The position numbers were made by a program, and so were the translations under genes. A stretch of 64,000 nucleotides of DNA, from assembly GCA_036630325.1 (NCBI GenBank), contig CP142735.1:62001-126000 (forward strand), given 5' to 3'. Within the stretch, counting starts at the first letter, position 1. Each line of letters starts with the position of its first letter. Origin of the DNA: Vairimorpha necatrix (Eukaryota). The notes under the pieces were generated by a model. That model was not told the origin of the DNA and searched no databases. It saw only the letters and a list, made by a program, of their open reading frames with translations. Positions 1 through 64,000 of the stretch are shown here, in pieces.

Positions 1-84
1 TTTATGTACACAATTATATTTTAATACAAGTTTTTACAATAATATAAACCAATAAGCTAATTTTGCCCTTCTGATTTTTTAGAA

Positions 85-690
85 TTGGGGACAAAAACGC
101 TCCCCTCTGAGAGTGTTCACTTTATAATTTTGAACCCCAAAAACGAAGTGCAAAATAAAGGAGAAGCAATCATTAGTACTCAAATTACTTGCATCTTCAA
201 ACAGTAAAAATACCAAATAAATATATATTTGTATACGAAATTTAATTTAAAAAAAGCTTATAACCATAAAACTATATAATTCTTTATAACTTAACATATT
301 TAAATTAAATTTTTTGATTTAACAATATGTGTAGATCGTTGAACATTTATTTAAATTTTCTTTTATAAATAATATTTATAATTTCAATTGTTGGTTTATT
401 ATTAAAGTAGATTTTCTTCAAAAATCTACTTTCATAATAAACCAACAATTAAAAAAAATTTGACAAAATAAGAAGGGTGAAAAAAGACACAATACTTCAA
501 ATGATTATTATAACTAAATCTAAAATTAATTTTTGTATAAAAGCATATATTTATTTGTTATTTTTAATGTTTAAAGTGATAAGAAATTTTTGTCCCTTTC
601 TTGCTCCTCTTTTTTTTTGCACTTCAATTTTGGGGTTCGAAAAATAAATTGAAGCGCTTCAAAGGGGGGGGTCTAAAGTATCCTTCACCC
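85..690. mobile_element. Non-autonomous Merlin-family remnant (MITE-like)
   Basis: 545-690 is nearly identical to the right TIR of the Merlin at 13348-14618 (ends GTCTAAAGTATCCTTCACCC). ~85-230 resembles a diverged left TIR (GAACCCCAAAAACGAAGTGCAAAA). There is no transposase ORF and no TSD was found, so the left boundary is approximate. Confidence 0.65.
386..450. repeat. 30-bp inverted repeat (hairpin), 5-nt loop
   Basis: AATTGTTGGTTTATTATTAAAGTAGATTTT-cttca-AAAATCTACTTTCATAATAAACCAACAATT, one mismatch. Confidence 0.9.
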
Positions 691-1038
691 TCAATATTCA
701 TTTCAGATTAAAAATCTGATGTCCACAAAGTTCAAAAATAGAACTTGTACTGGGTAATAAGAGTCAAAATAAGATATTGTGACATTGATATTGCTAATTT
801 CGTTACTTTTTATTGGTTTTCTAAATTTTCAAAACATTAATTAAAATTTTAATTTTTCTTTTTTTTTCAAAAAAATAAATAAAAAATTCAAAATCAAAAA
901 TGGTAAATTAAAAAAATAAAAAATGTATTAAAAGCTTATACATAAATCATAAACAACTTTTAGTTTTTTTGTAGAAGTTTTATAAAATATCGAAGATTTT
1001 TAATTTATTTTTTTGTATATAAATAAATTTTTTCTTTA

Positions 1039-1050
1039 CCCCACATTATG
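1039..1050 (+). promoter_or_regulatory. Microsporidian CCC-like start motif (example; recurs before most genes)
   Basis: AT-rich tract, then CCC(C), then ATG within ~12 nt. Seen at 1048, 13615, 15129, 36442, 45036 and 60669 (+), and at 22370, 28003, 41582, 42420, 43321, 44835, 46752, 48059, 48914, 51569 and 55583 (-). Confidence 0.85.
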
Positions 1051-2592
1051 TTCATCTTACATGTCTTCTATATGTTTGTTTCTATACAAGCAATTTATAG
1101 ACCTCTATGTAATAAAACCACGAAAGGGGTCAATCAAAAAATCGAAGGAGGAGATTATCGAATGGTAGATACTACTAAAAATTATGGTTATGCAGACTTA
1201 AGGCATTTTGAAAATAAGATATTAAGTTTTTCTTTTAAAATATTAGACTTTGAGAAGAATAAAAATTCAGAAATACCAGAATCATTAAATATTAATTGTG
1301 AGGGAAAATCTTTAGATATTATTCTTAATGAATATGAAAGAAAATTGATAGAAATTATGAACAAATATAATTTATATAAGGTCTTTTTAGTATATAGGGA
1401 TGCTGTTACAGACGAATGCATAAATTATAATGAAAATATCATTATTAAGGACATTATAGAAGGAATCAGAAAAATAAATGATGACCGAAATAATACAAAT
1501 AACGAAAACAAATTTTTGCATCAAAAAACTATTCAAGCTTATATTAATGAGGAAAAATCTATGATTCATATGATCGAAGTAGCTCCCTTAAAAACAGAAT
1601 ACTACAGATGTAGAGCTAATTCATATGTTGAATATAAAAAGGAATTGAGTGGGGATATATGTATCAGTGTTTTAGTTTATATAGAAAAGGCTTACTTTTA
1701 CTTCGAATTTTCCAAAGTCGAAATGCTGGACATAGTAAAACAATGTCTAAAAGAAAAGAACAAAATTTCTCCTAAGTGTTTCGATTTATACGAAGATGTT
1801 TTTTTTTCTTCATCTTATTCTAATAAAAGTGTGAGATTTTTCACAGAAAGAAGTCTGAAAATTCCGAATACTACACGTCAGAATGAAAATTGCAAAATAA
1901 TAAAATTATTAAGAGATGAGCTAGGTTTATTGAAGTGTCCTCAAAATAATAACACTACAATTAATCCAGTGCAAGAAAATAATTTGGAAGGCAGGAAATA
2001 TGCAGAAAAAATGCAAGATTTAATGGGAAATACAGAATACGAAGTCATCGATGCGTTTAATATTCTATTGAAAGAAAACGAAATTGGGTTTCTCGTCAAA
2101 AGAATTTTGGATAAAACAAAAGATCAGTTGAATATATTTTTCGGACATATATTAGTTTTCGATGAATTAATAGAAACAGAGGATTTAGATTGCCTAATCG
2201 AAAATAAAGGGAATCTTAACAGGGAAGAAATTATATCAAAGATATTTAGCAGTAATAAATACCGATATAGATGTGTTAAGATATTTTTATTTGTTGAAGC
2301 AGGAAATTACATTAACAACGAGAAAGCTGCCGAAGGATCTTTTAAAACTTTGAAAGAAATTGGAAATATTATGAAAGATAATCTAAGAAACGAAGATCAA
2401 AATGAGCAAAGTTCTAAATATTTGAATTTAGTTGATATAATGAATGAAGTAATTGTAAAACAAAGTGAAAACTTTGAAGTTTTTAGAATACTAAATATGA
2501 CCAATTTTATTCAATTATTAGTCAATTCAAGTTTCAACGAAGACACATTTATTACATATAAAAAAGTGGAATATCTACAGATGAATTCATAA
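1048..2592 (+). CDS. Putative secreted protein, lineage-specific family, paralogue A (C-terminus probably frameshifted)
   Basis: 514-aa ORF with a hydrophobic N-terminus (MFILHVFYMFVSIQA) and CCCC 6-9 nt upstream of the ATG. Homology with paralogue B continues in another frame (..DEFIKMHNLDPKKVEGDINTIKEKLAEIAKEERK) to ~2685, past an A-run near 2560. Confidence 0.8.
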   Translation: MFILHVFYMFVSIQAIYRPLCNKTTKGVNQKIEGGDYRMVDTTKNYGYADLRHFENKILSFSFKILDFEKNKNSEIPESLNINCEGKSLDIILNEYERKLIEIMNKYNLYKVFLVYRDAVTDECINYNENIIIKDIIEGIRKINDDRNNTNNENKFLHQKTIQAYINEEKSMIHMIEVAPLKTEYYRCRANSYVEYKKELSGDICISVLVYIEKAYFYFEFSKVEMLDIVKQCLKEKNKISPKCFDLYEDVFFSSSYSNKSVRFFTERSLKIPNTTRQNENCKIIKLLRDELGLLKCPQNNNTTINPVQENNLEGRKYAEKMQDLMGNTEYEVIDAFNILLKENEIGFLVKRILDKTKDQLNIFFGHILVFDELIETEDLDCLIENKGNLNREEIISKIFSSNKYRYRCVKIFLFVEAGNYINNEKAAEGSFKTLKEIGNIMKDNLRNEDQNEQSSKYLNLVDIMNEVIVKQSENFEVFRILNMTNFIQLLVNSSFNEDTFITYKKVEYLQMNS

Positions 2593-3138
2593 AAATGCAT
2601 AATCTTGATCCAAAGAAAGTAGAAGGAGATATCAATACGATTAAAGAAAAACTAGCAGAAATTGCCAAAGAAGAAAGAAAATAAAAATGTTTTCTAGCTA
2701 AACTTTATTTTAATTTGATTTATTTTTTATTTTATATGTCGTTAAATTGTTTATATATATTTTCCATCCTCTCTTTCCAGCATGAATTTATATATTTTAA
2801 TTGGCCAATCATCATGCGATAATTGTATCATATTTTGTGGCCCCTGTACTGGCCACGACACTATAAATATCTACATTCAAAATTTTTCATTTTTTCTTAT
2901 GATTAACAAAATAACATAGAATTTATTGGTCCTGCATGTTTTAAACATCATAAATCATTAAATTGCATATCTTTACAGTCAAAATCATGATACAAATAAA
3001 CTTAAGACAAATTCTCAAATTCTAACCCGCGATAATAATTGTCACAGTTCGGAGCGGACGCCAGGGTTAAAAAATTAAAAAAAATCTCTTCAGTGAGGAT
3101 CGAACCAAAAAATAAGAACAAATAAATGTTCGTCTTAA

Positions 3139-4746
3139 ATGAATACCGAAGTTTTGTCTAAAAAAATGGGGTTTACCAAACGCAAAAAAAAGGAGGAAGA
3201 AACTTGCGAGATTGAGGCCGACTTATCGACCTCTGGAGTACAAGAAAGTGTTAATTCACTAGTATTGGAAGGCTACAAACCAGAATGTGAAGTTAGCAGC
3301 TTCCGCAAGGCTGCTATTCACACAGACCAAGAATTGATAAAATTCTGGTTACGAACAGAGACTTTATTCAACAGAATAAAGATAGAAGAAGGCAGAAATG
3401 CCAACCAAAGGTACTGTGGGAGAGCTGGGCTGATGGCTAGCTTTGCTTTCTATTGTAAGAGCTCACATGGAGTGACAAGTATTCATCAGGAGTACTTAGA
3501 TGCCATCTGTGAAGAGCTCAATGAACAGAGATTCAAGCTTAAAAACTTGAAGAAGCAGCACGAGATTGAGATTTCCGTAATGAGAAACCAACTCAACACA
3601 CAAATTGATGCCCTAAAGGCTTCAAATGAAAGATTAGAGCAGAGAATTGACATGATTCTCACTGCAAAAAAAGGAGAGTGTGAAGAACCAATAACAAAAA
3701 AAGCTGATCGTACTGATCAAAAAAAGGAAAAGGAGAAGTTTGGTGTCTTCTCTAAAACTCAAGATAAAGAGCAAATAAAGGTTACGGGTAAAAGGATCTC
3801 ATCATCCAATACCATTAATGTGTTTTTACGGAAGGTAACCGCTGCCGTAAAAGGAAACAGGAAATTGTTGAAGAAAAATATTCTTCTAACAGAAAAGACG
3901 GAGAATGACTGGACAATCATTCTTAAAAATTGTGATATGAAACCAAAGGTTTCAAAAAAAGCTGATGCCTCAAAAACAGCAGATGCCAATAGGTTTGCCC
4001 TATTCCTAGAAGGTATAAAAAAGAACTTCAACTGTGATACGAAACAGTTGAAAGTACCCGCTTCAAGTTCTAAAACTTGTAAAAAAATACTGAAAGATTA
4101 TTTGTTACTGTCATCTATAAAAGGTTGTGCGAAGTCGAAATCTATGACTGAGCGCAAATCCAAGATGAAGAAAACATATTTACCAAAGGCACCTTCTTCT
4201 CACATTACGAGGAAGAAACAAACAAATTGGATAGATAAACTATCCAGAGAAGAGTTGCTAGACCTAGCAATAAACGGAAAGAGGCTCAAAGACTGCAAAT
4301 ACAAAATTGTGGTCGCTCATGGTTTCCCCCGAGGGGAACACATTATCAGGGAGACCTGGGCCAAATTAATGGGCATAGAGGAAAAGAACATTCCCCTAGT
4401 AAAAGATATTGAAGGCGAGGGCAGAATCTTTCTCATTAGAGATGAATTCTGCTTTCAAGCTGCAGAAGCTCTTGAGAACGCTTCAGAAAATGTAAGAGTA
4501 TTAGTTGCCGAAAACGAAGTAGGCAATTATTTCTCTAGGAACAGATCAGCTTTGACGAAAATATTCTCCGATCTTCGTCAAAATTGGAGGAAGTATGTGC
4601 CTGTCGATAAGGCAATAAAAGTTATAAAAAACGGTCTATCTGACAAGCCTACAGTAAGCCATGAAGAGTTCTTTCTATCCGAGTTATACTTTGAGCATCT
4701 CGGGAAAGACAGGAAAGTTGATAGTAAACATCACAATGAACAGTGA
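3139..4746 (+). CDS. LINE ORF1 protein (coiled-coil, basic)
   Basis: 535-aa open frame immediately upstream of the APE-RT frame, with a heptad-rich segment (ELNEQRFKLKNL...LEQRIDM). A decayed second copy lies at 17557-19120. Confidence 0.75.
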   Translation: MNTEVLSKKMGFTKRKKKEEETCEIEADLSTSGVQESVNSLVLEGYKPECEVSSFRKAAIHTDQELIKFWLRTETLFNRIKIEEGRNANQRYCGRAGLMASFAFYCKSSHGVTSIHQEYLDAICEELNEQRFKLKNLKKQHEIEISVMRNQLNTQIDALKASNERLEQRIDMILTAKKGECEEPITKKADRTDQKKEKEKFGVFSKTQDKEQIKVTGKRISSSNTINVFLRKVTAAVKGNRKLLKKNILLTEKTENDWTIILKNCDMKPKVSKKADASKTADANRFALFLEGIKKNFNCDTKQLKVPASSSKTCKKILKDYLLLSSIKGCAKSKSMTERKSKMKKTYLPKAPSSHITRKKQTNWIDKLSREELLDLAINGKRLKDCKYKIVVAHGFPRGEHIIRETWAKLMGIEEKNIPLVKDIEGEGRIFLIRDEFCFQAAEALENASENVRVLVAENEVGNYFSRNRSALTKIFSDLRQNWRKYVPVDKAIKVIKNGLSDKPTVSHEEFFLSELYFEHLGKDRKVDSKHHNEQ

Positions 4747-7700
4747 TAAAAATGCCATTATTAAAAGACTTTTAATAAATAATATATATTTTAATAAAAA
4801 ACAAGTTATACGGCTTCTTAGCTGTACCAAAATTAATTGTCTACCCAACAATTCACCAAAAGTTAGTAACTTTACTAATAAAAGTAATGGATGTAAACTG
4901 AGATTTAAATCTCATGTCTATATCATGGTAAAAGCTAGAATGCTGAGAACAAGCATTCAAAAGGGGTTGTGTCTAGTTAAAACAATGGCCAACCATATCA
5001 ATGGAGAAGAACTCCGACAACAGTTAGACAGAGTGTCAACGGGATTATCGGACTCTCTTATCTATACCAGAAAGCATCGCAGAAAAGATGCTAACTTCAC
5101 CTTCTGCGTAGTCAGAAGGTCAAGAAAAAAAGAAATTTCTGAAGCCATGGATACACTTGGCCTAGAAATATTAAAAGAAATTCCAACTCGTGATAGGGTG
5201 GAGAATAAAAGAAGATGCAAGTCCATAGAGAAGGCCAAGCTCTATAGTCTTAACATCAACCATTTCTACGGAAAGAAGGAGGACTTGGAAATCCTCCTTA
5301 AAGTAGAAAAGCCAACAGTCTTGTGTCTATAAGAAACTTGGAAGAAATACTTAGGTTCTACGAGACTAGAAAAGTATATGGTGGTGGAGACACCAGCCAT
5401 AGGAAAGAATCGGCCAGGTCTAATGACTCTAGTCAGAAAAGACGGGGCAGTAAGATGTTCCAAAAAGGGGGATGACGACAATATTCTACAAACTGTCGTT
5501 GAATTCAAAACTAACACGGGATGGACAAAGGTCTTAATAATCAATGTTTACGTTCCACAAGAGAGAGAGTTAAAGACCGAAACTCTAAGTAAAGTAATTA
5601 ACCTTCTTAGTATTGAGAAGGATAAAAGAAACTACAAGGAGATTGTAGTGATGGGGGATATGAATACTAGTGATTCTTCCCTCAAAAAGAAGCTTGCTAT
5701 CGCAGGGTTAAGCCCTACAATAAACTATAACAGATTACCAGGGACAAGAATCCTGAGTGATGGACAAGTCTCTAAAAGACGTATTGATACGATATTTAGG
5801 GTCTTAATTCAGGACAACGAGAAAGTAACAATTTCTCGAAGATGGACGGTAAGTGATCATCTCTTGCTGAAGAGAATGATATCTCTTTCTTCTCCAGTGA
5901 GAGAACGGTCATTTGCCTACGTTAGGAAGAAACTTGAGCATCCAGGAATGGAAGCTAAGCTTTCAAGAAAGTTGAATGAAAAAACATCCACACTAGATGA
6001 ACTCTCTAGAGTTTTAAAAGACGTTTGTATATCCTCCAAGATATACAGTAAAGTGGAGACATTCAAAGGACTGCCCATCAGATGGAGACACGTAAATGTC
6101 TTTAAAAGTTTTAGATATGCTACTAAGCGTATGCTAACGAATAGGTCCGTAACGTCTGTGCATAGGTACATGTTACTGAAGGATAAGATTGAGGCAACAA
6201 AGATAAAAGTTCGGAAAGATCGAGCCAAACTTTGGGCCTTCAAGGGCATTAAGTTCTATAAAAGTAACAGATCCAGAGACTTCTTGAAATGGTTGAAAAG
6301 TTCTTCTAACGTCACTGTTAGATAAGACAATGTTTGCTTGAAAGATGTATCAGGCATGGCTCATAACGAGCATAAAAAGAAGTTAGGGATGGCCAATGAC
6401 TTTTAAGCTAATCTAGCTAACTCAATTTCAGACGTTGAAAATGTCTATCAAAAAAATATCGAAAGGGATACTCCAGAGAACATCTATGGAGGAATTATTG
6501 AGAGCCACTAATAACTGTGGCAATAACAAGGCAGCTGGACCGGATGGGATTCAAACCGAGTTATACAAGTACTACTTAAACCTAGTTTAGTAGATAAAAA
6601 GCTACCTCTGTTCCTTGTGAACGAGTTCAACAGAATACTAACAGGAGACAGCCCTCCTGTTAGCTGGAGTGCTGCTGACATGATTTGATTCCATAAAAAA
6701 GGAGATGTGCTAGATCTCAACAACTATAGAGGAATTGCGCTAATTAACACAATAAGCAAAATTTACTTTTAAACAGTAAACGACAGACTTACACAGTTTG
6801 TTGAAGAAAAGAACATTCTTTCTCCTTTTCAAGCCGGATTTAGAGCAGGAGAAGAATGTATGAATCAGATTGCAACCTTGCTGGAGGTGGTTAAAAGAAG
6901 AGAATTTCGAAGTCATCAAACATTTCTATGTTTTATTGACTTTGAAAAAGCTTACGACAATGTTAGCCATGAGCTACTATACAATAAGCTAGAAAGATAT
7001 AGTATTCCAAGATATCTTATAAACACATTGAAAGATATCTATGGAAATACTAAGATGAGAATCCGTATAAACGGAGACACAAGTAGTGGATTTCTCTACA
7101 AAAAAGGTGTGAGACGGGGTGGATCTGTTCTCCTACGCTGTTCAATTTATTCATAAATGATATTTTTGACGGCATAACGGGAGTGAGCGTTCCTCGCTCA
7201 AATATAAGCCTGCCTGGGCTGATGTTCGCAGATGACATCGTAGTTCTAGGCAATACTCTTGCTGATCTGAAACACAAAGTATGTCAAATCAGCAGATGGG
7301 CAGTTGAGAATCGTATGATGATCAACTGTGACAAAAGTGGTATCTTAGTATGGGATGCCAATAATAGATCCGAGTCGGTAGATGTCGCTATCAGGACTGA
7401 CCTTTGAAAAATCGGTGAAGTCGCCGAATACAGGTATTTGGGTGTTCTTATAAAAAAGATCTACTTTAGAAGAACACTTAGTCAGAGATGGAGCCTTCAG
7501 AGGCAAAAAAGCTTTAAAAGTCTTGAAACCAAAGCTTCTAAATAAAGTAATAAATATAGCTTTTAAAGGTATATACATAAAAAATGTGCTATTTCCCTCA
7601 CTAATGTACGGAAGTGAATTATGGGGGATGTCTAGTATAAGGTCTGGTGGGATCAATAGAATCCCAAGAAAAGCGATCCGAATGATATTTCGAACAAAAA

Positions 7701-8455
7701 TAGTGCCATTAGATAGGATAATGGACAACTCTGTATGATTAGAGTTCACATACAGGCGGCACTAAGTAGATTTAGGGCATTAAGGAAGTGGAAACACAAT
7801 AAAACCATTATCTCGGAATTTATTAACCAACCTTCGAGGGAAAGGAAAACAACTTGGAGCTTAAGAACTAGACGTTGGTGTAATATAAATATCGGGAACG
7901 ATTATGAAAGCATTGCCTACATTATAGGCAAGAACAAGATTTTAGAGGTACTTAAGGCAAGGGGTTCCTACAACACCACTTTAGGTGCTCTAATAGCAGA
8001 TAAGTATGGAATCTGTGATTCGCAGATTAAGCACATACTATCAAAAGTAAACAACTGGCAGATCAGGAATTACACCAGGCTTCGGTGTAATTTAGTCAGA
8101 TGGTCTTCTGCTTTGGCTAATGCCAACAGTATTTCTCCTTTTTATAGGACTCATTGTTTCCTATGTGAGGGAGTTTGAGAAGACCTTGAACACTTCTTGT
8201 TAGACTGTCCGACGCTCTCTAACACAAGATCTCTATATGAGAATAAAAAAATCTAAGTTGAGATCTTCAACTCAAACAAAAGAGGAGCTAGTTAAGATGA
8301 TTATTGGTAACATCAATGTCATCAAAGCTTCTTTTGATAAAAGGAAGTCTCTACTTGTAAGAGTAGAGTTCTTAGACAAGATGATTGTACAACGATATAT
8401 CGTTATACGAGAAAAGGAAAGGCTTGTAAGCCAGAACAGATCTAGAGAAATCTAG
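4736..8455 (+). pseudogene. LINE ORF2 (N-terminal extension, APE endonuclease, RT, CCHC) with several stops and frameshifts
   Basis: Collinear fragments 4661-5332, 5378-6325, 6860-7156, 7183-7407, 7523-7738, 7735-8178 and 8237-8455. TAA at 5330 replaces the Q of LQETW (copy 2 has CAA). Confidence 0.85.
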
Positions 8456-8687
8456 AAGAAAAAAAAAACACACTTTTAACTGGGGAAGGTATGGCAAGCT
8501 GCTGGTGCCGTAGCATTTACGTTGAACTAGTTAGGTTCTTAACTGACGAGTGGACCAGGCGTGTTATTCTCTTAGAACCCTGCTGAACGCAGGTCAAGAC
8601 AGGAATGTTTTGGTTCTAATCCTAAGGGATATTTTTTCTCCTACAAGCAAGGCCTTTATGGTATGCTGGTGTGTATCACAAGTTATT

Positions 8688-8826
8688 GGCTGTTGAAGTT
8701 TTTATTTGCTGGTTGGCTTTTCTTTAATAACAATAAAAGTTTTTTAGTTTTTTTTTCTAAGGCTGTTGAAGTTTTTATTTGCTGGGTGGCTTTTCTTTAA
8801 TAACAATAAAAGTTTTTTAGTTTTTA
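8688..8826. repeat. Two tandem ~70-bp repeats at the LINE/RLE junction (also at 39363-39500)
   Basis: GGCTGTTGAAGTTTTTATTTGCTGG..GGCTTTTCTTTAATAACAATAAAAGTTTTTTAGTTTTT x2. Confidence 0.9.
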
Positions 8827-9149
8827 TTTATATATATGATGTTTAATAGAATAATATAAGCCGTTGCTGATTAAATTTGTAAATATATTTTATTTTTACA
8901 TATTTGTACTTACAAAAGACATTTTTTTAACTTATAGATTATATATAATTAATTTGGGTATAATATTCGGCTTATTAATTAATTTTCACAAGATACGCTT
9001 ACAGTCTCATCTGACAGTTCCAGGACTTCCTTCTGAGATTCACTCATTGGGCTCTCAAAACCCCCTTCCTGATCTGTATCAAGCCCATGTCTGGCTGACA
9101 TAGTTAGGCTTTCTAAAGTCATTTTAAGGACTCTTGACTGTATATATGC
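8827..9149 (-). mobile_element. 3' tail fragment of an RLE-type (R2/R4/NeSL-like) non-LTR retrotransposon
   Basis: Nearly identical to 39500-39819, which continues into an ORF carrying the restriction-like endonuclease motif. Confidence 0.75.
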
Positions 9150-12100
9150 TGTGGACTACTGGTTGCCCAGCAGTCCGAGAAGAGTTAGTTTTACTTAATG
9201 TTTTATTTAACTTCTTCATACCCTTATGGGTATGATTTTCTTTTATGTTTGTGGGAGGGAAAATAAAGTATTTCCCTCCAAAACATAATTGGAGAGAAGA
9301 AGGAGAGTACCTACAGCATGGTATTCTCTGGTCTCCAGGGCAATCTTAGGACCACTGGAGATCTGTCCCTTGACACTCCCCCCTTCCTTATCGGCTCCCA
9401 AGTTTCCTTTTCAAAATCCATTTTTTTTAAATCTTTCTGATTCACCGAGAAAACAACATTATTTGGACTAGTTATTTCATAAGCACCCTTTTTTCCTATC
9501 TTAGTTATAGTGTAAAGTCCTTCAAATTTACTGTCCAGTTTATTTTTTATATTGATTGGAGGTTTTCTCCTCAGTACTATATCCCCTACTTTAAAAGCCT
9601 GTTCTTTCACATTTCCCATTTCTCTTTCCCGTGCTTCTCTCTCTGCTTGAAGCATTATTTCTCGAGTTTGGTTTAATCTTTCAAATATCAGTAGATTAGG
9701 TTCCATGGGTATTATCTCTTGGTTAGTCTGATCCCCTTCTTGTGGCTTACGTCCATACAATAATTCAAATGGTGAAAATCCCGTTTTCTTCCTTGGAGAA
9801 ATACGATAAGCATATAGTGCTAGTTCTAAATATTCGTCCCATTCTTTCCATCTTTCATTAGTTATTTTGGCCAGTTTAGCTACCAGCGATTGATTGGTTC
9901 TTTCAACTGTACCATTACATTGAGGATGGTAAGACGAAGTAAAAGATTTTCGCACATGAAAAATTCTACATAATTCTTTTACTGTAGAGTTCAAAAATTC
10001 GAGTCCCCTATCTGAAAGTAGTTCGTTCGGTGGACCATGTCTGCATATGATCTCTTCAAAAATAAATTTGGCTACTGTTTTGGCTGTTTTATTCTTCACG
10101 GCCTTAGCTTCACACCATCTAGTTATGTAATCGGTAGCTACAATTATATAAATCTTTCCATTTTCTGACTTAGGCAATGGGCCTACTATATCGATACCAA
10201 CTAGAGAAAATGGTTCTTTCAGTTGAATCCTATGATACTCTTTGGGTATTCTTTTAGGATTAAATTTCAGACATACTTGGCAATTTTCTATTTCTTTTCT
10301 TATATCTGCGTAAATACCTTTCCATTGCGCTTTCTGTAGGATTAGCGTGTATGTTGGAAATATACTCCCATGCCCACATTCTTCGTGACACTTTAGAATA
10401 AGTTCTTTTTTTTCTGAAACGGATAGTTCATCAACCTGGTCCTTATTTACTGTATGGACAAATCTGGTCAATCCATCTGCAATAACATTATCTTTTCCTT
10501 TAATATACTCAATTTCGTAAGAGTAATTTTCTAAAGTTAGAATCCATCTCATTAATCTCCCTGTACTCTCTTTAAAACTCAGTAGCCATTTAAGCGCTTG
10601 GTGATCTGTACGGATTATAAATGTATTGGTAAGATATATTCTGAATTGTGTTATGCTCCATATTATAGCAAGACACTCTTTTTCGGTTACTGTATAAATG
10701 ATTTCTGCCGTATTTAATTTCCTTGATATAAAATATACTGGCATTTCTATTCCCTCGTATTCCTGCATTAGTGTTGCTCCTATGTATAAATTAGATGCAT
10801 CTGTATATAAAATAAACTTTCTGTTAAAATCTGGTAGTTTAAGGACTGGAGAGCTCGTGATAATCTCTTTTATTTTGGTTACACTTTGTTTAGCACTTTC
10901 AGAAAACTCAAATTTTCCTTTTTTCAAGCATTCATAAATCGGGGCCATTATATCTGTGTAGTTTTTTATAAATTTCCTAAAGTAATTAATAAATCCGATA
11001 AAAGCCCTAGTTTCTTTGAGAGTCTTCGGAACTTTAAGTCGTAAACATTTGGTTTGTTGTTCTAATGGTATGCTTATTCCATCTTTGTTTATCATATAAC
11101 CTAAGAATTTTACTGAATTTTTAGCAATCTTGCATTTTTTTTGATTGACTTTCAGTTTTAATTTGTCTAATATTTTAAACACTGCTTCCGTGTGTTCTAG
11201 ATGTTCTTTAACCGATCTTGAATATATCATTATATCATCTAGGTATACTTGTACAAATTTATGTAAATGGGGAGATAGTATTGAATTCATTATCTTTTGA
11301 AAAGTAAAGGGCGCATTTACAAGCCCGAATGGCATCCTAACCCACTGAAAAGTCCCTGATCTGCTTCTAAAAGCTGTAAGATATCTATCTTTTTGTCGGA
11401 TTCTTATTTGATGATATCCCGATTCTAAATCTAATACAGTGAATATAGACGCTCCTTGTAGCTCTTCAATAGTTTCTTCTATAAGAGGTATTGGGTAAAT
11501 CATTTTCTTAGTGATTTTGTTCAGTCTCCTATAATCAATGCAAAATCTTAGATCGCCGTCCGGTTTCTTGACTAATACAACTGGGGATGTATAATCTGAA
11601 TCGCTGCTTTCGATAACTCCTTTCTTCAAAAACTCCTGAACTTTTTCTTCTATGATCATATTTTGGTCCGGAGATCTTCTATATTGAATATTTTTTATTT
11701 CAGAGACGTCATTTGTTATTTCTATAGCATGTTCAATGTCTAGACTTGATTGTTGATCTCCATTTAAAAAAATTTCTGAATACTCCGTAATAAGTTTATT
11801 GAACTTTTCCTTTTCAACTTGTAGTAATGTTTCATCTCCGACATCAGTTATAAGTGTTTTATTATTAACTGAAGTTGTTGTACATACTGATTTCGTTATA
11901 ACAGCGCTTTCCATTTTATCAAGCATCTTTAACAAGTTTAGTGAAACGGCATCTCCAATACCTATAATGAGGTCTTCTGGCAAGTTCTCAACTACATAAG
12001 CCTCCACTCTGTTGCTCTTCTTGTTTTTAGGTTTTTTAATCATGAATTCCACCTTTTTTTCTGATCTTACACTTCCTCCTACTCCTTCAATGTTTAGACT

Positions 12101-13153
12101 GACATTTGTTGTTTCTAGGCCCAGGCGTTGGACAGTGTTTTTACTAATCAGGTTTATTTGGGCACCTGTGTCGATTAGTGCGGAAATAATTTCTTTTTCG
12201 GAATATAGTTTAATTCTTGGTCGCATGTCTTTAGTTTTCGATTTATCCACTCTACCTACCTTCAGGAGTAATGCAGTATTTCCTTCTTCTGCCTTCTTTG
12301 TGAAAGTTTTAATCACTTTCTTTTCCTGCAAGGGTGCTTCGTTACGTGGAATTTTGGGCCACTTGGTTTTCTTTTTTAGATAATTATTCATAAAAGTTTC
12401 CTTTTCTTCTACCAGATCTAATAACTCTATCCAGTCCTTGGTGTCTAATATAGATTCCTTCAACGTATCTGGGGAGTTTCTTCCTATCGCAATCTTTGAT
12501 CGGTTAAAGTATTCAGTGCTTTTCTTTGCACAACTCTTGAGGTCGTAAGCGTAACTCATGATATCGCTTTCCTTTGGACCTTGTACGTACAAGTGCATAA
12601 ACTTATCAGTTTTATCTTCGAGTAGTTTTTCTTTTATGTATTTCTTATGAAATTGGGATTTGAATGTATCGAAATCTGTTATCTCCTCACCTTCGAAGGC
12701 CTTATACCATCGCAACGCTTTTCCTTTTAGTTTGGACTTTACGATATCCAGCGTCTTGGCTTGCTCATAGATATCTTCTACTTCTCTAAACTGGGAGAGA
12801 AAGTCTTCGGCTTTACTTAGATCTTCGCCGGTAAATTCTGTCCATCTGTTTTGTAGACTCAGTTTTTTCACATAGGAACAGATTTCATCGATTTCATCTT
12901 TCATATCCTCTTCACCGTTACCACCATTGTGGACTACTGGTTGCCCAGCAGTCCGAGAAGAGTTAGTTTTACTTAATGTTTTATTTAACTTCTTCATACC
13001 CTTATGGGTATGATTTTCTTTTATGTTTGTGGGAGGGAAAATAAAGTATTTCCCTCCAAAACATAATTGGAGAGAAGAAGGAGAGTACCTACAGCATGGT
13101 ATTCTCTGGTCTCCAGGGCAATCTTAGGACCACTGGAGATCTGTCCCTTGACA
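9150..13153 (-). mobile_element. Intact Ty3/Gypsy LTR retrotransposon (family 1), 4,004 bp
   Basis: Two 226-bp LTRs, TG..CA (9150-9375 and 12928-13153), identical by eye. 5-bp TSD TATGC (9145-9149 / 13154-13158). PBS TGGTGGTAACGGTG next to the 5' LTR (resembles a tRNA-Leu 3' end). PPT AAGGAAGGGGGGAG at 9376-9389. Confidence 0.97.
9311..12997 (-). CDS. Single gag-pol polyprotein (capsid, aspartic protease, RT, RNase H, integrase)
   Basis: 1228 aa uninterrupted. Motifs: ALIDTGA; YLDD; YTDAS..EKE..TDH; HHCC (CHEECGH..CQVC); DIVGP..SDRG..NGTVER. PR-RT-RH-INT order is Ty3/Gypsy. No CCHC knuckle is visible in Gag. Confidence 0.96.
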   Translation of the reverse strand: MKKLNKTLSKTNSSRTAGQPVVHNGGNGEEDMKDEIDEICSYVKKLSLQNRWTEFTGEDLSKAEDFLSQFREVEDIYEQAKTLDIVKSKLKGKALRWYKAFEGEEITDFDTFKSQFHKKYIKEKLLEDKTDKFMHLYVQGPKESDIMSYAYDLKSCAKKSTEYFNRSKIAIGRNSPDTLKESILDTKDWIELLDLVEEKETFMNNYLKKKTKWPKIPRNEAPLQEKKVIKTFTKKAEEGNTALLLKVGRVDKSKTKDMRPRIKLYSEKEIISALIDTGAQINLISKNTVQRLGLETTNVSLNIEGVGGSVRSEKKVEFMIKKPKNKKSNRVEAYVVENLPEDLIIGIGDAVSLNLLKMLDKMESAVITKSVCTTTSVNNKTLITDVGDETLLQVEKEKFNKLITEYSEIFLNGDQQSSLDIEHAIEITNDVSEIKNIQYRRSPDQNMIIEEKVQEFLKKGVIESSDSDYTSPVVLVKKPDGDLRFCIDYRRLNKITKKMIYPIPLIEETIEELQGASIFTVLDLESGYHQIRIRQKDRYLTAFRSRSGTFQWVRMPFGLVNAPFTFQKIMNSILSPHLHKFVQVYLDDIMIYSRSVKEHLEHTEAVFKILDKLKLKVNQKKCKIAKNSVKFLGYMINKDGISIPLEQQTKCLRLKVPKTLKETRAFIGFINYFRKFIKNYTDIMAPIYECLKKGKFEFSESAKQSVTKIKEIITSSPVLKLPDFNRKFILYTDASNLYIGATLMQEYEGIEMPVYFISRKLNTAEIIYTVTEKECLAIIWSITQFRIYLTNTFIIRTDHQALKWLLSFKESTGRLMRWILTLENYSYEIEYIKGKDNVIADGLTRFVHTVNKDQVDELSVSEKKELILKCHEECGHGSIFPTYTLILQKAQWKGIYADIRKEIENCQVCLKFNPKRIPKEYHRIQLKEPFSLVGIDIVGPLPKSENGKIYIIVATDYITRWCEAKAVKNKTAKTVAKFIFEEIICRHGPPNELLSDRGLEFLNSTVKELCRIFHVRKSFTSSYHPQCNGTVERTNQSLVAKLAKITNERWKEWDEYLELALYAYRISPRKKTGFSPFELLYGRKPQEGDQTNQEIIPMEPNLLIFERLNQTREIMLQAEREAREREMGNVKEQAFKVGDIVLRRKPPINIKNKLDSKFEGLYTITKIGKKGAYEITSPNNVVFSVNQKDLKKMDFEKETWEPIRKGGVSRDRSPVVLRLPWRPENTML

Positions 13154-13347
13154 TATGCTATCGTGTTTATATACATACTGATAATTTTTAGATGATTTTT
13201 TTAATCAGTTCAAAAAATTATTAAAAAACATCTTCTTTTTTTCAAAAATAACACAATTCAATTTAGTTATAAGAAAACAAGAGAGTATGAGTTAAAGAAC
13301 AAAAATATGCTATAAAAAAGAACTAATATTTTTTTATATAAATTTTT

Positions 13348-14618
13348 GGGAGGTGGGGTACTTTAGACCCCCCCCCTTTGAAGCGCTTCAATTTTTTTTT
13401 CGAACCCCAAAATTGAAGTGCAAAAAAAAAGAGGAGCAAGAAAGGGACAAAAATTTCTTATCACTTTAAACATTAAAAATACAAAATAATTATATAAAAC
13501 GACTTAAAATTAAATTTTATACCAATATCTAAAAATAAAAAGTGTCTACTTAAAATTTCAAACTAAATTCAAATTCTTTTATTTTATGATAATTTTCATT
13601 TTTCCCCCTTAAAAATGACAGAAATATACAAGGACGTTGAGAAAATACTTGAGGAAGTAATTATATCTACTTTAAATTCAAGGTTTTGTCTACTTTGTTA
13701 TGGGAATGTACAAAGACGTATAGGAATACAAAATCAAGTGAGATGTACATCAAAAAGGTGCAGAAAAGAATTTACGATAACAAACAAGAAACCTTTTCAT
13801 GGAGCTAAATTACCTTGGCTGATAATATGCCAGGTCATATTTAAATTTGTTGAAAATACGGCCATAAAAACTATTAAAAAAATTCATAGTTTCAATCGAA
13901 AAACAATTTATAGAATTTTCAGAAACTTAAATAAGCATATAACTGGTAATAAAAAAATAGGAGGTCCAGGTATAATTGTGGAGATTGACGAATCTAAATT
14001 CGGAAAGCGAAAATACAACAAAGGCCACAAAGTTGACGGCGTATGGATACTTGGGATGGTGGAAAGGACTACAGAACGAGGCTTAGTCTTAATTAAAGTT
14101 AAAAATAGAAAAGCCGTGACTCTCGAAAGATTAATAAAAGAATATGTACATTCCGGAAGTATTATTTATACTGATTGTTGGAGAGGGTATATAAATTTAA
14201 ATCAATTAGGCTTATACGAACACTATACTGTTAACCATTCCCTTGGTTTTATAAATCCTGAGAATGGTGTTCATACCAACACAATTGAAGGAACATGGGC
14301 TGGTGTAAAAAGAGTGATTCCTGCAAGATATCGGACTGAAAAAGATGTAAATCTATTTCTTAATTTTTTTACTTTTAAAAGAAATTATCCTAATAATCCC
14401 TTCATAAATATAATAAAAAAGTGTTTTTGATAAATATATCTTGGTTTCTAATAACATTTTGTATCTGAATATATATTTATTTGTTGTTTTTAATGTTTAA
14501 AGTGATAAGAAATTTTTGTCCCTTTCTTGCTCCTCTTTTTTTTTGCACTTCAATTTTGGGGTTCGAAAAAAAAATTGAAGCGCTTCAAAGGGGGGGGGGT
14601 CTAAAGTATCCTTCACCC
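13348..14618 (+). mobile_element. Merlin DNA transposon (family M1), 1,271 bp, apparently intact
   Basis: ~140-bp TIRs starting GGG (core TACTTTAGACCCCCCCCCTTTGAAGCGCTTC). 8-bp TSD AAATTTTT (13340-13347 / 14619-14626). Confidence 0.95.
13615..14430 (+). CDS. Merlin / IS1595-like DDE transposase
   Basis: 271 aa. Motifs: IGGPGIIVEIDES, RKYNKG, WILGMVER, IYTDCWRGY, HYTVNH, HTNTIEGTW. N-terminal Cys cluster. CCCCCC upstream of the ATG. Confidence 0.95.
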   Translation: MTEIYKDVEKILEEVIISTLNSRFCLLCYGNVQRRIGIQNQVRCTSKRCRKEFTITNKKPFHGAKLPWLIICQVIFKFVENTAIKTIKKIHSFNRKTIYRIFRNLNKHITGNKKIGGPGIIVEIDESKFGKRKYNKGHKVDGVWILGMVERTTERGLVLIKVKNRKAVTLERLIKEYVHSGSIIYTDCWRGYINLNQLGLYEHYTVNHSLGFINPENGVHTNTIEGTWAGVKRVIPARYRTEKDVNLFLNFFTFKRNYPNNPFINIIKKCF

Positions 14619-15128
14619 AAATTTTTGTACACTAAACTTTCATTATTAGTTTTTTTCCACAATGTTTGATGAAAGTTGTTTTCACATGTAACTCCTCCCA
14701 TCTATGCTGTGTTATATCTTCCAGGCGCTTTTTGATTTGAAGTTTTGTTTTGGATATCACGTGTTTAATTAAATCAATATTATTTCAGATTAAAAATCTG
14801 ATGTCCACAAAGTTCAAAAATAGAACTTGTACTGGGTAATAAGAGTCAAAATAAGATATTGTGACATTGATATTGCAAATTCCGTAACTTTTTATTGGTT
14901 TTTCGAATTTTTAAAACATTAATTAAAATTTTAATTTTTCTTTTTTTTTCAAAAAAATAAATTAAAAATTCAAAATCAAAAATGGTAAATTAAAAAAATA
15001 AAAAATATATTAAAAGCTTTTACATAGATTTTAAACATCTTTTAATTTTTTTGTAGAAGTTTTATAAAATATCGAAGATTTTTAATTTATTTTTTTGTAT
15101 ATAAATAAATTTTTTCTTTACCCCCATT

Positions 15129-16785
15129 ATGTTCATCTTACATGTCTTCTATATGTTTGTTTCTACACAAGCAATTTATAGATCTCTATGTAATGAAATC
15201 CCAGAAGGGTTCAATCAAAAAATCGACGGAGGAGATTATCGAATGCTAGATACTACTAAAAATTATGGTTTTGCAGACTTAAGGCATTTTGAAAATAAGA
15301 AAATAAGTTTTTCTTTTAAAAAGTTAAACTTTGAGGAAAACGTACCATCAGTTAATTGGATCTATAGATATTAATTGTGAAGGAAAATCTTTAGATATTA
15401 TTCTTAATGAATATAAAAGACAATTAATAGAAATTATGGACAAGCATAATTTATATAAGGTCTTTTTAAAATATATGGATGCTGATACAGACGTATGCAT
15501 ATATTCTAATGAAAATATCATTATTAAGGACATTATAGAAGGAATCAGAAAAATAAATGATGACCGAAATAATACAAATAACGAAAACAAATTTTTGCAT
15601 CAAAAAACTATTCAAGCTTATATTAATGAGGAAAAATCTATGCTTCATATGATTGAAGAAGCTCTCTTAAAAACAGAATACTACAGACGTATAGCTAATT
15701 CATATGTTTCACCTAGGTATGATTCGAATGACGACATCATATGTATCAGTGTTCTAGTTTATATAGAAGAGGCTTACTTTTACTTCGAATTTTCCAAAGT
15801 CGAAATGCTGGACATAGTAAAACAATGTCTAAAAATAAAGGACGAAATTTCTCCTAAGTGTTTCGATTTATACGAAGATGCTTTTTTTTCTTTAGATTTT
15901 TCAAATAAAAGTGTGAGATTTTTCACAGAAAAGAGGGGGAAAGTTTTGAATACTCTACGTCAAGATGAAAATTGCAAAATAATAAAATTATTAAGAGATG
16001 AGCTAGGTTTATTGGAGTGTCCTCTAAATAATAACACTACAATTAATCCAGTGCAAGAAAATAATTTGGAAAGCAGGGAATATGCAGAAAGAATGCAAGA
16101 TTTAATGGGAAATACAGAATACGAAGTCATCGATGCGTTTAATATTCTATTGAAAGAAAACGAAATTGGGTTTCTCGTCAAAAGAATTTTGGATAAAACA
16201 AAAGATCAGTTGAATATATTTTTCGGACATATATTAGTTTTCGATGAATTAATAGGCACAGAGGATTTAGATTGCCTAATAGAAAATAAAGGGAATCTTA
16301 ACAGGAAAGCAATCATATCAAAGATATTTAACAGTAATAGTGACCAATCTAGATATATTAAGGTATTTTTATTCGTTGAAGCAGAAAATTACATTAACAA
16401 CGAGAAAGCTGCCGAAGGATCTTTTAAAACTTTGAAAGAAATTGGAAATATTATGAAAGATAATCTAAGAAACGAAGATCAAAATGAGCAAAGTTCTAAA
16501 TATTTGAATTTAGTTGATATAATGAATGAAGTAATTGTAAAACAAAGTGAAAACTTTGAAGTTTTCACATTGCATAATATGTTATGTTTTATTGAATTGG
16601 TAGCAGAATCAGGTTCCCAAGAAGCCAGATTTTATGATAATGAACTACAAGGAGTAGATAAAAATGAATTTATAAAATTTTATGATCTTTATCTAGAGGA
16701 AGTAGAAGAAAATATCAGGTTTATTAAAGGAGAACTAGCAGAAATTGTCAAAGAAGAAAGAAAATTAAAATTAATTTCTAGCTAA
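15129..16785 (+). pseudogene. Secreted-protein paralogue B, one frameshift near 15330-15370 (mutation or assembly indel)
   Basis: ORFs 15129-15374 and 15331-16785 together align end to end with paralogue A. Confidence 0.8.
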
Positions 16786-17264
16786 AACTTTCCGTTTAAT
16801 TTGATTATATTTTGATTCTCTAGCAATTTACATCAAAATTTTTCATTTATTCTTTATGATTAACAAAATAACATAGAATTTTTACTGGTCCTGCATGTCT
16901 TAAACATCTTTAATAGTTGAATTGCATATCTTTACAATCAAAAGAATGACAAAAATAAACTTAAGACAAATTAAAACATATTTAAACCCGCGATAAAAAT
17001 TTATTAGCATAGATCATAAAATGCTTCTCCTGCAATTAAATTAGTTTCATTTTAAAAAAATTTTCCCCCTGTGGTTAATACTCAATCCTCTTAAGATGGG
17101 TTAAGTCTCTTTGTGACCTCCTGTAGTTATAAGCGTTGTTGTTCTTCACATTAATATTTTATGTGGGGTATAAAAAAAAAAGAAAAATCGGTATATGGCC
17201 GTTTAAACCCCGCTTTGAAATTTTGAAAACCCCCTTTCAAAAATGGAAAAATTGGCAAAAACAA

Positions 17265-17535
17265 TGTTTGTTGAAACAGATGAGCTTTTTAGTGATGAAC
17301 CGAAATTTACATAGAAACAAAGAAAATATTATTTTGGAAGCATTTGATGTTGAATCAGCTTGCGCCTTGCTTGTTTCTGTAACTAGTAGAAATACTGCTA
17401 TTTCCTTGAGGTAATCCAAAATAATGTATAAACCGTTTCTATCATGATCACTAATCAATGAGTGGCATATGAGCCCCATAAGACAATCAAAGAGATGGAG
17501 CACGGGACTGTGAATCACACGATCAATGCTGTATA
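17265..17535 (+). pseudogene. Decayed Merlin-type transposase fragment
   Basis: Across frames it reads VETDE..., IILEAFDVES..LLVSVTSRNT, IMITNQ*VAYE...EHGTVNHT. These parallel EIDES, WILGMVER..LIKVKNRK and IIYTDCWRGY..EHYTVNHS of the M1 transposase. Confidence 0.55.
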
Positions 17536-17556
17536 CCTAGCGATTCTGAAACACAA

Positions 17557-19911
17557 TAAAAAAATGGGGTTCACCAAACGCAAAAAAAGGAGGAAGAAAC
17601 TTGCGAGATTGAGGCCGACTTATCGACCTCTGGAGTACAAGAAAGTGTTAATTCACTAGTATTGGAAGGCTACAAACCAGAATGTGAAGTTAACAGCTTC
17701 CGCAAGGCTGCTTTTCACAAGACCAAGAATTGATAAAATTCTGGTCACGTACAGAGACTTTATTCAACAGAAAAAAGATAGAAGAAGGCAGAAATGCCAA
17801 CAAAAGGTACTGTGGGAGACCTGGGCTGATGGCTATCCTTGTTTCCTATTGTAAGAGTTCACATGGAGTGACAAGTATTCATCAGGAGTACTTAGATGCC
17901 ATCTGTTAAGAGCTCAAAGAACAAAGATTCAAGCTTAAAAACTTGAAGAAGCATCATGAGATTGAGATTTCCGTAATGAGAAACCAACTCAACACACAAA
18001 TTGATGCCCTAAAGGCTTCAAATGAAAGATTAGAGCAGAGAATTGACATGATTCTCACTGCAAAAAAAGGAGAGTGTAAAGAACCAATCACCATAAAAGC
18101 TGATCGTATTGATCAAAAAAAGGAAAAGAAGAAGTTTGGTGTCAATTCTAAAACTCAAGATAAAGAGCAAATAAAGGTTACGGGTAAAAGGATCCCATCA
18201 TCCAATACCATTAATGTGTTTTTACGGAAGGTAGCCGCTGCCGTAAAAGGAAACAGGAAATTGTTGAAGAAAAATATTTCTCTAACAGAAAAACGGAGAA
18301 TGACTGGACAATCATTCTTAAAAATTATGATATGAAACCAAAGGTTTCAAAAACAGCAGATGCCAATATGTTTGCCCCATTCGTAGAAGATATAAGGAAG
18401 AACTTCAATTGTGATACGAAACAGTTGAAAGTGCCCGCTTCGAGTTCTAAAACTTGTAAAAAAATACTGAAAGATGATTTGTTACTGTCATCTATATAAG
18501 TTGTGCGAAGTCTAAATTTATAACTGAGCGCAAATCCAAGATGAAGAAAACTTCTTCAACAAAGGCACCTTCTTCTCACATTACGAGGAATAAACAAACG
18601 AATTGGATAGATAAACTATCCAGAGAAGAGTTGCTAGACCTAGAAATCAACGGGAAATGGCTCAAAGATTGCAAATACAAAATTGGAGTCGCTCAGGGAT
18701 TCCCCCTAGGGAAACACATTATCAGGGAGGCCTGGGCCAAATTAATGGGCATAGAGGAAAAGAACATTTTCCTAGTAAAAGATATTGCAGGCGAGGGCAG
18801 AATCTTTCTCATTAGAGATAAATTTTGCTTTTAAGCCGCAGAAGCTCTTGAGAACGCTTCAGAAAATGTAAGAGTATTAGTTGCCGAAAACGAAGTACAA
18901 ATTAAATATCTCTAGGAACAGAACAGCTTAAGACGAAAATATTCTCCGATCATCATCAAAATTGGAGGAAGTATGTGCCTGTCGATAAGGCAATAAAAGT
19001 TATAAAAAACGGTCTATCTGATAAGCCTACAGTAAGCCATGAAGACTTCTTTCTATCCGAGTTAAACTTTGAACATCTCGGGAAAGACAGGAAAGTTGAT
19101 GGTAAACATCACAATGAACAGTGATAAAAATGCTATTATTAAAAGATTTTTATTAAATAATATATATTTTAATAAAAAACAAGTTATACGGCTTCTTAGC
19201 TGTACCAAAAATTATTGTCTACCCAAAAATTCACCAAAAGTTAGTAACTTTACTAATAAAAGATATGGATGTAAACTGAGATTTAAATCTCATATCTATA
19301 TCATGGTAAAAGCTAGAATGCTGAGAACAAGCATTCAAAGGGGGTTGTGTCTAATTAAAACAATGGCTAACCATATCAAAGGAGAAGAACTCTGACAACA
19401 GTTAGACAGAGTGTCAACGGGATTATCAAACTCTCTTATCTATACCATAAAGCATCGTAGGAAAGATGCTATCTTCATCTTCTGCGTAGTCAGAAGGTCA
19501 AGAAAAAAAGAAATTTCGGAAGCCATGGATATACTTGGCCTAGAAATATTAAAAGAAATTCCAACTCGTGATAGAGTGGAGAATAAAAGAAGCTGCAAGT
19601 CCATAAAGAAGGCCAAGCCCTATAGTCTTAACATCAACCATTTCTAGGAAAGAAGGAGGACTTAGAAATCCTCCTTAAAGTAGAAAAGCCAACAGTCTTA
19701 TACCTTCAAGAAACTTGGAAGAAATCCTTAGGTTCTACGAGACTAAAAAAGTATATGATGGTTGAGACACCAGCCATAGGAAAGAATCGGCCGGGTCTAA
19801 TGACTCTAGTCAGAAAAGACGGGGCAGTAAGATGTTCCAAAAGGGGGATGACGACAATATTCTACAAACTGTCGTTGAATTCAAAACTAGTACAAGATGG
19901 ACAAGGGTCTT
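17557..19911 (+). mobile_element. LINE copy 2 (ORF1 plus start of ORF2), decayed and cut by a Ty3/Gypsy LTR
   Basis: Collinear with 3158-5534, with many stops and indels. It ends at GGTCTT directly before the LTR at 19912. Confidence 0.92.
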
Positions 19912-20662
19912 TGTAGGAAGAGTGACACATGTCAAATCCAACTGTGTCCATCTTAAAAGATTTGACATGTTTGTCTTTAAATATTTTATAATAAATAAAC
20001 CCATGTTTTCACTCCAACAATTTGGCGACAAGGACAAGAACTTTCTCATTTTCAGAAATGAAGAGAAAGACGACCCTCAGCAGTTCTTGGAGGACTTGCT
20101 AGAGGTAGGGAGGTTGCAGGAGTACAGCGAGGGTAAGCTTATACTCCTTTGTTAAATGTCTCTAAAAGAAGAAGCAAGAGACTAGATTAATTCCCAGCCA
20201 ATGGGACTTGGGTTTGATAAATTGATTGAAGGATTTAAAGGAAGATTTTTTAGTAATATACAATGGAAAATATCCATTGATAAACTTTCTTTGTTAAGAT
20301 ATAATGGGGGTTCTTTATTAAATTATCTGGATAAGATGGCGGGATTGGCACGAAAAGGCAATGTCCCGGAGAGTGTTTTGATAGCATTTGCATTAAAAGG
20401 ATTACCAAATGACTTAGCAAATATTGTGTTAATGAACAACAAGGATTCTTTATCATGGGAGTACATCTACAGAGCTTTGAGTAACGTGAAGTGCGAAAAT
20501 GTACCAAGATATACAGAAGTAGCGCGAAGTGAGCCGATGGAGGTAGATGCGATTAGGGGGAAGGTATACCCAAAAGAGAATCGGAAAACGGAGAAGAAGT
20601 GTAAAATTAGGTGTTTTATTTGCGGCCGACAAGGCCGTATAACTGCTCATGTAGATTTAATG

Positions 20663-22960
20663 GGTGTCCGGAGAATTTACCGACCATAATCACCGACAGC
20701 AATTCACCAAAAATCAATTCACCGACCAACAAATTCACCGACAACAAATTCACCGAAAAATTGAAATATGTATTTTTATGGGTATATTTATGATTTACAT
20801 ATTTAATTTAATTTTTTTTTGTATGGATCATAAATATTGTGCAATATAGCATTTGAATATTACTATATTTATATCACTAAATAAATTAAAAAATAGAAAA
20901 AGTATCAAAATGTTCATAAACATAAAAAACTAATTAAAAATAATAGAAAACATAAAAATCTAATAATTTATTATTAAAATGTCAGATTATGGGCAATGGC
21001 ACGAATATATTTTATAATATTTTCTCGATTAAAATTGGACACTATATTTAGAAGTCTCGTTCTACAATCGCGATATTTTTTTTTAGACGTAGGAGCATTA
21101 AAACCAGACAAAAATTGTTCTATTCGAACTTCATTTAGAGATTGTTCCTTTTTTAAGCAATTGATAAACTTCCAAATATTCAGGTGAGTACCACCAGCTT
21201 GCGACTCGAACCCACGATGCCAACCTTCGACCGAGTTGTTAGTCCTCGGTAGACCATCTATTGTTCTGGAGTACATATTCCATATCTCTGATGCAAATTT
21301 CGGGGCTCGACGCTGTCTTCGGCTTGAGCGGCCAATCTAAGTATCTTCAAAATAATCTAAGACGGGCAGAGCTTGTATGGGCAGTATTCTGTCAGACAAT
21401 TCTTCAAAAACTTCAACAACAAAATTGGAAGGTACAAATGCTATGGCGGCCAGCGATCTTATTTGCAGTGCAAATTCTGGATCTGTATTGTACAGTAGTT
21501 TGAGTCCATGATTTTGAACGGCTCGAAAAATGCACATTGAGAAATGAAAAAAGCATCCTTTTACACTTGCACCAGGAAACTGTACTGAAATAGCATTCAT
21601 CATGGCTTTTTCAAAATCTACAGTTATGGATTGCGGATTTAATGATGGTTCCAACTCTTATAAAGTGCAAAGAAATTTAGAATACGTTTGCTCTAATTTA
21701 TTTGGCAATAAAGCGAAGACCAAGGGAATAGAAGCACTTTGTTTTAGCCCGTGAATTGTGTACAGTTGATGAAATAATAATGGTACGGTTTTAAAGGTGC
21801 CATCTGCGTACCAGTGTTGACTATCTGCCAAAAGCCGTAAATTGTGAGTCGTCGAAAAAATTAAAATTCTGTTTTCATCTGGTCCAGAATCATATAGCAA
21901 AAAGGGTTCCCCTCTTGTAGTTTTTTTGAATTCGTCTGTGAATGTAATTTCTTGCCGCGAATTTGGGAGTGCGGGGCTAGTTTCTGCAATTTGTCGAATA
22001 TACCAAACGCTACGCTTCATATTGTCAATCGATGGCAATTTTGGAGCTGCAGCATGGTCCATAGAGATAAACAATCTGATATAATAGATTGTGGCTCTTC
22101 TCTAGAGCTTTTTGCCAAGGCTCGAACATTAGCATATATTTTATCGGCTTTGACTTTAGCAGCATCTCCCGAATGGTTGTGTTCGCCAAACACTTTAATT
22201 TCCCCATTAGACATTGTAATCACTCTACACTTGCACTTGTACTTTTGATAGTATTCACATTTCCAATATATTTTGGATAGTTCCCAAACATCTTTTTCCT
22301 TAAAGAAAAGATGACCTTCTAAAATTAATTTTTTCTTCCCCTTTTCTGAGAGTAAATATTCGATCTGCATTATTGAAATTAGGGGTTCAGAATTAAAATG
22401 TTAAAATATTTAAAAAGAGTTGTGCCATTTTAAGTAAAGTATAGACCTTTCTTCGCAAACCTGCGCCTTACTAATTGTGCCTAGGATACCTTCATTTCAC
22501 TTTGGTATCGAATTGGATGAGACTTTATTACAATATGTCTAGATAGAACATTACACCCCAATGCAATGTAAAAACATTAATGTTACAAGTATACTAGTAC
22601 ATTATATGTCATAATTTTGAGGAATTGTTGTCGCGTCGTTTCATAATCTTTCTTTTCAGATTAATTAATAATGAACATTTTGATACTTTTTCTATTTTTT
22701 AATTTATTTAGTGATATAAATATAGTAATATTCAAATGCTATATTGCACAATATTTATGATCCATACAAAAAAAAATTTAAATTAAATATGTATATCATA
22801 AATATACCCATAAAAAATACATATTTCAATTTTTCGGTGAATTTGTTGTCGGTGAATTTGTTTTCGGTGAATTTGTTGTCGGTGAATTTGTTGTCGGTGA
22901 ATTTGTTGTCGGTAAATTTGTTGGTCGGTGAATTGATGGTCGGTGAATTTTCCTAGAACC
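20663..22960 (-). mobile_element. Mutator-like (MULE) DNA transposon, 2,298 bp, inserted just after the host gag zinc knuckle
   Basis: 9-bp TSD GATTTAATG (20654-20662 / 22961-22969). ~250-290-bp TIRs with 15-bp subterminal repeats (AAATTCACCGACAAC). Removing it restores CRFNGLRKNVR (the other copy reads CKFNSFHKNVR). Confidence 0.95.
20974..22370 (-). pseudogene. FLYWCH-MULE transposase, one frameshift and two nonsense codons
   Basis: FLYWCH motif: GHLF..IYWKC..CKCR..HNH. MULE motifs: WYADGTFK, VDFEKAM, GCFFHF, RTNNSVEGWH. Stops at 21658 and 21337 are in one frame; the frame shifts near 22070. Confidence 0.9.
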
Positions 22961-25900
22961 GATTTAATGGTCTCCGGAAGAATGTAAGAGAAATAGAGAA
23001 AGTGGAAGTAGATAAAGAATGTGATTCCAATAAAATTATTTTTAACTATTTCCTTTCAAGATTTAATGACACTAGAGTAACACTTAAGGCCGCATCATTG
23101 AATAATTCTGAAGCAAAATTTAAAGTACTGATCGATACAGGAGCAGATTTAAATCTGATTAGACCAGAATTGTTACTAAATAAAACTATTGTTAGTCCGT
23201 CAAAACAACAACTTAGAGCAGCGAACGGGTCAAAGATAAAAATTATTGGGGAAACGGTAGCTAAGATTAAAATAGAAGGGATGATTTTTGAAGATAATTT
23301 TATTATTACAAGAGATATTACAATTCCATGCATCATTTGACATGCGTTACTGGATAAATACAAAATAAATTTAAGATCTGGGGATAATAGAATGGAACTT
23401 GAATCTGGGTTAATGGCAAAGGGTAAAGCCATAGGTTACTACAAGATCATCACCAAAGAGGATAAACCAATACTTACACAGTTATACAAGTTAGGTGGCG
23501 CAAAAGAGGACATAGCCTCTAAAATAGTAAAAGAATACCTGAGCTTGGGAATCATAAGACCAAGTGAAAGTGCATGGAGAAGTCCAATTATTATTGTTCC
23601 AAAAAAGAATGGCTCACATGTTATGTGTGGACTATAGAAGGCTGAATGATGCGACGATTAAAGACGCGTACCCAATGCCAAATGTAGAAGAATTTATAAA
23701 TGCATTAGAAGGTGCTAGTTACTTTACAAAATTGAATGTAGAATTGGGATATCATCAAATTGATATGGCGCCTTGTGATATAGAAAAGACAGCCCTCGCC
23801 TGTAGAGAAGGATTATTTGAATTTACTTTAATGCCATTTGGGCTTGTCAATGGACCAGCTACATTTCAACGTGTCATGAATAATATCTTAAAAGAATTCT
23901 TATTTGAATTTGTTGTAGTATATATGGATGATATACTAATTTATAGTAAATCGGAAGAAGACCATAAGAGAGATGTTAAAAGAGTATTAGAAAGCTTAAA
24001 TTCTTAGGACTTAGGTTGGATAAAGAGAAGTGCGAATTTAATAAGACTCACTTAAAAATTTTAGGTCATGTAATATCTAAGGAGGGAATAAGTGTGGATG
24101 TAGAAAGAGTTAAAAGCATTCAAGAATTACCAGTTCCTAAAAGTAAGAAGAAATTACAATCTTTATTGGGGCTATACAACTATTGCTCCAAATTTATTAA
24201 AAACAGTCACAAAGTGGTTAGTCCACTTTTTGATATAATAAGACTCAAGAATGAGGAAGCGGATAACTTCTGGAAAAATTCAGAGAATGATAAAAAATAC
24301 TGCGAGGCAATAGAAGAGGGAAAACAGGCAATGAAGAGAACGGCCTTATTGACGATACCAAATTTAATAGAAAAATTTATTTTGACCACAGATGCATCGA
24401 ATGAGGGATGCGGGGCCACATTGGCACAAATGTGTGACGGGAAAGAAAAGATTATTTCTTATTACGGCTCTTTACACTCCAAGACAGAAAAAAACTATTC
24501 TACTACTGAGCAAGAATTGCTAGCAGTTATAAAGTCGATTCAATACTTCAGAGAATATTTATTATTAGGGAAATTTACACTAAAAACGGATCATCAGGCT
24601 TTGAAATACTTGTTTAAGTCTAGAAATGTAAAAGCTAGGTTGGCTAGATGGTCATTACTACTACAAGAATATGATTTCGATATTGAATATATTATAGGAC
24701 CATCAAACTATACGGATCACCTGAGCAGAGAATTTAAAAAACCAGAGGAGAACGTTTTTGAAATAAATTTAATCCAAAAGAAAATAGTTAAAAAAGAAAG
24801 GACAATAGTGCTTTTGAAGTTTTATCATGATTTATTAGGGCATGGATCAAAACAGAATATGAAATATAATATTGGGCGAAAATTTACTTGGAAGAATATG
24901 AGTAGAGACATAGAAAATTACGTAGAAAATTGTGAAATATGTCAAAAAGAAAAACCACAGAGGAAATTTAGTGACATTGTACCCTTAGTAACGAAGACAA
25001 TAGGCGAAATTTGGGAAGTAGACATAGTAGGACCTTTGAGAGAAAGCGAGCAAGGATATAGATTCTTATTGACAATGATTGACCACTTTTCGAAAGTTGC
25101 AGAGGTGGTGCCGATTTATACCAAAGACATGAACACGGTCATTTATTTGGTAGATAAACATATAGTCAGGAAGTATGGTATTCCAAAAGCCATTTTATCT
25201 GATAATGGTAAAGAATTCAAAAATAATATCTGTGAGGAATATGCGAAGACCAAAAAATTTATCTGAAAATATGGTTCTACTTATAAACCTACAACCACGG
25301 GGCTTGTTGAGAGGTTTAACAGGACAATAGCCATAAAATTAAGGAAGGTTACAGAATTTGGGAAATTTGATTGGGCAAAATAATTAAAGCAGTCAGAGCC
25401 TATATGCAATCATATCATAGGGCTATAGGGTGTACACCAATAGAACTCTTAACAGGAATAGTTCCAAATAAGTTAGATATACAGGAAGGAATGCATTTAA
25501 CAAAAGATAAGAAAGAGTTTCAGATGCAAGCTACCAAGAACTTATAAGTTTACAGACGAGAATACGACACGAGTAATTAAACTAATTTCGGGGATAAGGA
25601 TGCCATTAAGGTGGGAGATAGAGTTTGGTATTATTTAATTCTACCGTTCAGAGGAAAACTTGAGCCAAAATGGGAAGAAAAAGGAACGGTTGTAGACCTG
25701 CGATTTAATTCATTAAAAGTGTTACTAGATAATAAAAAAAGTTATGGCAAGTAAAATCACGTTAAGGTTTTAAAGGTAGGGTAGTGTAGGAAGTGTAACA
25801 CATGTTAAATATGGCAATGTTGGCGCTACTTAAAAATTCGCACCCCCTAAAAAATACGTTCACTGAAAAAAATTATTTGGTATAAAATGAGATAAAATTA

Positions 25901-26952
25901 AATTTTAAAGGATTTTTTTTCCGGGGGTGCGAATTTTTAAGTAATGGTATTTTGAACGTGAAATTTTTTTTATTGTATCTATCCCTTATAATGAACAGGA
26001 TGATGGACGAAATGCTTCGATTCAATCCATACAATCCTATTTTCACTGATTATAACAGGATAATCGACTACGGATTGAAGAACAACTTGTTTTATTCTTG
26101 TATTCCCTGTACTAATGATCAGTGCAAAGGAATTGTGTTTATTCAAAACATATCTTTGTTTTCTCAAGGAAAGGGGTACAAATGTAGCAAAAAAATTTGC
26201 AACGAAGATGTTCATTAAATAAAGTTCTAAATTTGAATCTTTAGATTTTGAATTTAAAAAAATTCTTCGTTGCATTTATTGTTGGTGTTTGTCATATACT
26301 AATTTTCAGGCCATCGACATGTGTGAAACTTCTGAACCAACATATATTTCTGTAAAAGAAATAATAATGGAAACAATTTCCAAGTCTTCTAAGTTGTTAC
26401 AACGATAGGTGGAGTTGGTCAGAGGATACAAATAGACGAAACAGCTATTTGTAATGGAATTATAGTATCGAATCCGTCTAGTCGATTGGATTCTGAACCT
26501 GGAATTCAGTGGATAATAGGAGGTGTATTGGAAGGAAATTGTAGAGAGTTTTTTGTGTAACTAATACCCAATAGAAAATGGGAAACGATTTTACTAATAT
26601 TAAAAAAATATGTAAAAGTAAGCACTGATATAGTAACTGATGGTTATCCATCCTATCCACGTGCTATAAGTAAATTTGGTTCTCACCATAGTGTGGTAAA
26701 TCACTTTTTGTGATTTTGTAATGAGGAAGGACAAAATACAAATTATGTAGAAAATATGTGGTCGCATCTTAAGCATGATTATAGAAATCGTGGAGGAATT
26801 AATAAAATAAGAATTAAATGTTGGTTAGATGAGTTTAAATGGAAAAAAGAAAATATAGAATATTCAAAACCATTTACAATCAAATTAGCCTTCGTAAAAA
26901 TATTTGATATTTTTTCTATGTTAAAGTAATTAAATTTTTGAACTAAATAATA

Positions 26953-28065
26953 GGTGCATCTTTAGTAACGTGCCGGAAGGTAACACCCCCCCCCTTACAG
27001 ACAAAAATTTAACAAAATTTTGAAAAAAAATAAGAAAACGATATAAAAATGCTTATTTGATTCAGTAGTTTAGATAAAAGATCAACAAAACCCTTATAGA
27101 AGTCTCCCATATCATCTTCTCGAAGCATAAATTTCCTATACATAAATTCATCGAGCCATGTATCTATCTCCGACCGTTTTACTCCATGTTCTTTGGTCAT
27201 TTCAGACTTAAGTTGAGACCATACGTTCTCAATATTATTTGTATGAATAACATCAGGAGATAAAAAACCTATAGAAAGACTAACAACTTGATAACTTAGA
27301 CATAAATTTTCTGCCACCCCGGAATAACTAGGATGACCATCGCTATGTAAAACCGAACCTACACAAATTCTTCCCTCTAGAGCAGCAGTAAGGCACTCAA
27401 TGGTTCTATTCTCTACCCTCGTAATGTAGAAGTTTGAAGGATTTTGAGCATCTATTATGCCCAAAATCCAAAAGTGTCCCTTATAAAGTCGTCCGAAGAG
27501 GTAGGAGATCTTATTTTACCCCTTCTGCATATAACAGACTCATCTACTTGAACGACTTGCCCGGGTCCTCCGATTATAATTCTATTCTTTAGCAAATCTT
27601 TATAGATCTTTCTGAGGCTGCTTTTTACGGCAGAGATTGTAGCTGTTGAAACGCCCAATCTTGCCATCAACTGAAAGTAAGAATATCTGCATAATATTCC
27701 AAATACAAGGTCACAGAATGTATGAAGAGGAACCTTGCAGCCTTTATTCACAGCCAACCGCGCACTGCATTTGTAGTTCGAACAGCGATATGCTACTCTT
27801 GTAACGATTTCTTCCTTGACAGGACCCAATCTCATGTTACATCCACATTTGGAACATGATTTTTGCTCCTTCAGCACTTCTAAGTCAATTAAAGCTTCTA
27901 AACAAGTGTCAACGTTATAAAAAAGCCTTTGTATATTCACAAGTTTAATTTTTGTGCTTTTCTTTAGTAACGTGCCGGAGTTTTCTAAATCGATGTTGTC
28001 CATTTTAGGGGTAAAAAAATATTTTTTAAAAAAACAAAATCCCGGCACGTTACTAAAGATGCACC
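26953..28065 (-). mobile_element. Merlin DNA transposon (family M3), 1,113 bp, nested in M2
   Basis: 24-bp TIR GGTGCATCTTTAGTAACGTGCCGG. 8-bp TSD AAATAATA (26945-26952 / 28066-28073). Confidence 0.95.
27009..28003 (-). pseudogene. Merlin M3 transposase, frameshift near 27460-27480
   Basis: ATG at 28003 after CCCCTAAA. Motifs: CSKC..YRCSNYKC; IIGGPGQVVQVDES; LHSDGHPSY; HTNNIENVWSQLK. Confidence 0.9.
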
Positions 28066-28279
28066 AAATAATATGTTATAACTGTTTTTTTAAATATTTT
28101 AACTTTTGTAAATTCATATTTTCATAAAAATATTGTTTTAAATATAATTTTAAGGGTTAAAAATATTATTTTATATAAATTTAATTGGTCATTGTAATTT
28201 TTTTAGGGGGTGCGAATTTTTAAGTAGCGCCGCAATGTTTATTTTGAGATATTTGACATGTTGTTCTTTAAATATTTTA

Positions 28280-31200
28280 TGTTAACCATTTATTTATTAA
28301 GGGTTCTAAACCCTACATCCCCCCTCCAGACGGGTAGTCTCTCCATCTTCTAAACAACTCTTCCTTATCTCTTTCAAATCATAATGCCTCTTTTTAACAA
28401 TTTTACCATCCAGTAGTCTCACAATATATGAATCATTTTCACTTATAGCTACGATCCTTCCGCGACCCGTGAATCTTCCCTTGTCTGTTTTCGCACGTGT
28501 ACCTAAATTTTCTCTCCTAGCGATTCTTACCTCTTGGCCTACTGTAAATGTCTCTCTGTGTCTTCTCTTGAACCGACCAGCATATTTTCCATTTTCATCA
28601 TTTTCAATTATAACTTCAGCAGTTTGATCTCTCCACGCTTCCATCGGCGTACATTTTATTGCTGTATGTAGTGTATTATTATATCCTTTGATTGCTCTTT
28701 CTATCTTTTCAGAAATATTCCCATCATTTTGCTTTACCAATGTCTCTCTTATAGTTCTGATGCATCTCTCGATTCTACCATTACTCCTATGAGCTTCTAA
28801 GCCCACTTTCCTATGTTTAATATCATTAATACTACACCATTCTTTAAATCTATTACTTACAAACTCTTTTCCGTTGTCTGTCACATATTCCTCTGGAAAT
28901 CCATCTTCCCTTATCCACTTTTGTAATACCTCTATAACTTCACTACTCTCTTTACATCTCAAATTCGAACCCCACAACCTTCTAGTAAAGTAATCAATAC
29001 CCAGTAACACATACCTATTCTCTCCACCTATGTCCATTAAATCCAACGCCACTTTCTCCAATTTCTTTCTAGTTACTACGAAATCACATCCTCCTGTGTT
29101 TTTCCTATTGTTAATCCCACATATTTCACAATTCTTAATTACCTTATTAATATGATCTTTCATACCAGGCCAATACCATCTTTGTTTAATGTTATAATAA
29201 GTGCCTTTGACACCTCTATGGTTTAACTCCTCATGTACTCTTGTTATTTCATGTTCTCTACTATCTAGGCTCAATATCTCTTTCACCTCACCTGTGGAAA
29301 ATTCCCAATACTGTTTACCGTCCTTTTCTTTAATATGTTTCTGCTTTTTTCCCAAAATTTGTATTTCGATCACTTCTTTTCTCTTGTTGTCCTTTTCTTT
29401 TTGTTCATCCGAAACTTCTACCTGATCATACTGCCTGCTTAACGCATCTGCATCTGTCATCAACTCCCCTTTCACATACTCTATTGTAAAGTCAAACTCT
29501 TGTATCTGTTCTACCCATCTGTTTATTCTGTTATTATTGAAGTATGGCTTATTTCTGATCTCTGCTAATGCTTTATGATCCGTCATCAAATGAAATTTCC
29601 TTCCTCTCAAATCACTTTCAAACTTCTTTATTCCAAAAAACACCGCCAACATCTCCTTCTCACTTATCGTATATCTTCGCTCGGTAGGAGTCAACATTTT
29701 CGATGCCCATTGTATCGGAATCCACTCACCCTCTTTATTTTCTTGTAATAGAATTGCTCCGATCCCCGTATCACACGCATCAGTTCTTACTCTAAATAGC
29801 TTTTTTCCGTCCGGAATCTTCAACTTTTTCATATCTCTCAAGCCTTGCTTCATATCCTCAAAAGCTCTTTCCATATCCTCCGTCCAATTCCACTTAACAT
29901 CTTTCTTTAAAGCCTCAGTAAGCCTTACTGTTCTATACGCATAGTTGGGAATAAAGTCTCTAAACCAACCAGTTAGTCCTAAAAATCTTCTTAATTCTCT
30001 AACATTTTCAGGTTTTCTATATTCCAATGTCTCCTGCTTTTTAATCTCATTCGGTCTCATTCCTCCCCATTAATTGTTACTCCCAGCAACATCACCTCAT
30101 CTTTTTTGTATTGTATCTTTGTTTGGTTTATTCTCAACCCACACTCTTTAAACTTTTTAATTACCCTCTCTAGTAACTCGTCATGCACTCTTACGTCTTT
30201 ACCATGAATAACTATATCATCCATATATACTTCCACGCCTTTACCTCTGAATTCATCTAAAACTCTGTTCATTACTCTCTGCATTATATGAGGCGAATTC
30301 TTAAACCCCATAACCATACTATTCCATTCGTATACTCGACCATTCACTTCAAATGCTGTTTTGTGCTTATGGTGCTCCTCAATCTCAATATGATAAAACC
30401 CTTCTTTTAAGTCGATAACCGTAAATACTTTTGACCCCTGTGTGGCTCTCATAATATCCTTAATTAACGGTAGTGAGTACGGGTCCTTGTCAACCAAATC
30501 GTTTAACGCCATCAAATTGCTTACCAATCTTACGTCCCCATTTGGTTTTTCAAGTGCTCTTATTGGACTCCTCCACTCACTTTTGGAACGTCTTATAACC
30601 CCTCTATTTTCCAACTTATTCAAGTACTCCTCAAATTTCACCCTAAGGTAGTATGGCACATTCTGCCCTCTTTTCACAACCTTTTCACCTTGCTTAGTAT
30701 TTATTGGACACTTCTCTCCTGTGAGATATTTTATCTTTTCTTCTGATTCTTTAAAAACTTCCGGATACTTTTCAATTAAATTTTCTAACTTATTTACTGT
30801 TTTACATCTTTTCCCTTCATTGTTGATAATTGGTTCTTTCTGTAAAACTTGTTCCTTTTTAATTTTATATTTTTCCCTACCAGCTACACTTTCATGACAT
30901 TCTCTAGCGTAATGCCCTTCTTTCTTACATATAAAACATTTTGTAGTTTCTCTGATTTCTCTTCTTTTCCTATACATCCTAAGATTTTCTTTTCTTTCTT
31001 CCCTAAACTCTTTCAACACTTTATCCATAATCTCTTTAATCATTTCTTGTCTTTCTTCTGACTCTCTCTCAAATTCTGCTCCTTTTTGTAAGCCTTTATA
31101 AATTTCCTCCCAACTGCTCCTTCCGTCACAAAAATTTTCAAAAATATAATCCTGCAAGTTCGCAGATGCCAAATCCATAACATCTTTCCACTCAACTTTC

Positions 31201-31353
31201 TCAACTTTCAATATTAACTTTAGTCTCTTATCTATCCTAATTGCCTCTTTCTCTAATGTTCTAGCCTCTTGACTACGGGACTCTCTTGTTTCCCTGTTCA
31301 TCCTTGTGTTCGCCATGTTAACCATTTATTTATTAAGGGTTCTAAACCCTACA
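28280..31353 (-). mobile_element. Miniature Ty3/Gypsy (family 3), 3,074 bp, 38-bp LTRs, no protease
   Basis: Identical direct repeats TGTTAACCATTTATTTATTAAGGGTTCTAAACCCTACA at 28280-28317 and 31316-31353. 5-bp TSD TTTTA (28275-28279 / 31354-31358). PBS TGGCGAAC abuts the 5' LTR and PPT GGAGGGGGGA abuts the 3' LTR. Confidence 0.95.
28306..31325 (-). CDS. gag(CCHC)-RT-RNaseH-integrase polyprotein, single 1-nt frameshift at ~30060
   Basis: ORF 30057-31325 has CFICKKEGHYAREC and YMDD. ORF 28306-30060 has TDAC..EKE..TDH, HEELNH..CEIC and ALDLMD..TDNGKEF..NGRIER. One extra G in GGGGAGGA gives a continuous INGEGMRPNE. Confidence 0.88.
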
Positions 31354-31497
31354 TTTTATAATAAATAAACCCATGTTTTCATCCCAACAATTAGAATCAT
31401 TTGATATGATTTATATACATTTAAAAAAAAATATATCTATATTATTATTCTTACTCGGTTATGTAACCCCTAAATATCTTGCCATGTTTTTGTATAG

Positions 31498-31544
31498 AGA
31501 TCCACCCATAGAAAAGACCGTAGATCTCTTCTATGGGTGGATCT
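31498..31544. repeat. Inverted repeat AGATCCACCCATAGAA / TTCTATGGGTGGATCT
   Basis: 16-bp perfect arms, ~15-nt spacer. A partial copy (GTGGATCTCTTCTA) lies near 31751. Confidence 0.85.
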
Positions 31545-34500
31545 TTTCTATTGATATAAAATATTCGAAATTTCTTCTAAATTTTTAAAAAATTTTTACG
31601 TTCAAAAAAAAATTTAAAGGGTTAGAAAAATTGCCTGGAACATTAGAATTATAAGTATGACTGATCTCGAGTTGCAGATTACTATATTAAATTGAAGGTT
31701 TGTTTTAGGTTCTTTTTTTTAAATTATATTTTTTACTATTTGGCTGCAAAGTGGATCTCTTCTAATAGTTTAAAAATTTCTTTTTTTGTAAATCGTAAAA
31801 TTTGACTTTTTTTTTGGGGGGGGGGGGGCATCTTCTAACCCAGAAAACTGGTACTATTTATGTATTTGCCGTATTATCATCAACATCAATTTTGTCTGTT
31901 CTCACTCATCACTATCAAAAATAAAATTCCCTTACAATTTCTACACTAATTTTCCCTTCCAACTGCAAACTCATATTCTTACCTATTTTTTTTTGCCAGA
32001 ATTATTACTAAAATATAGAGGAAACTTTAGAACTCTCATGAAATGACGGAATACAATTGTAGAAACGAGACGTGTATTAAAAAACTTAACCTTTTTAGTT
32101 CGTAAAAAATGAGACCGTTGATAAAATCATAAATTTATTAAAAGAAGTAATGAGATAAGATTCGATAAAATGAATAAACAGTCAGAGATGTTTTGAGGAG
32201 ATAGGGAGATTGATCGTTTAAAATACAATTTCAGGATTATTTGAAAATTTTAAATTGGGATCATAAAAAGGTGCAAAATTTTAGAAAAAAGCTTTAAAAT
32301 GTATAAGCATGAACAGTATAAATAATTGGGCTAGAATCAATAAATAAATTTAAGCGTTAGTTGTGGAAAGTCTTGTGTTGATACATACACAAAAACTATA
32401 CACAAATATGTTGAATAAAAAAATTGCATGTAAATTTGATCATGAAATTCATGTGAAATTCGACATGTAGGCGCTATGGCATATTATAGCATATCTAGAA
32501 ATCTTAAATATTGGAAACTGTTAACTAAAATAAATAAAATGAAAACTCACATTTAAATATGATTCTGACATTCCGAGATTTCTCGTAGATCCTATCTTTT
32601 TTCTTGCAAGTAGAGTAGTGAGAACTTTTAGATAGGACCACAAAGGTAAGTTGAGAACTTTAACCAACTGGAAACGCGTGATCCTTATTTACGAAAACTC
32701 ACTCCATAAGGATTGTAGTTGTAGCGAGCGTTGCCGTATGCCTTTATATTGCTGGCTTTCGATAAGAATTTCCATCTATAAGACAGATTACTCCTAGAGT
32801 GACCTTAAAGGAGATAACAACCGCATGTTTTGATAACTCGAAGAGAAAATCATTGTACTAGAATAAAGTTCTTTACAATTATTTGCTCTCGAGCACACGG
32901 CCCTTACACAACCACATCATCGGCCTGGCATTTTATTGTTCTGCGATGACATCTAGTCGTTCACCAATTTAGGCTAACGTCTTGTAAATGCTGTGAGATT
33001 GAGTTTGAGTCCTTTTCCCGCTCTTCTTAGCCTAGTTACTAAATTTTGGAGTTAGAAAGAAGTAAAAGATTTATTAGCTACAACTAAGCTGTCTCCATCA
33101 GATATTTTATGTTAGTGTAATTCGCCAGAGTGGACACTGTGTTTTGTCCTTGCGAAGCGCTTATACACTAAATTCTTATCCTTTTATGCTGTAAGCATAC
33201 ATGTTTTATTGATTAAACTAAATCTTATCGTGATACTACTATCATCGACTTGTTTTAACTGCGTTACGAAGGGTAAAACTTTAAGTACTTTGTAGATTTG
33301 TGAGCTCTGCTTCGACAAGAACATAGATAATTATTTAACACCTCTTCTGAAATTTATAGGTGAGAATAATATTACTGCTTATTAAAAGCAAAGAGATCTA
33401 AAATCAGGACTTTAGTTTCAGTCAGCGTAGGAAGCTTAAAGGTCTTAAAAAATACTACGACTTTTAATCAGCGGACAATTTTTTACAAAAAATATTTTTT
33501 TAAAAAAATAAAGCCGATTATAAAGAGGAATGCTGACTAAAATTTGCATTGGTGCGAATTTTACAGCTTATTAAAAAAGGAAATAAAGCGAAAACTCCAA
33601 AAATCCCAAAACTTACTAATTTTTATAAGATGTAAAAATAATAATTATATATGTTCAAAAATATTAAGAAATATTATAAATATGAGTTGAAGGTACCTTC
33701 CGCCAATTTTGTCTTTTTATATAGGTGTAATATGGCTCTTGAAGAAAATGTTTTTAGATCTGATGTGTGTAAGGGCACGGTTCACGGTTGGGCTCATTTT
33801 TACATGAATAATGTTTGTATAGACACATGTTAAATGCCAAGATATTAGGCTATAATTTACAGTTTTTGCTCCTGATTATGCTCTTTAAAGGTTTAAAGAT
33901 CCCATACATATATGAACGAATGACGAATCTAAAATTTATATTTTAATAAGATCAAAACGTTTCATCCTAGCTTATTTTTTTGTAAAGCCAAGCAATCTTT
34001 TTTAATAGTTATTTCCACCAATCAGAACACTTCCCCCCTACTAATTTCAGCCATAAATTCATTTTTTAAATTTTACTTTGTTCATTTTTAAACGATTTAA
34101 TCACCTTCTTCCTGTTCAAGGTTCTTTGAATACCTATCATAAACTTTTAATTTTTCATAATTTTTAAAGTGTATTTTACATTTTGTACGTTACAATCGAA
34201 CATTCCTATAAATAAATATTTAAATCCTAATATCCACAAATTAACAATCTTTCATATATCAAATGATTCATCTTACTTTTTGTAAAGCCAGAATTATTTT
34301 CAATGTAAAATCTGGGCTTGCATTTTGGAAACTTGCATTTAAAATAAGCTGTTTCAAACGACTCTTTAGCTGCATCCAACTACAAAAAGTACAAATCTGT
34401 TTATATTTTTGTGAAATAGGCGTATGTTTTTGATTAATCTTTTCAATAATTAAAATTACTTTCCTTTTTTAAAAATTTTAAACTCTGTTATTTTTTTACA

Positions 34501-36441
34501 AAAGTGATGATTTAATTCCTTTAGGATTTTATATATTATTCAAATTATTATTTGTGTTTTAAAACAACTTTTTCTCATTCATGAATTCTTTCCTTTGAAA
34601 GCTAGAAAAAAAATAGAAACACATATCGGAAATTTAGTAAACAAATAAAATAATTTGTCCCGATTTAGTATCAAGAAAAAAACTCTACTAGATTAAAAAA
34701 ATCTGTGCATTAAAATTAAAAGGAACTAACTTCAAAATCATATTACAACACAAAAATAAGCAATACAACCATATATAGAATATTTGTAGTAGAATGGATC
34801 ATACACATATTTTAAAATTAACCATGAAAACTAAACCGAGATATTTATTCAGAACTATCAATTATGATCAATTCTATTACATTAGTTTCTTTTGTTACTC
34901 TTTAATATAAATTTAGAAATTTTATAAACAACGTGGTATAACATTTAAATACTAACATATCCCTCCATTCTCCATCTTTTAAACCACATTTTAACTTCAA
35001 CATGAAAATATTTCTCTTATATTTATTTAAACTTGGGGTTAACAGTACTACCTACTGCAGCAACATTGAATACTCTCTTGCCATTTGCAAATTCCTTAGT
35101 GAAGCCGTCATATCTTATTGTCTTAATAATTTTAGTGAAGGAGATCAACTGTGTTTATTTTAGCATCTATCTATTCGAAAAAACCTAGAAAATTCTACAA
35201 TACCAAGCTCTATAAATTAAAACTATCTTAAAAATTTGTTATCATTAAATATTTGGAATTTTAAAAAACAAAAAAGATCAAAACTATCAAAAATTGCAGT
35301 ATAAAAAAATGATACCAAAAATTCTATACATGAAAACTTAATGTAAATAAATTTGTTTTTGTAAGCGTATTGCCATATTTTTAGCTCAAATATAAAACTT
35401 TGCTCATATTTAATTCACAAATGTACAACATTACACATATTTAATAACATGGAATAGGATTTTGGTTATAGTAGAATAAATAATATATACATCAATATAT
35501 CTTCTATAATACTCACTTAAGTTCTTATTTTGAAGCATAAGAAATTTTTTAAGAACGTTTAAATTGAATATAGTGTAAAGATTTTATAATTAATGAATAT
35601 TTTGAATTATATATAAAACACTATATTAACACTTAACATAGTGGTACACATTCGTCTTATTCTATATTGATCTTCAAAATTTTTGAACAGTAGTTATAAA
35701 ATTTTATGAAACATATTCTAATTATTTAAAAATTTACAAGCTGTGAATATTTATAAAAAATCTAAATTAAACATTTTGAAATTGTACATTAATTTTAAAT
35801 TTTTTCACGATTACAGCGAATATAAATTATATTAGAAAAAAGCATGAAATGATTATATATAATTTAATTACCTCAATAAAAAAAATCTAAAAATAAGTAC
35901 TTTATTCTTACATATGTATACTTACGGCAAGTTTTTATTAAAATGTATACAATAATTTTATAAATTTAAATAATAAAATAAATATATTCTTATCAAAGAA
36001 GCACTTAAATACTCATTGAAATATGAAAATAATGATAAAATCTATAAATCTTTATATTCTACATCAAAAAAAATTTAGTAATTTGTTTTTTTTTAACTAA
36101 ATATGGTTATGAAAAAGCATATACTTTTGTTTTTGATGCTTCTATAAATGAAGTTTTAAAAAAAATAAAGTTGTTTTTCTCAGTAAACTTTCACATTGTA
36201 CTAAACATATAACATTTTTTTTACAAAATTTATACAATTATTAATAAGAAATTTATTTACAAACAAGAAAATTTTACTAATATTTGTCAGCCCAAAATGG
36301 TAAATTAGAAAAAATAAAAATCAATATTTTTGGTACAATTACGATATAAAAACTATTTTATTTTTATATTTTTTTTACATAATTCTTGCAAAAATATATT
36401 AAAATTTTAGTATAAAAATAAAATTTATTGTTTCCCCCAAT

Positions 36442-38145
36442 ATGAATATCTTGAATGTATTTTCTGTAATGGTGTTTTCACTTGCACAAGAAGAAGACAT
36501 TATTTCTGAATTTATTAATACAACACTTGTTGAAAACAAACAGAAACAGATGCAATACGTAGACCTTGGGCCTTGCGAAGTTAACGTAATGTTAAATTTA
36601 AAAAAATCCGGAATTCTGCATGTACGCAGATACATTATCAATTGCAGTCCTGATCTGAAAAGATACGAACGTACTATAAAAATCAGTTGTGAAAACAAAA
36701 CAATTAATGATATTGTTAAAATCATTGAAAAATCTATTTCGGAAATGAAGTTATCTACATCTGTGCCTGTGATTTTCCAATACTTTGAGGAAGATTTGGA
36801 TAGGTGTATAAATCCTAATTCATTTGCCACTGTGGAAGATCTTGTGGAGAAAATATTGAGAATAAATGAAAAAAATAAAAAAAAAAGAAACAAAGATCAA
36901 TTTTATTTTCATAAGATAATTAAATTAGAATCTTCTACTACAAACTCGGCATCAGAAAAATCAAGCAATAATTCCCCTAACTATATTATTAGACACCATT
37001 TTCGACAATACCTTACACCTGACATGGAAAAAACAGATGAGGAATTCTGGATAATATTAAAAATAAATGCGGGAGGAAGATATTATTTGTTATATTTAAC
37101 TATGGAAGATAAAAAGAACTGCTTAAAAATACTTGAAAATAAAAAATACGACCCAAATGATCCGATAATGAAGGAAATTAAAAATTTATTTGGATCATAT
37201 GGGAATATTTCGACTTTTAAAAGTTTAAACAAGTATTTAAACAATAATACTACTGAAAAAAATGTCGTGGAAGAGGAAAGGCACATTTCTTTTAGAAGTC
37301 TCGAAAAAAAGAAGGATATAGGTAATCTAGAAAGTTTAAAAAGTTTTAAGAATTTTTTTGGTCTAGATATGGCCAAAATTGCCATAAAAAGCGATTGGAT
37401 TTCTGAAAGTAAAGAAATTGATAACAAGATTCGTGCATTATATGACATGAGAAATGATGAAGGAGTAAATATGTTGTATCATTTATTAGAAAAACATGAA
37501 AAAAGAGAGTTTATCTTGCGAAGTGTTTTTAAAAAGGGAAGAACAGTATTTAGTATTTCATTTGCGAATCTTTTAAGATCTGAAGAAATAATTAACGTTG
37601 ATGATTTAATTTTTTTATTCGAAGGGGAAGAGGAGGATGAAAAAACTAAAATTATAAAAACTATTTGTGAAAATATCTCTAAATTATCAGCCAGTGGTCT
37701 GTTTTTATTTGACATTCATTTATTCTTGGCAACAGAAAGGTATATAAATGAGAAAACGAAAACTGAGGATGAAAAAGATTTATTTTTTGAAAATTTGAGG
37801 AATATTGGGAATCTTATCAAATCAAGTAACAATACTCAAGAATGTAATGGAAACGAAAAAAATGAAAATTTCAATTTAATTGAAATAATGAAAGAAATTA
37901 ATCAAAAAGTAAATGAGAATGTCGAAACTGCTGACATTAATATGAATATTATTGAGAAACTAAATCCAGTATTTTCACAAGAGGAAACAAAATCCATAGT
38001 TTGTGCTAACCCAGGCCGATGTCAAGAGTTTTTAACAAATGAAGATATTGAAAACACTGAAAATAATAATGCTGAACCGGAAAAAAAAGCGAATTATGAA
38101 GGAAGTTTTCTTGATGAAAAAAGAAATCAACGGAACAACCGTTAA
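36442..38145 (+). CDS. Putative secreted protein, distant paralogue C of the 1048/15129 family
   Basis: 567 aa, signal-peptide-like N-terminus, CCCCC upstream. Collinear motifs with paralogue A: YVDL/YADL, ISCENKTINDI/INCEGKSLDII, FYFHK/FLHQK, LFLATERYINEK/LFVEAGNYINNEK, LRNIGNLIK/LKEIGNIMK, NLIEIMKEI/NLVDIMNEV. Confidence 0.82.
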   Translation: MNILNVFSVMVFSLAQEEDIISEFINTTLVENKQKQMQYVDLGPCEVNVMLNLKKSGILHVRRYIINCSPDLKRYERTIKISCENKTINDIVKIIEKSISEMKLSTSVPVIFQYFEEDLDRCINPNSFATVEDLVEKILRINEKNKKKRNKDQFYFHKIIKLESSTTNSASEKSSNNSPNYIIRHHFRQYLTPDMEKTDEEFWIILKINAGGRYYLLYLTMEDKKNCLKILENKKYDPNDPIMKEIKNLFGSYGNISTFKSLNKYLNNNTTEKNVVEEERHISFRSLEKKKDIGNLESLKSFKNFFGLDMAKIAIKSDWISESKEIDNKIRALYDMRNDEGVNMLYHLLEKHEKREFILRSVFKKGRTVFSISFANLLRSEEIINVDDLIFLFEGEEEDEKTKIIKTICENISKLSASGLFLFDIHLFLATERYINEKTKTEDEKDLFFENLRNIGNLIKSSNNTQECNGNEKNENFNLIEIMKEINQKVNENVETADINMNIIEKLNPVFSQEETKSIVCANPGRCQEFLTNEDIENTENNNAEPEKKANYEGSFLDEKRNQRNNR

Positions 38146-38315
38146 GGAGTATGCAATAAGAAAAAGGTTTAATTAAATTTTTTTCTCTAAAGTATCATTT
38201 TACCATTATACAATTTTTTTTTGCAAAAATATTTTAACAATATAATTTTGTATGTAGATATGATTTATATATGTTAAAGAACGATATAAGAAATACCAAA
38301 ATGTTTCTGCGCACC

Positions 38316-39500
38316 AAGATCCGGTGGGATCAATAGAATCCTAAGAAAAGCAATCCAAATGATATTTTGGACAAAAATAGTGCCATTAGATTGGATATTG
38401 GACAAACTTTGTATGAATAGAGTTCACATACAGGCGGCCCTAAGTAGATTTAGGGCATTAAAGAAGTGGAAACACAATAAAACCATTATCTCGGAATTCA
38501 TTAACCAACCTCCGAGGGAGAGGAAAACAACGTGGAGTTCGAGGACTAGACGTTGTAAGAGATATATCGGGAACGATTATGAAAGCATTACCTACATTAT
38601 AGGCAAGAACAAGATTTTAGAGGTACTTAAGGCAAGGTGTTCCTACAATACCACCTTTGGTGCTCTAGTAGCAGATAAGTATGGAATCTGTGACTCGCAG
38701 ATTAAGCACATACTATCAAAAGTAAACAACAGGCAGATCAGGAACTACACCAGGCTTCGGTGTAATTTAGTCAGATGGTCTTCTGCTTTGGCTAATGCCA
38801 ACAGAATCCCTCCTTTTTATAGGACTCATTGTTTCCTATGTGAGGGAGAACGAGAAGACCTTGAACACTTCTTGTTAGACTGACCGACGCTCTCTAACAC
38901 AAGATCTCTATATGAGGATAAAATATCTGAGTTGAGATCTTCAACTCAAACAAAAGAGGAGCTAATTAAGATGATTATTGGTAACATCAATGGCATCAAA
39001 GCTTGTTTTGATAAAAGGAAGTCTCTACTTGTAAGAGTAGAGTTCTTAGACAAGATGATTGTACAACGATATATCGTTATACGAGAAAAGGAAAGGCTAG
39101 TAAGCCAGAACAGATCTAGAGAAATCTAGAAGAAAAAAAAACACACTTTTACCTGGGGAGGTATGGCAAGCTGCTGGTGCCGTAACATTTACGTCAAACT
39201 AGTTAGGTTCTTAACTGACGAGTGGGTCAGACGTGTTATTCTCTGAATACCCTGCTGAACGCAGGTCACAGACAGGAATGATTGTGATTCTAATCCTAGT
39301 GGGATACTTTTTCTCCTTCGAGCAAGGCCTTTATGGTATGCTGGTGTGTATCACAAGTTATTGGCTGTTGAAGTTTTTATTTGCTGGGTGGCTTTTCTTT
39401 AATAACAATAAAAGTTTTTTAGTTTTTTTTTTGGCTGTTGAATTTTTTATTTGCTTGGTGGCTTTTCTTTAATAACAATAAAAGTTTTTTAGTTTTTTTT
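38316..39500 (+). mobile_element. LINE copy 3, 5'-truncated (C-terminal ORF2 plus 3' UTR)
   Basis: Collinear with 7638-8826; ORFs 38359-38883 and 38932-39129. Confidence 0.92.
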
Positions 39501-40155
39501 ATATATATGATGTTTAATAGAATAATATAAGTCGTTGCTGATTAATTTGTAAATAAATTTTATTTTTACATATTTGTACTTACAAAAGACATTTTTTTAA
39601 CTTATAGATTATATATAATTTATTTGGGTATAATATTCGGCTTATTAATTACTTTTCACAAGATACGCTTACAGTCTCATCTGGCAGTTTCAGGACTTCC
39701 TTCTGAGATTCACTCATTGGGCTCTCGAAGACCACTTCCTGATCTGTATCAAGCCCATGTCTGGCTGACATAGTTAGGCTTTCTAAAGTCATTTTAAGGA
39801 CTCTTGACTGTAAATATGCTTCCGTTCTGGGTTCTAATCTGAGCACTTTGATATGCGTACGGTGAAAATTAGTTACTATTCCATCCCACGTCATCACATA
39901 AGGAATAATTTTCGGCTTGTATTTGTAGAGAGAAGCCACATGATTTGCTTGCAAGTCGTATTTATGTTTCTTTTCTGTTTCTACTGCATGGAGGTTGTTA
40001 AAACTTGTGATTCCAACTTCTACAACGATCACTTCTTTTCTCAACTTGTCTACAATTAGTATATCAGGCTTGTTATACTTTATTTTAATACTTGAATGTA
40101 TCCTACTGTCGACTCGTACCTCAACATACTCATTAGCTACACATTCCTGGACTAA
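39500..40155 (-). mobile_element. 5'-truncated RLE-type non-LTR retrotransposon (endonuclease domain plus 3' UTR)
   Basis: The frame ending at 39649 reads VQECVANEYVEVRVD...YNKPDILIVD..KEVIVVEVGIT...EKKHKY..IIPYVMTWDG. This is the PD..E..K..KY restriction-like endonuclease pattern. Confidence 0.85.
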
Positions 40156-40188
40156 ATTATTTATAATTCTTTTGGCATGGGATGACCC

Positions 40189-40226
40189 TTTATAACTTAT
40201 AGATACATTTATCTATAAGTTATAAA
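40189..40226. repeat. 17-bp perfect inverted repeat, 4-nt loop
   Basis: TTTATAACTTATAGATA-catt-TATCTATAAGTTATAAA. Confidence 0.9.
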
Positions 40227-40325
40227 TTTTTTACTAAATAAATGATATTATAAACACTTGAAATACAAGTAGTTAAAAAATTTTACATTTACTTTACATA
40301 TAAAATTCACTTAATAATTTTATTT

Positions 40326-41582
40326 TCAATATCCTTCATCTTCTGACGCTATAAAGTCGTCATCAGTTATTTCCCCTTCGCTTTCCTCGCTACTTATCAC
40401 TTCATCGTACACTTCGCTTCTTATAGTCACATTATTCTCATTAAAATATTTCTCCAATATCCCGAAATCTTCTTTATACATCCCATTAAATGTATAATTC
40501 GCTTCTGCACTTATTGTCATATCAAATGTTTTAGCTTGTAATGAGCTTACATTTATCCTACTAAATTCCACACTATGAATATCTTTTATATTTATTTTTA
40601 TAGACCTAGGTAGAAATATAAGACAATTTTCTAAAGGATAAATTTGCCCTTCATATGCCTTATAAGTGCATTTTAGTGCTCTACGCTTGTCAGTAGTTAA
40701 GAATTTCGAAGATATCGAGTCACATTCCAGTAATCTTTCGAAGATGTCTATTAAGACATCTGAGAGTAAACCAGTATACCTTTTCTCCAATCTTGAGTCA
40801 TTTATATCAATATCAATTTCTTCATTACTAAATGCTAATACTAATAAATTATATTTTGTTAATCCTTGTCTTATAGGTTGATCAAGATTTAATATTATAT
40901 ATTTATCTTTATCAGTTACATAATTCTTATCTAAACAATAAATTTCTTTTACATTCCTATAATATATTTTATGATCATAACTGTATCCAATAATTCTAAA
41001 ATATTCTTTATACAACATAAAGTTGTTTTTCCCCCTTGGATAGATCATAGTAATATTTTCAAATATTACTAAATCTTCTTCTACATTATTATTACAAGCA
41101 TCTTTAATTTCTTTAATATTTTCTTTAGTAGTAACAAATCTTACTTCTACATTATCGAATTTTATACTTATTTCGTTTCTAATATCAGCAATACAGTCGA
41201 TATCTTTTATAGGTATTTCGAATATAGTTTTATCAGTACTAAATTCTATAAATCCTTTACCATTGACTATTAAGTCACCTTTAGTTATATTTTTAATTTC
41301 TAATTCTTTCAAATATAGATTTATTTTGTATGATTCGTTACAAATTTTTATAATTGGTTCTATGAAAGATTCAGAGATACCTTTTAAAAAGAAATTAGTT
41401 TCGGAGTAAATCCGAAGATTTACTCCCAGAGTACCTCTAAACATTTCTATATCTTTGATATTAGAAGCGTTTATAGTACAAATTTCGTTATTTTGTTTTT
41501 TTATAGCAATTCCTTCTTGAGACATTTTAAAAATGACATTTTCATTTTCAAGAAGACAATTTTCTACCGTCAAAATTTCCAT
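40326..41582 (-). CDS. POB3: FACT complex subunit SSRP1/Pob3
   Basis: IFEIP, YPRGK, YSYDHKIYY, LDQPIRQGLTKY, KCTYKAYEGQIYPLE, VEFSR, KTFDM, acidic tail. Confidence 0.93.
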   Translation of the reverse strand: MEILTVENCLLENENVIFKMSQEGIAIKKQNNEICTINASNIKDIEMFRGTLGVNLRIYSETNFFLKGISESFIEPIIKICNESYKINLYLKELEIKNITKGDLIVNGKGFIEFSTDKTIFEIPIKDIDCIADIRNEISIKFDNVEVRFVTTKENIKEIKDACNNNVEEDLVIFENITMIYPRGKNNFMLYKEYFRIIGYSYDHKIYYRNVKEIYCLDKNYVTDKDKYIILNLDQPIRQGLTKYNLLVLAFSNEEIDIDINDSRLEKRYTGLLSDVLIDIFERLLECDSISSKFLTTDKRRALKCTYKAYEGQIYPLENCLIFLPRSIKINIKDIHSVEFSRINVSSLQAKTFDMTISAEANYTFNGMYKEDFGILEKYFNENNVTIRSEVYDEVISSEESEGEITDDDFIASEDEGY

Positions 41583-41605
41583 GGGGTAGAAAATTTATAA
41601 AAATT

Positions 41606-41972
41606 TATACGAAACTTTAAAAAATAAATTTCAAATGTATTATATTGAAATATCATGTAGAACATAATTTAAACTATAAGAAATTAAATATAGCAAAAAG
41701 TTTAGTCTAATAATATATACGAAACTTTAAAAAATATATTTGAAATTGTCAATGTTTTCTTTGAAATGTATTATATTGAAATATCATGTAGAACATAATT
41801 TAAACTATGAAGAATTAAATAGAACAAAATAAAGTTTAGTCTAATAATATATACGAAACTTTAAAAAATAAATTTCAAATCTCTTTATATATATGACATG
41901 TAGAACATAATTTAAATTATAAAAAATTTTATATAGCAAAATAAAGTTTAGTCTAATAATTTATACGAAACT
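41606..41972. repeat. ~3 tandem copies of a 110-135-bp unit between RPS15A and POB3
   Basis: Recurrent TATACGAAACTTTAAAAAATA..CATGTAGAACATAATTTAAA..AAAGTTTAGTCTAATAAT. Confidence 0.88.
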
Positions 41973-42036
41973 TAAATAAAATAATAATAATTACAAATAT
42001 AAATTTATAATACACATTATTTTTTAAATTAATTGT

Positions 42037-42420
42037 TTAATAAAAGAATCCTAATATACTTCCCCCCAAATTATTCCCAATACATTCATTATGGTCAATT
42101 ATCCCTTTCTCAGTACTAAACAATAAATGCCCAAATTGTCTAGCCGGTAACAAGCGAGATCTATAATTCTCAATATGATCGAGACTGACTTTATAATTGG
42201 GACAAATGGCCCCGCATTTATTAAGCCGCCCATTAAGCCAGACTATAGTTTTACCTTTCCTCTTGTCGTCTACATAGGAGTATTTAGTGATGTACCCATG
42301 CTTAAGCATCTGCTTGAGGAAGTCTCTGGTGACAGAGTTACTCTCATGGAGAAGGAGTTGTCTCTTTCCTGCTCTTGAGGCATTATTAATGGCCTTGCAT
42401 AAATTTGAGAGCTGCTTCAT
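42037..42420 (-). CDS. RPS15A: 40S ribosomal protein S15a/S22 (uS8)
   Basis: [52 protein letters not shown] at 42420 preceded by CCCAT. Confidence 0.96.
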
Positions 42421-42610
42421 ATGGGCAAAAAAAAAGAAGATTTTAAAAAACATTATATTTAATAGTACTGTATTAAATATAATGTAATATATATAAAGAA
42501 CAAGAAAAAGATTTTATAAAAACATTATATTTAATACAGTACTATAAATATAATGTAAAATGCACAAATCTCAATATTATATAATTTTTATTATTGTAAA
42601 TTTTAAATGT

Positions 42611-43321
42611 TTATTTCCTGGTAAATCCTAGTCGGCTCTCATCTTCTATCTCATATGTCTTATTCTTACTTATTTTAGGCATACTTCTCTTCTTAATATT
42701 AAACACTTCTTTACTCTTCTTAATCTTCTTATCTTTAATATCTTTAATATCTTTCTTATCTTTAATATCTTTAATATCTTTAATATCTTCTATATTATCT
42801 GCAAATTTGGGTATCTCTTCTTCTCGTACTTCACTCGTCTTTATCATTTCACTCTCTTCTTCTTCTTTTATAAACTCATCTCCATCTTCTTCTTTACTTT
42901 TCTCTACCATCTTATCAATCTCATCTTTATAAAACTGACTATCTTTATACTTAATAAATACATCTTTATTATCTCCTAACTTGTACTTATTCTTATTTCC
43001 TCCTACCCAGACTCGTCTTAATTCCCCAAGTGTCCACTTGTCAAGAAGTGTCGACTTGACTTGACTTTTTAGTACACCCATTTTGCGATGAGACGAAGCG
43101 CAGTCTGAACAAATGAAGAGAGAGAAGGTTAGAGATACCCAAATTGGAGAAGATTTAGAACAATCAGCACATTTATTATTTACAGGATTGGATTTTATAT
43201 TCTTAAAGAATTTGTAAGTAAGAGATTTCTCAATGATCTGAGAATCAGATGAAGGAATATTCATAGAATCAGATGAAAGATCTGTGGATTTATCATGAGA
43301 TTGGATATTGTCTTTACTCAT
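42611..43321 (-). CDS. ARF GTPase-activating protein (Glo3/Gcs1-like)
   Basis: NNKCADC..PIWVS....FICSDCASSHRKMGV..SQVKSTLLDKW..GGN; low-complexity DIK repeats. Confidence 0.92.
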   Translation of the reverse strand: MSKDNIQSHDKSTDLSSDSMNIPSSDSQIIEKSLTYKFFKNIKSNPVNNKCADCSKSSPIWVSLTFSLFICSDCASSHRKMGVLKSQVKSTLLDKWTLGELRRVWVGGNKNKYKLGDNKDVFIKYKDSQFYKDEIDKMVEKSKEEDGDEFIKEEEESEMIKTSEVREEEIPKFADNIEDIKDIKDIKDKKDIKDIKDKKIKKSKEVFNIKKRSMPKISKNKTYEIEDESRLGFTRK

Positions 43322-43781
43322 ATAAAAGAAGGGGTTAATATAAAGAATAACTTATATAGAGAAATAATATATAGAAATATGTATTTTTTATTTTGTGGAG
43401 TTTGTTTGTTCATTTATGAGTTTGTTTGTTCATTTATGAGTTTGTTTGTTTTTTGGATTTTTACTATAAATATAAAAAATCTGCATGAAATTTCAGAAGA
43501 GTGAATTCCTCTGAAGAGAGAGAATCTACTGCATGAAAAATGAAATGAAAAAATCGAGAACATTTATTTAAAACGAGAGAGCAAATTAAAACGAAAGATA
43601 ATTTATATAACTTGTATGCTACTACATGAATCTATATATGTTCATGTTTAATATGATAGTTTCTTCTACTATATTATCATGTATTATATGATAGTTTCTT
43701 CTACTAGTATGCTACATATTAGTTTAATCTACTAGTATACTACTACATATTAGTTTAATCTACTATATTATCATGTATCAT

Positions 43782-44222
43782 TTACATACAGAATATTAAT
43801 TTTAAGATTCCTCTTAGTCCTCTACTAGTACTAGTAGTAGTCTTGGGGGTCGAGTGATATTCCTCATACATCTTCTCCATATTCCTATAGGGTATCTTTA
43901 TGTCATAATCTATCCCTTCTAGTATCTTCCTCTCTACTCTACTAATATACACACAGGGGATATGTGACACCCCTGTCCATGACTCATTAGTGTATGAGTG
44001 GTCCATATACAGCTTACTGGATATTATAACAGAGCATATAAATACTAAGTATCTGTCTCTCTCTTGGATATCTTCTCTTGTAGTATATTTATCATATACA
44101 TATTTACCATTGAAGATTATATACAAGTTTATTCTTGACTTTATAAGGCATGTGTAAATTCTGTCTACTGTAAGATAGTCAGAGACAGAGGAGTATAAAA
44201 TACTCTTAAGTTTAGTGTCCAT
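43782..44222 (-). CDS. Cyclin-like protein (Pho80/Pcl type)
   Basis: SVIISSKLYMDHSYTNESW....ISRVERKILEGIDYDI matches the Pcl cyclin box pattern. Confidence 0.65.
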   Translation of the reverse strand: MDTKLKSILYSSVSDYLTVDRIYTCLIKSRINLYIIFNGKYVYDKYTTREDIQERDRYLVFICSVIISSKLYMDHSYTNESWTGVSHIPCVYISRVERKILEGIDYDIKIPYRNMEKMYEEYHSTPKTTTSTSRGLRGILKLIFCM

Positions 44223-44454
44223 ATGTAAAGAGAGAGATGTTTTATATTTATAAACAAAAGGAGAACTAAAACACCAATAGGAAATTACTTATAAGATACA
44301 ATTATATTAATATATATGATATGTTAATATAATGAATATATGATATGTTAATATATATATGATATGTTTTTATAATGATATGTTAATATAATACTATATG
44401 TATTTAATGTGTTATACAATATTATATACATGTGTTACATAGTAATATTATTAA

Positions 44455-44835
44455 TTATTTATTTCGTCTTCTCCTGGATTTCTTCCTTGACTTCATCTCT
44501 CGCTTCTTCTTCCCTTTGGTCAGATACACAGGATACTTCTTCTTATTCTTACTCACTCTCTCTTTCCTACTCAACTCGGGCTCATATTCTATCTCCTCAC
44601 TCACTTCCTCTACTTTCTTCTTTATAGTCTTCTCTATCTTCTGGATCTTCTTAGTGTTGTCTACATCAACATACTCCTTCTCCAGATCATCTAACTCCTT
44701 CTGAGTTCTAAGGAGAGTAAAACCAGTGTCTGGTTTTGTGTATTTTAGAGTGGAGAGAAGTTTAAGGGCGGATTTCTTAAAGAGTTTCTCACGTTTTAGT
44801 ACATCATTAACATCTTCCAGTATTATTTTATCCAT
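44455..44835 (-). CDS. Hypothetical basic protein, 126 aa
   Basis: CCCCC motif upstream, located inside the dense gene island, K/R-rich C-terminus. No family recognised with confidence. Confidence 0.65.
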   Translation of the reverse strand: MDKIILEDVNDVLKREKLFKKSALKLLSTLKYTKPDTGFTLLRTQKELDDLEKEYVDVDNTKKIQKIEKTIKKKVEEVSEEIEYEPELSRKERVSKNKKKYPVYLTKGKKKREMKSRKKSRRRRNK

Positions 44836-45035
44836 AAGAAAATGCAGGGGGTACTAAAAAATTATTAAGTTGTATAGATCTATATTATACATATTATTAT
44901 ACTATTGTACTAATATAATATTATTATAATATTGTATTAATATAATATTATTATATTATTATACATATATCTATATTATATACTACTATCTATATTATTG
45001 TATTAATACATGTTATTTTTATACCCCCTTTTTCT

Positions 45036-45368
45036 ATGTCTTCAGATTTCCCGACAAGTTTACCCTCTAAATTGAGATCTTGTAAATTGTGCTCTGCACT
45101 CTCCCCTCTCTCAAAGTTCAAGTCTAAGGGATGCCCAAACTGCACTACTGTCCCTAAGGACTCAGATTTCACATCTCCCAGATTTAAAGGACTAATAGGC
45201 CTAGTCGACCCATCTCGGAGTTGGGTGGCCCTTTGGCAGAGGATCAGTACATGTAAAAGGGGAGTGTATAGTATGGTAGTAGAAGGAGAAGTAGAAGAGG
45301 AGATATTAATAGAGTATGAGAAATCAGGACAAACATATACTGACAGAAATGAGTCCTTTAAACTTTAA
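45036..45368 (+). CDS. SPT4: Transcription elongation factor Spt4
   Basis: LRSCKLCS..GCPNC..TSPRFKGLI..DPSRSWVALWQRI..GVYS. Confidence 0.95.
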   Translation: MSSDFPTSLPSKLRSCKLCSALSPLSKFKSKGCPNCTTVPKDSDFTSPRFKGLIGLVDPSRSWVALWQRISTCKRGVYSMVVEGEVEEEILIEYEKSGQTYTDRNESFKL

Positions 45369-45666
45369 CTGATCTATAAGTAGTATTATAGTTAACTTAA
45401 AATTATTTTAAGTTAACTTATATTATATTGATAGTTATAATTAATTTAACTTTATTTGAGTTATATTATATTTTAAGTTAACTTTATTTATGATATATTG
45501 AATTTAAAGTTAACTTTATTTAAGTTATATTGATTTATAAATTACATATTATAATACATATATAATACATATACAATATAATACTACATAATACATATAT
45601 ACTCTAATATACAATATCATAATACAATATTATCCAATATAATACTATTAAATATTAAATACTTGT

Positions 45667-46752
45667 TTATTCTTGCTTCTCTTCTATTCCCATCTCTACA
45701 TTACTTATATACCGATCAATCTCCTCATACACATTATCAGGTAATATCCTCAAATCTACTTCTATCTCATTATTCTCCACATATTCCCCCGCACTATATT
45801 TCTGTATTATCTTCGCCACACTATCAGTGTGGCCTTTACTCAGATTTAATATCCTATTCCCTAATTCTATCCTCTCATTTAAACTATAATTCTTTAATAC
45901 TACTGTACTATCATTCTTATCTTTTAACTTATTCTCTAACATCTTACATTCCTTAGTATACTGACTTATCTTCTTCTTTAATTCTAATATCCTCCCTTTT
46001 ATATCTTTTGGTTCATATTTACTTAATAATAAATTTATTAATTCATTTAATTCACTACCACATCTGTAAACTTCTGATCCTGAATCATTAAACTTATGAC
46101 AATTATCTACTATTAATTTTAAATCATTAGTAAATTCATCAATATTCTGATACATTTTATTATCCAATTTATCTTTTATAGTTTTCAAATCCATAGGATT
46201 CTTTATTATTTCATAATATTGTGGTAATAAATTAGAATTTACTGGTTCTAAAAATGGCCAAGTAAAAGTTTTATATTTATTTTGTAAGATATTATTAATT
46301 AAATCTATACAAAATTCATATTCATCAATATTTATAGTATCTCCTGATCTTATAATACGTTTAGATCTTTCTAAATTAATTTCTGGTCTTTTTCGTTTTT
46401 TACAAATTTCTACAGGTAATTCATTAAAAAGTAAGTCATAATTTTGTTCAAGATTTTTTCCCATAATATATACTTCAGAATCAGGATGATTGTAAATATA
46501 ACAATTATTAAACATTAGTTTTATATCTGAATTAAATGAAGAAGGAGAAGAATACATTTTAGTATCAAGTTTCTTTTTTATAGTAGAAATGTCCATAGGG
46601 AATTTGACTTTTAAAGGGTAATCAGGGATACCATATTTTACAGGGTCTACAGGTTCAAGAAAAGGAAAAGCGGAAGGATTCCGCTTTAATTTTTGTAAGA
46701 TTGTAGAACAATATTTCATTTGGTAATCCAAGAGGGCTTGATCTTGTTCCAT
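45667..46752 (-). CDS. BDF1: BET double-bromodomain protein with ET domain
   Basis: AFPFLEPVDP..DYP..PMDISTI..NCYIYN; WPFLEPV..YYEIIKNPMDL..NCHKFN; ET domain ERIELG..EIEVDL. Confidence 0.92.
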   Translation of the reverse strand: MEQDQALLDYQMKYCSTILQKLKRNPSAFPFLEPVDPVKYGIPDYPLKVKFPMDISTIKKKLDTKMYSSPSSFNSDIKLMFNNCYIYNHPDSEVYIMGKNLEQNYDLLFNELPVEICKKRKRPEINLERSKRIIRSGDTINIDEYEFCIDLINNILQNKYKTFTWPFLEPVNSNLLPQYYEIIKNPMDLKTIKDKLDNKMYQNIDEFTNDLKLIVDNCHKFNDSGSEVYRCGSELNELINLLLSKYEPKDIKGRILELKKKISQYTKECKMLENKLKDKNDSTVVLKNYSLNERIELGNRILNLSKGHTDSVAKIIQKYSAGEYVENNEIEVDLRILPDNVYEEIDRYISNVEMGIEEKQE

Positions 46753-47375
46753 AAGGGCAAAAAAAAATAAAATAAAATTTAAGTAGGTATTATTTATTTA
46801 TACATATGTATAATATGTATATATATTTTATAAATAAAGTATACATAATACATATGTATAAATATAAAATTTGTTGTTTTTTTTTGTTGATTATTTATTT
46901 TTAAAATGTGCATAAATAAAAAGAAAGAAAAATCATTATAAGCTTTTAACAAATATCTTCCATTTGTTAAGATTAAATCCAGAGACACCTGGCTCAATAC
47001 ACCATTTAAGAACACGACTCATAAAATGCCCAAGATAAACTATCACTAAGTCTTCCCTCGGCAAAGACACTTACACTGTAAAGTCAGCACACTGTGGTTT
47101 ATAAGACACAGAGTAATTTATAATAAATACAGAGTAATTTATTATAAATACAGAGTATTATGCGTCATAATAAATCATATATAACACAATATATAAAACA
47201 ATATAGTAGATATCAAATATATGTAACAAATATAATCTACATATATAAACTACACATATAAAATATATATAACACAATATAAAACAACATAGTAGATATA
47301 AACTACATATATAAAATATATATATAAAATAGATGTAATACAATATAACACAACATAGTAGATATAAAATATATA

Positions 47376-48059
47376 TTATATTTTATTGATACTGTCAAAT
47401 ACTTCCTGTACTTCTTCTTTACTATACACCCTAAACTCCTTTCCTCTATACACTCCTATATCAATATCTTCACTCTTCACACTCCTCCCACAATATTCCC
47501 TTATACATTCCACACATGTACTTATATTGTCATCAAGCATCCCTTTCCTTCTCTCTAATAATCTCCCACTCTCCGTATACTCCCGGCCTATAGTCCCGAC
47601 TTGTAAACTTGTGTAACTTCCACTCGGGTCTACCCTGTACATCTTATTATCTCCCACTATAAGAAGTAGAGTCCCAAAAGGCCTATATCCCTTCTTGATA
47701 GTGTATTCTTGTATCTGTCTACTAAACTGTTCTACAAATAGTCTGATTGGGATATTAGTAGAGTATATGTCAGTATATTCTTCAGATATCTTTAGAGATA
47801 AGTTGTACTGGATCCTGAAGTCAGGCTGACAGCCTGAGTAAGTAATACCCAAGTTTGGGGATATTTGGTAGATCTTCTTGTATTCTGAGAGGATGACGAG
47901 GTTATTAGATTCCTTGAGACTTGCTAGTACTACGCCGTCTTCTGATACACACCCTACTGAGAGGGAGCCCTGAGTGGCAGCCTTTAGGGCGTTGTCGCAT
48001 TGGTCAAGTTTCCCTTCACTAGTGAAGAGAGTGAGTTGTTTATGAGTGTCAAGGAACAT
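47376..48059 (-). CDS. PRE8: 20S proteasome alpha subunit, most like alpha-2 (PSMA2/Pre8)
   Basis: LTLFTSEGKLDQ, GITYSGCQPDFR, QEYTIKKGYRPFG, VDPSGSY. Confidence 0.85.
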   Translation of the reverse strand: MFLDTHKQLTLFTSEGKLDQCDNALKAATQGSLSVGCVSEDGVVLASLKESNNLVILSEYKKIYQISPNLGITYSGCQPDFRIQYNLSLKISEEYTDIYSTNIPIRLFVEQFSRQIQEYTIKKGYRPFGTLLLIVGDNKMYRVDPSGSYTSLQVGTIGREYTESGRLLERRKGMLDDNISTCVECIREYCGRSVKSEDIDIGVYRGKEFRVYSKEEVQEVFDSINKI

Positions 48060-48293
48060 ATAAAAAGGGGTATAAAAGAAATGATTTATATGATTTAGTT
48101 TAGATATTATTTATTTAGTTTAGATTTATATTTGATTTAGATTTATAAGATTTATAAGATTTAGTTTTATACAGTCTTTTAGATATAACTTAATATCTTA
48201 TAATACATATTACATATATTTAAATACATAATATTACATATATTTAAATACATATTATAATATATTACATCTTACAATATATATATTTTCTCC

Positions 48294-48914
48294 TCATATA
48301 ATTGACTCCTCATTATTTTGTATGTTCTTCTTTACTATATACTCCTTCTTCTTCTCTTTACACTCCTCTTTAAACTTCTTATACTCCCCACTATCTATAA
48401 ACTTCTCTTCTCCATCTACTTCCACTCTCATCTTAACTTTCTCATACCCTTCTCTCTCTAATACACTTATAATCTCCAGTACTTGTCCTTTCACACTCCC
48501 CATATTTATATTATACACTCTCTTCACTACTCTCCTACACTCTTCATTCCTCATAAACTTACCATCTTTCTGTATCTTCTTTCTTACTCTGTCTACTATC
48601 TGATTCTCTATCATTTGTAACTCATACTCCCTGGTCAAGATATTCTTCTGCTCATGACCATATAAGATAATATACTTGATAATGTCTAGAACAGGGAGAT
48701 TAAAAAGAGATAAGTCTTCTTTACTGCATCTTATACCAGTAGTGACATTCTTATAGATAATAGTACTGGGGATACAGTCTGAGAGGGGAGAGATATTGTG
48801 ATGATATTCGTAGAGTTTATTAGGGTAGACGGGGATACTGTAAGTCTTATTATATTTCTTAAGAGTGATAATTGAGACATTAGTCAATTTCTTCATATTT
48901 GCGGGTGTGAACAT
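48294..48914 (-). CDS. SDO1: Ribosome maturation protein SBDS/Sdo1
   Basis: MFTPANMKKLTNVSIITLKK..VYPNK..IYKNV..G; ATG at 48914 follows CCCCC. Confidence 0.9.
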   Translation of the reverse strand: MFTPANMKKLTNVSIITLKKYNKTYSIPVYPNKLYEYHHNISPLSDCIPSTIIYKNVTTGIRCSKEDLSLFNLPVLDIIKYIILYGHEQKNILTREYELQMIENQIVDRVRKKIQKDGKFMRNEECRRVVKRVYNINMGSVKGQVLEIISVLEREGYEKVKMRVEVDGEEKFIDSGEYKKFKEECKEKKKEYIVKKNIQNNEESII

Positions 48915-49177
48915 AAAAGCTAAGGAGGGGGTGATATGATAATATTTATTAAGTAATGATAGATTAGATATATGAAAGATGTATAAAATAAATACTATAT
49001 AATATACAATGCACATTATATAATATTTTATATAGTAGTATACAATATTATATATTATAATATATACATTATATTACATATATTACATACTACATTATAA
49101 CATACAGTAAGATAAAATATATTAAATTTTATATAATAATAAATATAAGACTTTTATTGTACATTATTATTTAAATC

Positions 49178-50251
49178 TTATTTGAAATAATTCACTACTT
49201 CATGTATGTCGGGTCTCTTCTTATAATCCATCTGTAACATCTTCTTACTAATCTGATCCATCTTAATCCCCCGGAAATTATTCCTCCTTAATTTCAACCA
49301 GGCCTCGCCTTTCTTGGGTAGATTTATCCCCCTTAATATTTCTAAGTAAATTAGTCCCAGGCTGAATATGTCTGAGGAGGGGGTGCAGATATTCCTGAGT
49401 ATCTCAGGGGCCATGTATCTCTTGTCTCCGTCTAATTTAATATCTTCATTCTCCTTAGTACTAATCCCCAAATCACCTATTTTAAATATGTAATCATTTA
49501 TATTATCTTTATGTATGATATGTATATTATCTTTATGTATACTATCTTTATGTATACTATCTTTATGTATGATATGTATATTATCTTTATGTTTACTATC
49601 TTGATTTATACTATCTTTATGTATACTATCTTTATCATCCTTACTATTATGTATCATACTATCTTGATTTATACTATTTTTATCATTACTCTTGTATTTT
49701 TCTTGTAATAAAATGTTCTCGGGTTTGATGTCTAAATGTACATACCCTTTAATATGTATCTCCCTTACTCCCCGACTTATATCATACATTATCTTCCTTA
49801 ATAACTCCCTACTAATCACTTCCTTCTTCTTATAAAACACACTAGTCAAATAATCCCTGAGATTCCCCCCATTACAATACTCTAACTCTATAAAGAAATG
49901 AGACTGGTATGTGTAAGAAGAAATAAATCTAGTCACATACTCAGACTCAATAATCTTAAGGATAGAGACTTCTTTATTGTACATATCATAATCTAAGGAA
50001 TTCTTAATGGGAAGTTTAGACTTCTTAAGGACTGTGTCCTTATTCGTCTTATAAACAAGATAGAAATCTCCTTCTCCTATTAAAAGAAGATTATCATAAT
50101 CATCTGAACTAATAATACTAGGGATATTAAAATCAAGTATACTGGAATCAATCATGTCTCTATAAACTACTTTCTTGACCGGGGTCTTGGGTGTACTGAA
50201 AATATTCTCTGTGACTTCTTGTTTTAATGTAAAGGACTTCTTATTTGGCAT
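49178..50251 (-). CDS. Wee1/Myt1-family protein kinase
   Basis: IGEGDF, ELEYCNGG, VHLDIKPENI, KIGDLG, DGDKRYMAPE, DIFSLG, LPKKGEAWLKLR. Likely ATG at 50251. Confidence 0.88.
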   Translation of the reverse strand: MPNKKSFTLKQEVTENIFSTPKTPVKKVVYRDMIDSSILDFNIPSIISSDDYDNLLLIGEGDFYLVYKTNKDTVLKKSKLPIKNSLDYDMYNKEVSILKIIESEYVTRFISSYTYQSHFFIELEYCNGGNLRDYLTSVFYKKKEVISRELLRKIMYDISRGVREIHIKGYVHLDIKPENILLQEKYKSNDKNSINQDSMIHNSKDDKDSIHKDSINQDSKHKDNIHIIHKDSIHKDSIHKDNIHIIHKDNINDYIFKIGDLGISTKENEDIKLDGDKRYMAPEILRNICTPSSDIFSLGLIYLEILRGINLPKKGEAWLKLRRNNFRGIKMDQISKKMLQMDYKKRPDIHEVVNYFK

Positions 50252-50300
50252 AAAAGGAGGGGGGTACAATAAAAAAAAGACAAGAATAAAGAGGAACTAG

Positions 50301-51569
50301 TTACTCTTTATGATTATGGGGGATATTTCTATACTCAAAATCTCTACCGTCGTCTTGTTTTTTATTCCAGTCTCGGGACTGACCGGGATTTACATTTATA
50401 TCTCTATTATTTTTATCTCTTTGATGATCTCTATTACTTTGGTCTCTAGTATTTTGGTCTCTAGTATTTTGGTATATGTTGCGGGAACTGTCTCTGTTTG
50501 TATAATTATCGCGAGGGTTGTCTCTACTAGGATTATTATCTCTGGTCTGGTATCTATCTTTTTGTATGTAATTATCTCTGGATTGATAATTATCTCTAGG
50601 CTGGAAATTATCACGGGGTTGATAATTTCTTGATTGTTTATCTCTATTTTGATAAGTGTCTCTGGGTTGGTAAGTATCTCTAGGTTGATAATCTTTTTTG
50701 TAATTATCTCTATTTTGGTAATTGTCTCTAGGCTGATAATTTCTATCTTTTTGTACGTAGTTTTCTCTATTTTGGTAAGTATCTCTAGATTGGTAGTCTT
50801 TTTTGTAGTTGTCTCTATTTTGGAAGTTGTCTCTTGGTTGGTAAGTATCTTTTTGTTGATAATTTCTATCTTTTTGTATGTAGTTGTCTTTTTGATATAT
50901 ATTTCTATCTTTCTGTATGTAGTTGTCTTTTTGTTGATAGTTTCTGTCTTTTTGGTAAATATTTCTATCTTTTGATTCAATATTCGTCTGATTATAATAA
51001 TTTCTATCTTTTGATTCAATAATCTCCCGTGGTTGATTTATAGTCTTCTGATCTTCTTTTTTATTTATATTCGCTTCACTTTTATATGCATACTCTTTTA
51101 TAAAACTAGGCGCATTCTCCACATTAATATCTCCTATCATCCCATCTTCTTCTCCTTCTTGTATTTCATATTTCTCATCTATAGGATCTCTTTCTCTCAA
51201 ATCCATTATCTTCTTCTCTACATACTCAATATCAAATGGTAAATTAAAACACTCAGGATTCTTTCTCAAATCTATACATCTTTTAGTACTGGACTTTACA
51301 TTTCCTTTCTTACACATTTCATTTAATTTACTATATAAAATCGTATAATTCTCTACCCACATATCATCTAATATCCTTCTAGTATCACCAACCATAAGAC
51401 TATATCTAACTTCTTCTTGACTGATAACATTAAGATCTAATGAATCAATATAAGAGAAAATCCATGTGGGTGGATCTAAGAGAGAAGAAATAAGGAAATG
51501 GGGCTTGCTGCATGAAGAACCATATCGACATCTTCCTTGTTGGAAAAATGGACAGGGGTCAAGAACCAT
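50301..51569 (-). CDS. CCCH zinc-finger protein, NUP42/NUPL2(hCG1)/Amo1-like, with RDNYQ repeat tract
   Basis: N-terminal CPFFQQGRCRYGSSCSKPH, then WIFSY and ISQEEVR, and C-terminal FEYRNIP. About 25 (R/K)D(N/T/R)YQ-type repeats. The ORF is clear; the family call is by recalled motifs. Confidence 0.7.
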   Translation of the reverse strand: MVLDPCPFFQQGRCRYGSSCSKPHFLISSLLDPPTWIFSYIDSLDLNVISQEEVRYSLMVGDTRRILDDMWVENYTILYSKLNEMCKKGNVKSSTKRCIDLRKNPECFNLPFDIEYVEKKIMDLRERDPIDEKYEIQEGEEDGMIGDINVENAPSFIKEYAYKSEANINKKEDQKTINQPREIIESKDRNYYNQTNIESKDRNIYQKDRNYQQKDNYIQKDRNIYQKDNYIQKDRNYQQKDTYQPRDNFQNRDNYKKDYQSRDTYQNRENYVQKDRNYQPRDNYQNRDNYKKDYQPRDTYQPRDTYQNRDKQSRNYQPRDNFQPRDNYQSRDNYIQKDRYQTRDNNPSRDNPRDNYTNRDSSRNIYQNTRDQNTRDQSNRDHQRDKNNRDINVNPGQSRDWNKKQDDGRDFEYRNIPHNHKE

Positions 51570-51977
51570 ATGAGGGATAATTTAGAGGAGAAAAAAATGG
51601 AAAATTATTTTATGCAGAAAATGCGTATTTATATTTTTAGAGGGGAGTTTGTTTGTTTAAACAAACAAAGTGGGAAAAGAAAAAAATATATATAAAAATA
51701 TAAAACTAGTACTAAACATGTATGATTTACACTTCAAGATAAAAAATTATTTATTAGTATATAAAATATAAAACTATATATTTTTCCTAATTTAGTTGCT
51801 ACAAGTATAACCTAGAATGATTTTACAGAAGAAATATCTATTACAATTGATATCTTATAAAAAAGATGTAAATGTTTAAATTGTGTAACATAAAACAAGT
51901 TAAAAGAGATAGTACGGTCCCCTTAATGCACATCATAACGTGTAATTATTGCATATGATAAATCTTTTAGTACAAAT

Positions 51978-54900
51978 TGTTGGAATGAAAACATGGGTTT
52001 ATTTATTATAAAATATTTAAGAAACAACATGTCAAATATATCAAAACACAGACACAATATATTTGACATATGTGGCACTTCCTACACTACCCCTCCTTTA
52101 AAAGCTTTACATGATTTCGGCTTGCCGTAACTGTTTTTCCACTGTCCAATAAAACTTTAAATGAATGAAATTTTTGTTCTGCTACCACTCCTTTTTCTTC
52201 CCATTTAGGTTCAAGTTTTCCTCTTATAGGGAGAATTAAATAGTACCAGACCCTATCTCCAACCTTTATGGTTTCCTTACTCTCACCATTTTTCTTTCCA
52301 CCCGTGTTATACTCAAGTCTGTAGGCTTCTAAATTTTTAATGGCCTGTTCCTGATATTCTTTCTTTTCTTTTGATGTCTTAATCCCTTCCTGTAAGTCCA
52401 ATTTATTAAGCACCATTCCTGTAATAAGTTCTACTGGGGCGCAGCCTATAGCCCTATGGTAAGACTGCATATAGGCCTTGACCAATTTAGGAACGCATTT
52501 TGCCCAATCAAATTTCCCAAATTCCGTAATTTTCCTTAACTTTGAACCCATTGTTCTATTAAATCTCTCCACAAGCCCCGTGGTCGTAGGTTTGTAGAGG
52601 GAACCATATTTCCAGATGAAATTCTTAATCCTTGCATATTCATCACAGATTTTATTTCTGAACTCTTTACCATTATCAGTTAGTATGGCTTTCGGAACTC
52701 CATGTTTCCTGACTATATGTTTATCGATCAAATAAACAACCGTATTCATATCCTTTGTATAAACCGGCACTACCTCTGCGATTTTTGAGAAATGGTCTAT
52801 CATTGTTAATAAAAACTTGTATCCTTGCTCACTCTCTTTCAGAGGGCCTACCATGTCTAACTCCCAGATTTCTCCTAATTTATTTGCTACCACTGGTACA
52901 ATATCTTTAAATTTTCTCTGAGGTTTTTCCTTTTGACAAACTTCACAGTTGTCTACATAGTCTTCTATATCTTTGTTCATATGCTTCCAGGTGTATTTTT
53001 GACCAATATTGTACTTCATGTTTTGTTTTGATCCGTGGCCCAATAAATCATGATAAAACTTTAACAATACCGATGTTCTCTCTTTTTTTATAACTTTCTT
53101 TTGTACTAAATGAATTTCCAAAACATTCTCTCCCTCCTTTTTAAATTCTCTGCTCAGGTGATCTGTATGGTTTGATGGTCCTGTTATATATTCAATATCA
53201 AAGTCATATTCTTGTAAAATCAATGACCATCTAGCCAGCCTAGCTTTGACGTTTCTAGACTTAAATAAATATTTCAGAGCTTGATGATCAGTTTTTAATG
53301 TAAACTTACCTAATAATAAGTATTCTCTGAAATGTTGAATGGATTTTATTACCGCCAATAGTTCTTGTTCCGTCGTGGAGTAATTCTTTTCCGTCTTTGA
53401 GTGCAGGGAGCTGTAATAAGAAACAATCTTTTCTTTTCCTCCAATTACTTGTGCCAAAGTGGCGCCACATCCCTCGTTTGATGCATCTGTTGTCAAAATG
53501 AACTTATCCTTCAAGTTTGGGATAGTCAACAAGGCCGTTCTCTTCATGGCCTGTTTTACCTCTTCAATATCCTTACGATATTTAGCGTTTTGTTCTACAT
53601 TTTTCCAAAAGTTCTCAGCGTCCTCATTCTTGAGCCTGATTATATCAAATAATGGGCTAATTATCTTGTGACTGTTTTTTATAAATTTTGCACAGTAATT
53701 ATACAACCCCAACAATGATTGTAGCTTTTTCTTATTTTTAGGGATTGGTAGCTTCTGAATACTCCTCACTCTCTCTTCATCTACCCTTATTCCTTCCTTT
53801 GATATTACATGACCTAAAATTCTTAACTCGGTCTTCTTAAATTCGCATTTCTCCTGATTAAGTTTCAATCCTACCGATTTGAGCTTTTCCAATACCATTT
53901 GAACATCTCTCCTATGGTCTTCTTCAGTTTTACTATAAATTAGTATATCATCCATATATACTACAACAAACTTAAACAAAAATTCCCTTAATATATCATT
54001 CATCACCCGCTGAAATGTAGCTGGTCCGTTAACAAGCCCAAATGGCATTTTAGTAAATTCGAATAACCCTTCTCTACAGGCAAAAGCTGTCTTCTCAATA
54101 TCACAAGGCGCCATATCTATTTGGTGATAGCCAGATTCAGCGTCTAATTTGGTAAAGTAAGTAGCACCTTCTAATGCGTTTATGAATTCTTCTACACGGG
54201 GCATTGGATATGCATCCCTAATCGTCACGTCATTCAGTCTTCTATAATCCACGCATAGCCTATGGTCTCCATTCTTTTTTGGAACAATAATTATTGGGCT
54301 TCTCCATGAACTTTCACTAGGTCTTATTATCCTAAGCTAAGATATTCTTTTATTATTTTCGATGCTATGTCCTCTTTTGCAGCACCCAACTTGTATAACT
54401 GTGATAATATTGGGTTATCATCCTTCGTGATGATTTTATGGTATCCTATGGCTTTACCCTTTGCCATTTGTCCAGATTCAATTTCCATTCTATTATCCCC
54501 AAATCTTAAACTAATTCTGTATTTATCGAGTAGCCCATGTCCTATGATGCATGGGATTGTGATATCTCTTGTTATAATGAATTTATCCTCAAATATCATC
54601 CCATCAATTTTAATTTTAACTACCGTTTCACCAATAATTTTTATCCTCGAACCATTTGCTGCTCTAAGCTGTTGTTTCGAAATATTAACAACAGTTTTAT
54701 TCGGTAACAGTTCTGGTCTAATAAGATTTAAATCGGCTCCTGTATCAATCAGTACTTTGAATTTTCCTCCTGAATTGCTTAATGACGCAGCTTTAAGTGT
54801 TGTTCTAATGTCCTTAGACTTCGACACGGAATAGTTAAAAATAAACTTATAAGAATCATTTTCCTCATTTTGTTCCTCCTTCTCTGTGGCCTTTTCTACA

Positions 54901-55675
54901 GCTCTAACATTCTTATGGAAGCTATTGAATTTGCATTGTGAAACTATATGGCCCCTTTTCCCGCAAATAAAACACTTAATTTTTCCATTTTTTTCTGTTT
55001 TCTCATTATTGTTCCACCAGACCTTTTCTTTTATCGCATCTACCTCCCTAGATTCTCCTCGAGCCACTTCTGTATATCTTTGGACATTCGCTGACTTCAT
55101 ATTACTCAGAGCTCTGTAAATGTACCTCCACGATAAGGTATCTTTATTATTTACTAGCACCAAATTTGCCAAATCCTTGGGTAGTCCTTTTAACGCAAAG
55201 GCAATTAATATACTCTCCGGGACATTACCTTTGCGTGCTAGTCCCGCCATCTTATCCAAATAATTTAAAATCGAGCCTCCATGGTATACTAACGCCGAAA
55301 GTTTATCAATGCATATTTTTAACTGCATTTTACTAAAAAATCTTTCTTTAAATAATTCAATTAGCTTATCAAATCTAAGTCCTACTGGCAGTGAATTAAT
55401 CCAGTCTCTCGCTTCATCCTTTAGAGACATTTTAAACAGGAGCATCAGTTTCCCCTCGCTGTACTCCAGCAACCTCCCCACCTCTAAAATGTCCTCCACG
55501 AACTGCTGTGGGTCATCATCCTCTTCATTTCTAAATATCAACTCTTTCTTGTCGTTCTCGCCAAATTGTTGGAATGAAAACATGGGTTTATTTATTATAA
55601 AATATTTAAGAAACAACATGTCAAATATATCAAAACACAGACACAATATATTTGACATATGTGGCACTTCCTACA
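51978..55675 (-). mobile_element. Young Ty3/Gypsy (family 2), 3,698 bp
   Basis: 109-bp LTRs at 51978-52086 and 55567-55675, identical by eye. TSD CAAAT (51973-51977 / 55676-55680). PBS TGGCGAG; PPT AAAGGAGGGGTAG. Confidence 0.97.
52087..55583 (-). CDS. gag-pol polyprotein with one 1-nt frameshift at ~54328
   Basis: ATG at 55583 (CCCATG) inside the 5' LTR. Motifs: CFICGKRGHIVSQC, LIDTGA, YMDD, TTDAS, HDLLGH..CEVC, TDNGKEF. GGATAATA lacks one A relative to LGIIRPS in the sister copy. Confidence 0.9.
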
Positions 55676-57007
55676 CAAATAATTTATAGAAAAATGGAAG
55701 CATGAAATAATATTCTTCTTTGTATAAGAAGAAAAGAATAATTAAAAATTTACAAAAAAAGTCGAAAATATCAAAAAAACAAATCACTGCTTTTTAAATT
55801 GAGACAAGGGCACAAATATTAAAGTTTAAACATGTATTGTAAACATTATACAAAAATAAGATAAATGACCTAAGATTCAAAATCTAATGGATTGAATAAT
55901 AAATAGGATAAATAAGAACTGGCGTACTCCAAGGAATGCGGCTTGTTCTAAAGTAGTACTCTAAAGAACCATATGTTTGCCCGTCTGCCCCTGACAGGCT
56001 TTTATAACTTTTATTTTTAATTTGTTTATTAGAATTCATTGGAGTCAAAAATAAAATATTAAGAAGGAGGGGAAACCATTTGATAGTTGTAAAATACATC
56101 CTGTAAGAAATAGAGATGATTATGTGGTCATAATACCATAGGAACCTTATAATGACAAAAAATACATTAGAAAAGTAAATTGCAATCTATGTTGTTTTTA
56201 AGTAAAAATGACTTCATGTAAGGCAAAGTATATTCAGATTATATAAAATATCATTTATACTTGAGATCTTAAGATTGAAACTAAAGTTGATTATCACAAA
56301 CGAAAGCCTTATTATTTATAATCTTGATTTTGTAGAGACAATAAAAACATGACTCTTTTATTAATTTATTTGTTATGAACAACAATGAGTACTAAATACA
56401 ACTCCTATAATAGGCAGAATACACTACTTATATGCTTCTTGAAATTTTTTATCAGTATATATATTAATTTTTTATTAATACAAAGCAAATCGCAATAATA
56501 CGTAATAAATACTGAGCTAAAACAGATTGGCGCAATAAAATGCAAAACAATGCAGAAAATAATGCATGCATTATAAATAAATTTGTGTATTTAATTATAA
56601 TTTAATGAAAAAAAATATTTTTTTAATTTATTATATCTAAAGTAGATATGGTTTATTTTTTTAATTCTAATTTGAATACATAAAATTTTTATGAAGATAC
56701 TAGAAAATAGTATTTGCCTTGTATTAAATTACCACATATTAATGTTTTATTTTATACTAATTCTTGTGGTATTATCTTTTCTCAATGATTGAAGACATAT
56801 TCTATATGGATATTTTATTTTACACTTTATACGAATAATTCTTGTAGCATTTTTTTTTCATATTGGAAATAAAAATAAATAATCGAGGCATATATTAGAC
56901 TCAATATAATTAAATTTTTTTTGTACATGTAAGAAATATTGCTTATCAATATATTATATCAAGTGACAGATCTTCATTAGCCCTAAAATTGCCCCGGAGA
57001 CCCGAAA

Positions 57008-57329
57008 ATGCTATTCTATAATCATTCTTCTCTTTGCCCAACTATGTTTATAGGCGGGAAGATGCACAATATTTTCTCGCTGTAAACATATAAGTTAATC
57101 ATACTCAGAAGACATAAAGACGAAGATAAACAATATAAATTCTAAGTTTAATCCGTCTTCACAGACTGATGAGGAACTATCAGCCCCCAAATTATTTATT
57201 TTAGACAGAAAAATTCAACTTGATAAGTTTTATAAAACAAATTTGTTCAATAATCTACTTAAAAACTATATAATAATGGCCAATTTATCTGAAGCGTCAG
57301 GGATTTTTCAGATTAATACAATAGTTTAA
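57008..57329 (+). pseudogene. Possible decayed small secreted-protein gene
   Basis: CCC then ATG. After a 1-nt shift the frame reads IIILLFAQLCL*AGRC..S*SYSEDIK..SAPKLFILDRKI..NTIV*. Confidence 0.35.
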
Positions 57330-58040
57330 TGACTAATAAACCAAAAGCAAATAAAGCTCTTTTTACTGTATATCTTTGCTGGTCTCTTTCATATCACTTT
57401 ACCCCTTACAATTACATAAAATATCCTTATTTTTGTTTATACTTTAAAAAAATAAAATTCACAATCTAAACTATTAAAAATTGTATTATAATGTATTTTC
57501 TACAGTTATATCAAAAAAAAACTTTCATATTATTTTATTTTTAACAAATTGATTACTGTATTGTATTTACTGTATATAAACCATTTTGAGAGGTTTTTTT
57601 TATGTTTAAAAAATTTAAAAATTTTTGCAAGTCAAAAGTTCATAGTTCAAGACAATAAAAGCAATATTTTTTATGATTAATTTTTTAATAATTGGGTTGA
57701 AAATTTTTATCCTTGGTTTAAAAATATTTAAAAAAGGAGAAGAATTCAAAAAGATAGTAACACGTCATAATAGTATCATTTTATAAAGGCTCTATTCTAT
57801 AAAAAAACATTTACCATAATATATATATTTTATCAATTTTTATATCATATTAAATATATTTAAACGAATAATTTTATTGGTCTATATAACTAAACCCCTT
57901 ACACGTCATAAATAAAAAAAGTATTTTATGTCCTCAATGTACAAACAAAACATGTATAATATGTATATTACTCCTATAATTCATCATAAGGTTTAATATT
58001 TACTATTTATCATTATAAGTGCGGGAAAATACTAAAGGGT

Positions 58041-58487
58041 ATGAACTTTTTTAGACCACGAACCCTAGAAGATCTCGCAAATGTACTGCTAATAACTTTA
58101 TTAATCACATTGTCGATCCAAATATTTGTTAATGTTAACAGATACTTACTATTTATAAGTGTTTGTATCTTAATATGGATATCAAAACATAAACTATTCT
58201 GTTTAGTTATCATACTAGTAGTGTACAGCTTCAAATTTGATTTGATAATGTTCAATCCAAACAAAGTAAATTTTGGTAATGAAATTGTTACATCGGATCT
58301 ACAAAATATGGACAAACCCGCGTTAGATAATAAAGATGAAAGTATTGAGAATGAGTTGGCTAAAAAAACTCCTCAAACTAAAAAACAAAAAACATTGACA
58401 TTGGTTTTATCTGATGATATAACAACTGTGGAAAGTTTAGATGGAACAAAGTTAAAAATTGAAGAAACCGAGATCAAAACAGAATAA
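58041..58487 (+). CDS. Hypothetical membrane protein, 148 aa
   Basis: GGGT before the ATG, two or three hydrophobic N-terminal segments, charged C-terminus. Confidence 0.7.
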   Translation: MNFFRPRTLEDLANVLLITLLITLSIQIFVNVNRYLLFISVCILIWISKHKLFCLVIILVVYSFKFDLIMFNPNKVNFGNEIVTSDLQNMDKPALDNKDESIENELAKKTPQTKKQKTLTLVLSDDITTVESLDGTKLKIEETEIKTE

Positions 58488-60668
58488 AAAAAATAGAATA
58501 AAAAAAATTGTTCATTTTTAAAGGTAAATATATTGGTTATATCAAATAAAAGTATTTTTAATTATATTTGATTTTTTGGATTTTTTAAATTATATAAAGA
58601 ATAAACACAACATATTGCAACAATGATGATATAATATGTAAAGTATAAATATTTTTGTAAACTGGCCTTATTTAATATTTTGATGTAAAACTTATTTCTT
58701 TATTTTCTCTTAACTATAAAAAATTTGCTGATGTATCTCCAAATCTACATGTTTTTTGAAATTAATGTAAAACTAGATATATACATTGTTCATAGACTAT
58801 ATGATACACCAAAAATAATTTCATATATAGGACTAAAAAATTTTTAAAGACTTAGGATATTTAAACCATTATATTGTGGGGAAACTTTTAAAATACAACC
58901 TATATTAGATATAATAAGCTCTTTTTGTTATTCTATATTAAACAAATCCATAATCCTTGTTAAACTATCATTTTTTGTCTAATAAATTTAGCTACTAATC
59001 TTATTCGTCATCGGTATGTACTTCTTGCATTGTGTCTATGCAATTAAAGTTACATTTTTGGAGTACAAGTACAAACGATCTTAAAATATCAATACATATA
59101 TGACAAATTCTAAAGATTTTTTGTTTTAAATATATCTGTATGGATTTTTATGGTTTAAGCATTGATTATAATATGTTTGCGATGTAAAATCAACAAAAAA
59201 GTAGCAAAAAAATTATTGTAACATATTAATGCACGTAGTTTGCGCACGTTATTTAAACAATATATTGAAGTAAAAAATAAAAGAATAATTTACATGTTAA
59301 CAATATAACATCAAAAAGCATAGTTTCTTACCTATTTTCGGAAGTATATTTATACGGGCGTATAAGAAGTATACTAGTGTAAGATATATTGTTATCAAAT
59401 ATTATTATTTCTTTAGTAGTATCTCGGCTTACATAAACATAAAATTGATCTAATGCTATACAGAAACAATTTGTAATTGCTTGAATTTAATCTGTTTACA
59501 TAATATACCAATCTTAATGGACAATAGGGATTAGTGGGCAATGTTAAAGTACGAATTATATAAATTACATATGAATATAACTAGATAAGTGTCACATAAA
59601 CAATTTTTAGTCTAAAAACAAACTAGTTTGTAGCATTAGACTTCACTGACTTAAGAATAAAAATGAAGGCGTTATATGTGCAATTGAAGAGTCTAAGCTG
59701 TAGAATAAAACAACTTTTGAGTGCCGAAGATAAATTTCTTTAATAATTCAAATTGAATCAATGAATTCTAACAATGTGATGTCTTTATTATCTTAGTAAG
59801 ATAAAAAACAGAAAAGTTTCAAAAAAAATGAATTTTTTAGATTATCTCAAAGCATCACGATTTGAATAAAAATAGTACAATACTAAATGTTTAAATACAT
59901 TTTTTAATAATTTAATGTTTACTGAAAAAAAATTAGGCAATTGTTGCAACTTTACACAATAACACAATGGTTAAATAATAAATAATACTTAAGATATAAT
60001 TCAATCTATTTAGATATTTATAGCACAGTTTGCCAGGTATCACCCGATTCGGCTCATCACAGGCCTTGGTTTTATACAATTATTCGATTTTGAGCTAAAT
60101 GTTCAGCTTCATTCTTCTTTACAAGTCGCATAATGTTATAAAAAACTTTGAAGATGAAGTGACATGAAAAAACGTATATATGTCAAAAAATAGTATACAA
60201 TTAAAAAAAAATAAGATTATAATCATGAATATATACTGTGTATATGTAAAAAATCAAGTGAAACTTAATTTAAACAAATCAATATTAAGATGAATCTTAG
60301 AAGTATTTCGATCAAAACATAGAAAATAGTAGCCAACGGAAAACAAGTAAGAAGATACAGGATAACGTTATCATGTATAAAAATAAAAAACTATAGAAGT
60401 ATTGGGGAAAATTTAGAAACTGGATAAATTCTATAATTTAATTGATCATTGCTTATCTTTTTTGTAAATACATGCCCCGTGTCAAAAATATCAAATGGAC
60501 AATTCAAATGACGTGTTTTTAATATATTTAAAATTTTAATGTCTTCATTCACTGATATTTTCTTTTATACTTTATTTTTTTTGTTTTTTTTTATTTAATT
60601 GATTAAATAAATTGGTTTTTACAGCAAAAAAAAATTATTTAAATACTAAAAAAAACTTGCCCCTTAAG

Positions 60669-61424
60669 ATGATTTCAATATTAATCGTATTTCAGGTTAT
60701 ACAGATAATCAAAACGAGTTCAGAAAACATATCTGTGGATATAAACGAAGAAAGCGTATCTGAAAACTGTTCAGCGGACTGTCCAAGAATTTTTATTAGC
60801 GATAGAATTTTAACTTACAACTATACAAAATTGGAAAATTTGAAGATTTTTGCATAGATAGTATTTGAAGCTATAACAGCTAATCCGCGTTTTAATCAGT
60901 TACTAAAAAATGAATTTCCGCCCAGAGGAGAGGATTATCATAAATTAACATTTCTAAAATATTTTCGGTTTTTAAAAAATATTAAAAAACAAAAAACATA
61001 TGTTTTGAAGAAAAGTCTTGGTAATAAATTGTTGCTTTCTTTGGCTAACAAAACTAGGGACTTGATTAATGCATTAGCAAAAATTGATATGCAAAAAAGC
61101 AAACTTTCATATATGGTTATTAATCAATATATTAGATCATCTATTGATATAGTTTTAGATGATAATTGTATCTGGAATGTCCTCAAGGTGTTTGATGAAG
61201 TGAAATATCAAAACTTACTCAACGTCGCTAAGCATTATAAGAGATATACCCTTATAGCGGAATCCAATACAGAATTTAAAATTGTTCCTTTAAAAAAATT
61301 AACAGATTATAAATCTTGGAGATATTCTATACAACCATCTATCGCGGCCAAATCAACTAACTTTACCCATTCAGATACTACAGATCATTCAGACCAATCT
61401 AGTTTAAATTCCGATAATAATTAA
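60669..61424 (+). pseudogene. Putative secreted protein (~250 codons) interrupted by one in-frame TAG at 60855-60857
   Basis: CCCC 5 nt before ATG 60669 and signal-like MISILIVFQVIQII. The ORFs 60612-60857 and 61005-61424 are in the same frame, and 60858-61004 is open. Confidence 0.7.
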
Positions 61425-64000
61425 AAAAATTTATAGTTCAATAATTTTATTTTTGTTATACACTTTTTATTTTTAATAAATGAAAAAAATAAAATATTAA
61501 TTACACCTAATATCCATTATATTAAAGTTATCATTGCAGTGTCTATATAATTGTTGTATTATTCATGTGGTCACAATACGTGGAATACTTTAGTAACGTC
61601 ATAAACTGAATAAATTGTTAAAAAAATTGAGCAAATTTGTAAAGCTTTAGGCTTAAATAGGAGGTCTAAAAAACAATTACTCTACGCTAAAAATAAGTAG
61701 ACAAAGTCAATGCTTTTTTTAGCTTTTTCGGATGACAGAAATTAGATTTTATCATATAATATATATAACAAAGATTATGAAAACATTAAGGAAAGTCCAT
61801 TGGGCTTATGTATTATGGTCATAGGAAAACATATGGATTATTGTTAGAAGTCTTTCAATAATTGGCCATTACACCATTCACTTTTAAAAAAAATTAAAAA
61901 GACAAAATGGGAGCTATGTAGTATGCTGATGCTTGAGCGGACAAAAGATTGAATGAATTTGAGCTTAAGCATAATATTGAACAACTGTATGGAATGAATA
62001 AATGGTCTTAGATAATGGGAACCGCGAAACTTCAAGCTTTACTATGAATTCCATTTTTCAATGTGTTATATACAATACATCAAAACTTTTTATGATTTTT
62101 TTATATTATCTATTTGTTTATCTTTAGTTGTCAAGTCTTTATATGCAGTTGATTTCAAAATCATTAAATGTCATCTAAGAACGCCATATTATTACAGTAA
62201 ACGATTTGTCATGGAAAAATAATTATCAATATAGTTTCACTTTCAATTTTATTTAGATTGTAGACACAAATAAAATTCGAGAATTAATTTATTAGCTTAG
62301 ATATTGGTTTGAATTGTTGATACAATGATTTTTAAACTATAATTGACAAAATAATACTTTTTTATCTTGTATGTTACTACAAAGATTGTTATACAAATTG
62401 TTGAACCATTGGAATATTTTATATTGCAATTTATGTACAGTTTTACGAAATTAATATTAATTATCCTGGCCTAAATTCAGGTAATTGAAGATATATGATG
62501 TAATTATAAAGGAGGGAAATACTATGTCCTCCGTTATATTTTATAAATATCGATTAGATATTTTATGAATCAATTATGAAAATCAATGAGATTGAAAAAG
62601 CTATATATTACAAAAGTGAATACCCTTAATAATTCAAACCGATCAGGCATGAATAAACATGTGGTAATGAAATCGTGATGCATCGTATATTATAAAAATA
62701 GGTATTCTCTAACGTCTGCATAATTACAAATGTAAATATATATTTTTTGTAGGCAAACATTTCTAAAATAAATATTTTTATTTTTATTGAAATTTGTTTT
62801 CAATTATTTGCATTTTTTAGAATTACAAATTTATATTTTTTTTATCTATTAGACATATCCAAGTTCGGGCTTATTTATTTATTAATATAATTAGGATAAT
62901 AATCCATAAAATTATTGATTCTAAACATTCAATCATCTTTTTAATTTAGTTCTGATGCTTATTATAATTCTATTTATTTGATAATTTATAAAAAAACTTT
63001 TTTAATTTTGAGATTGAAATTTTTTATTTATAAATGATGTTATTGATAGCGGTTTTTAATCATTTATTGTACACTACACTTAGACCATTTAAAAATCGGA
63101 TTAAAAATAAAAAAAGTTTTAGTAAAAACAGAGAACTTATATAAATATTATTCTTAATATTGTCAATGAACTCAAAAAAAATATGGATTATTGTTAATGT
63201 TTATAATTTTATATAAAAAATGACTTCTTCTTTTGTTTACAACTTAATAAAGCATCAATTGTTCTAATTACTGTTCTGCAAAAAAAAATTACAACATGCG
63301 AGAAAATTTTATAACACAATTTTGAATCATAATAGATGACAATAAATAAAAAAACAACCATCTAATAAATTACTTGTTTAATTAAAAAGCATCTTTAATT
63401 TTTTTTTAATTTATGATGTATTATTTCGGGTTGCATAATTTTGTTGGAGAAAAATCAATTTGTTATTTGTTGAAAGCTTTGCCTTTCCTCTCGCAAAAAT
63501 ATGTGTACAATGTATAAAAAAAAAACTTAGTTGTAAAAAATAATAAATTGATTTAAAGTAAGATAAATTTTGCAGTAAATTTTCATTTTTATGTATATTT
63601 TTGTTAATGCAAATTCGCATAATATTATATATCTGAAATAGATCCCATAATATTATTTGACTATATTTTATTTTTTAATTTTGAAGCACATATTTAGCAC
63701 AAAAAAAATAATTTATTAATTTGAATTTCTAGATTTAGGGGAGAAAAAAAATATCTGCGGGTTAAATATGTATAAAAAGGAGAAAAGTACATTAGATTTG
63801 CACACGTCAGATAAAATCCCTTATGATAAAATAATTTATTAATTTATGTGACGGTAGACAAACTCATCCAATTTTTTTTACGTATGTGTTAAGTATTTTA
63901 AATAAAAGATTTTATTGGTTATTTAAAGTTCAAACCTTACTCATTGCAAACCAGAAAAATTTTATAAATTAAATATATATAAGTACTATCGATTTTTATA

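What the first reader, a model, noticed from the sequence alone, without database searches (positions are those of the whole stretch)
28280..31353. Ty3/Gypsy retrotransposon with LTRs of only 38 bp
Seen: two identical 38-bp direct repeats with TG..CA ends, a 5-bp TSD (TTTTA), a TGG-initiated PBS flush with one repeat and a PPT flush with the other. They enclose RT, RNase H and integrase with catalytic residues intact. The boundaries are fixed independently, because excising the element plus one TSD restores the host LTR (AAATATTTTATAATAAATAAACCCATG). On the sense strand the LTR reads TGTAGGGTTTAGAACCCTTAATAAATAAATGGTTAACA. It packs the stop codon (TAG), a 6-bp hairpin (AGGGTT/AACCCT), a CCC start motif, overlapping AATAAA signals and an in-frame ATG. 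Established: LTRs are normally about 100 bp to several kb, and common LTR finders default to a ~100-bp minimum, so such a family would be missed. Inference: identical LTRs plus a clean TSD mean it transposed recently in this form. U3-R-U5, promoter, poly(A) signal and integrase att sites would then all work within 38 nt.
Basis: partly seen in the sequence, partly recalled or inferred. Interest (0 to 1): 0.92.

Follow-up and report, generated by a model that had tools for sequence, protein, structure and literature searches.

The report
Gypsy retrotransposon with 38-bp LTRs
A 3.07-kb Ty3/gypsy-type retrotransposon of a Nosema-like microsporidian really does have terminal repeats of only 38 bp, and this is a trait of a whole protease-less lineage, which shows how small a working LTR may get.

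Summary
An exact 38-bp TG..CA direct repeat (28280-28317, 31316-31353) with a 5-bp TSD (TTTTA) bounds a 3,074-bp minus-strand element. Its order is zinc-knuckle Gag, RT, RNase H, integrase.

The boundaries are fixed independently. The host site is a fragment of the LTR of another gypsy element, and three uninterrupted copies of that LTR lie in the same window. Empty-site contigs also occur in two public runs.

The short LTR is not a one-off deletion:
- A metagenome relative at about 50% aa identity (L003) has 39-bp LTRs, a 5-bp TSD, a PBS and a PPT.
- A 68% relative (L041) has a homologous 38-nt 3' LTR.
- Contigs of two runs break inside the 38-mer.
- Relatives' protein ends encode the ...ACA|TGG and GGGGA|TGT junctions.

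Related families have LTRs of 58, 75, 109, about 123, 226 and about 268 bp, so this is the extreme of a series.

This copy has a one-base frameshift in RT, which the majority form in two runs lacks. The clade has no detectable protease. The hairpin is no better than chance.

Where transcripts start and end is inferred only, because no RNA data were available. I found no description in the searchable literature, but Xu 2006 and the supplements could not be read.

The parts
28242..28279 (+). Left half of the host site: a fragment of the ~109-bp LTR of the other gypsy element (51973-55676). Its last 5 nt (28275-28279, TTTTA) are one TSD copy.
   Evidence: 94% match running across the junction to three uninterrupted LTR copies in the window
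28280..28317 (-). 3' LTR, 38 bp (sense TGTAGGG...TTAACA). It holds the polyprotein stop codon TAG at 28308-28306.
28318..28327 (-). Polypurine tract GGAGGGGGGA, flush with the 3' LTR and lying inside the ORF (encodes E-G-G). The context CCGTCT..GGGGA is conserved in L041, L003 and L004.
28306..30069 (-). Downstream reading frame, 587 aa. It holds the end of RT, RNase H (about 29494-29886), the integrase zinc finger (about 29104-29259) and the integrase core (about 28810-29034).
30057..30069 (-). One-base frameshift inside RT that splits the polyprotein in this copy. Contigs of X1 (depth 60.6 of 60.6) and X2 (61 of 61) carry one more base at 30061.
30057..31325 (-). Upstream reading frame, 422 aa. 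It holds a helical Gag-like N-terminus, a CCHC zinc knuckle (about 30897-30941) and RT (about 30072-30551). There is no protease between the knuckle and RT. Its first ATG lies inside the 5' LTR.
31302..31315 (-). Putative primer-binding site TGGCGAACACAAGG, flush with the 5' LTR and inside the ORF. The tRNA is not identified.
   Evidence: (no tRNA gene in the window)
31316..31353 (-). 5' LTR, 38 bp, identical to the 3' LTR. It holds ACCCT, two overlapping AATAAA and the first in-frame ATG (31325-31323). Its last A starts the junction ATG.
31354..31392 (+). Second TSD copy (31354-31358, TTTTA) and the right half of the host LTR fragment.

Best explanation
This is a copy of a real, recently mobile lineage of Ty3/gypsy-type LTR retrotransposons in Nosema/Vairimorpha-like microsporidia. 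The lineage is miniaturised to about 3.07-3.16 kb, and the ~38-bp LTR is its normal state.

Shown:
- The LTRs are 38-39 bp.
- A single ORF of about 1,000 aa (Gag with one zinc knuckle, RT, RNase H, integrase; no protease) starts inside the 5' LTR or at the ATG formed by ...ACA|TGG.
- The ORF reads through the PBS and the PPT and stops inside the 3' LTR.
- The element inserts with 5-bp duplications of AT-rich targets.
- This copy is inserted antisense into a fragment of another element's LTR. It carries a private one-base frameshift, so it probably no longer encodes its own enzymes.

Inferred mechanism:
1. RNA polymerase II starts a few nucleotides downstream of the purine-CCC-pyrimidine motif (LTR positions 14-18). 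This is how microsporidian host genes behave, with 5' UTRs of a few nucleotides.
2. U3 would then be about 18-27 nt. It would carry the att end, the stop codon, the CCC motif and part or all of AATAAA.
3. R, with essentially no U5, would be only the last ~10-20 nt up to the PBS.
4. AAUAAA in the 3' LTR directs cleavage at or just beyond the LTR end.
5. A very short minus-strand strong-stop DNA transfers through this short R. The PPT primes the plus strand and the 38-bp LTRs are regenerated.
6. The integrase uses the TG..CA ends.

My odds are about 0.9 for the structural part, meaning a real family that transposes with ~38-bp LTRs. They are about 0.5 for the placement of U3 and R.
For: 1. Structure and independent boundaries in the window.

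2. Empty-site contigs in two runs. X1 has a loose end at 28280 reading AATAAATAAACCCATGT, which is the right flank after the TSD. X2 has a loose end before 31353 that resembles the left flank.

3. The family form. X1 contigs at depth 65.3 (28289-29953) and 60.6 (29924-31333) join PPT to LTR positions 1-29 and LTR positions 21-38 to the PBS. X2 contigs cover LTR positions 1-18 and 10-38. One X1 contig (199 nt) has the full LTR plus 148 nt that are unlike the window's flank.

4. Independent relatives:
- L003: 39-bp LTRs with 1 mismatch in 39, TSD TTATA, PBS TGGCACCCAGTC, PPT AAGGCGGGGA, element 3,163 bp.
- L041: GGAGGAGGGGA followed by a 38-nt homologue of the LTR, then unrelated sequence.

5. 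Protein-end signatures:
- 16 of 23 aligned proteins have M followed by A or G within the first 7 residues. 3 more have M-V, and 4 show neither.
- All 11 with an upstream extension have N, D, H or Y (NAC/NAT codons) before that M. This is what ...ACA|TGG predicts.
- 10 of the 24 proteins whose C-termini were read, counted by eye, end in a glycine-rich stretch followed by C, DV or ML, which encodes GGGGA|TGT.

6. A graded series of short LTRs in related families: 58 and 75 bp, about 123 and about 268 bp, and about 109 and 226 bp in the window. All six LTRs compared have A/G-CCC with its first C 19-34 nt before the LTR end, and AATAAA nearby.

7. Published microsporidian signals, passages read. 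A CCC motif lies within 15 nt upstream of start codons in N. ceranae and E. cuniculi (PMC2685015). 5' UTRs are under 7 nt, AAUAAA lies near stop codons, and one 35-bp intergenic space serves two divergent genes (PMC2803860).

8. Clade. The 25 rows of about 900-1,020 aa without a protease motif are one side of a branch (SH-aLRT 100). The nearest protease-bearing relative with a known LTR is the 58-bp one (L075).
Against: - No transcript data: no RNA holder was listed, so TSS, poly(A) site and R are unmapped.
- AATAAA lies downstream of CCC in this LTR and in L041, but upstream of it in L003, L075 and the ~109-bp LTR. The signal layout is therefore not uniform.
[quoted passage not shown] There is no tRNA gene in the window and no genome is held.
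- Only two elements (window, L003) show both LTRs. L041 and L004 show one end only.
- L075 and L077 have no matching TSDs. The contigs may be chimeric assemblies of several copies.
- Among the contig rows that were listed, none bridges the two junctions of this particular insertion (125 rows were not shown).
- This copy is frameshifted.
- With no protease and no recognisable capsid domain, self-sufficiency of the lineage is unproven.
Confidence: 0.8

Rival explanations
1. The lineage is real and has ~38-bp LTRs, but it is not self-sufficient. Having lost protease and most of Gag, it would be packaged, or its polyprotein processed, by co-resident protease-bearing gypsy elements such as those at 9150-13153 and 51973-55676. 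It would be a semi-autonomous parasite of other elements.
For: - No aspartic-protease family in 0 of 11 clade members at E <= 1, apart from one non-significant Peptidase_A17 hit at E 0.068.
- The same search finds RVP and Retrotrans_gag in both neighbouring elements.
- The Gag part is only about 125 aa of helices plus one zinc knuckle.
- Protease-bearing elements with 100% identical LTRs lie in the same window.
Against: - The clade keeps long intact ORFs of about 1,000 aa in many assemblies, so RT, RNase H and integrase are under selection.
- Its RT/IN is only 25-40% identical to the neighbours, so specific recognition in trans is not obvious.
- Nothing tested here speaks for an interaction.
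Confidence: 0.2
2. The repeats serve only as R. Transcription comes from outside the element, as read-through in a pervasively transcribed compact genome, so the 38-mer contains no promoter.
For: Transcription overrun and multi-gene transcripts are described for microsporidia (PMC2803860, passages read). 38 nt is very little room for a promoter.
Against: - A strong-stop DNA copied from read-through RNA would end in flank sequence with no homology at the 3' end of the RNA, which blocks the first strand transfer (inference from the standard LTR replication scheme).
- All six LTRs compared carry the host-type CCC motif 19-34 nt before the LTR end, next to the ORF start.
- Mobility would depend on the insertion site.
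Confidence: 0.08
3. One-off artefact: either a deletion derivative of a family with ordinary long LTRs, or an assembly collapse of longer LTRs.
For: Only one copy is in the window. No whole genome was available to count copies.
Against: - L003 has 39-bp LTRs in an independent metagenome assembly.
- L041 has a homologous 38-nt LTR in a third assembly.
- High-depth contigs in X1 and X2 show the same PPT|LTR and LTR|PBS joints.
- The TSD and the empty sites are exact.
Confidence: 0.03

Closest known systems
Microsporidian Ty3/gypsy elements (Nbr elements of Nosema bombycis, Xu et al. 2006; the microsporidia-specific groups of Parisot et al. 2014, PMC4202319)
   Same: The host group and superfamily are the same. 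The nearest named proteins are from Nosema granulosis, Vairimorpha necatrix, V. apis and Enteropsectra breve. The RT-RNase H-integrase order and the CCHC Gag are shared.
   Different: A secondary source (PMC2474625, passage read) says nearly all Nbr elements have five domains including protease, and this clade has none. No LTR lengths are given in the main texts I could read.
The 58-bp-LTR element L075 (G001 contig C261). In the tree it is the nearest protease-bearing relative whose LTR length is known.
   Same: It has a TGT..ACA LTR with AATAAATAACCCTTAA, a start codon at the ACA|TGG junction and a stop codon inside the 3' LTR.
   Different: Its LTR is 58 bp and its ORF is 1,095 aa with a DTG protease motif. 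The element is 3,364 bp. No TSD is visible in that contig.
FRetro129 / SMART of grasses (Gao et al. 2012, PMC3281118, passages read)
   Same: It has very short LTRs (85 bp), TGT..ACA ends and a 5-bp TSD. [quoted passage not shown] They had to lower the LTR-Finder minimum LTR length to 50 bp to find it.
   Different: It is 292 bp, non-coding and non-autonomous. The present LTR is less than half as long, and it sits on an element that encodes its own RT, RNase H and integrase.
Tf1/Tf2 of fission yeast (the name carried by several Nosema granulosis hits)
   Same: Both have a single gag-pol ORF without a frameshift. This is recalled, not tested.
   Different: Tf1 has a protease, a chromodomain integrase, LTRs of a few hundred bp and self-priming (recalled). 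Here there is no protease and no chromodomain hit. No complement of the PBS is seen in the LTR by eye.
Retroviruses with very short R (recalled: R of about 15 nt in MMTV; about 12 nt of R homology still allows strand transfer in MLV vectors)
   Same: If R here is about 10-20 nt, it is in the range recalled as just sufficient for minus-strand transfer.
   Different: Those viruses have U3 regions of hundreds of nt. Here U3 would be about 20-25 nt.

Membership tests
LTR retrotransposon (order LTR) | Terminal direct repeats with TG..CA ends | tested here: met
   Exact 38-nt repeats, TGT..ACA
LTR retrotransposon (order LTR) | Target-site duplication of 4-6 bp | tested here: met
   TTTTA on both sides. 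The empty site is seen in three host-LTR copies in the window and in contigs of X1 and X2.
LTR retrotransposon (order LTR) | PBS next to the 5' LTR, complementary to a tRNA 3' end | tested here: inconclusive
   TGG-initiated TGGCGAACACAAGG is flush with the LTR. No tRNA gene is in the window and no genome is held, so complementarity is untested.
LTR retrotransposon (order LTR) | Polypurine tract next to the 3' LTR | tested here: met
   GGAGGGGGGA is flush with the LTR. The context is conserved in L041, L003 and L004.
LTR retrotransposon (order LTR) | LTR length in the usual range (about 100 bp to several kb; smallest found in my reading 85 bp, PMC3281118) | tested here: not met
   38 bp here, and 39 bp in L003
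Ty3/gypsy (Metaviridae) | Domain order RT - RNase H - integrase, with an RVT_1-type RT | tested here: met
   Pfam RVT_1 1.3e-31 (RVT_2 only 0.0031), then RT_RNaseH, Integrase_H2C2 and rve, in that order
Ty3/gypsy (Metaviridae) | Aspartic protease between Gag and RT | tested here: not met
   No protease family in the window ORFs. None in 11 of 11 clade members at E <= 1, except one Peptidase_A17 hit at E 0.068. Only about 40-60 aa lie between the zinc knuckle and RT. The positive control found RVP in both neighbouring elements.
Ty3/gypsy (Metaviridae) | Gag with a capsid (Retrotrans_gag / Ty3-Arc type) domain and a CCHC nucleocapsid | tested here: inconclusive
   CCHC is present (E 0.00067, 20.1 bits against Pfam's cut-off of 20.8; 6 of 11 clade members hit zf-CCHC). 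There is no Retrotrans_gag hit. The model of residues 1-176 (pLDDT 81.6) gives Arc C-lobe at Z 5.5 and Ty3 capsid NTD at Z 4.7 over residues about 20-90. This is within the noise range for helical proteins. The Atlas lead scored 0.86 to Retrotrans_gag clusters.
Chromoviruses (Ty3/gypsy with chromo-integrase) | Chromodomain at the integrase C-terminus | tested here: not met
   No chromo family among the Pfam hits of the window ORF or the 11 clade members
TRIM / SMART non-autonomous miniature LTR elements | No coding capacity | tested here: not met
   The element encodes Gag-RT-RH-IN. Relatives have intact ORFs of about 1,000 aa.
DIRS/Ngaro-type protease-less retroelements | Tyrosine recombinase instead of a DDE integrase | tested here: not met
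   The rve DDE integrase with an HHCC finger is present

The most novel reading that the evidence does not exclude
This is the smallest self-sufficient LTR retrotransposon lineage yet seen. It is about 3.1 kb and is one ORF from LTR to LTR, with no protease and a Gag cut down to roughly one capsid-lobe-sized helical unit plus a zinc knuckle. Its LTRs of 38-39 bp would hold a ~20-25-nt U3 promoter and an R of only ~10-20 nt. Retrotransposition would then need neither proteolytic maturation nor an LTR larger than two integrase att sites plus a microsporidian core promoter.
Probability: 0.45. Interest if true: 0.88.

Novelty: new variant of a known kind. Interest (0 to 1): 0.76.

Why it matters
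1. It sets a new lower bound for a functional LTR. The 38-39 bp found here compare with 85 bp for the smallest I could find in print, and that one sits on a non-coding element. Promoter, R, poly(A) signal and both att sites would have to fit in less than two turns of nucleosomal linker. This makes the minimal cis-requirements of LTR retrotransposition directly testable.

2. The clade lacks a protease and most of Gag yet keeps long intact ORFs. That raises the question whether an LTR element can work as an uncleaved polyprotein.

3. There is a practical side. I recall that LTR finders ask for at least about 100 bp of LTR by default (one search shows the value had to be lowered to 50 bp in one study). 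Such elements would therefore be missed or annotated as host 'polyprotein' genes. The same ORFs also turn up in bacterial MAGs as contamination.

4. It shows genome compaction acting on selfish elements themselves. Related families form a graded series of 268, 226, 123, 109, 75, 58 and 38 bp.

Tried and rejected
- No whole genome is held for the window, so copies and solo LTRs could not be counted genome-wide. There are no further copies or solo LTRs of the 38-mer in the window.
- No RNA holder was listed among the sequencing runs, so expression and transcript ends could not be examined.
- The contigs listed do not bridge this insertion's own junctions. k=31 contigs break in the LTR and 125 rows were not shown. 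Depths (60-65 over the element in X1 against 0.9-4 over the right flank) cannot be read as copy number.
- The viral-contig scan found no relative.
- More distant loci were uninformative. I took 20 of the loci at or below 39% identity through the flanking-repeat script, and L004 with them, which also gave nothing. None of the 21 gave a convincing flanking repeat, but the search window was only 900 nt and Gag was unmatched.
- L001/L002 lack the 3' end, and their 5' junction is unclear. L004 has only the 3' LTR start.
- The LTR of L041 occurs only once in its source genome G001.
- No tRNA gene is in the window, so the PBS is unassigned.
- Hairpin: not better than shuffles. A 5-bp hairpin sits at the same place in L041 with one one-sided change, but there is none in L003 or L075.
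- Foldseek against the PDB with the Gag model matched only the zinc knuckle, weakly (E about 2).
- Earlier-findings look-ups returned nothing.
- Contig lengths of the Logan hits (3,030-3,160 bp for ORFs of about 1,000 aa) at first looked like proof of short LTRs. I rejected that argument, because de Bruijn contigs break in any repeated LTR. They show only that almost the whole internal region is ORF.
I found nothing on LTRs under 50 bp or on protease-less gypsy elements in microsporidia. Xu et al. 2006 is not held, and supplements were closed.
Full report
**What is in the window**

On the minus strand, 28280-31353 is a 3,074-bp element bounded by an exact 38-nt direct repeat (28280-28317 and 31316-31353).
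- At up to 3 mismatches the 38-mer occurs only at these two places in the 64 kb. None of 100 shuffles gave two matches.
- The repeat has TGT..ACA ends and is flanked by TTTTA on both sides (28275-28279, 31354-31358).
- In sense orientation the 5' repeat is followed directly by TGGCGAACACAAGG.
- The 3' repeat is preceded directly by GGAGGGGGGA.

Two overlapping minus-strand frames fill the interior.
- 31325-30057 (422 aa) holds a helical N-terminus, one CCHC zinc knuckle and RT with YMDD.
- 30069-28306 (587 aa) holds RNase H, the HHCC finger and the DDE integrase core.
- The first ATG lies inside the 5' LTR (positions 29-31). A second in-frame ATG is formed by the last A of the LTR and the TG of the PBS.
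- The ORF reads through the PPT (which encodes E-G-G) and stops at TAG, positions 10-12 of the 3' LTR.

**Independent boundaries**

The flanks belong to a fragment of the LTR of another gypsy-like element of the window (51973-55676).
- I joined the flanks with one TSD. The joined sequence matches the two LTRs of that element and a third partial copy (19960-20022) at 94% straight across the junction.
- Contigs of two public runs also show the uninterrupted site. X1 has a loose end at 28280 that continues as the right flank. X2 has a loose end before 31353 that resembles the left flank.

**Is 38 bp the family state?**

Yes, by several independent lines.

1. Locus L003 comes from a metagenome and is about 50% identical in protein, with a decayed ORF. 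It has 39-nt LTRs (TGTTGTATGTGAATAAATAACCCTTAATATTATATGACA, 1 mismatch). It also has its own 5-bp TSD (TTATA), a flush PBS (TGGCACCCAGTC) and a flush PPT (AAGGCGGGGA). Its total length is 3,163 bp.

2. L041 is a 3,024-bp contig binned into a bacterial MAG, and its protein is 68% identical. It ends with GGAGGAGGGGA, then a 38-nt sequence alignable with the window's LTR along its whole length, then unrelated AT-rich sequence. Only this one LTR is on the contig.

3. In runs X1 and X2 the element is covered by high-depth contigs (60-65 in X1).
- These join the PPT to LTR positions 1-29 and LTR positions 21-38 (X2: 10-38) to the PBS. They end inside the 38-mer, as expected for a k=31 graph if the 38-mer is the repeat node.
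- One X1 contig carries the complete LTR next to 148 nt that are unlike the window's flank.
- The window copy differs from the X1 contigs at 8 places in about 3,045 nt.

4. The protein ends of relatives encode the junctions.
- Of 23 aligned proteins, 16 have M followed by A or G within the first 7 residues. 3 more have M-V, and 4 show neither.
- In all 11 that start further upstream, the residue before this M is N, D, H or Y. These are NAC/NAT codons, as ...ACA|TGG demands.
- 10 of the 24 relatives' C-termini read, counted by eye, end in ..RLEGG..GGG or ..EG followed by C, DV or ML. These are the three reading frames of GGGGA|TGT.
- These rows are related by descent, so the counts are a signature and not a statistic.

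I do not count the many Logan contigs of about 3.03-3.16 kb with ORFs of about 1,000 aa as proof of short LTRs. Such contigs break in any repeated LTR.

**A graded series**

Other gypsy-like families show short LTRs of many sizes.
- 226 bp in the window (9150-13153) and about 109 bp (a 115-nt repeat at 51973-55676). Both pairs are 100% identical.
- 58, 75, about 123 and about 268 bp in contigs of the MAG-labelled genome G001.

Features shared by the six LTRs compared:
- A/G-CCC with its first C 19-34 nt before the LTR end.
- AATAAA nearby, upstream of CCC in three and downstream in three.

In the five of these whose elements carry an ORF on both sides (L041 shows the 3' end only), that ORF begins in the 5' LTR or at the junction ATG and ends in the 3' LTR.

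A quick maximum-likelihood tree used 40 rows and 965 columns.
- The 25 rows of about 900-1,020 aa without a protease motif fall on one side of a branch (SH-aLRT 100).
- P0049, P0064 and then the 58-bp-LTR, protease-bearing L075 come next outside.
- The root is weakly supported and some outgroup branches are long.

**No protease, reduced Gag**

- Pfam finds no aspartic protease and no Retrotrans_gag domain in the window frames.
- It finds none in any of 11 clade members at E <= 1. One Peptidase_A17 hit at E 0.068 is not significant.
- The same search finds RVP and Retrotrans_gag in both neighbouring elements.
- Only about 40-60 residues separate the zinc knuckle from the start of RT.
- AlphaFold models (pLDDT 84.5 and 81.6) give helices 14-37, 46-52, 55-65 and a long helix 72-127 before the knuckle.
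- Structure searches give only middling matches. The Arc C-lobe (Z 5.5) and the Ty3 capsid NTD (Z 4.7) over residues about 20-90 are among them, within the noise range for helical proteins.
- A capsid-lobe remnant is possible but not shown.

**This copy is broken**

- Relatives have one continuous ORF across '...LLGVTINGx-x--P-EIKKNEALEY'. The window changes frame there (30057-30069).
- Contigs of X1 (depth 60.6 of 60.6) and X2 (61 of 61) have one more base at 30061 and two substitutions next to it.
- By frame arithmetic, one added base puts both parts in one frame of about 1,009 aa.
- Whether the window's state is a real mutation or an assembly error cannot be told here.

**How it most likely works**

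The architecture, the TSD, the multi-assembly occurrence and the conservation of PPT context and CCC motif are shown. The rest is inferred.
- Microsporidian genes have a CCC motif within 15 nt of the ATG (PMC2685015, passages read).
- Their 5' UTRs are under 7 nt, and AAUAAA lies near the stop codon (PMC2803860, passages read).
- I therefore place the transcription start a few nt downstream of ACCCT (positions 14-18). This gives U3 of about 18-27 nt and an R of about 10-20 nt running to the PBS. Cleavage would be directed by the 3' LTR's AAUAAA at or just beyond the LTR end.
- If the start lies beyond position 20-24, the 5' copy of the signal is not fully transcribed, which would avoid premature polyadenylation.
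- Strand transfer through such a short R is, from memory, within the known range.
78 of 200 shuffles fold as well, and it is absent in L003 and L075.

**Comparison and novelty**

The element works like, and is related to, microsporidian Ty3/gypsy elements. It fails two customary features, the LTR length and the protease.
- The shortest LTR I could find in print is 85 bp, in the non-coding FRetro129 (PMC3281118, passages read).
- My ten literature searches found nothing on LTRs under 50 bp or on protease-less gypsy elements in microsporidia.
- A secondary source says 'nearly all' N. bombycis elements have five domains (PMC2474625), which leaves room for an earlier sighting.
- The primary paper (Xu 2006) and the supplementary consensus sequences of PMC4202319 could not be read.
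- I therefore rate it as a new variant of a known kind. Interest is high for transposon biology and practical for annotation.

Noticed in passing
window 51973-55676 (minus strand): A full-length gypsy-like element of about 3.7 kb with Retrotrans_gag, CCHC, RVP, RT, RH and IN. Its 115-nt terminal repeats are 100% identical, and the true LTR is about 109 bp (TGTAGG..CCAACA). Its Gag ATG follows CCC inside the LTR. The 5 nt after the 5' LTR (ATT plus the TG of the PBS) happen to equal the apparent TSD ATTTG, which makes the boundary ambiguous.
   Followed up: partly
window 9150-13153 (minus strand): Another full-length gypsy-like element of about 4.0 kb. It has 226-bp LTRs that are 100% identical and one 1,270-aa frame (stop to stop) reaching into both LTRs. 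It has a protease.
   Followed up: partly
window 19960-20060: A third, partial copy of the ~109-bp LTR, followed by TGGCGACAAGGACAAG (PBS and Gag start). It is a remnant of, or a second copy of, the family at 51973-55676. Loose ends in X1 at 31392 read the same continuation.
   Followed up: no
window 26941-28077: 36-nt inverted repeats (86% complementary, 1,065 nt apart) enclose a 206-aa minus-strand frame (27455-28075) with cysteine-rich motifs. It has no Pfam hit. It may be a DNA-transposon remnant, and it abuts the host LTR fragment.
   Followed up: partly
window 23500-25330 (plus strand): A fourth gypsy-like RT-RH-IN stretch, 28-35% identical to the element, without detectable LTRs. It is probably a fragment.
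   Followed up: no
window 22816-22966 and 50555-50980: Tandem arrays. One has a 15-nt period (TTGTCGGTGAATTTG). The other is a more complex array with sub-periods of 18, 39 and 105 nt.
   Followed up: no
G001 (genome behind L041), contigs C81, C138, C222, C232, C260, C261, C316, C340, C348, C351, C373, C375 and others: A species-representative genome labelled as a bacterial MAG gives 43 matches to this integrase/RNase H protein on many short contigs. Several are complete eukaryote-type LTR elements. This looks like contamination of the bin by a microsporidian-like eukaryote.
   Followed up: partly
L001 and L002 (metagenome contigs): A relative of the element sits inside the RNase H coding region of another retroelement, and one open frame runs across the junction. 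The 5' LTR could not be delimited.
   Followed up: partly

Follow-up and report, generated by a model that had tools for sequence, protein, structure and literature searches.

A Ty3/gypsy-type element of 3074 bp lies on the minus strand (31353..28280) of the window, the whole stretch of 64,000 nucleotides that was analysed, and it encodes Gag, RT, RNase H and integrase (IN) without any recognizable protease (PR). The loss of the protease very probably extends to the entire clade to which the element belongs. The best reading of the sequences would be an old secondary loss in a lineage that is still functional. By descent the element belongs to Ty3/gypsy without having a canonical retropepsin, and because the retropepsin is missing it is a variant rather than a standard member of this group. 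The relevant features are collected in Table 1.

Table 1. Features of the protease-less element, its insertion site and the proteases of the two other Ty3 families (positions in the window).
Feature	Position	Strand	Details
TSD TAAAA, upstream copy	31354..31358	-	Sequence read; 5 nt flank overlap on intact family-2 LTR copies
5' LTR	31316..31353	-	38 nt, TG..CA; contains AATAAA and the first in-frame ATG
PBS TGGCGAACACAAGG	31302..31315	-	Abuts the 5' LTR; read from sequence
ORF1	31325..30057	-	422 aa
Mini-Gag helical region	30945..31286	-	aa 14–127, including a 56-residue helix; AlphaFold
CCHC zinc knuckle	30897..30938	-	aa 130–143; Pfam zf-CCHC (aa 129–143), E = 6.7e-4
Linker at the usual place of the protease	30780..30896	-	39 aa, without D[TS]G; low confidence/disordered past a short helix
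RT lead-in LIEKYPEVF	30753..30779	-	aa 183–191; consensus in relatives ExLxxKYxxVF
RT core RVT_1	30072..30551	-	aa 259–418, YMDD; Pfam E = 1.3e-31
Frame break in RT thumb	30057..30063	-	ORF1 ends; ORF2 continues in another frame
RNase H	29494..29805	-	ORF2 aa 86–189; Pfam RT_RNaseH, E = 1.4e-30
Integrase, H2C2 zinc domain (ORF2 aa 268–319) and catalytic core (aa 343–417)	28810..29259	-	
PPT GGAGGGGGGA	28318..28327	-	Coding; abuts the 3' LTR; read from sequence
3' LTR	28280..28317	-	38 nt, identical to the 5' LTR; contains the ORF2 stop codon
TSD TAAAA, downstream copy	28275..28279	-	Sequence read; same flank overlap on family-2 LTRs
Family-2 LTR fragment, left part	28242..28279	+	92% identical to 52046-52009 and 55635-55598
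Family-2 LTR fragment, right part	31354..31392	+	97% identical to 52013-51975 and 55602-55564
Family-2 retropepsin, LIDTGA	54507..54770	-	aa 300–387 of ORF 54327..55667; Pfam RVP, E = 1.2e-4
Family-1 retropepsin, LIDTGA	11957..12226	-	aa 258–347 of ORF 9311..12997

The ends of the element are defined exactly. The two LTRs match without a difference over their full length, for which the repeat search gives a chance expectation of 0, and together with the intact TSD this identity marks the insertion in the window as recent. A preliminary description of this DNA had placed the insertion within an LTR of another Ty3 family (family 2), and the flanks confirm this, as they are contiguous with a 5 nt overlap in the intact family-2 LTR copies at 52046-51975 and 55635-55564. 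The arrangement of LTRs, TSD, PBS and PPT is that of Ty3/gypsy elements (TG..CA ends, TSD of 4–6 bp). The start codon (ATG-GCG) straddles the junction between the LTR and the PBS, and the 'MA' start of the polyprotein is kept in the alignment consensus of relatives. ARAGORN finds no tRNA genes in the 64 kb window, so that no partner for the PBS is provided from there. In the relative L019, GGAGGAGGGGA occupies the place of the PPT and is followed by a similar 38 nt TG..CA terminus; direct repeats of at least 25 nt were not found in the relatives L001, L002, L003 and L020.

RT, RNase H and IN (HHCC and DDE core) follow each other in the order typical of Ty3/gypsy. The RT is of the Ty3/gypsy type, as seen from its RVT_1 match and from the RT tree, where gypsy-type polyproteins surround it, and Y367, D369 and D370 are invariant in the alignment of relatives. 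Pfam recognizes the IN through Integrase_H2C2 (E = 1.8e-14) and rve (E = 1.7e-10). ORF1 and ORF2 are filled by the Gag, knuckle, RT, RNase H and IN domains, with short spacers in between.

The Gag part is small. As described previously, about 130 residues precede a CCHC knuckle at residues 130–143, which is picked up as zf-CCHC by Pfam; across the relatives H138 never varies, and the three cysteines C130, C133 and C143 reach a conservation of at least 90%. The roughly 40 residues that had been counted in one frame between the knuckle and LIEKYPEVF correspond to the linker of 39 residues (residues 130–191 equal 30938..30753). In 27 relatives this linker measures 33–111 residues, and in P0034 it measures 172; it is unconserved in both length and sequence, and no common cleavage site is therefore visible. 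A semi-conserved basic cluster is present 9–17 residues before the RT lead-in in 27 of 39 members, compared with 49% in shuffles.

The AlphaFold model of residues 1–210 is all-helical with a mean pLDDT of 81.6, rising above 90 over most of residues 20–140. Pfam gives no Retrotrans_gag match to the helical N-terminal part (residues 1–210, up to E ≤ 10). The nearest Atlas clusters are of the Retrotrans_gag+zf-CCHC type (score 0.90, a lead only); at 300–416 residues, the Gag proteins of these clusters are about twice as long as the mini-Gag. BLASTP aligns it to the C-terminal part only of the family-2 Gag (residues 164–266, 30% identity, E = 3e-6), while no similarity to the family-1 Gag is detectable. 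Foldseek searches of the PDB with the model of residues 1–210 returned no matches at E ≤ 0.001, the weak rows being retroviral nucleocapsid knuckles, and a wide VIA-align search reached a best Z of 5.8 with generic helical proteins throughout (the Arc C-lobe is found at rank 38, Z 4.8). No retropepsin is listed among the rows of the fold searches with this model. Prediction of a complex of two Gag chains (residues 1–146) returned a score of 0.00, which is no answer and counts neither way.

The lack of a D(T/S)G motif ahead of the RT had been read directly from the letters, and indeed none is present in residues 1–206 of ORF1. Pfam searches of both ORFs at E ≤ 1 detect no protease family, and at E ≤ 10 none is detected in residues 1–210 or in nine ORFs of 55–116 residues in other frames. 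A β-rich retropepsin fold of 90–100 residues is not seen, and the room between the knuckle and the RT lead-in amounts to only 39 residues. When the pre-RT regions of the 39 clade members are compared with 21 outgroup proteases using hhalign, a probability of 0.06% is obtained (E = 0.73), as against 98.6% (E = 1.4e-15) for 13 PR-bearing sisters used as a positive control. A divergent protease fold in the N-terminal part, which the preliminary description had considered, is thus not found in residues 1–210 by either the helical model or this profile–profile comparison. The two other Ty3 families of the window possess detectable proteases with LIDTGA, as had been stated; that of family 1 is recognized by gag-asp_proteas (E = 2e-7) and RVP (E = 9.7e-6).

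The reading frame is broken in the RT thumb, and the window copy itself is therefore slightly damaged. The relatives are continuous across this site in the alignment consensus, and near-identical contigs from the public runs X1 and X2 contain one extra letter behind 30061. A programmed −1 frameshift at 30060 was rejected for these reasons, and the frameshift is private to the window copy. Over 29924..31333 the dominant near-identical contig of X1, 1411 nt long, runs colinearly with the window copy apart from four letter differences and one gap. The Gag–RT junction is the same in high-depth contigs of two independent runs, and no insertion within 30750-30940 is listed across four public runs, it being understood that contigs drop rare variants and that rare PR-bearing sister copies would escape notice.

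Copies of the element were assessed via public sequencing runs and protein collections. Relatives with the same architecture in a single ORF of about 1000 residues are found in Vairimorpha necatrix, Enteropsectra breve and many further contigs, while the match in Nosema granulosis is 5'-truncated. All named members of the clade come from Microsporidia, its taxonomic range resting on these three named species from different genera. Among the first 38 matches listed, which are mostly 950–1040 residues long and include all three species, none carries a precomputed protease family. Rescanning 30 aligned members with Pfam gave weak protease matches in two of them, P0035 and P0038. The D[TS]G tripeptide is absent from 25 of the 30, and in the remaining five a protease HMM match coincides with it only in P0035 and P0038. 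Matches to Peptidase_A17 occur in three of the 30 (E ≥ 0.047), and in one member that was inspected the match lies over the connection between RT and RNase H. A family-trained, iterated PR HMM matches 129 of 253 retrieved sequences; when it is applied to the window element and P0001–P0038, its matches are again confined to P0035 and P0038, also with the threshold relaxed to E ≤ 10. Nine alignments run from Gag to RT in a single stretch without a protease-sized insertion (P0104, P0106, P0107, P0111, P0113, P0165, P0182, P0185 and P0205), in a protein-representative search of which many top matches are long multi-copy fusion proteins.

In the RT tree (96 rows, 239 columns, tips from clustering at ≤50%) the PR-less rows form a single clade of 55 tips, none with PR (UFBoot 98, SH-aLRT 94). 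These tips comprise 39 assessable PR-less rows and 16 5'-truncated rows that are not scorable for the protease, and the protease is absent in all 39 of the former. The clade has long internal branches, is sister to an eight-row PR-bearing clade (100/98) and is placed inside further PR-bearing lineages. Between the window element and L019, pN is 0.15 and pS is 0.82 (saturated) for the RT, and dN is 0.27 and dS is 2.33 for the IN; RT, RNase H and IN are under strong purifying selection, as measured for RT and IN between these two PR-less lineages. Fixation of the loss, the RT phylogeny and selection had all been proposed as checks in the preliminary description, and their outcome is a single PR-less clade with RT and IN under purifying selection.

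We propose that the retropepsin gene was lost once, long ago, in a Ty3/gypsy clade that has kept transposing since. The polyprotein is a single chain in which a mini-Gag, made of a helical part and a single CCHC knuckle, is joined through a short unconserved linker to RT, RNase H and IN. This polyprotein would not process itself and may work on its own RNA as a single multidomain protein, the knuckle serving as a nucleic-acid chaperone, and cellular proteases would at most clip it at disordered linkers. As a consequence of the lack of self-processing, the step of protease-driven capsid maturation would be gone from the cycle. The small Gag, the 1:1 ratio of Gag to Pol, the 38 bp LTRs and the near-total coding density fit extreme streamlining. 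The complete proposal of one ancient loss, ongoing transposition and a helper-independent mechanism has about an even chance of being correct. A stronger version, in which this ancient and active clade lacks any proteolytic maturation and an uncleaved mini-Gag–RT–RNase H–IN forms a capsid-light RNP on an RNA with 38 bp LTRs at its ends, is tentative and somewhat more likely to be wrong than right. Ty3 needs its protease for maturation, and an uncleaved Gag–Pol would therefore, to our knowledge, be without precedent in this group.

The two readings offered in the preliminary description, a protease-less lineage and a helper-dependent parasite, are supported as a pair and both are still viable. 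As a semi-autonomous parasite, the element would itself provide a Gag-like protein, RT, RNase H and IN but would obtain the protease, and perhaps a full capsid, in trans from co-resident elements. Such trans-complementation is possible since PR-bearing families 1 and 2 are both present in the window and since family 2, in an LTR of which the element resides, has the same LTR start TGTAGG and the same PBS start TGGCGA, the latter as noticed before. The half-sized Gag that aligns only to the C-terminal part of the family-2 Gag also fits this scenario. However, families 1 and 2 are distant and fall in the outgroup (the best matches of the family-2 pol, P0056 and family 1, are 35–37% identical to it), and the mini-Gag lacks detectable similarity to the Gag of family 1. 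Moreover, the clade is deep and diverse, with 55 tips and at least three named species of different genera, and the linker of 33–172 residues shows no shared cleavage site. Dependence on a helper is thus rather unlikely, and we lean towards an autonomous protease-less lineage, as the clade is deep and diverse and its linker is not conserved.

Self-cleavage could also be performed by a non-retropepsin or unrecognizably divergent protease within the Gag, the linker, the RNase H–IN spacer or the C-terminus of IN. The spacer of about 70 residues and the C-terminal region of IN are outside the modelled residues 1–210, and the basic cluster seen in 27 of 39 members might serve as a signal for cleavage or targeting. 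Such a cryptic protease is nevertheless very improbable: Pfam domains account for both ORFs with short spacers, residues 1–210 are predicted to be helical without a β-rich domain, no protease family of any clan is matched in ORF1 or ORF2 at E ≤ 1 and the marginal Peptidase_A17 matches (E ≥ 0.047) lie, in the one member inspected, on the stretch that links RT to RNase H. Even less credible is a private in-frame deletion or assembly artefact, which would make the window copy a dead relic of a family with normal, protease-containing members. With one frameshift in its RT this copy is indeed not pristine, but its LTRs are identical, its TSD is intact and RT and IN are strongly selected between two PR-less lineages. 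Sister copies containing a protease, which the preliminary description had named as evidence to the contrary, were not encountered, as the X1 contig is colinear and all 39 assessable clade members are PR-less. Together with the same junction in high-depth contigs of two independent runs, this effectively refutes a private deletion or artefact.

No description of a protease-less Ty3/gypsy lineage was found in the searchable open full-text literature. The aspartic protease is regarded as a hallmark of LTR retrotransposons and retroviruses, and maturation of the polyprotein as obligatory. Single-ORF elements of the Tf1/sushi type resemble the window element in making Gag and Pol as one protein in a 1:1 ratio, but Tf1 encodes and requires a protease, whereas the window element encodes none. 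BARE2, which relies on the Gag of BARE1, and LARDs and TRIMs are partly defective LTR elements that are complemented in trans; they too are missing a canonical function and may have co-resident helpers. Here, in contrast, the missing function is the protease, and the clade is old and diverse with selected RT and IN rather than a recent derivative of a helper. DIRS/Ngaro elements, LINEs and the hepadnavirus P protein use a multidomain replication protein uncleaved, which is the working model that we propose for the window element. They differ in integration or priming, whereas the window element retains LTRs, PBS, PPT and a DDE integrase.

Among the closest known systems are the microsporidian Ty3/gypsy elements (the Nbr families of Nosema bombycis and three microsporidia-specific groups). 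They share with the window element the one-polyprotein gag-pol, the RT–RNase H–IN order, an integrase of the HHCC/DDE type, a Gag with CCHC and microsporidia as hosts. The one-polyprotein structure is called unusual in a passage on microsporidian elements (Parisot et al., 2014, PMC4202319), the main text of which contains the word 'protease' 0 times, and for N. bombycis elements a passage of PMC2474625 attributes five domains including a protease to 'nearly all'. The window element differs in the absence of the protease throughout its clade, a Gag of about 130 residues, LTRs of 38 bp and a total length of 3074 bp.

A selected and diverse PR-less clade would imply either an unprocessed or host-processed Ty3/gypsy cycle or a long-lived division of labour between lineages. 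If maturation is indeed absent, the retropepsin would be dispensable despite its hallmark status in reverse-transcribing elements, and these units of ∼3.0–3.1 kb would be the smallest autonomous LTR retrotransposons as far as we know. As a natural minimal LTR retrotransposon of ∼3 kb, the element is attractive for dissecting the essential functions of Gag and LTRs. Its LTRs are far shorter than the usual size. LTR-finding programs usually apply a minimum LTR length of about 100 bp, and LTRs of 38 bp thus fall into an annotation blind spot.

The window element encodes its Gag knuckle and reverse transcriptase (RT) with hardly anything in between, and it is coding over almost its whole length. 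Residues 130–191 of ORF1 correspond to nt 30938..30753, in agreement with the preliminary description, which placed a Gag knuckle nearly fused to the RT at 30750–30940, in one frame and with no D(T/S)G motif between them. No D[TS]G motif is present anywhere upstream of the RT, and Pfam detects no protease (PR) family at E ≤ 1 in ORF1 or ORF2. The LIDTGA retropepsins ascribed to the other two Ty3 families of the window were located at aa 258–347 of ORF 9311..12997 (family 1) and at aa 300–387 of ORF 54327..55667 (family 2), so protease detection works in the sequence context of this genome. Family 2 uses separate ORFs for Gag-PR (54327..55667) and pol (52087..54252), and its pol falls in a distant group with P0056 and family 1 as best matches (35–37% identity). 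A semi-conserved, KRxK-like basic cluster lies 9–17 aa before the RT lead-in (window region 30780–30820) in 27 of 39 clade members versus 49% in shuffles; it might serve in nuclear targeting or mark a cleavage site.

Features of the window element (amino-acid positions refer to ORF1) and of family 2
Feature	Position	Strand	Details
ORF1	31325..30057	minus	422 aa; Gag-CCHC-RT
ORF2	30060..28306	minus	584 aa; RNase H-integrase
zf-CCHC	aa 129–143	minus	Pfam
RT lead-in LIEKYPEVF	begins aa 183	minus	linker from knuckle 39 aa, one frame
RVT_1	aa 259–418	minus	Pfam
RT_RNaseH, Integrase_H2C2, rve	ORF2	minus	Pfam
Predicted helices (AlphaFold, aa 1–210)	14–38, 46–52, 55–65, 72–127, 147–162		knuckle precedes the last helix
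LTR pair flanks	both sides of element		TAAAA; 5-bp TSD
PBS	directly after 38-nt 5' LTR		TGGCGAACACAAGG
PPT	directly before 38-nt 3' LTR copy		GGAGGGGGGA
Family 2 element	51975–55673	minus	compact, PR-bearing, ~3.7 kb

The element is bounded by a 38-nt TG..CA sequence that occurs exactly twice (31353..31316 and 28317..28280; 0 matches expected by chance). Its interrupted flanks (28242–28279 and 31354–31392) were compared with two uninterrupted family 2 LTR copies in the window, 52046–51975 and 55635–55564, in which they are contiguous with a 5-nt overlap. The inserted unit is therefore exactly 3074 bp plus the 5-bp TSD, and the element landed in a family 2 LTR fragment, as had been proposed. 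Family 2 LTRs are ∼107 nt long and start with TGTAGG, and the family 2 PBS starts with TGGCGAGAACGAC. The first ATG of the window element lies inside the 5' LTR, which also holds AATAAA and a CCC motif, while a second ATG-GCG straddles the LTR/PBS junction and corresponds to the conserved 'MA' start of the relatives. The PPT is coding and the stop codon lies within the 3' LTR. At 38 nt, the LTR leaves little room for U3, R and U5. The DNA contig L019, which encodes the closest relative P0001, ends in GGAGGAGGGGA, after which comes a 38-nt TG..CA sequence (L019 2726–2763) resembling the window LTR, and 13 Logan contigs of relatives exceed their ∼1000-aa ORFs by just 29–100 nt; so small an excess would fit terminal repeats that are very short throughout the clade.

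A divergent protease hidden in the N-terminal region, or an in-frame deletion private to this copy, would each account for the missing domain. For ORF1 aa 1–210, Pfam at E ≤ 10 returned zinc-knuckle and chance-level matches only, and none of nine other-frame ORFs (55–116 aa) gave a match at this threshold. A PR HMM built from five proteases that Pfam had located, with two rounds of iteration on all sequences retrieved, matches 129 of 253 sequences; over the window element and P0001–P0038 its sole matches at E ≤ 10 are P0035 and P0038. Comparing a profile of the pre-RT sequence from 39 clade members with one of 21 outgroup proteases gave a probability of 0.06% (E 0.73, 16 columns); the positive control, in which 13 PR-bearing sister lineages took the place of the clade members, gave 98.6% (E 1.4e-15, 101 columns). 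The AlphaFold model of aa 1–210 (24-row alignment, mean pLDDT 81.6) is all-helical and contains no beta-rich domain, its confidence falls between the last helix and the RT lead-in, and fold searches with it returned no significant match and listed no retropepsin. A private deletion fares no better. In contigs of four public sequencing runs compared over window 27800–31800, no insertion was found within 30750–30940, although contigs can hide rare variants. We consider a cryptic protease and a private deletion each highly improbable.

The same contigs clarify the frame break between ORF1 and ORF2. Relative to ORF1, the offset of ORF2 is 3×421+2 nt, so one added letter joins both in one frame. 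Exactly such a letter, at the site of the break, is present behind 30061 in runs X1 (60.6 of 60.6) and X2 (61 of 61), and the frameshift is therefore private to the window copy or its assembly. The 1411-nt X1 contig is colinear across 29924..31333 with four other letters and one gap, the gap being this extra letter; the contig's depth is 60.6, compared with 32.3 in a contig of unique flanking sequence.

A search for longer proteins gave 102 matches among 4391 candidates. The first 38 are mostly 950–1040-aa single-ORF polyproteins whose precomputed Pfam domains comprise RVT_1, RNase H, H2C2 and rve, joined by zf-CCHC in some; a precomputed protease family is listed for none of the 38. Named matches come from Enteropsectra breve (P0020), Nosema granulosis (P0022) and Vairimorpha necatrix (P0028, P0033), all Microsporidia, of different genera. 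Among 30 aligned members, a Pfam rescan (E ≤ 1) produced weak protease matches in the two most distant rows, P0035 and P0038; the linker of the other 28 is unconserved and 33–111 aa long (172 aa and of low complexity in P0034). D[TS]G is absent before the RT in 25 of the 30, and three of the five occurrences (P0007, P0023, P0037) are at sites without a PR HMM match. A full-library search retrieved 473 proteins at E ≤ 1e-30, among which nine partial sequences give a single unbroken alignment across Gag and RT that has no insertion the size of a protease. In P0013 (L001 89–2581 / L002 1131–3623) part of a different element's RNase H reads in frame into the protein's own Gag, as would be expected had this member inserted into another retrotransposon. 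L019 and L020 encode clade members yet sit in bins titled bacterial MAGs (Clostridium sp., Turicibacter sp.), which looks like binning contamination.

For the RT tree, 95 of 251 sequences with an RT match were kept (single RT domain, ≥90% of the profile covered, ≤1700 aa; 156 dropped) and family 1 was added, giving 96 rows. Rows were labelled PR (PR HMM match upstream of the RT), noPR (none with ≥150 aa upstream) or short5 (<150 aa upstream, PR status not assessable). In a careful IQ-TREE run on 239 columns, 39 noPR rows around the window element and 16 short5 rows form one 55-tip clade with 0 PR rows (UFBoot 98 / SH-aLRT 94); all 39 of its assessable members lack a PR match. Its sister is an eight-row PR-bearing clade (joint support 100/98). 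Next outward follow P0035, the P0040 group and P0184/P0170, all PR-bearing, and outermost is a 24-row outgroup including family 1, with 21 PR rows. The whole tree requires three PR/noPR changes, at the base of the 55-tip clade and, within the outgroup, at P0070 and at P0046. The latter two have just 153 and 172 aa upstream of the RT, and P0046 clusters with PR-bearing P0045 and P0047 (309 aa upstream); both are therefore probably truncated. If the presumed root lies outside the clade, the pattern reads as a single secondary PR loss. The nearest relatives of ORF2 are the same clade members as for ORF1, which rules out a chimera.

Selection was assessed against L019 (76% identity over RT columns). 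For the RT, pN is 0.15 versus a saturated pS of 0.82, and for RT-thumb/RNase H the values are 0.12 versus 0.80; dN and dS are 0.27 versus 2.33 for the integrase and 0.61 versus 1.63 for the linker. These values indicate that the enzymatic domains have been under strong purifying selection since the split of these two PR-less lineages.

Its place in the RT tree, the order of its domains, its type of integrase and its LTRs, PBS, PPT and TSD all mark the window element as a Ty3/gypsy derivative. One canonical feature, the retropepsin, is lacking, and its capsid domain is putative. Parisot et al. (2014; PMC4202319) treat microsporidia-specific Ty3/gypsy groups with one polyprotein in a main text that never uses the word 'protease'. 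A passage in PMC2474625, citing Xu et al. (2006), assigns five domains including the protease to 'nearly all' N. bombycis elements, and a partial earlier mention is possible. No description of a PR-less Ty3/gypsy clade was found in the open literature searched. Such a variant is of real interest to retroelement biology.

An element-encoded protease is absent from a lineage that remains under selection, and lineage-wide loss is very probable. The preliminary interpretation, a PR-less autonomous lineage or a helper-dependent element, is upheld as an either-or. The polyprotein probably functions without self-processing, and the chances that it acts independently of a helper are about even. The mini-Gag spans ∼143 aa to the knuckle end versus 300–416 aa in the nearest Gag clusters, and aligns solely with family 2 Gag aa 164–266, downstream of the family 2 Retrotrans_gag domain. 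Being so small and so aligned, it may not form a full shell and could be mainly an RNA-binding and oligomerizing module, which would abolish the need for protease-driven maturation. Uncleaved multidomain replication proteins have natural precedents in LINE ORF2p, DIRS and hepadnavirus P protein, and RT–IN fusions exist within Ty3/retroviral systems. Alternatively, cellular proteases might clip the linker, which is poorly conserved and predicted with low confidence. The main rival, use of a helper's protease in trans, could draw on the PR-bearing elements of the window; these are, however, only remotely related to the element, and the junctions show no conserved motif. We regard this rival as rather unlikely and prefer helper-independent function.

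Elsewhere in the window, two adjoining Cys-rich ORFs of 151 and 197 aa (27009–28048, minus strand) lie directly downstream of the element, and its AT-rich upstream flank holds ∼13 C followed by ∼9 A on the minus strand (∼31805–31830). Three successive ORFs (535, 223 and 315 aa) at 3139–6325 on the plus strand may represent a degraded non-LTR retrotransposon, since the last weakly matches Exo_endo_phos_2 (E 0.0047).
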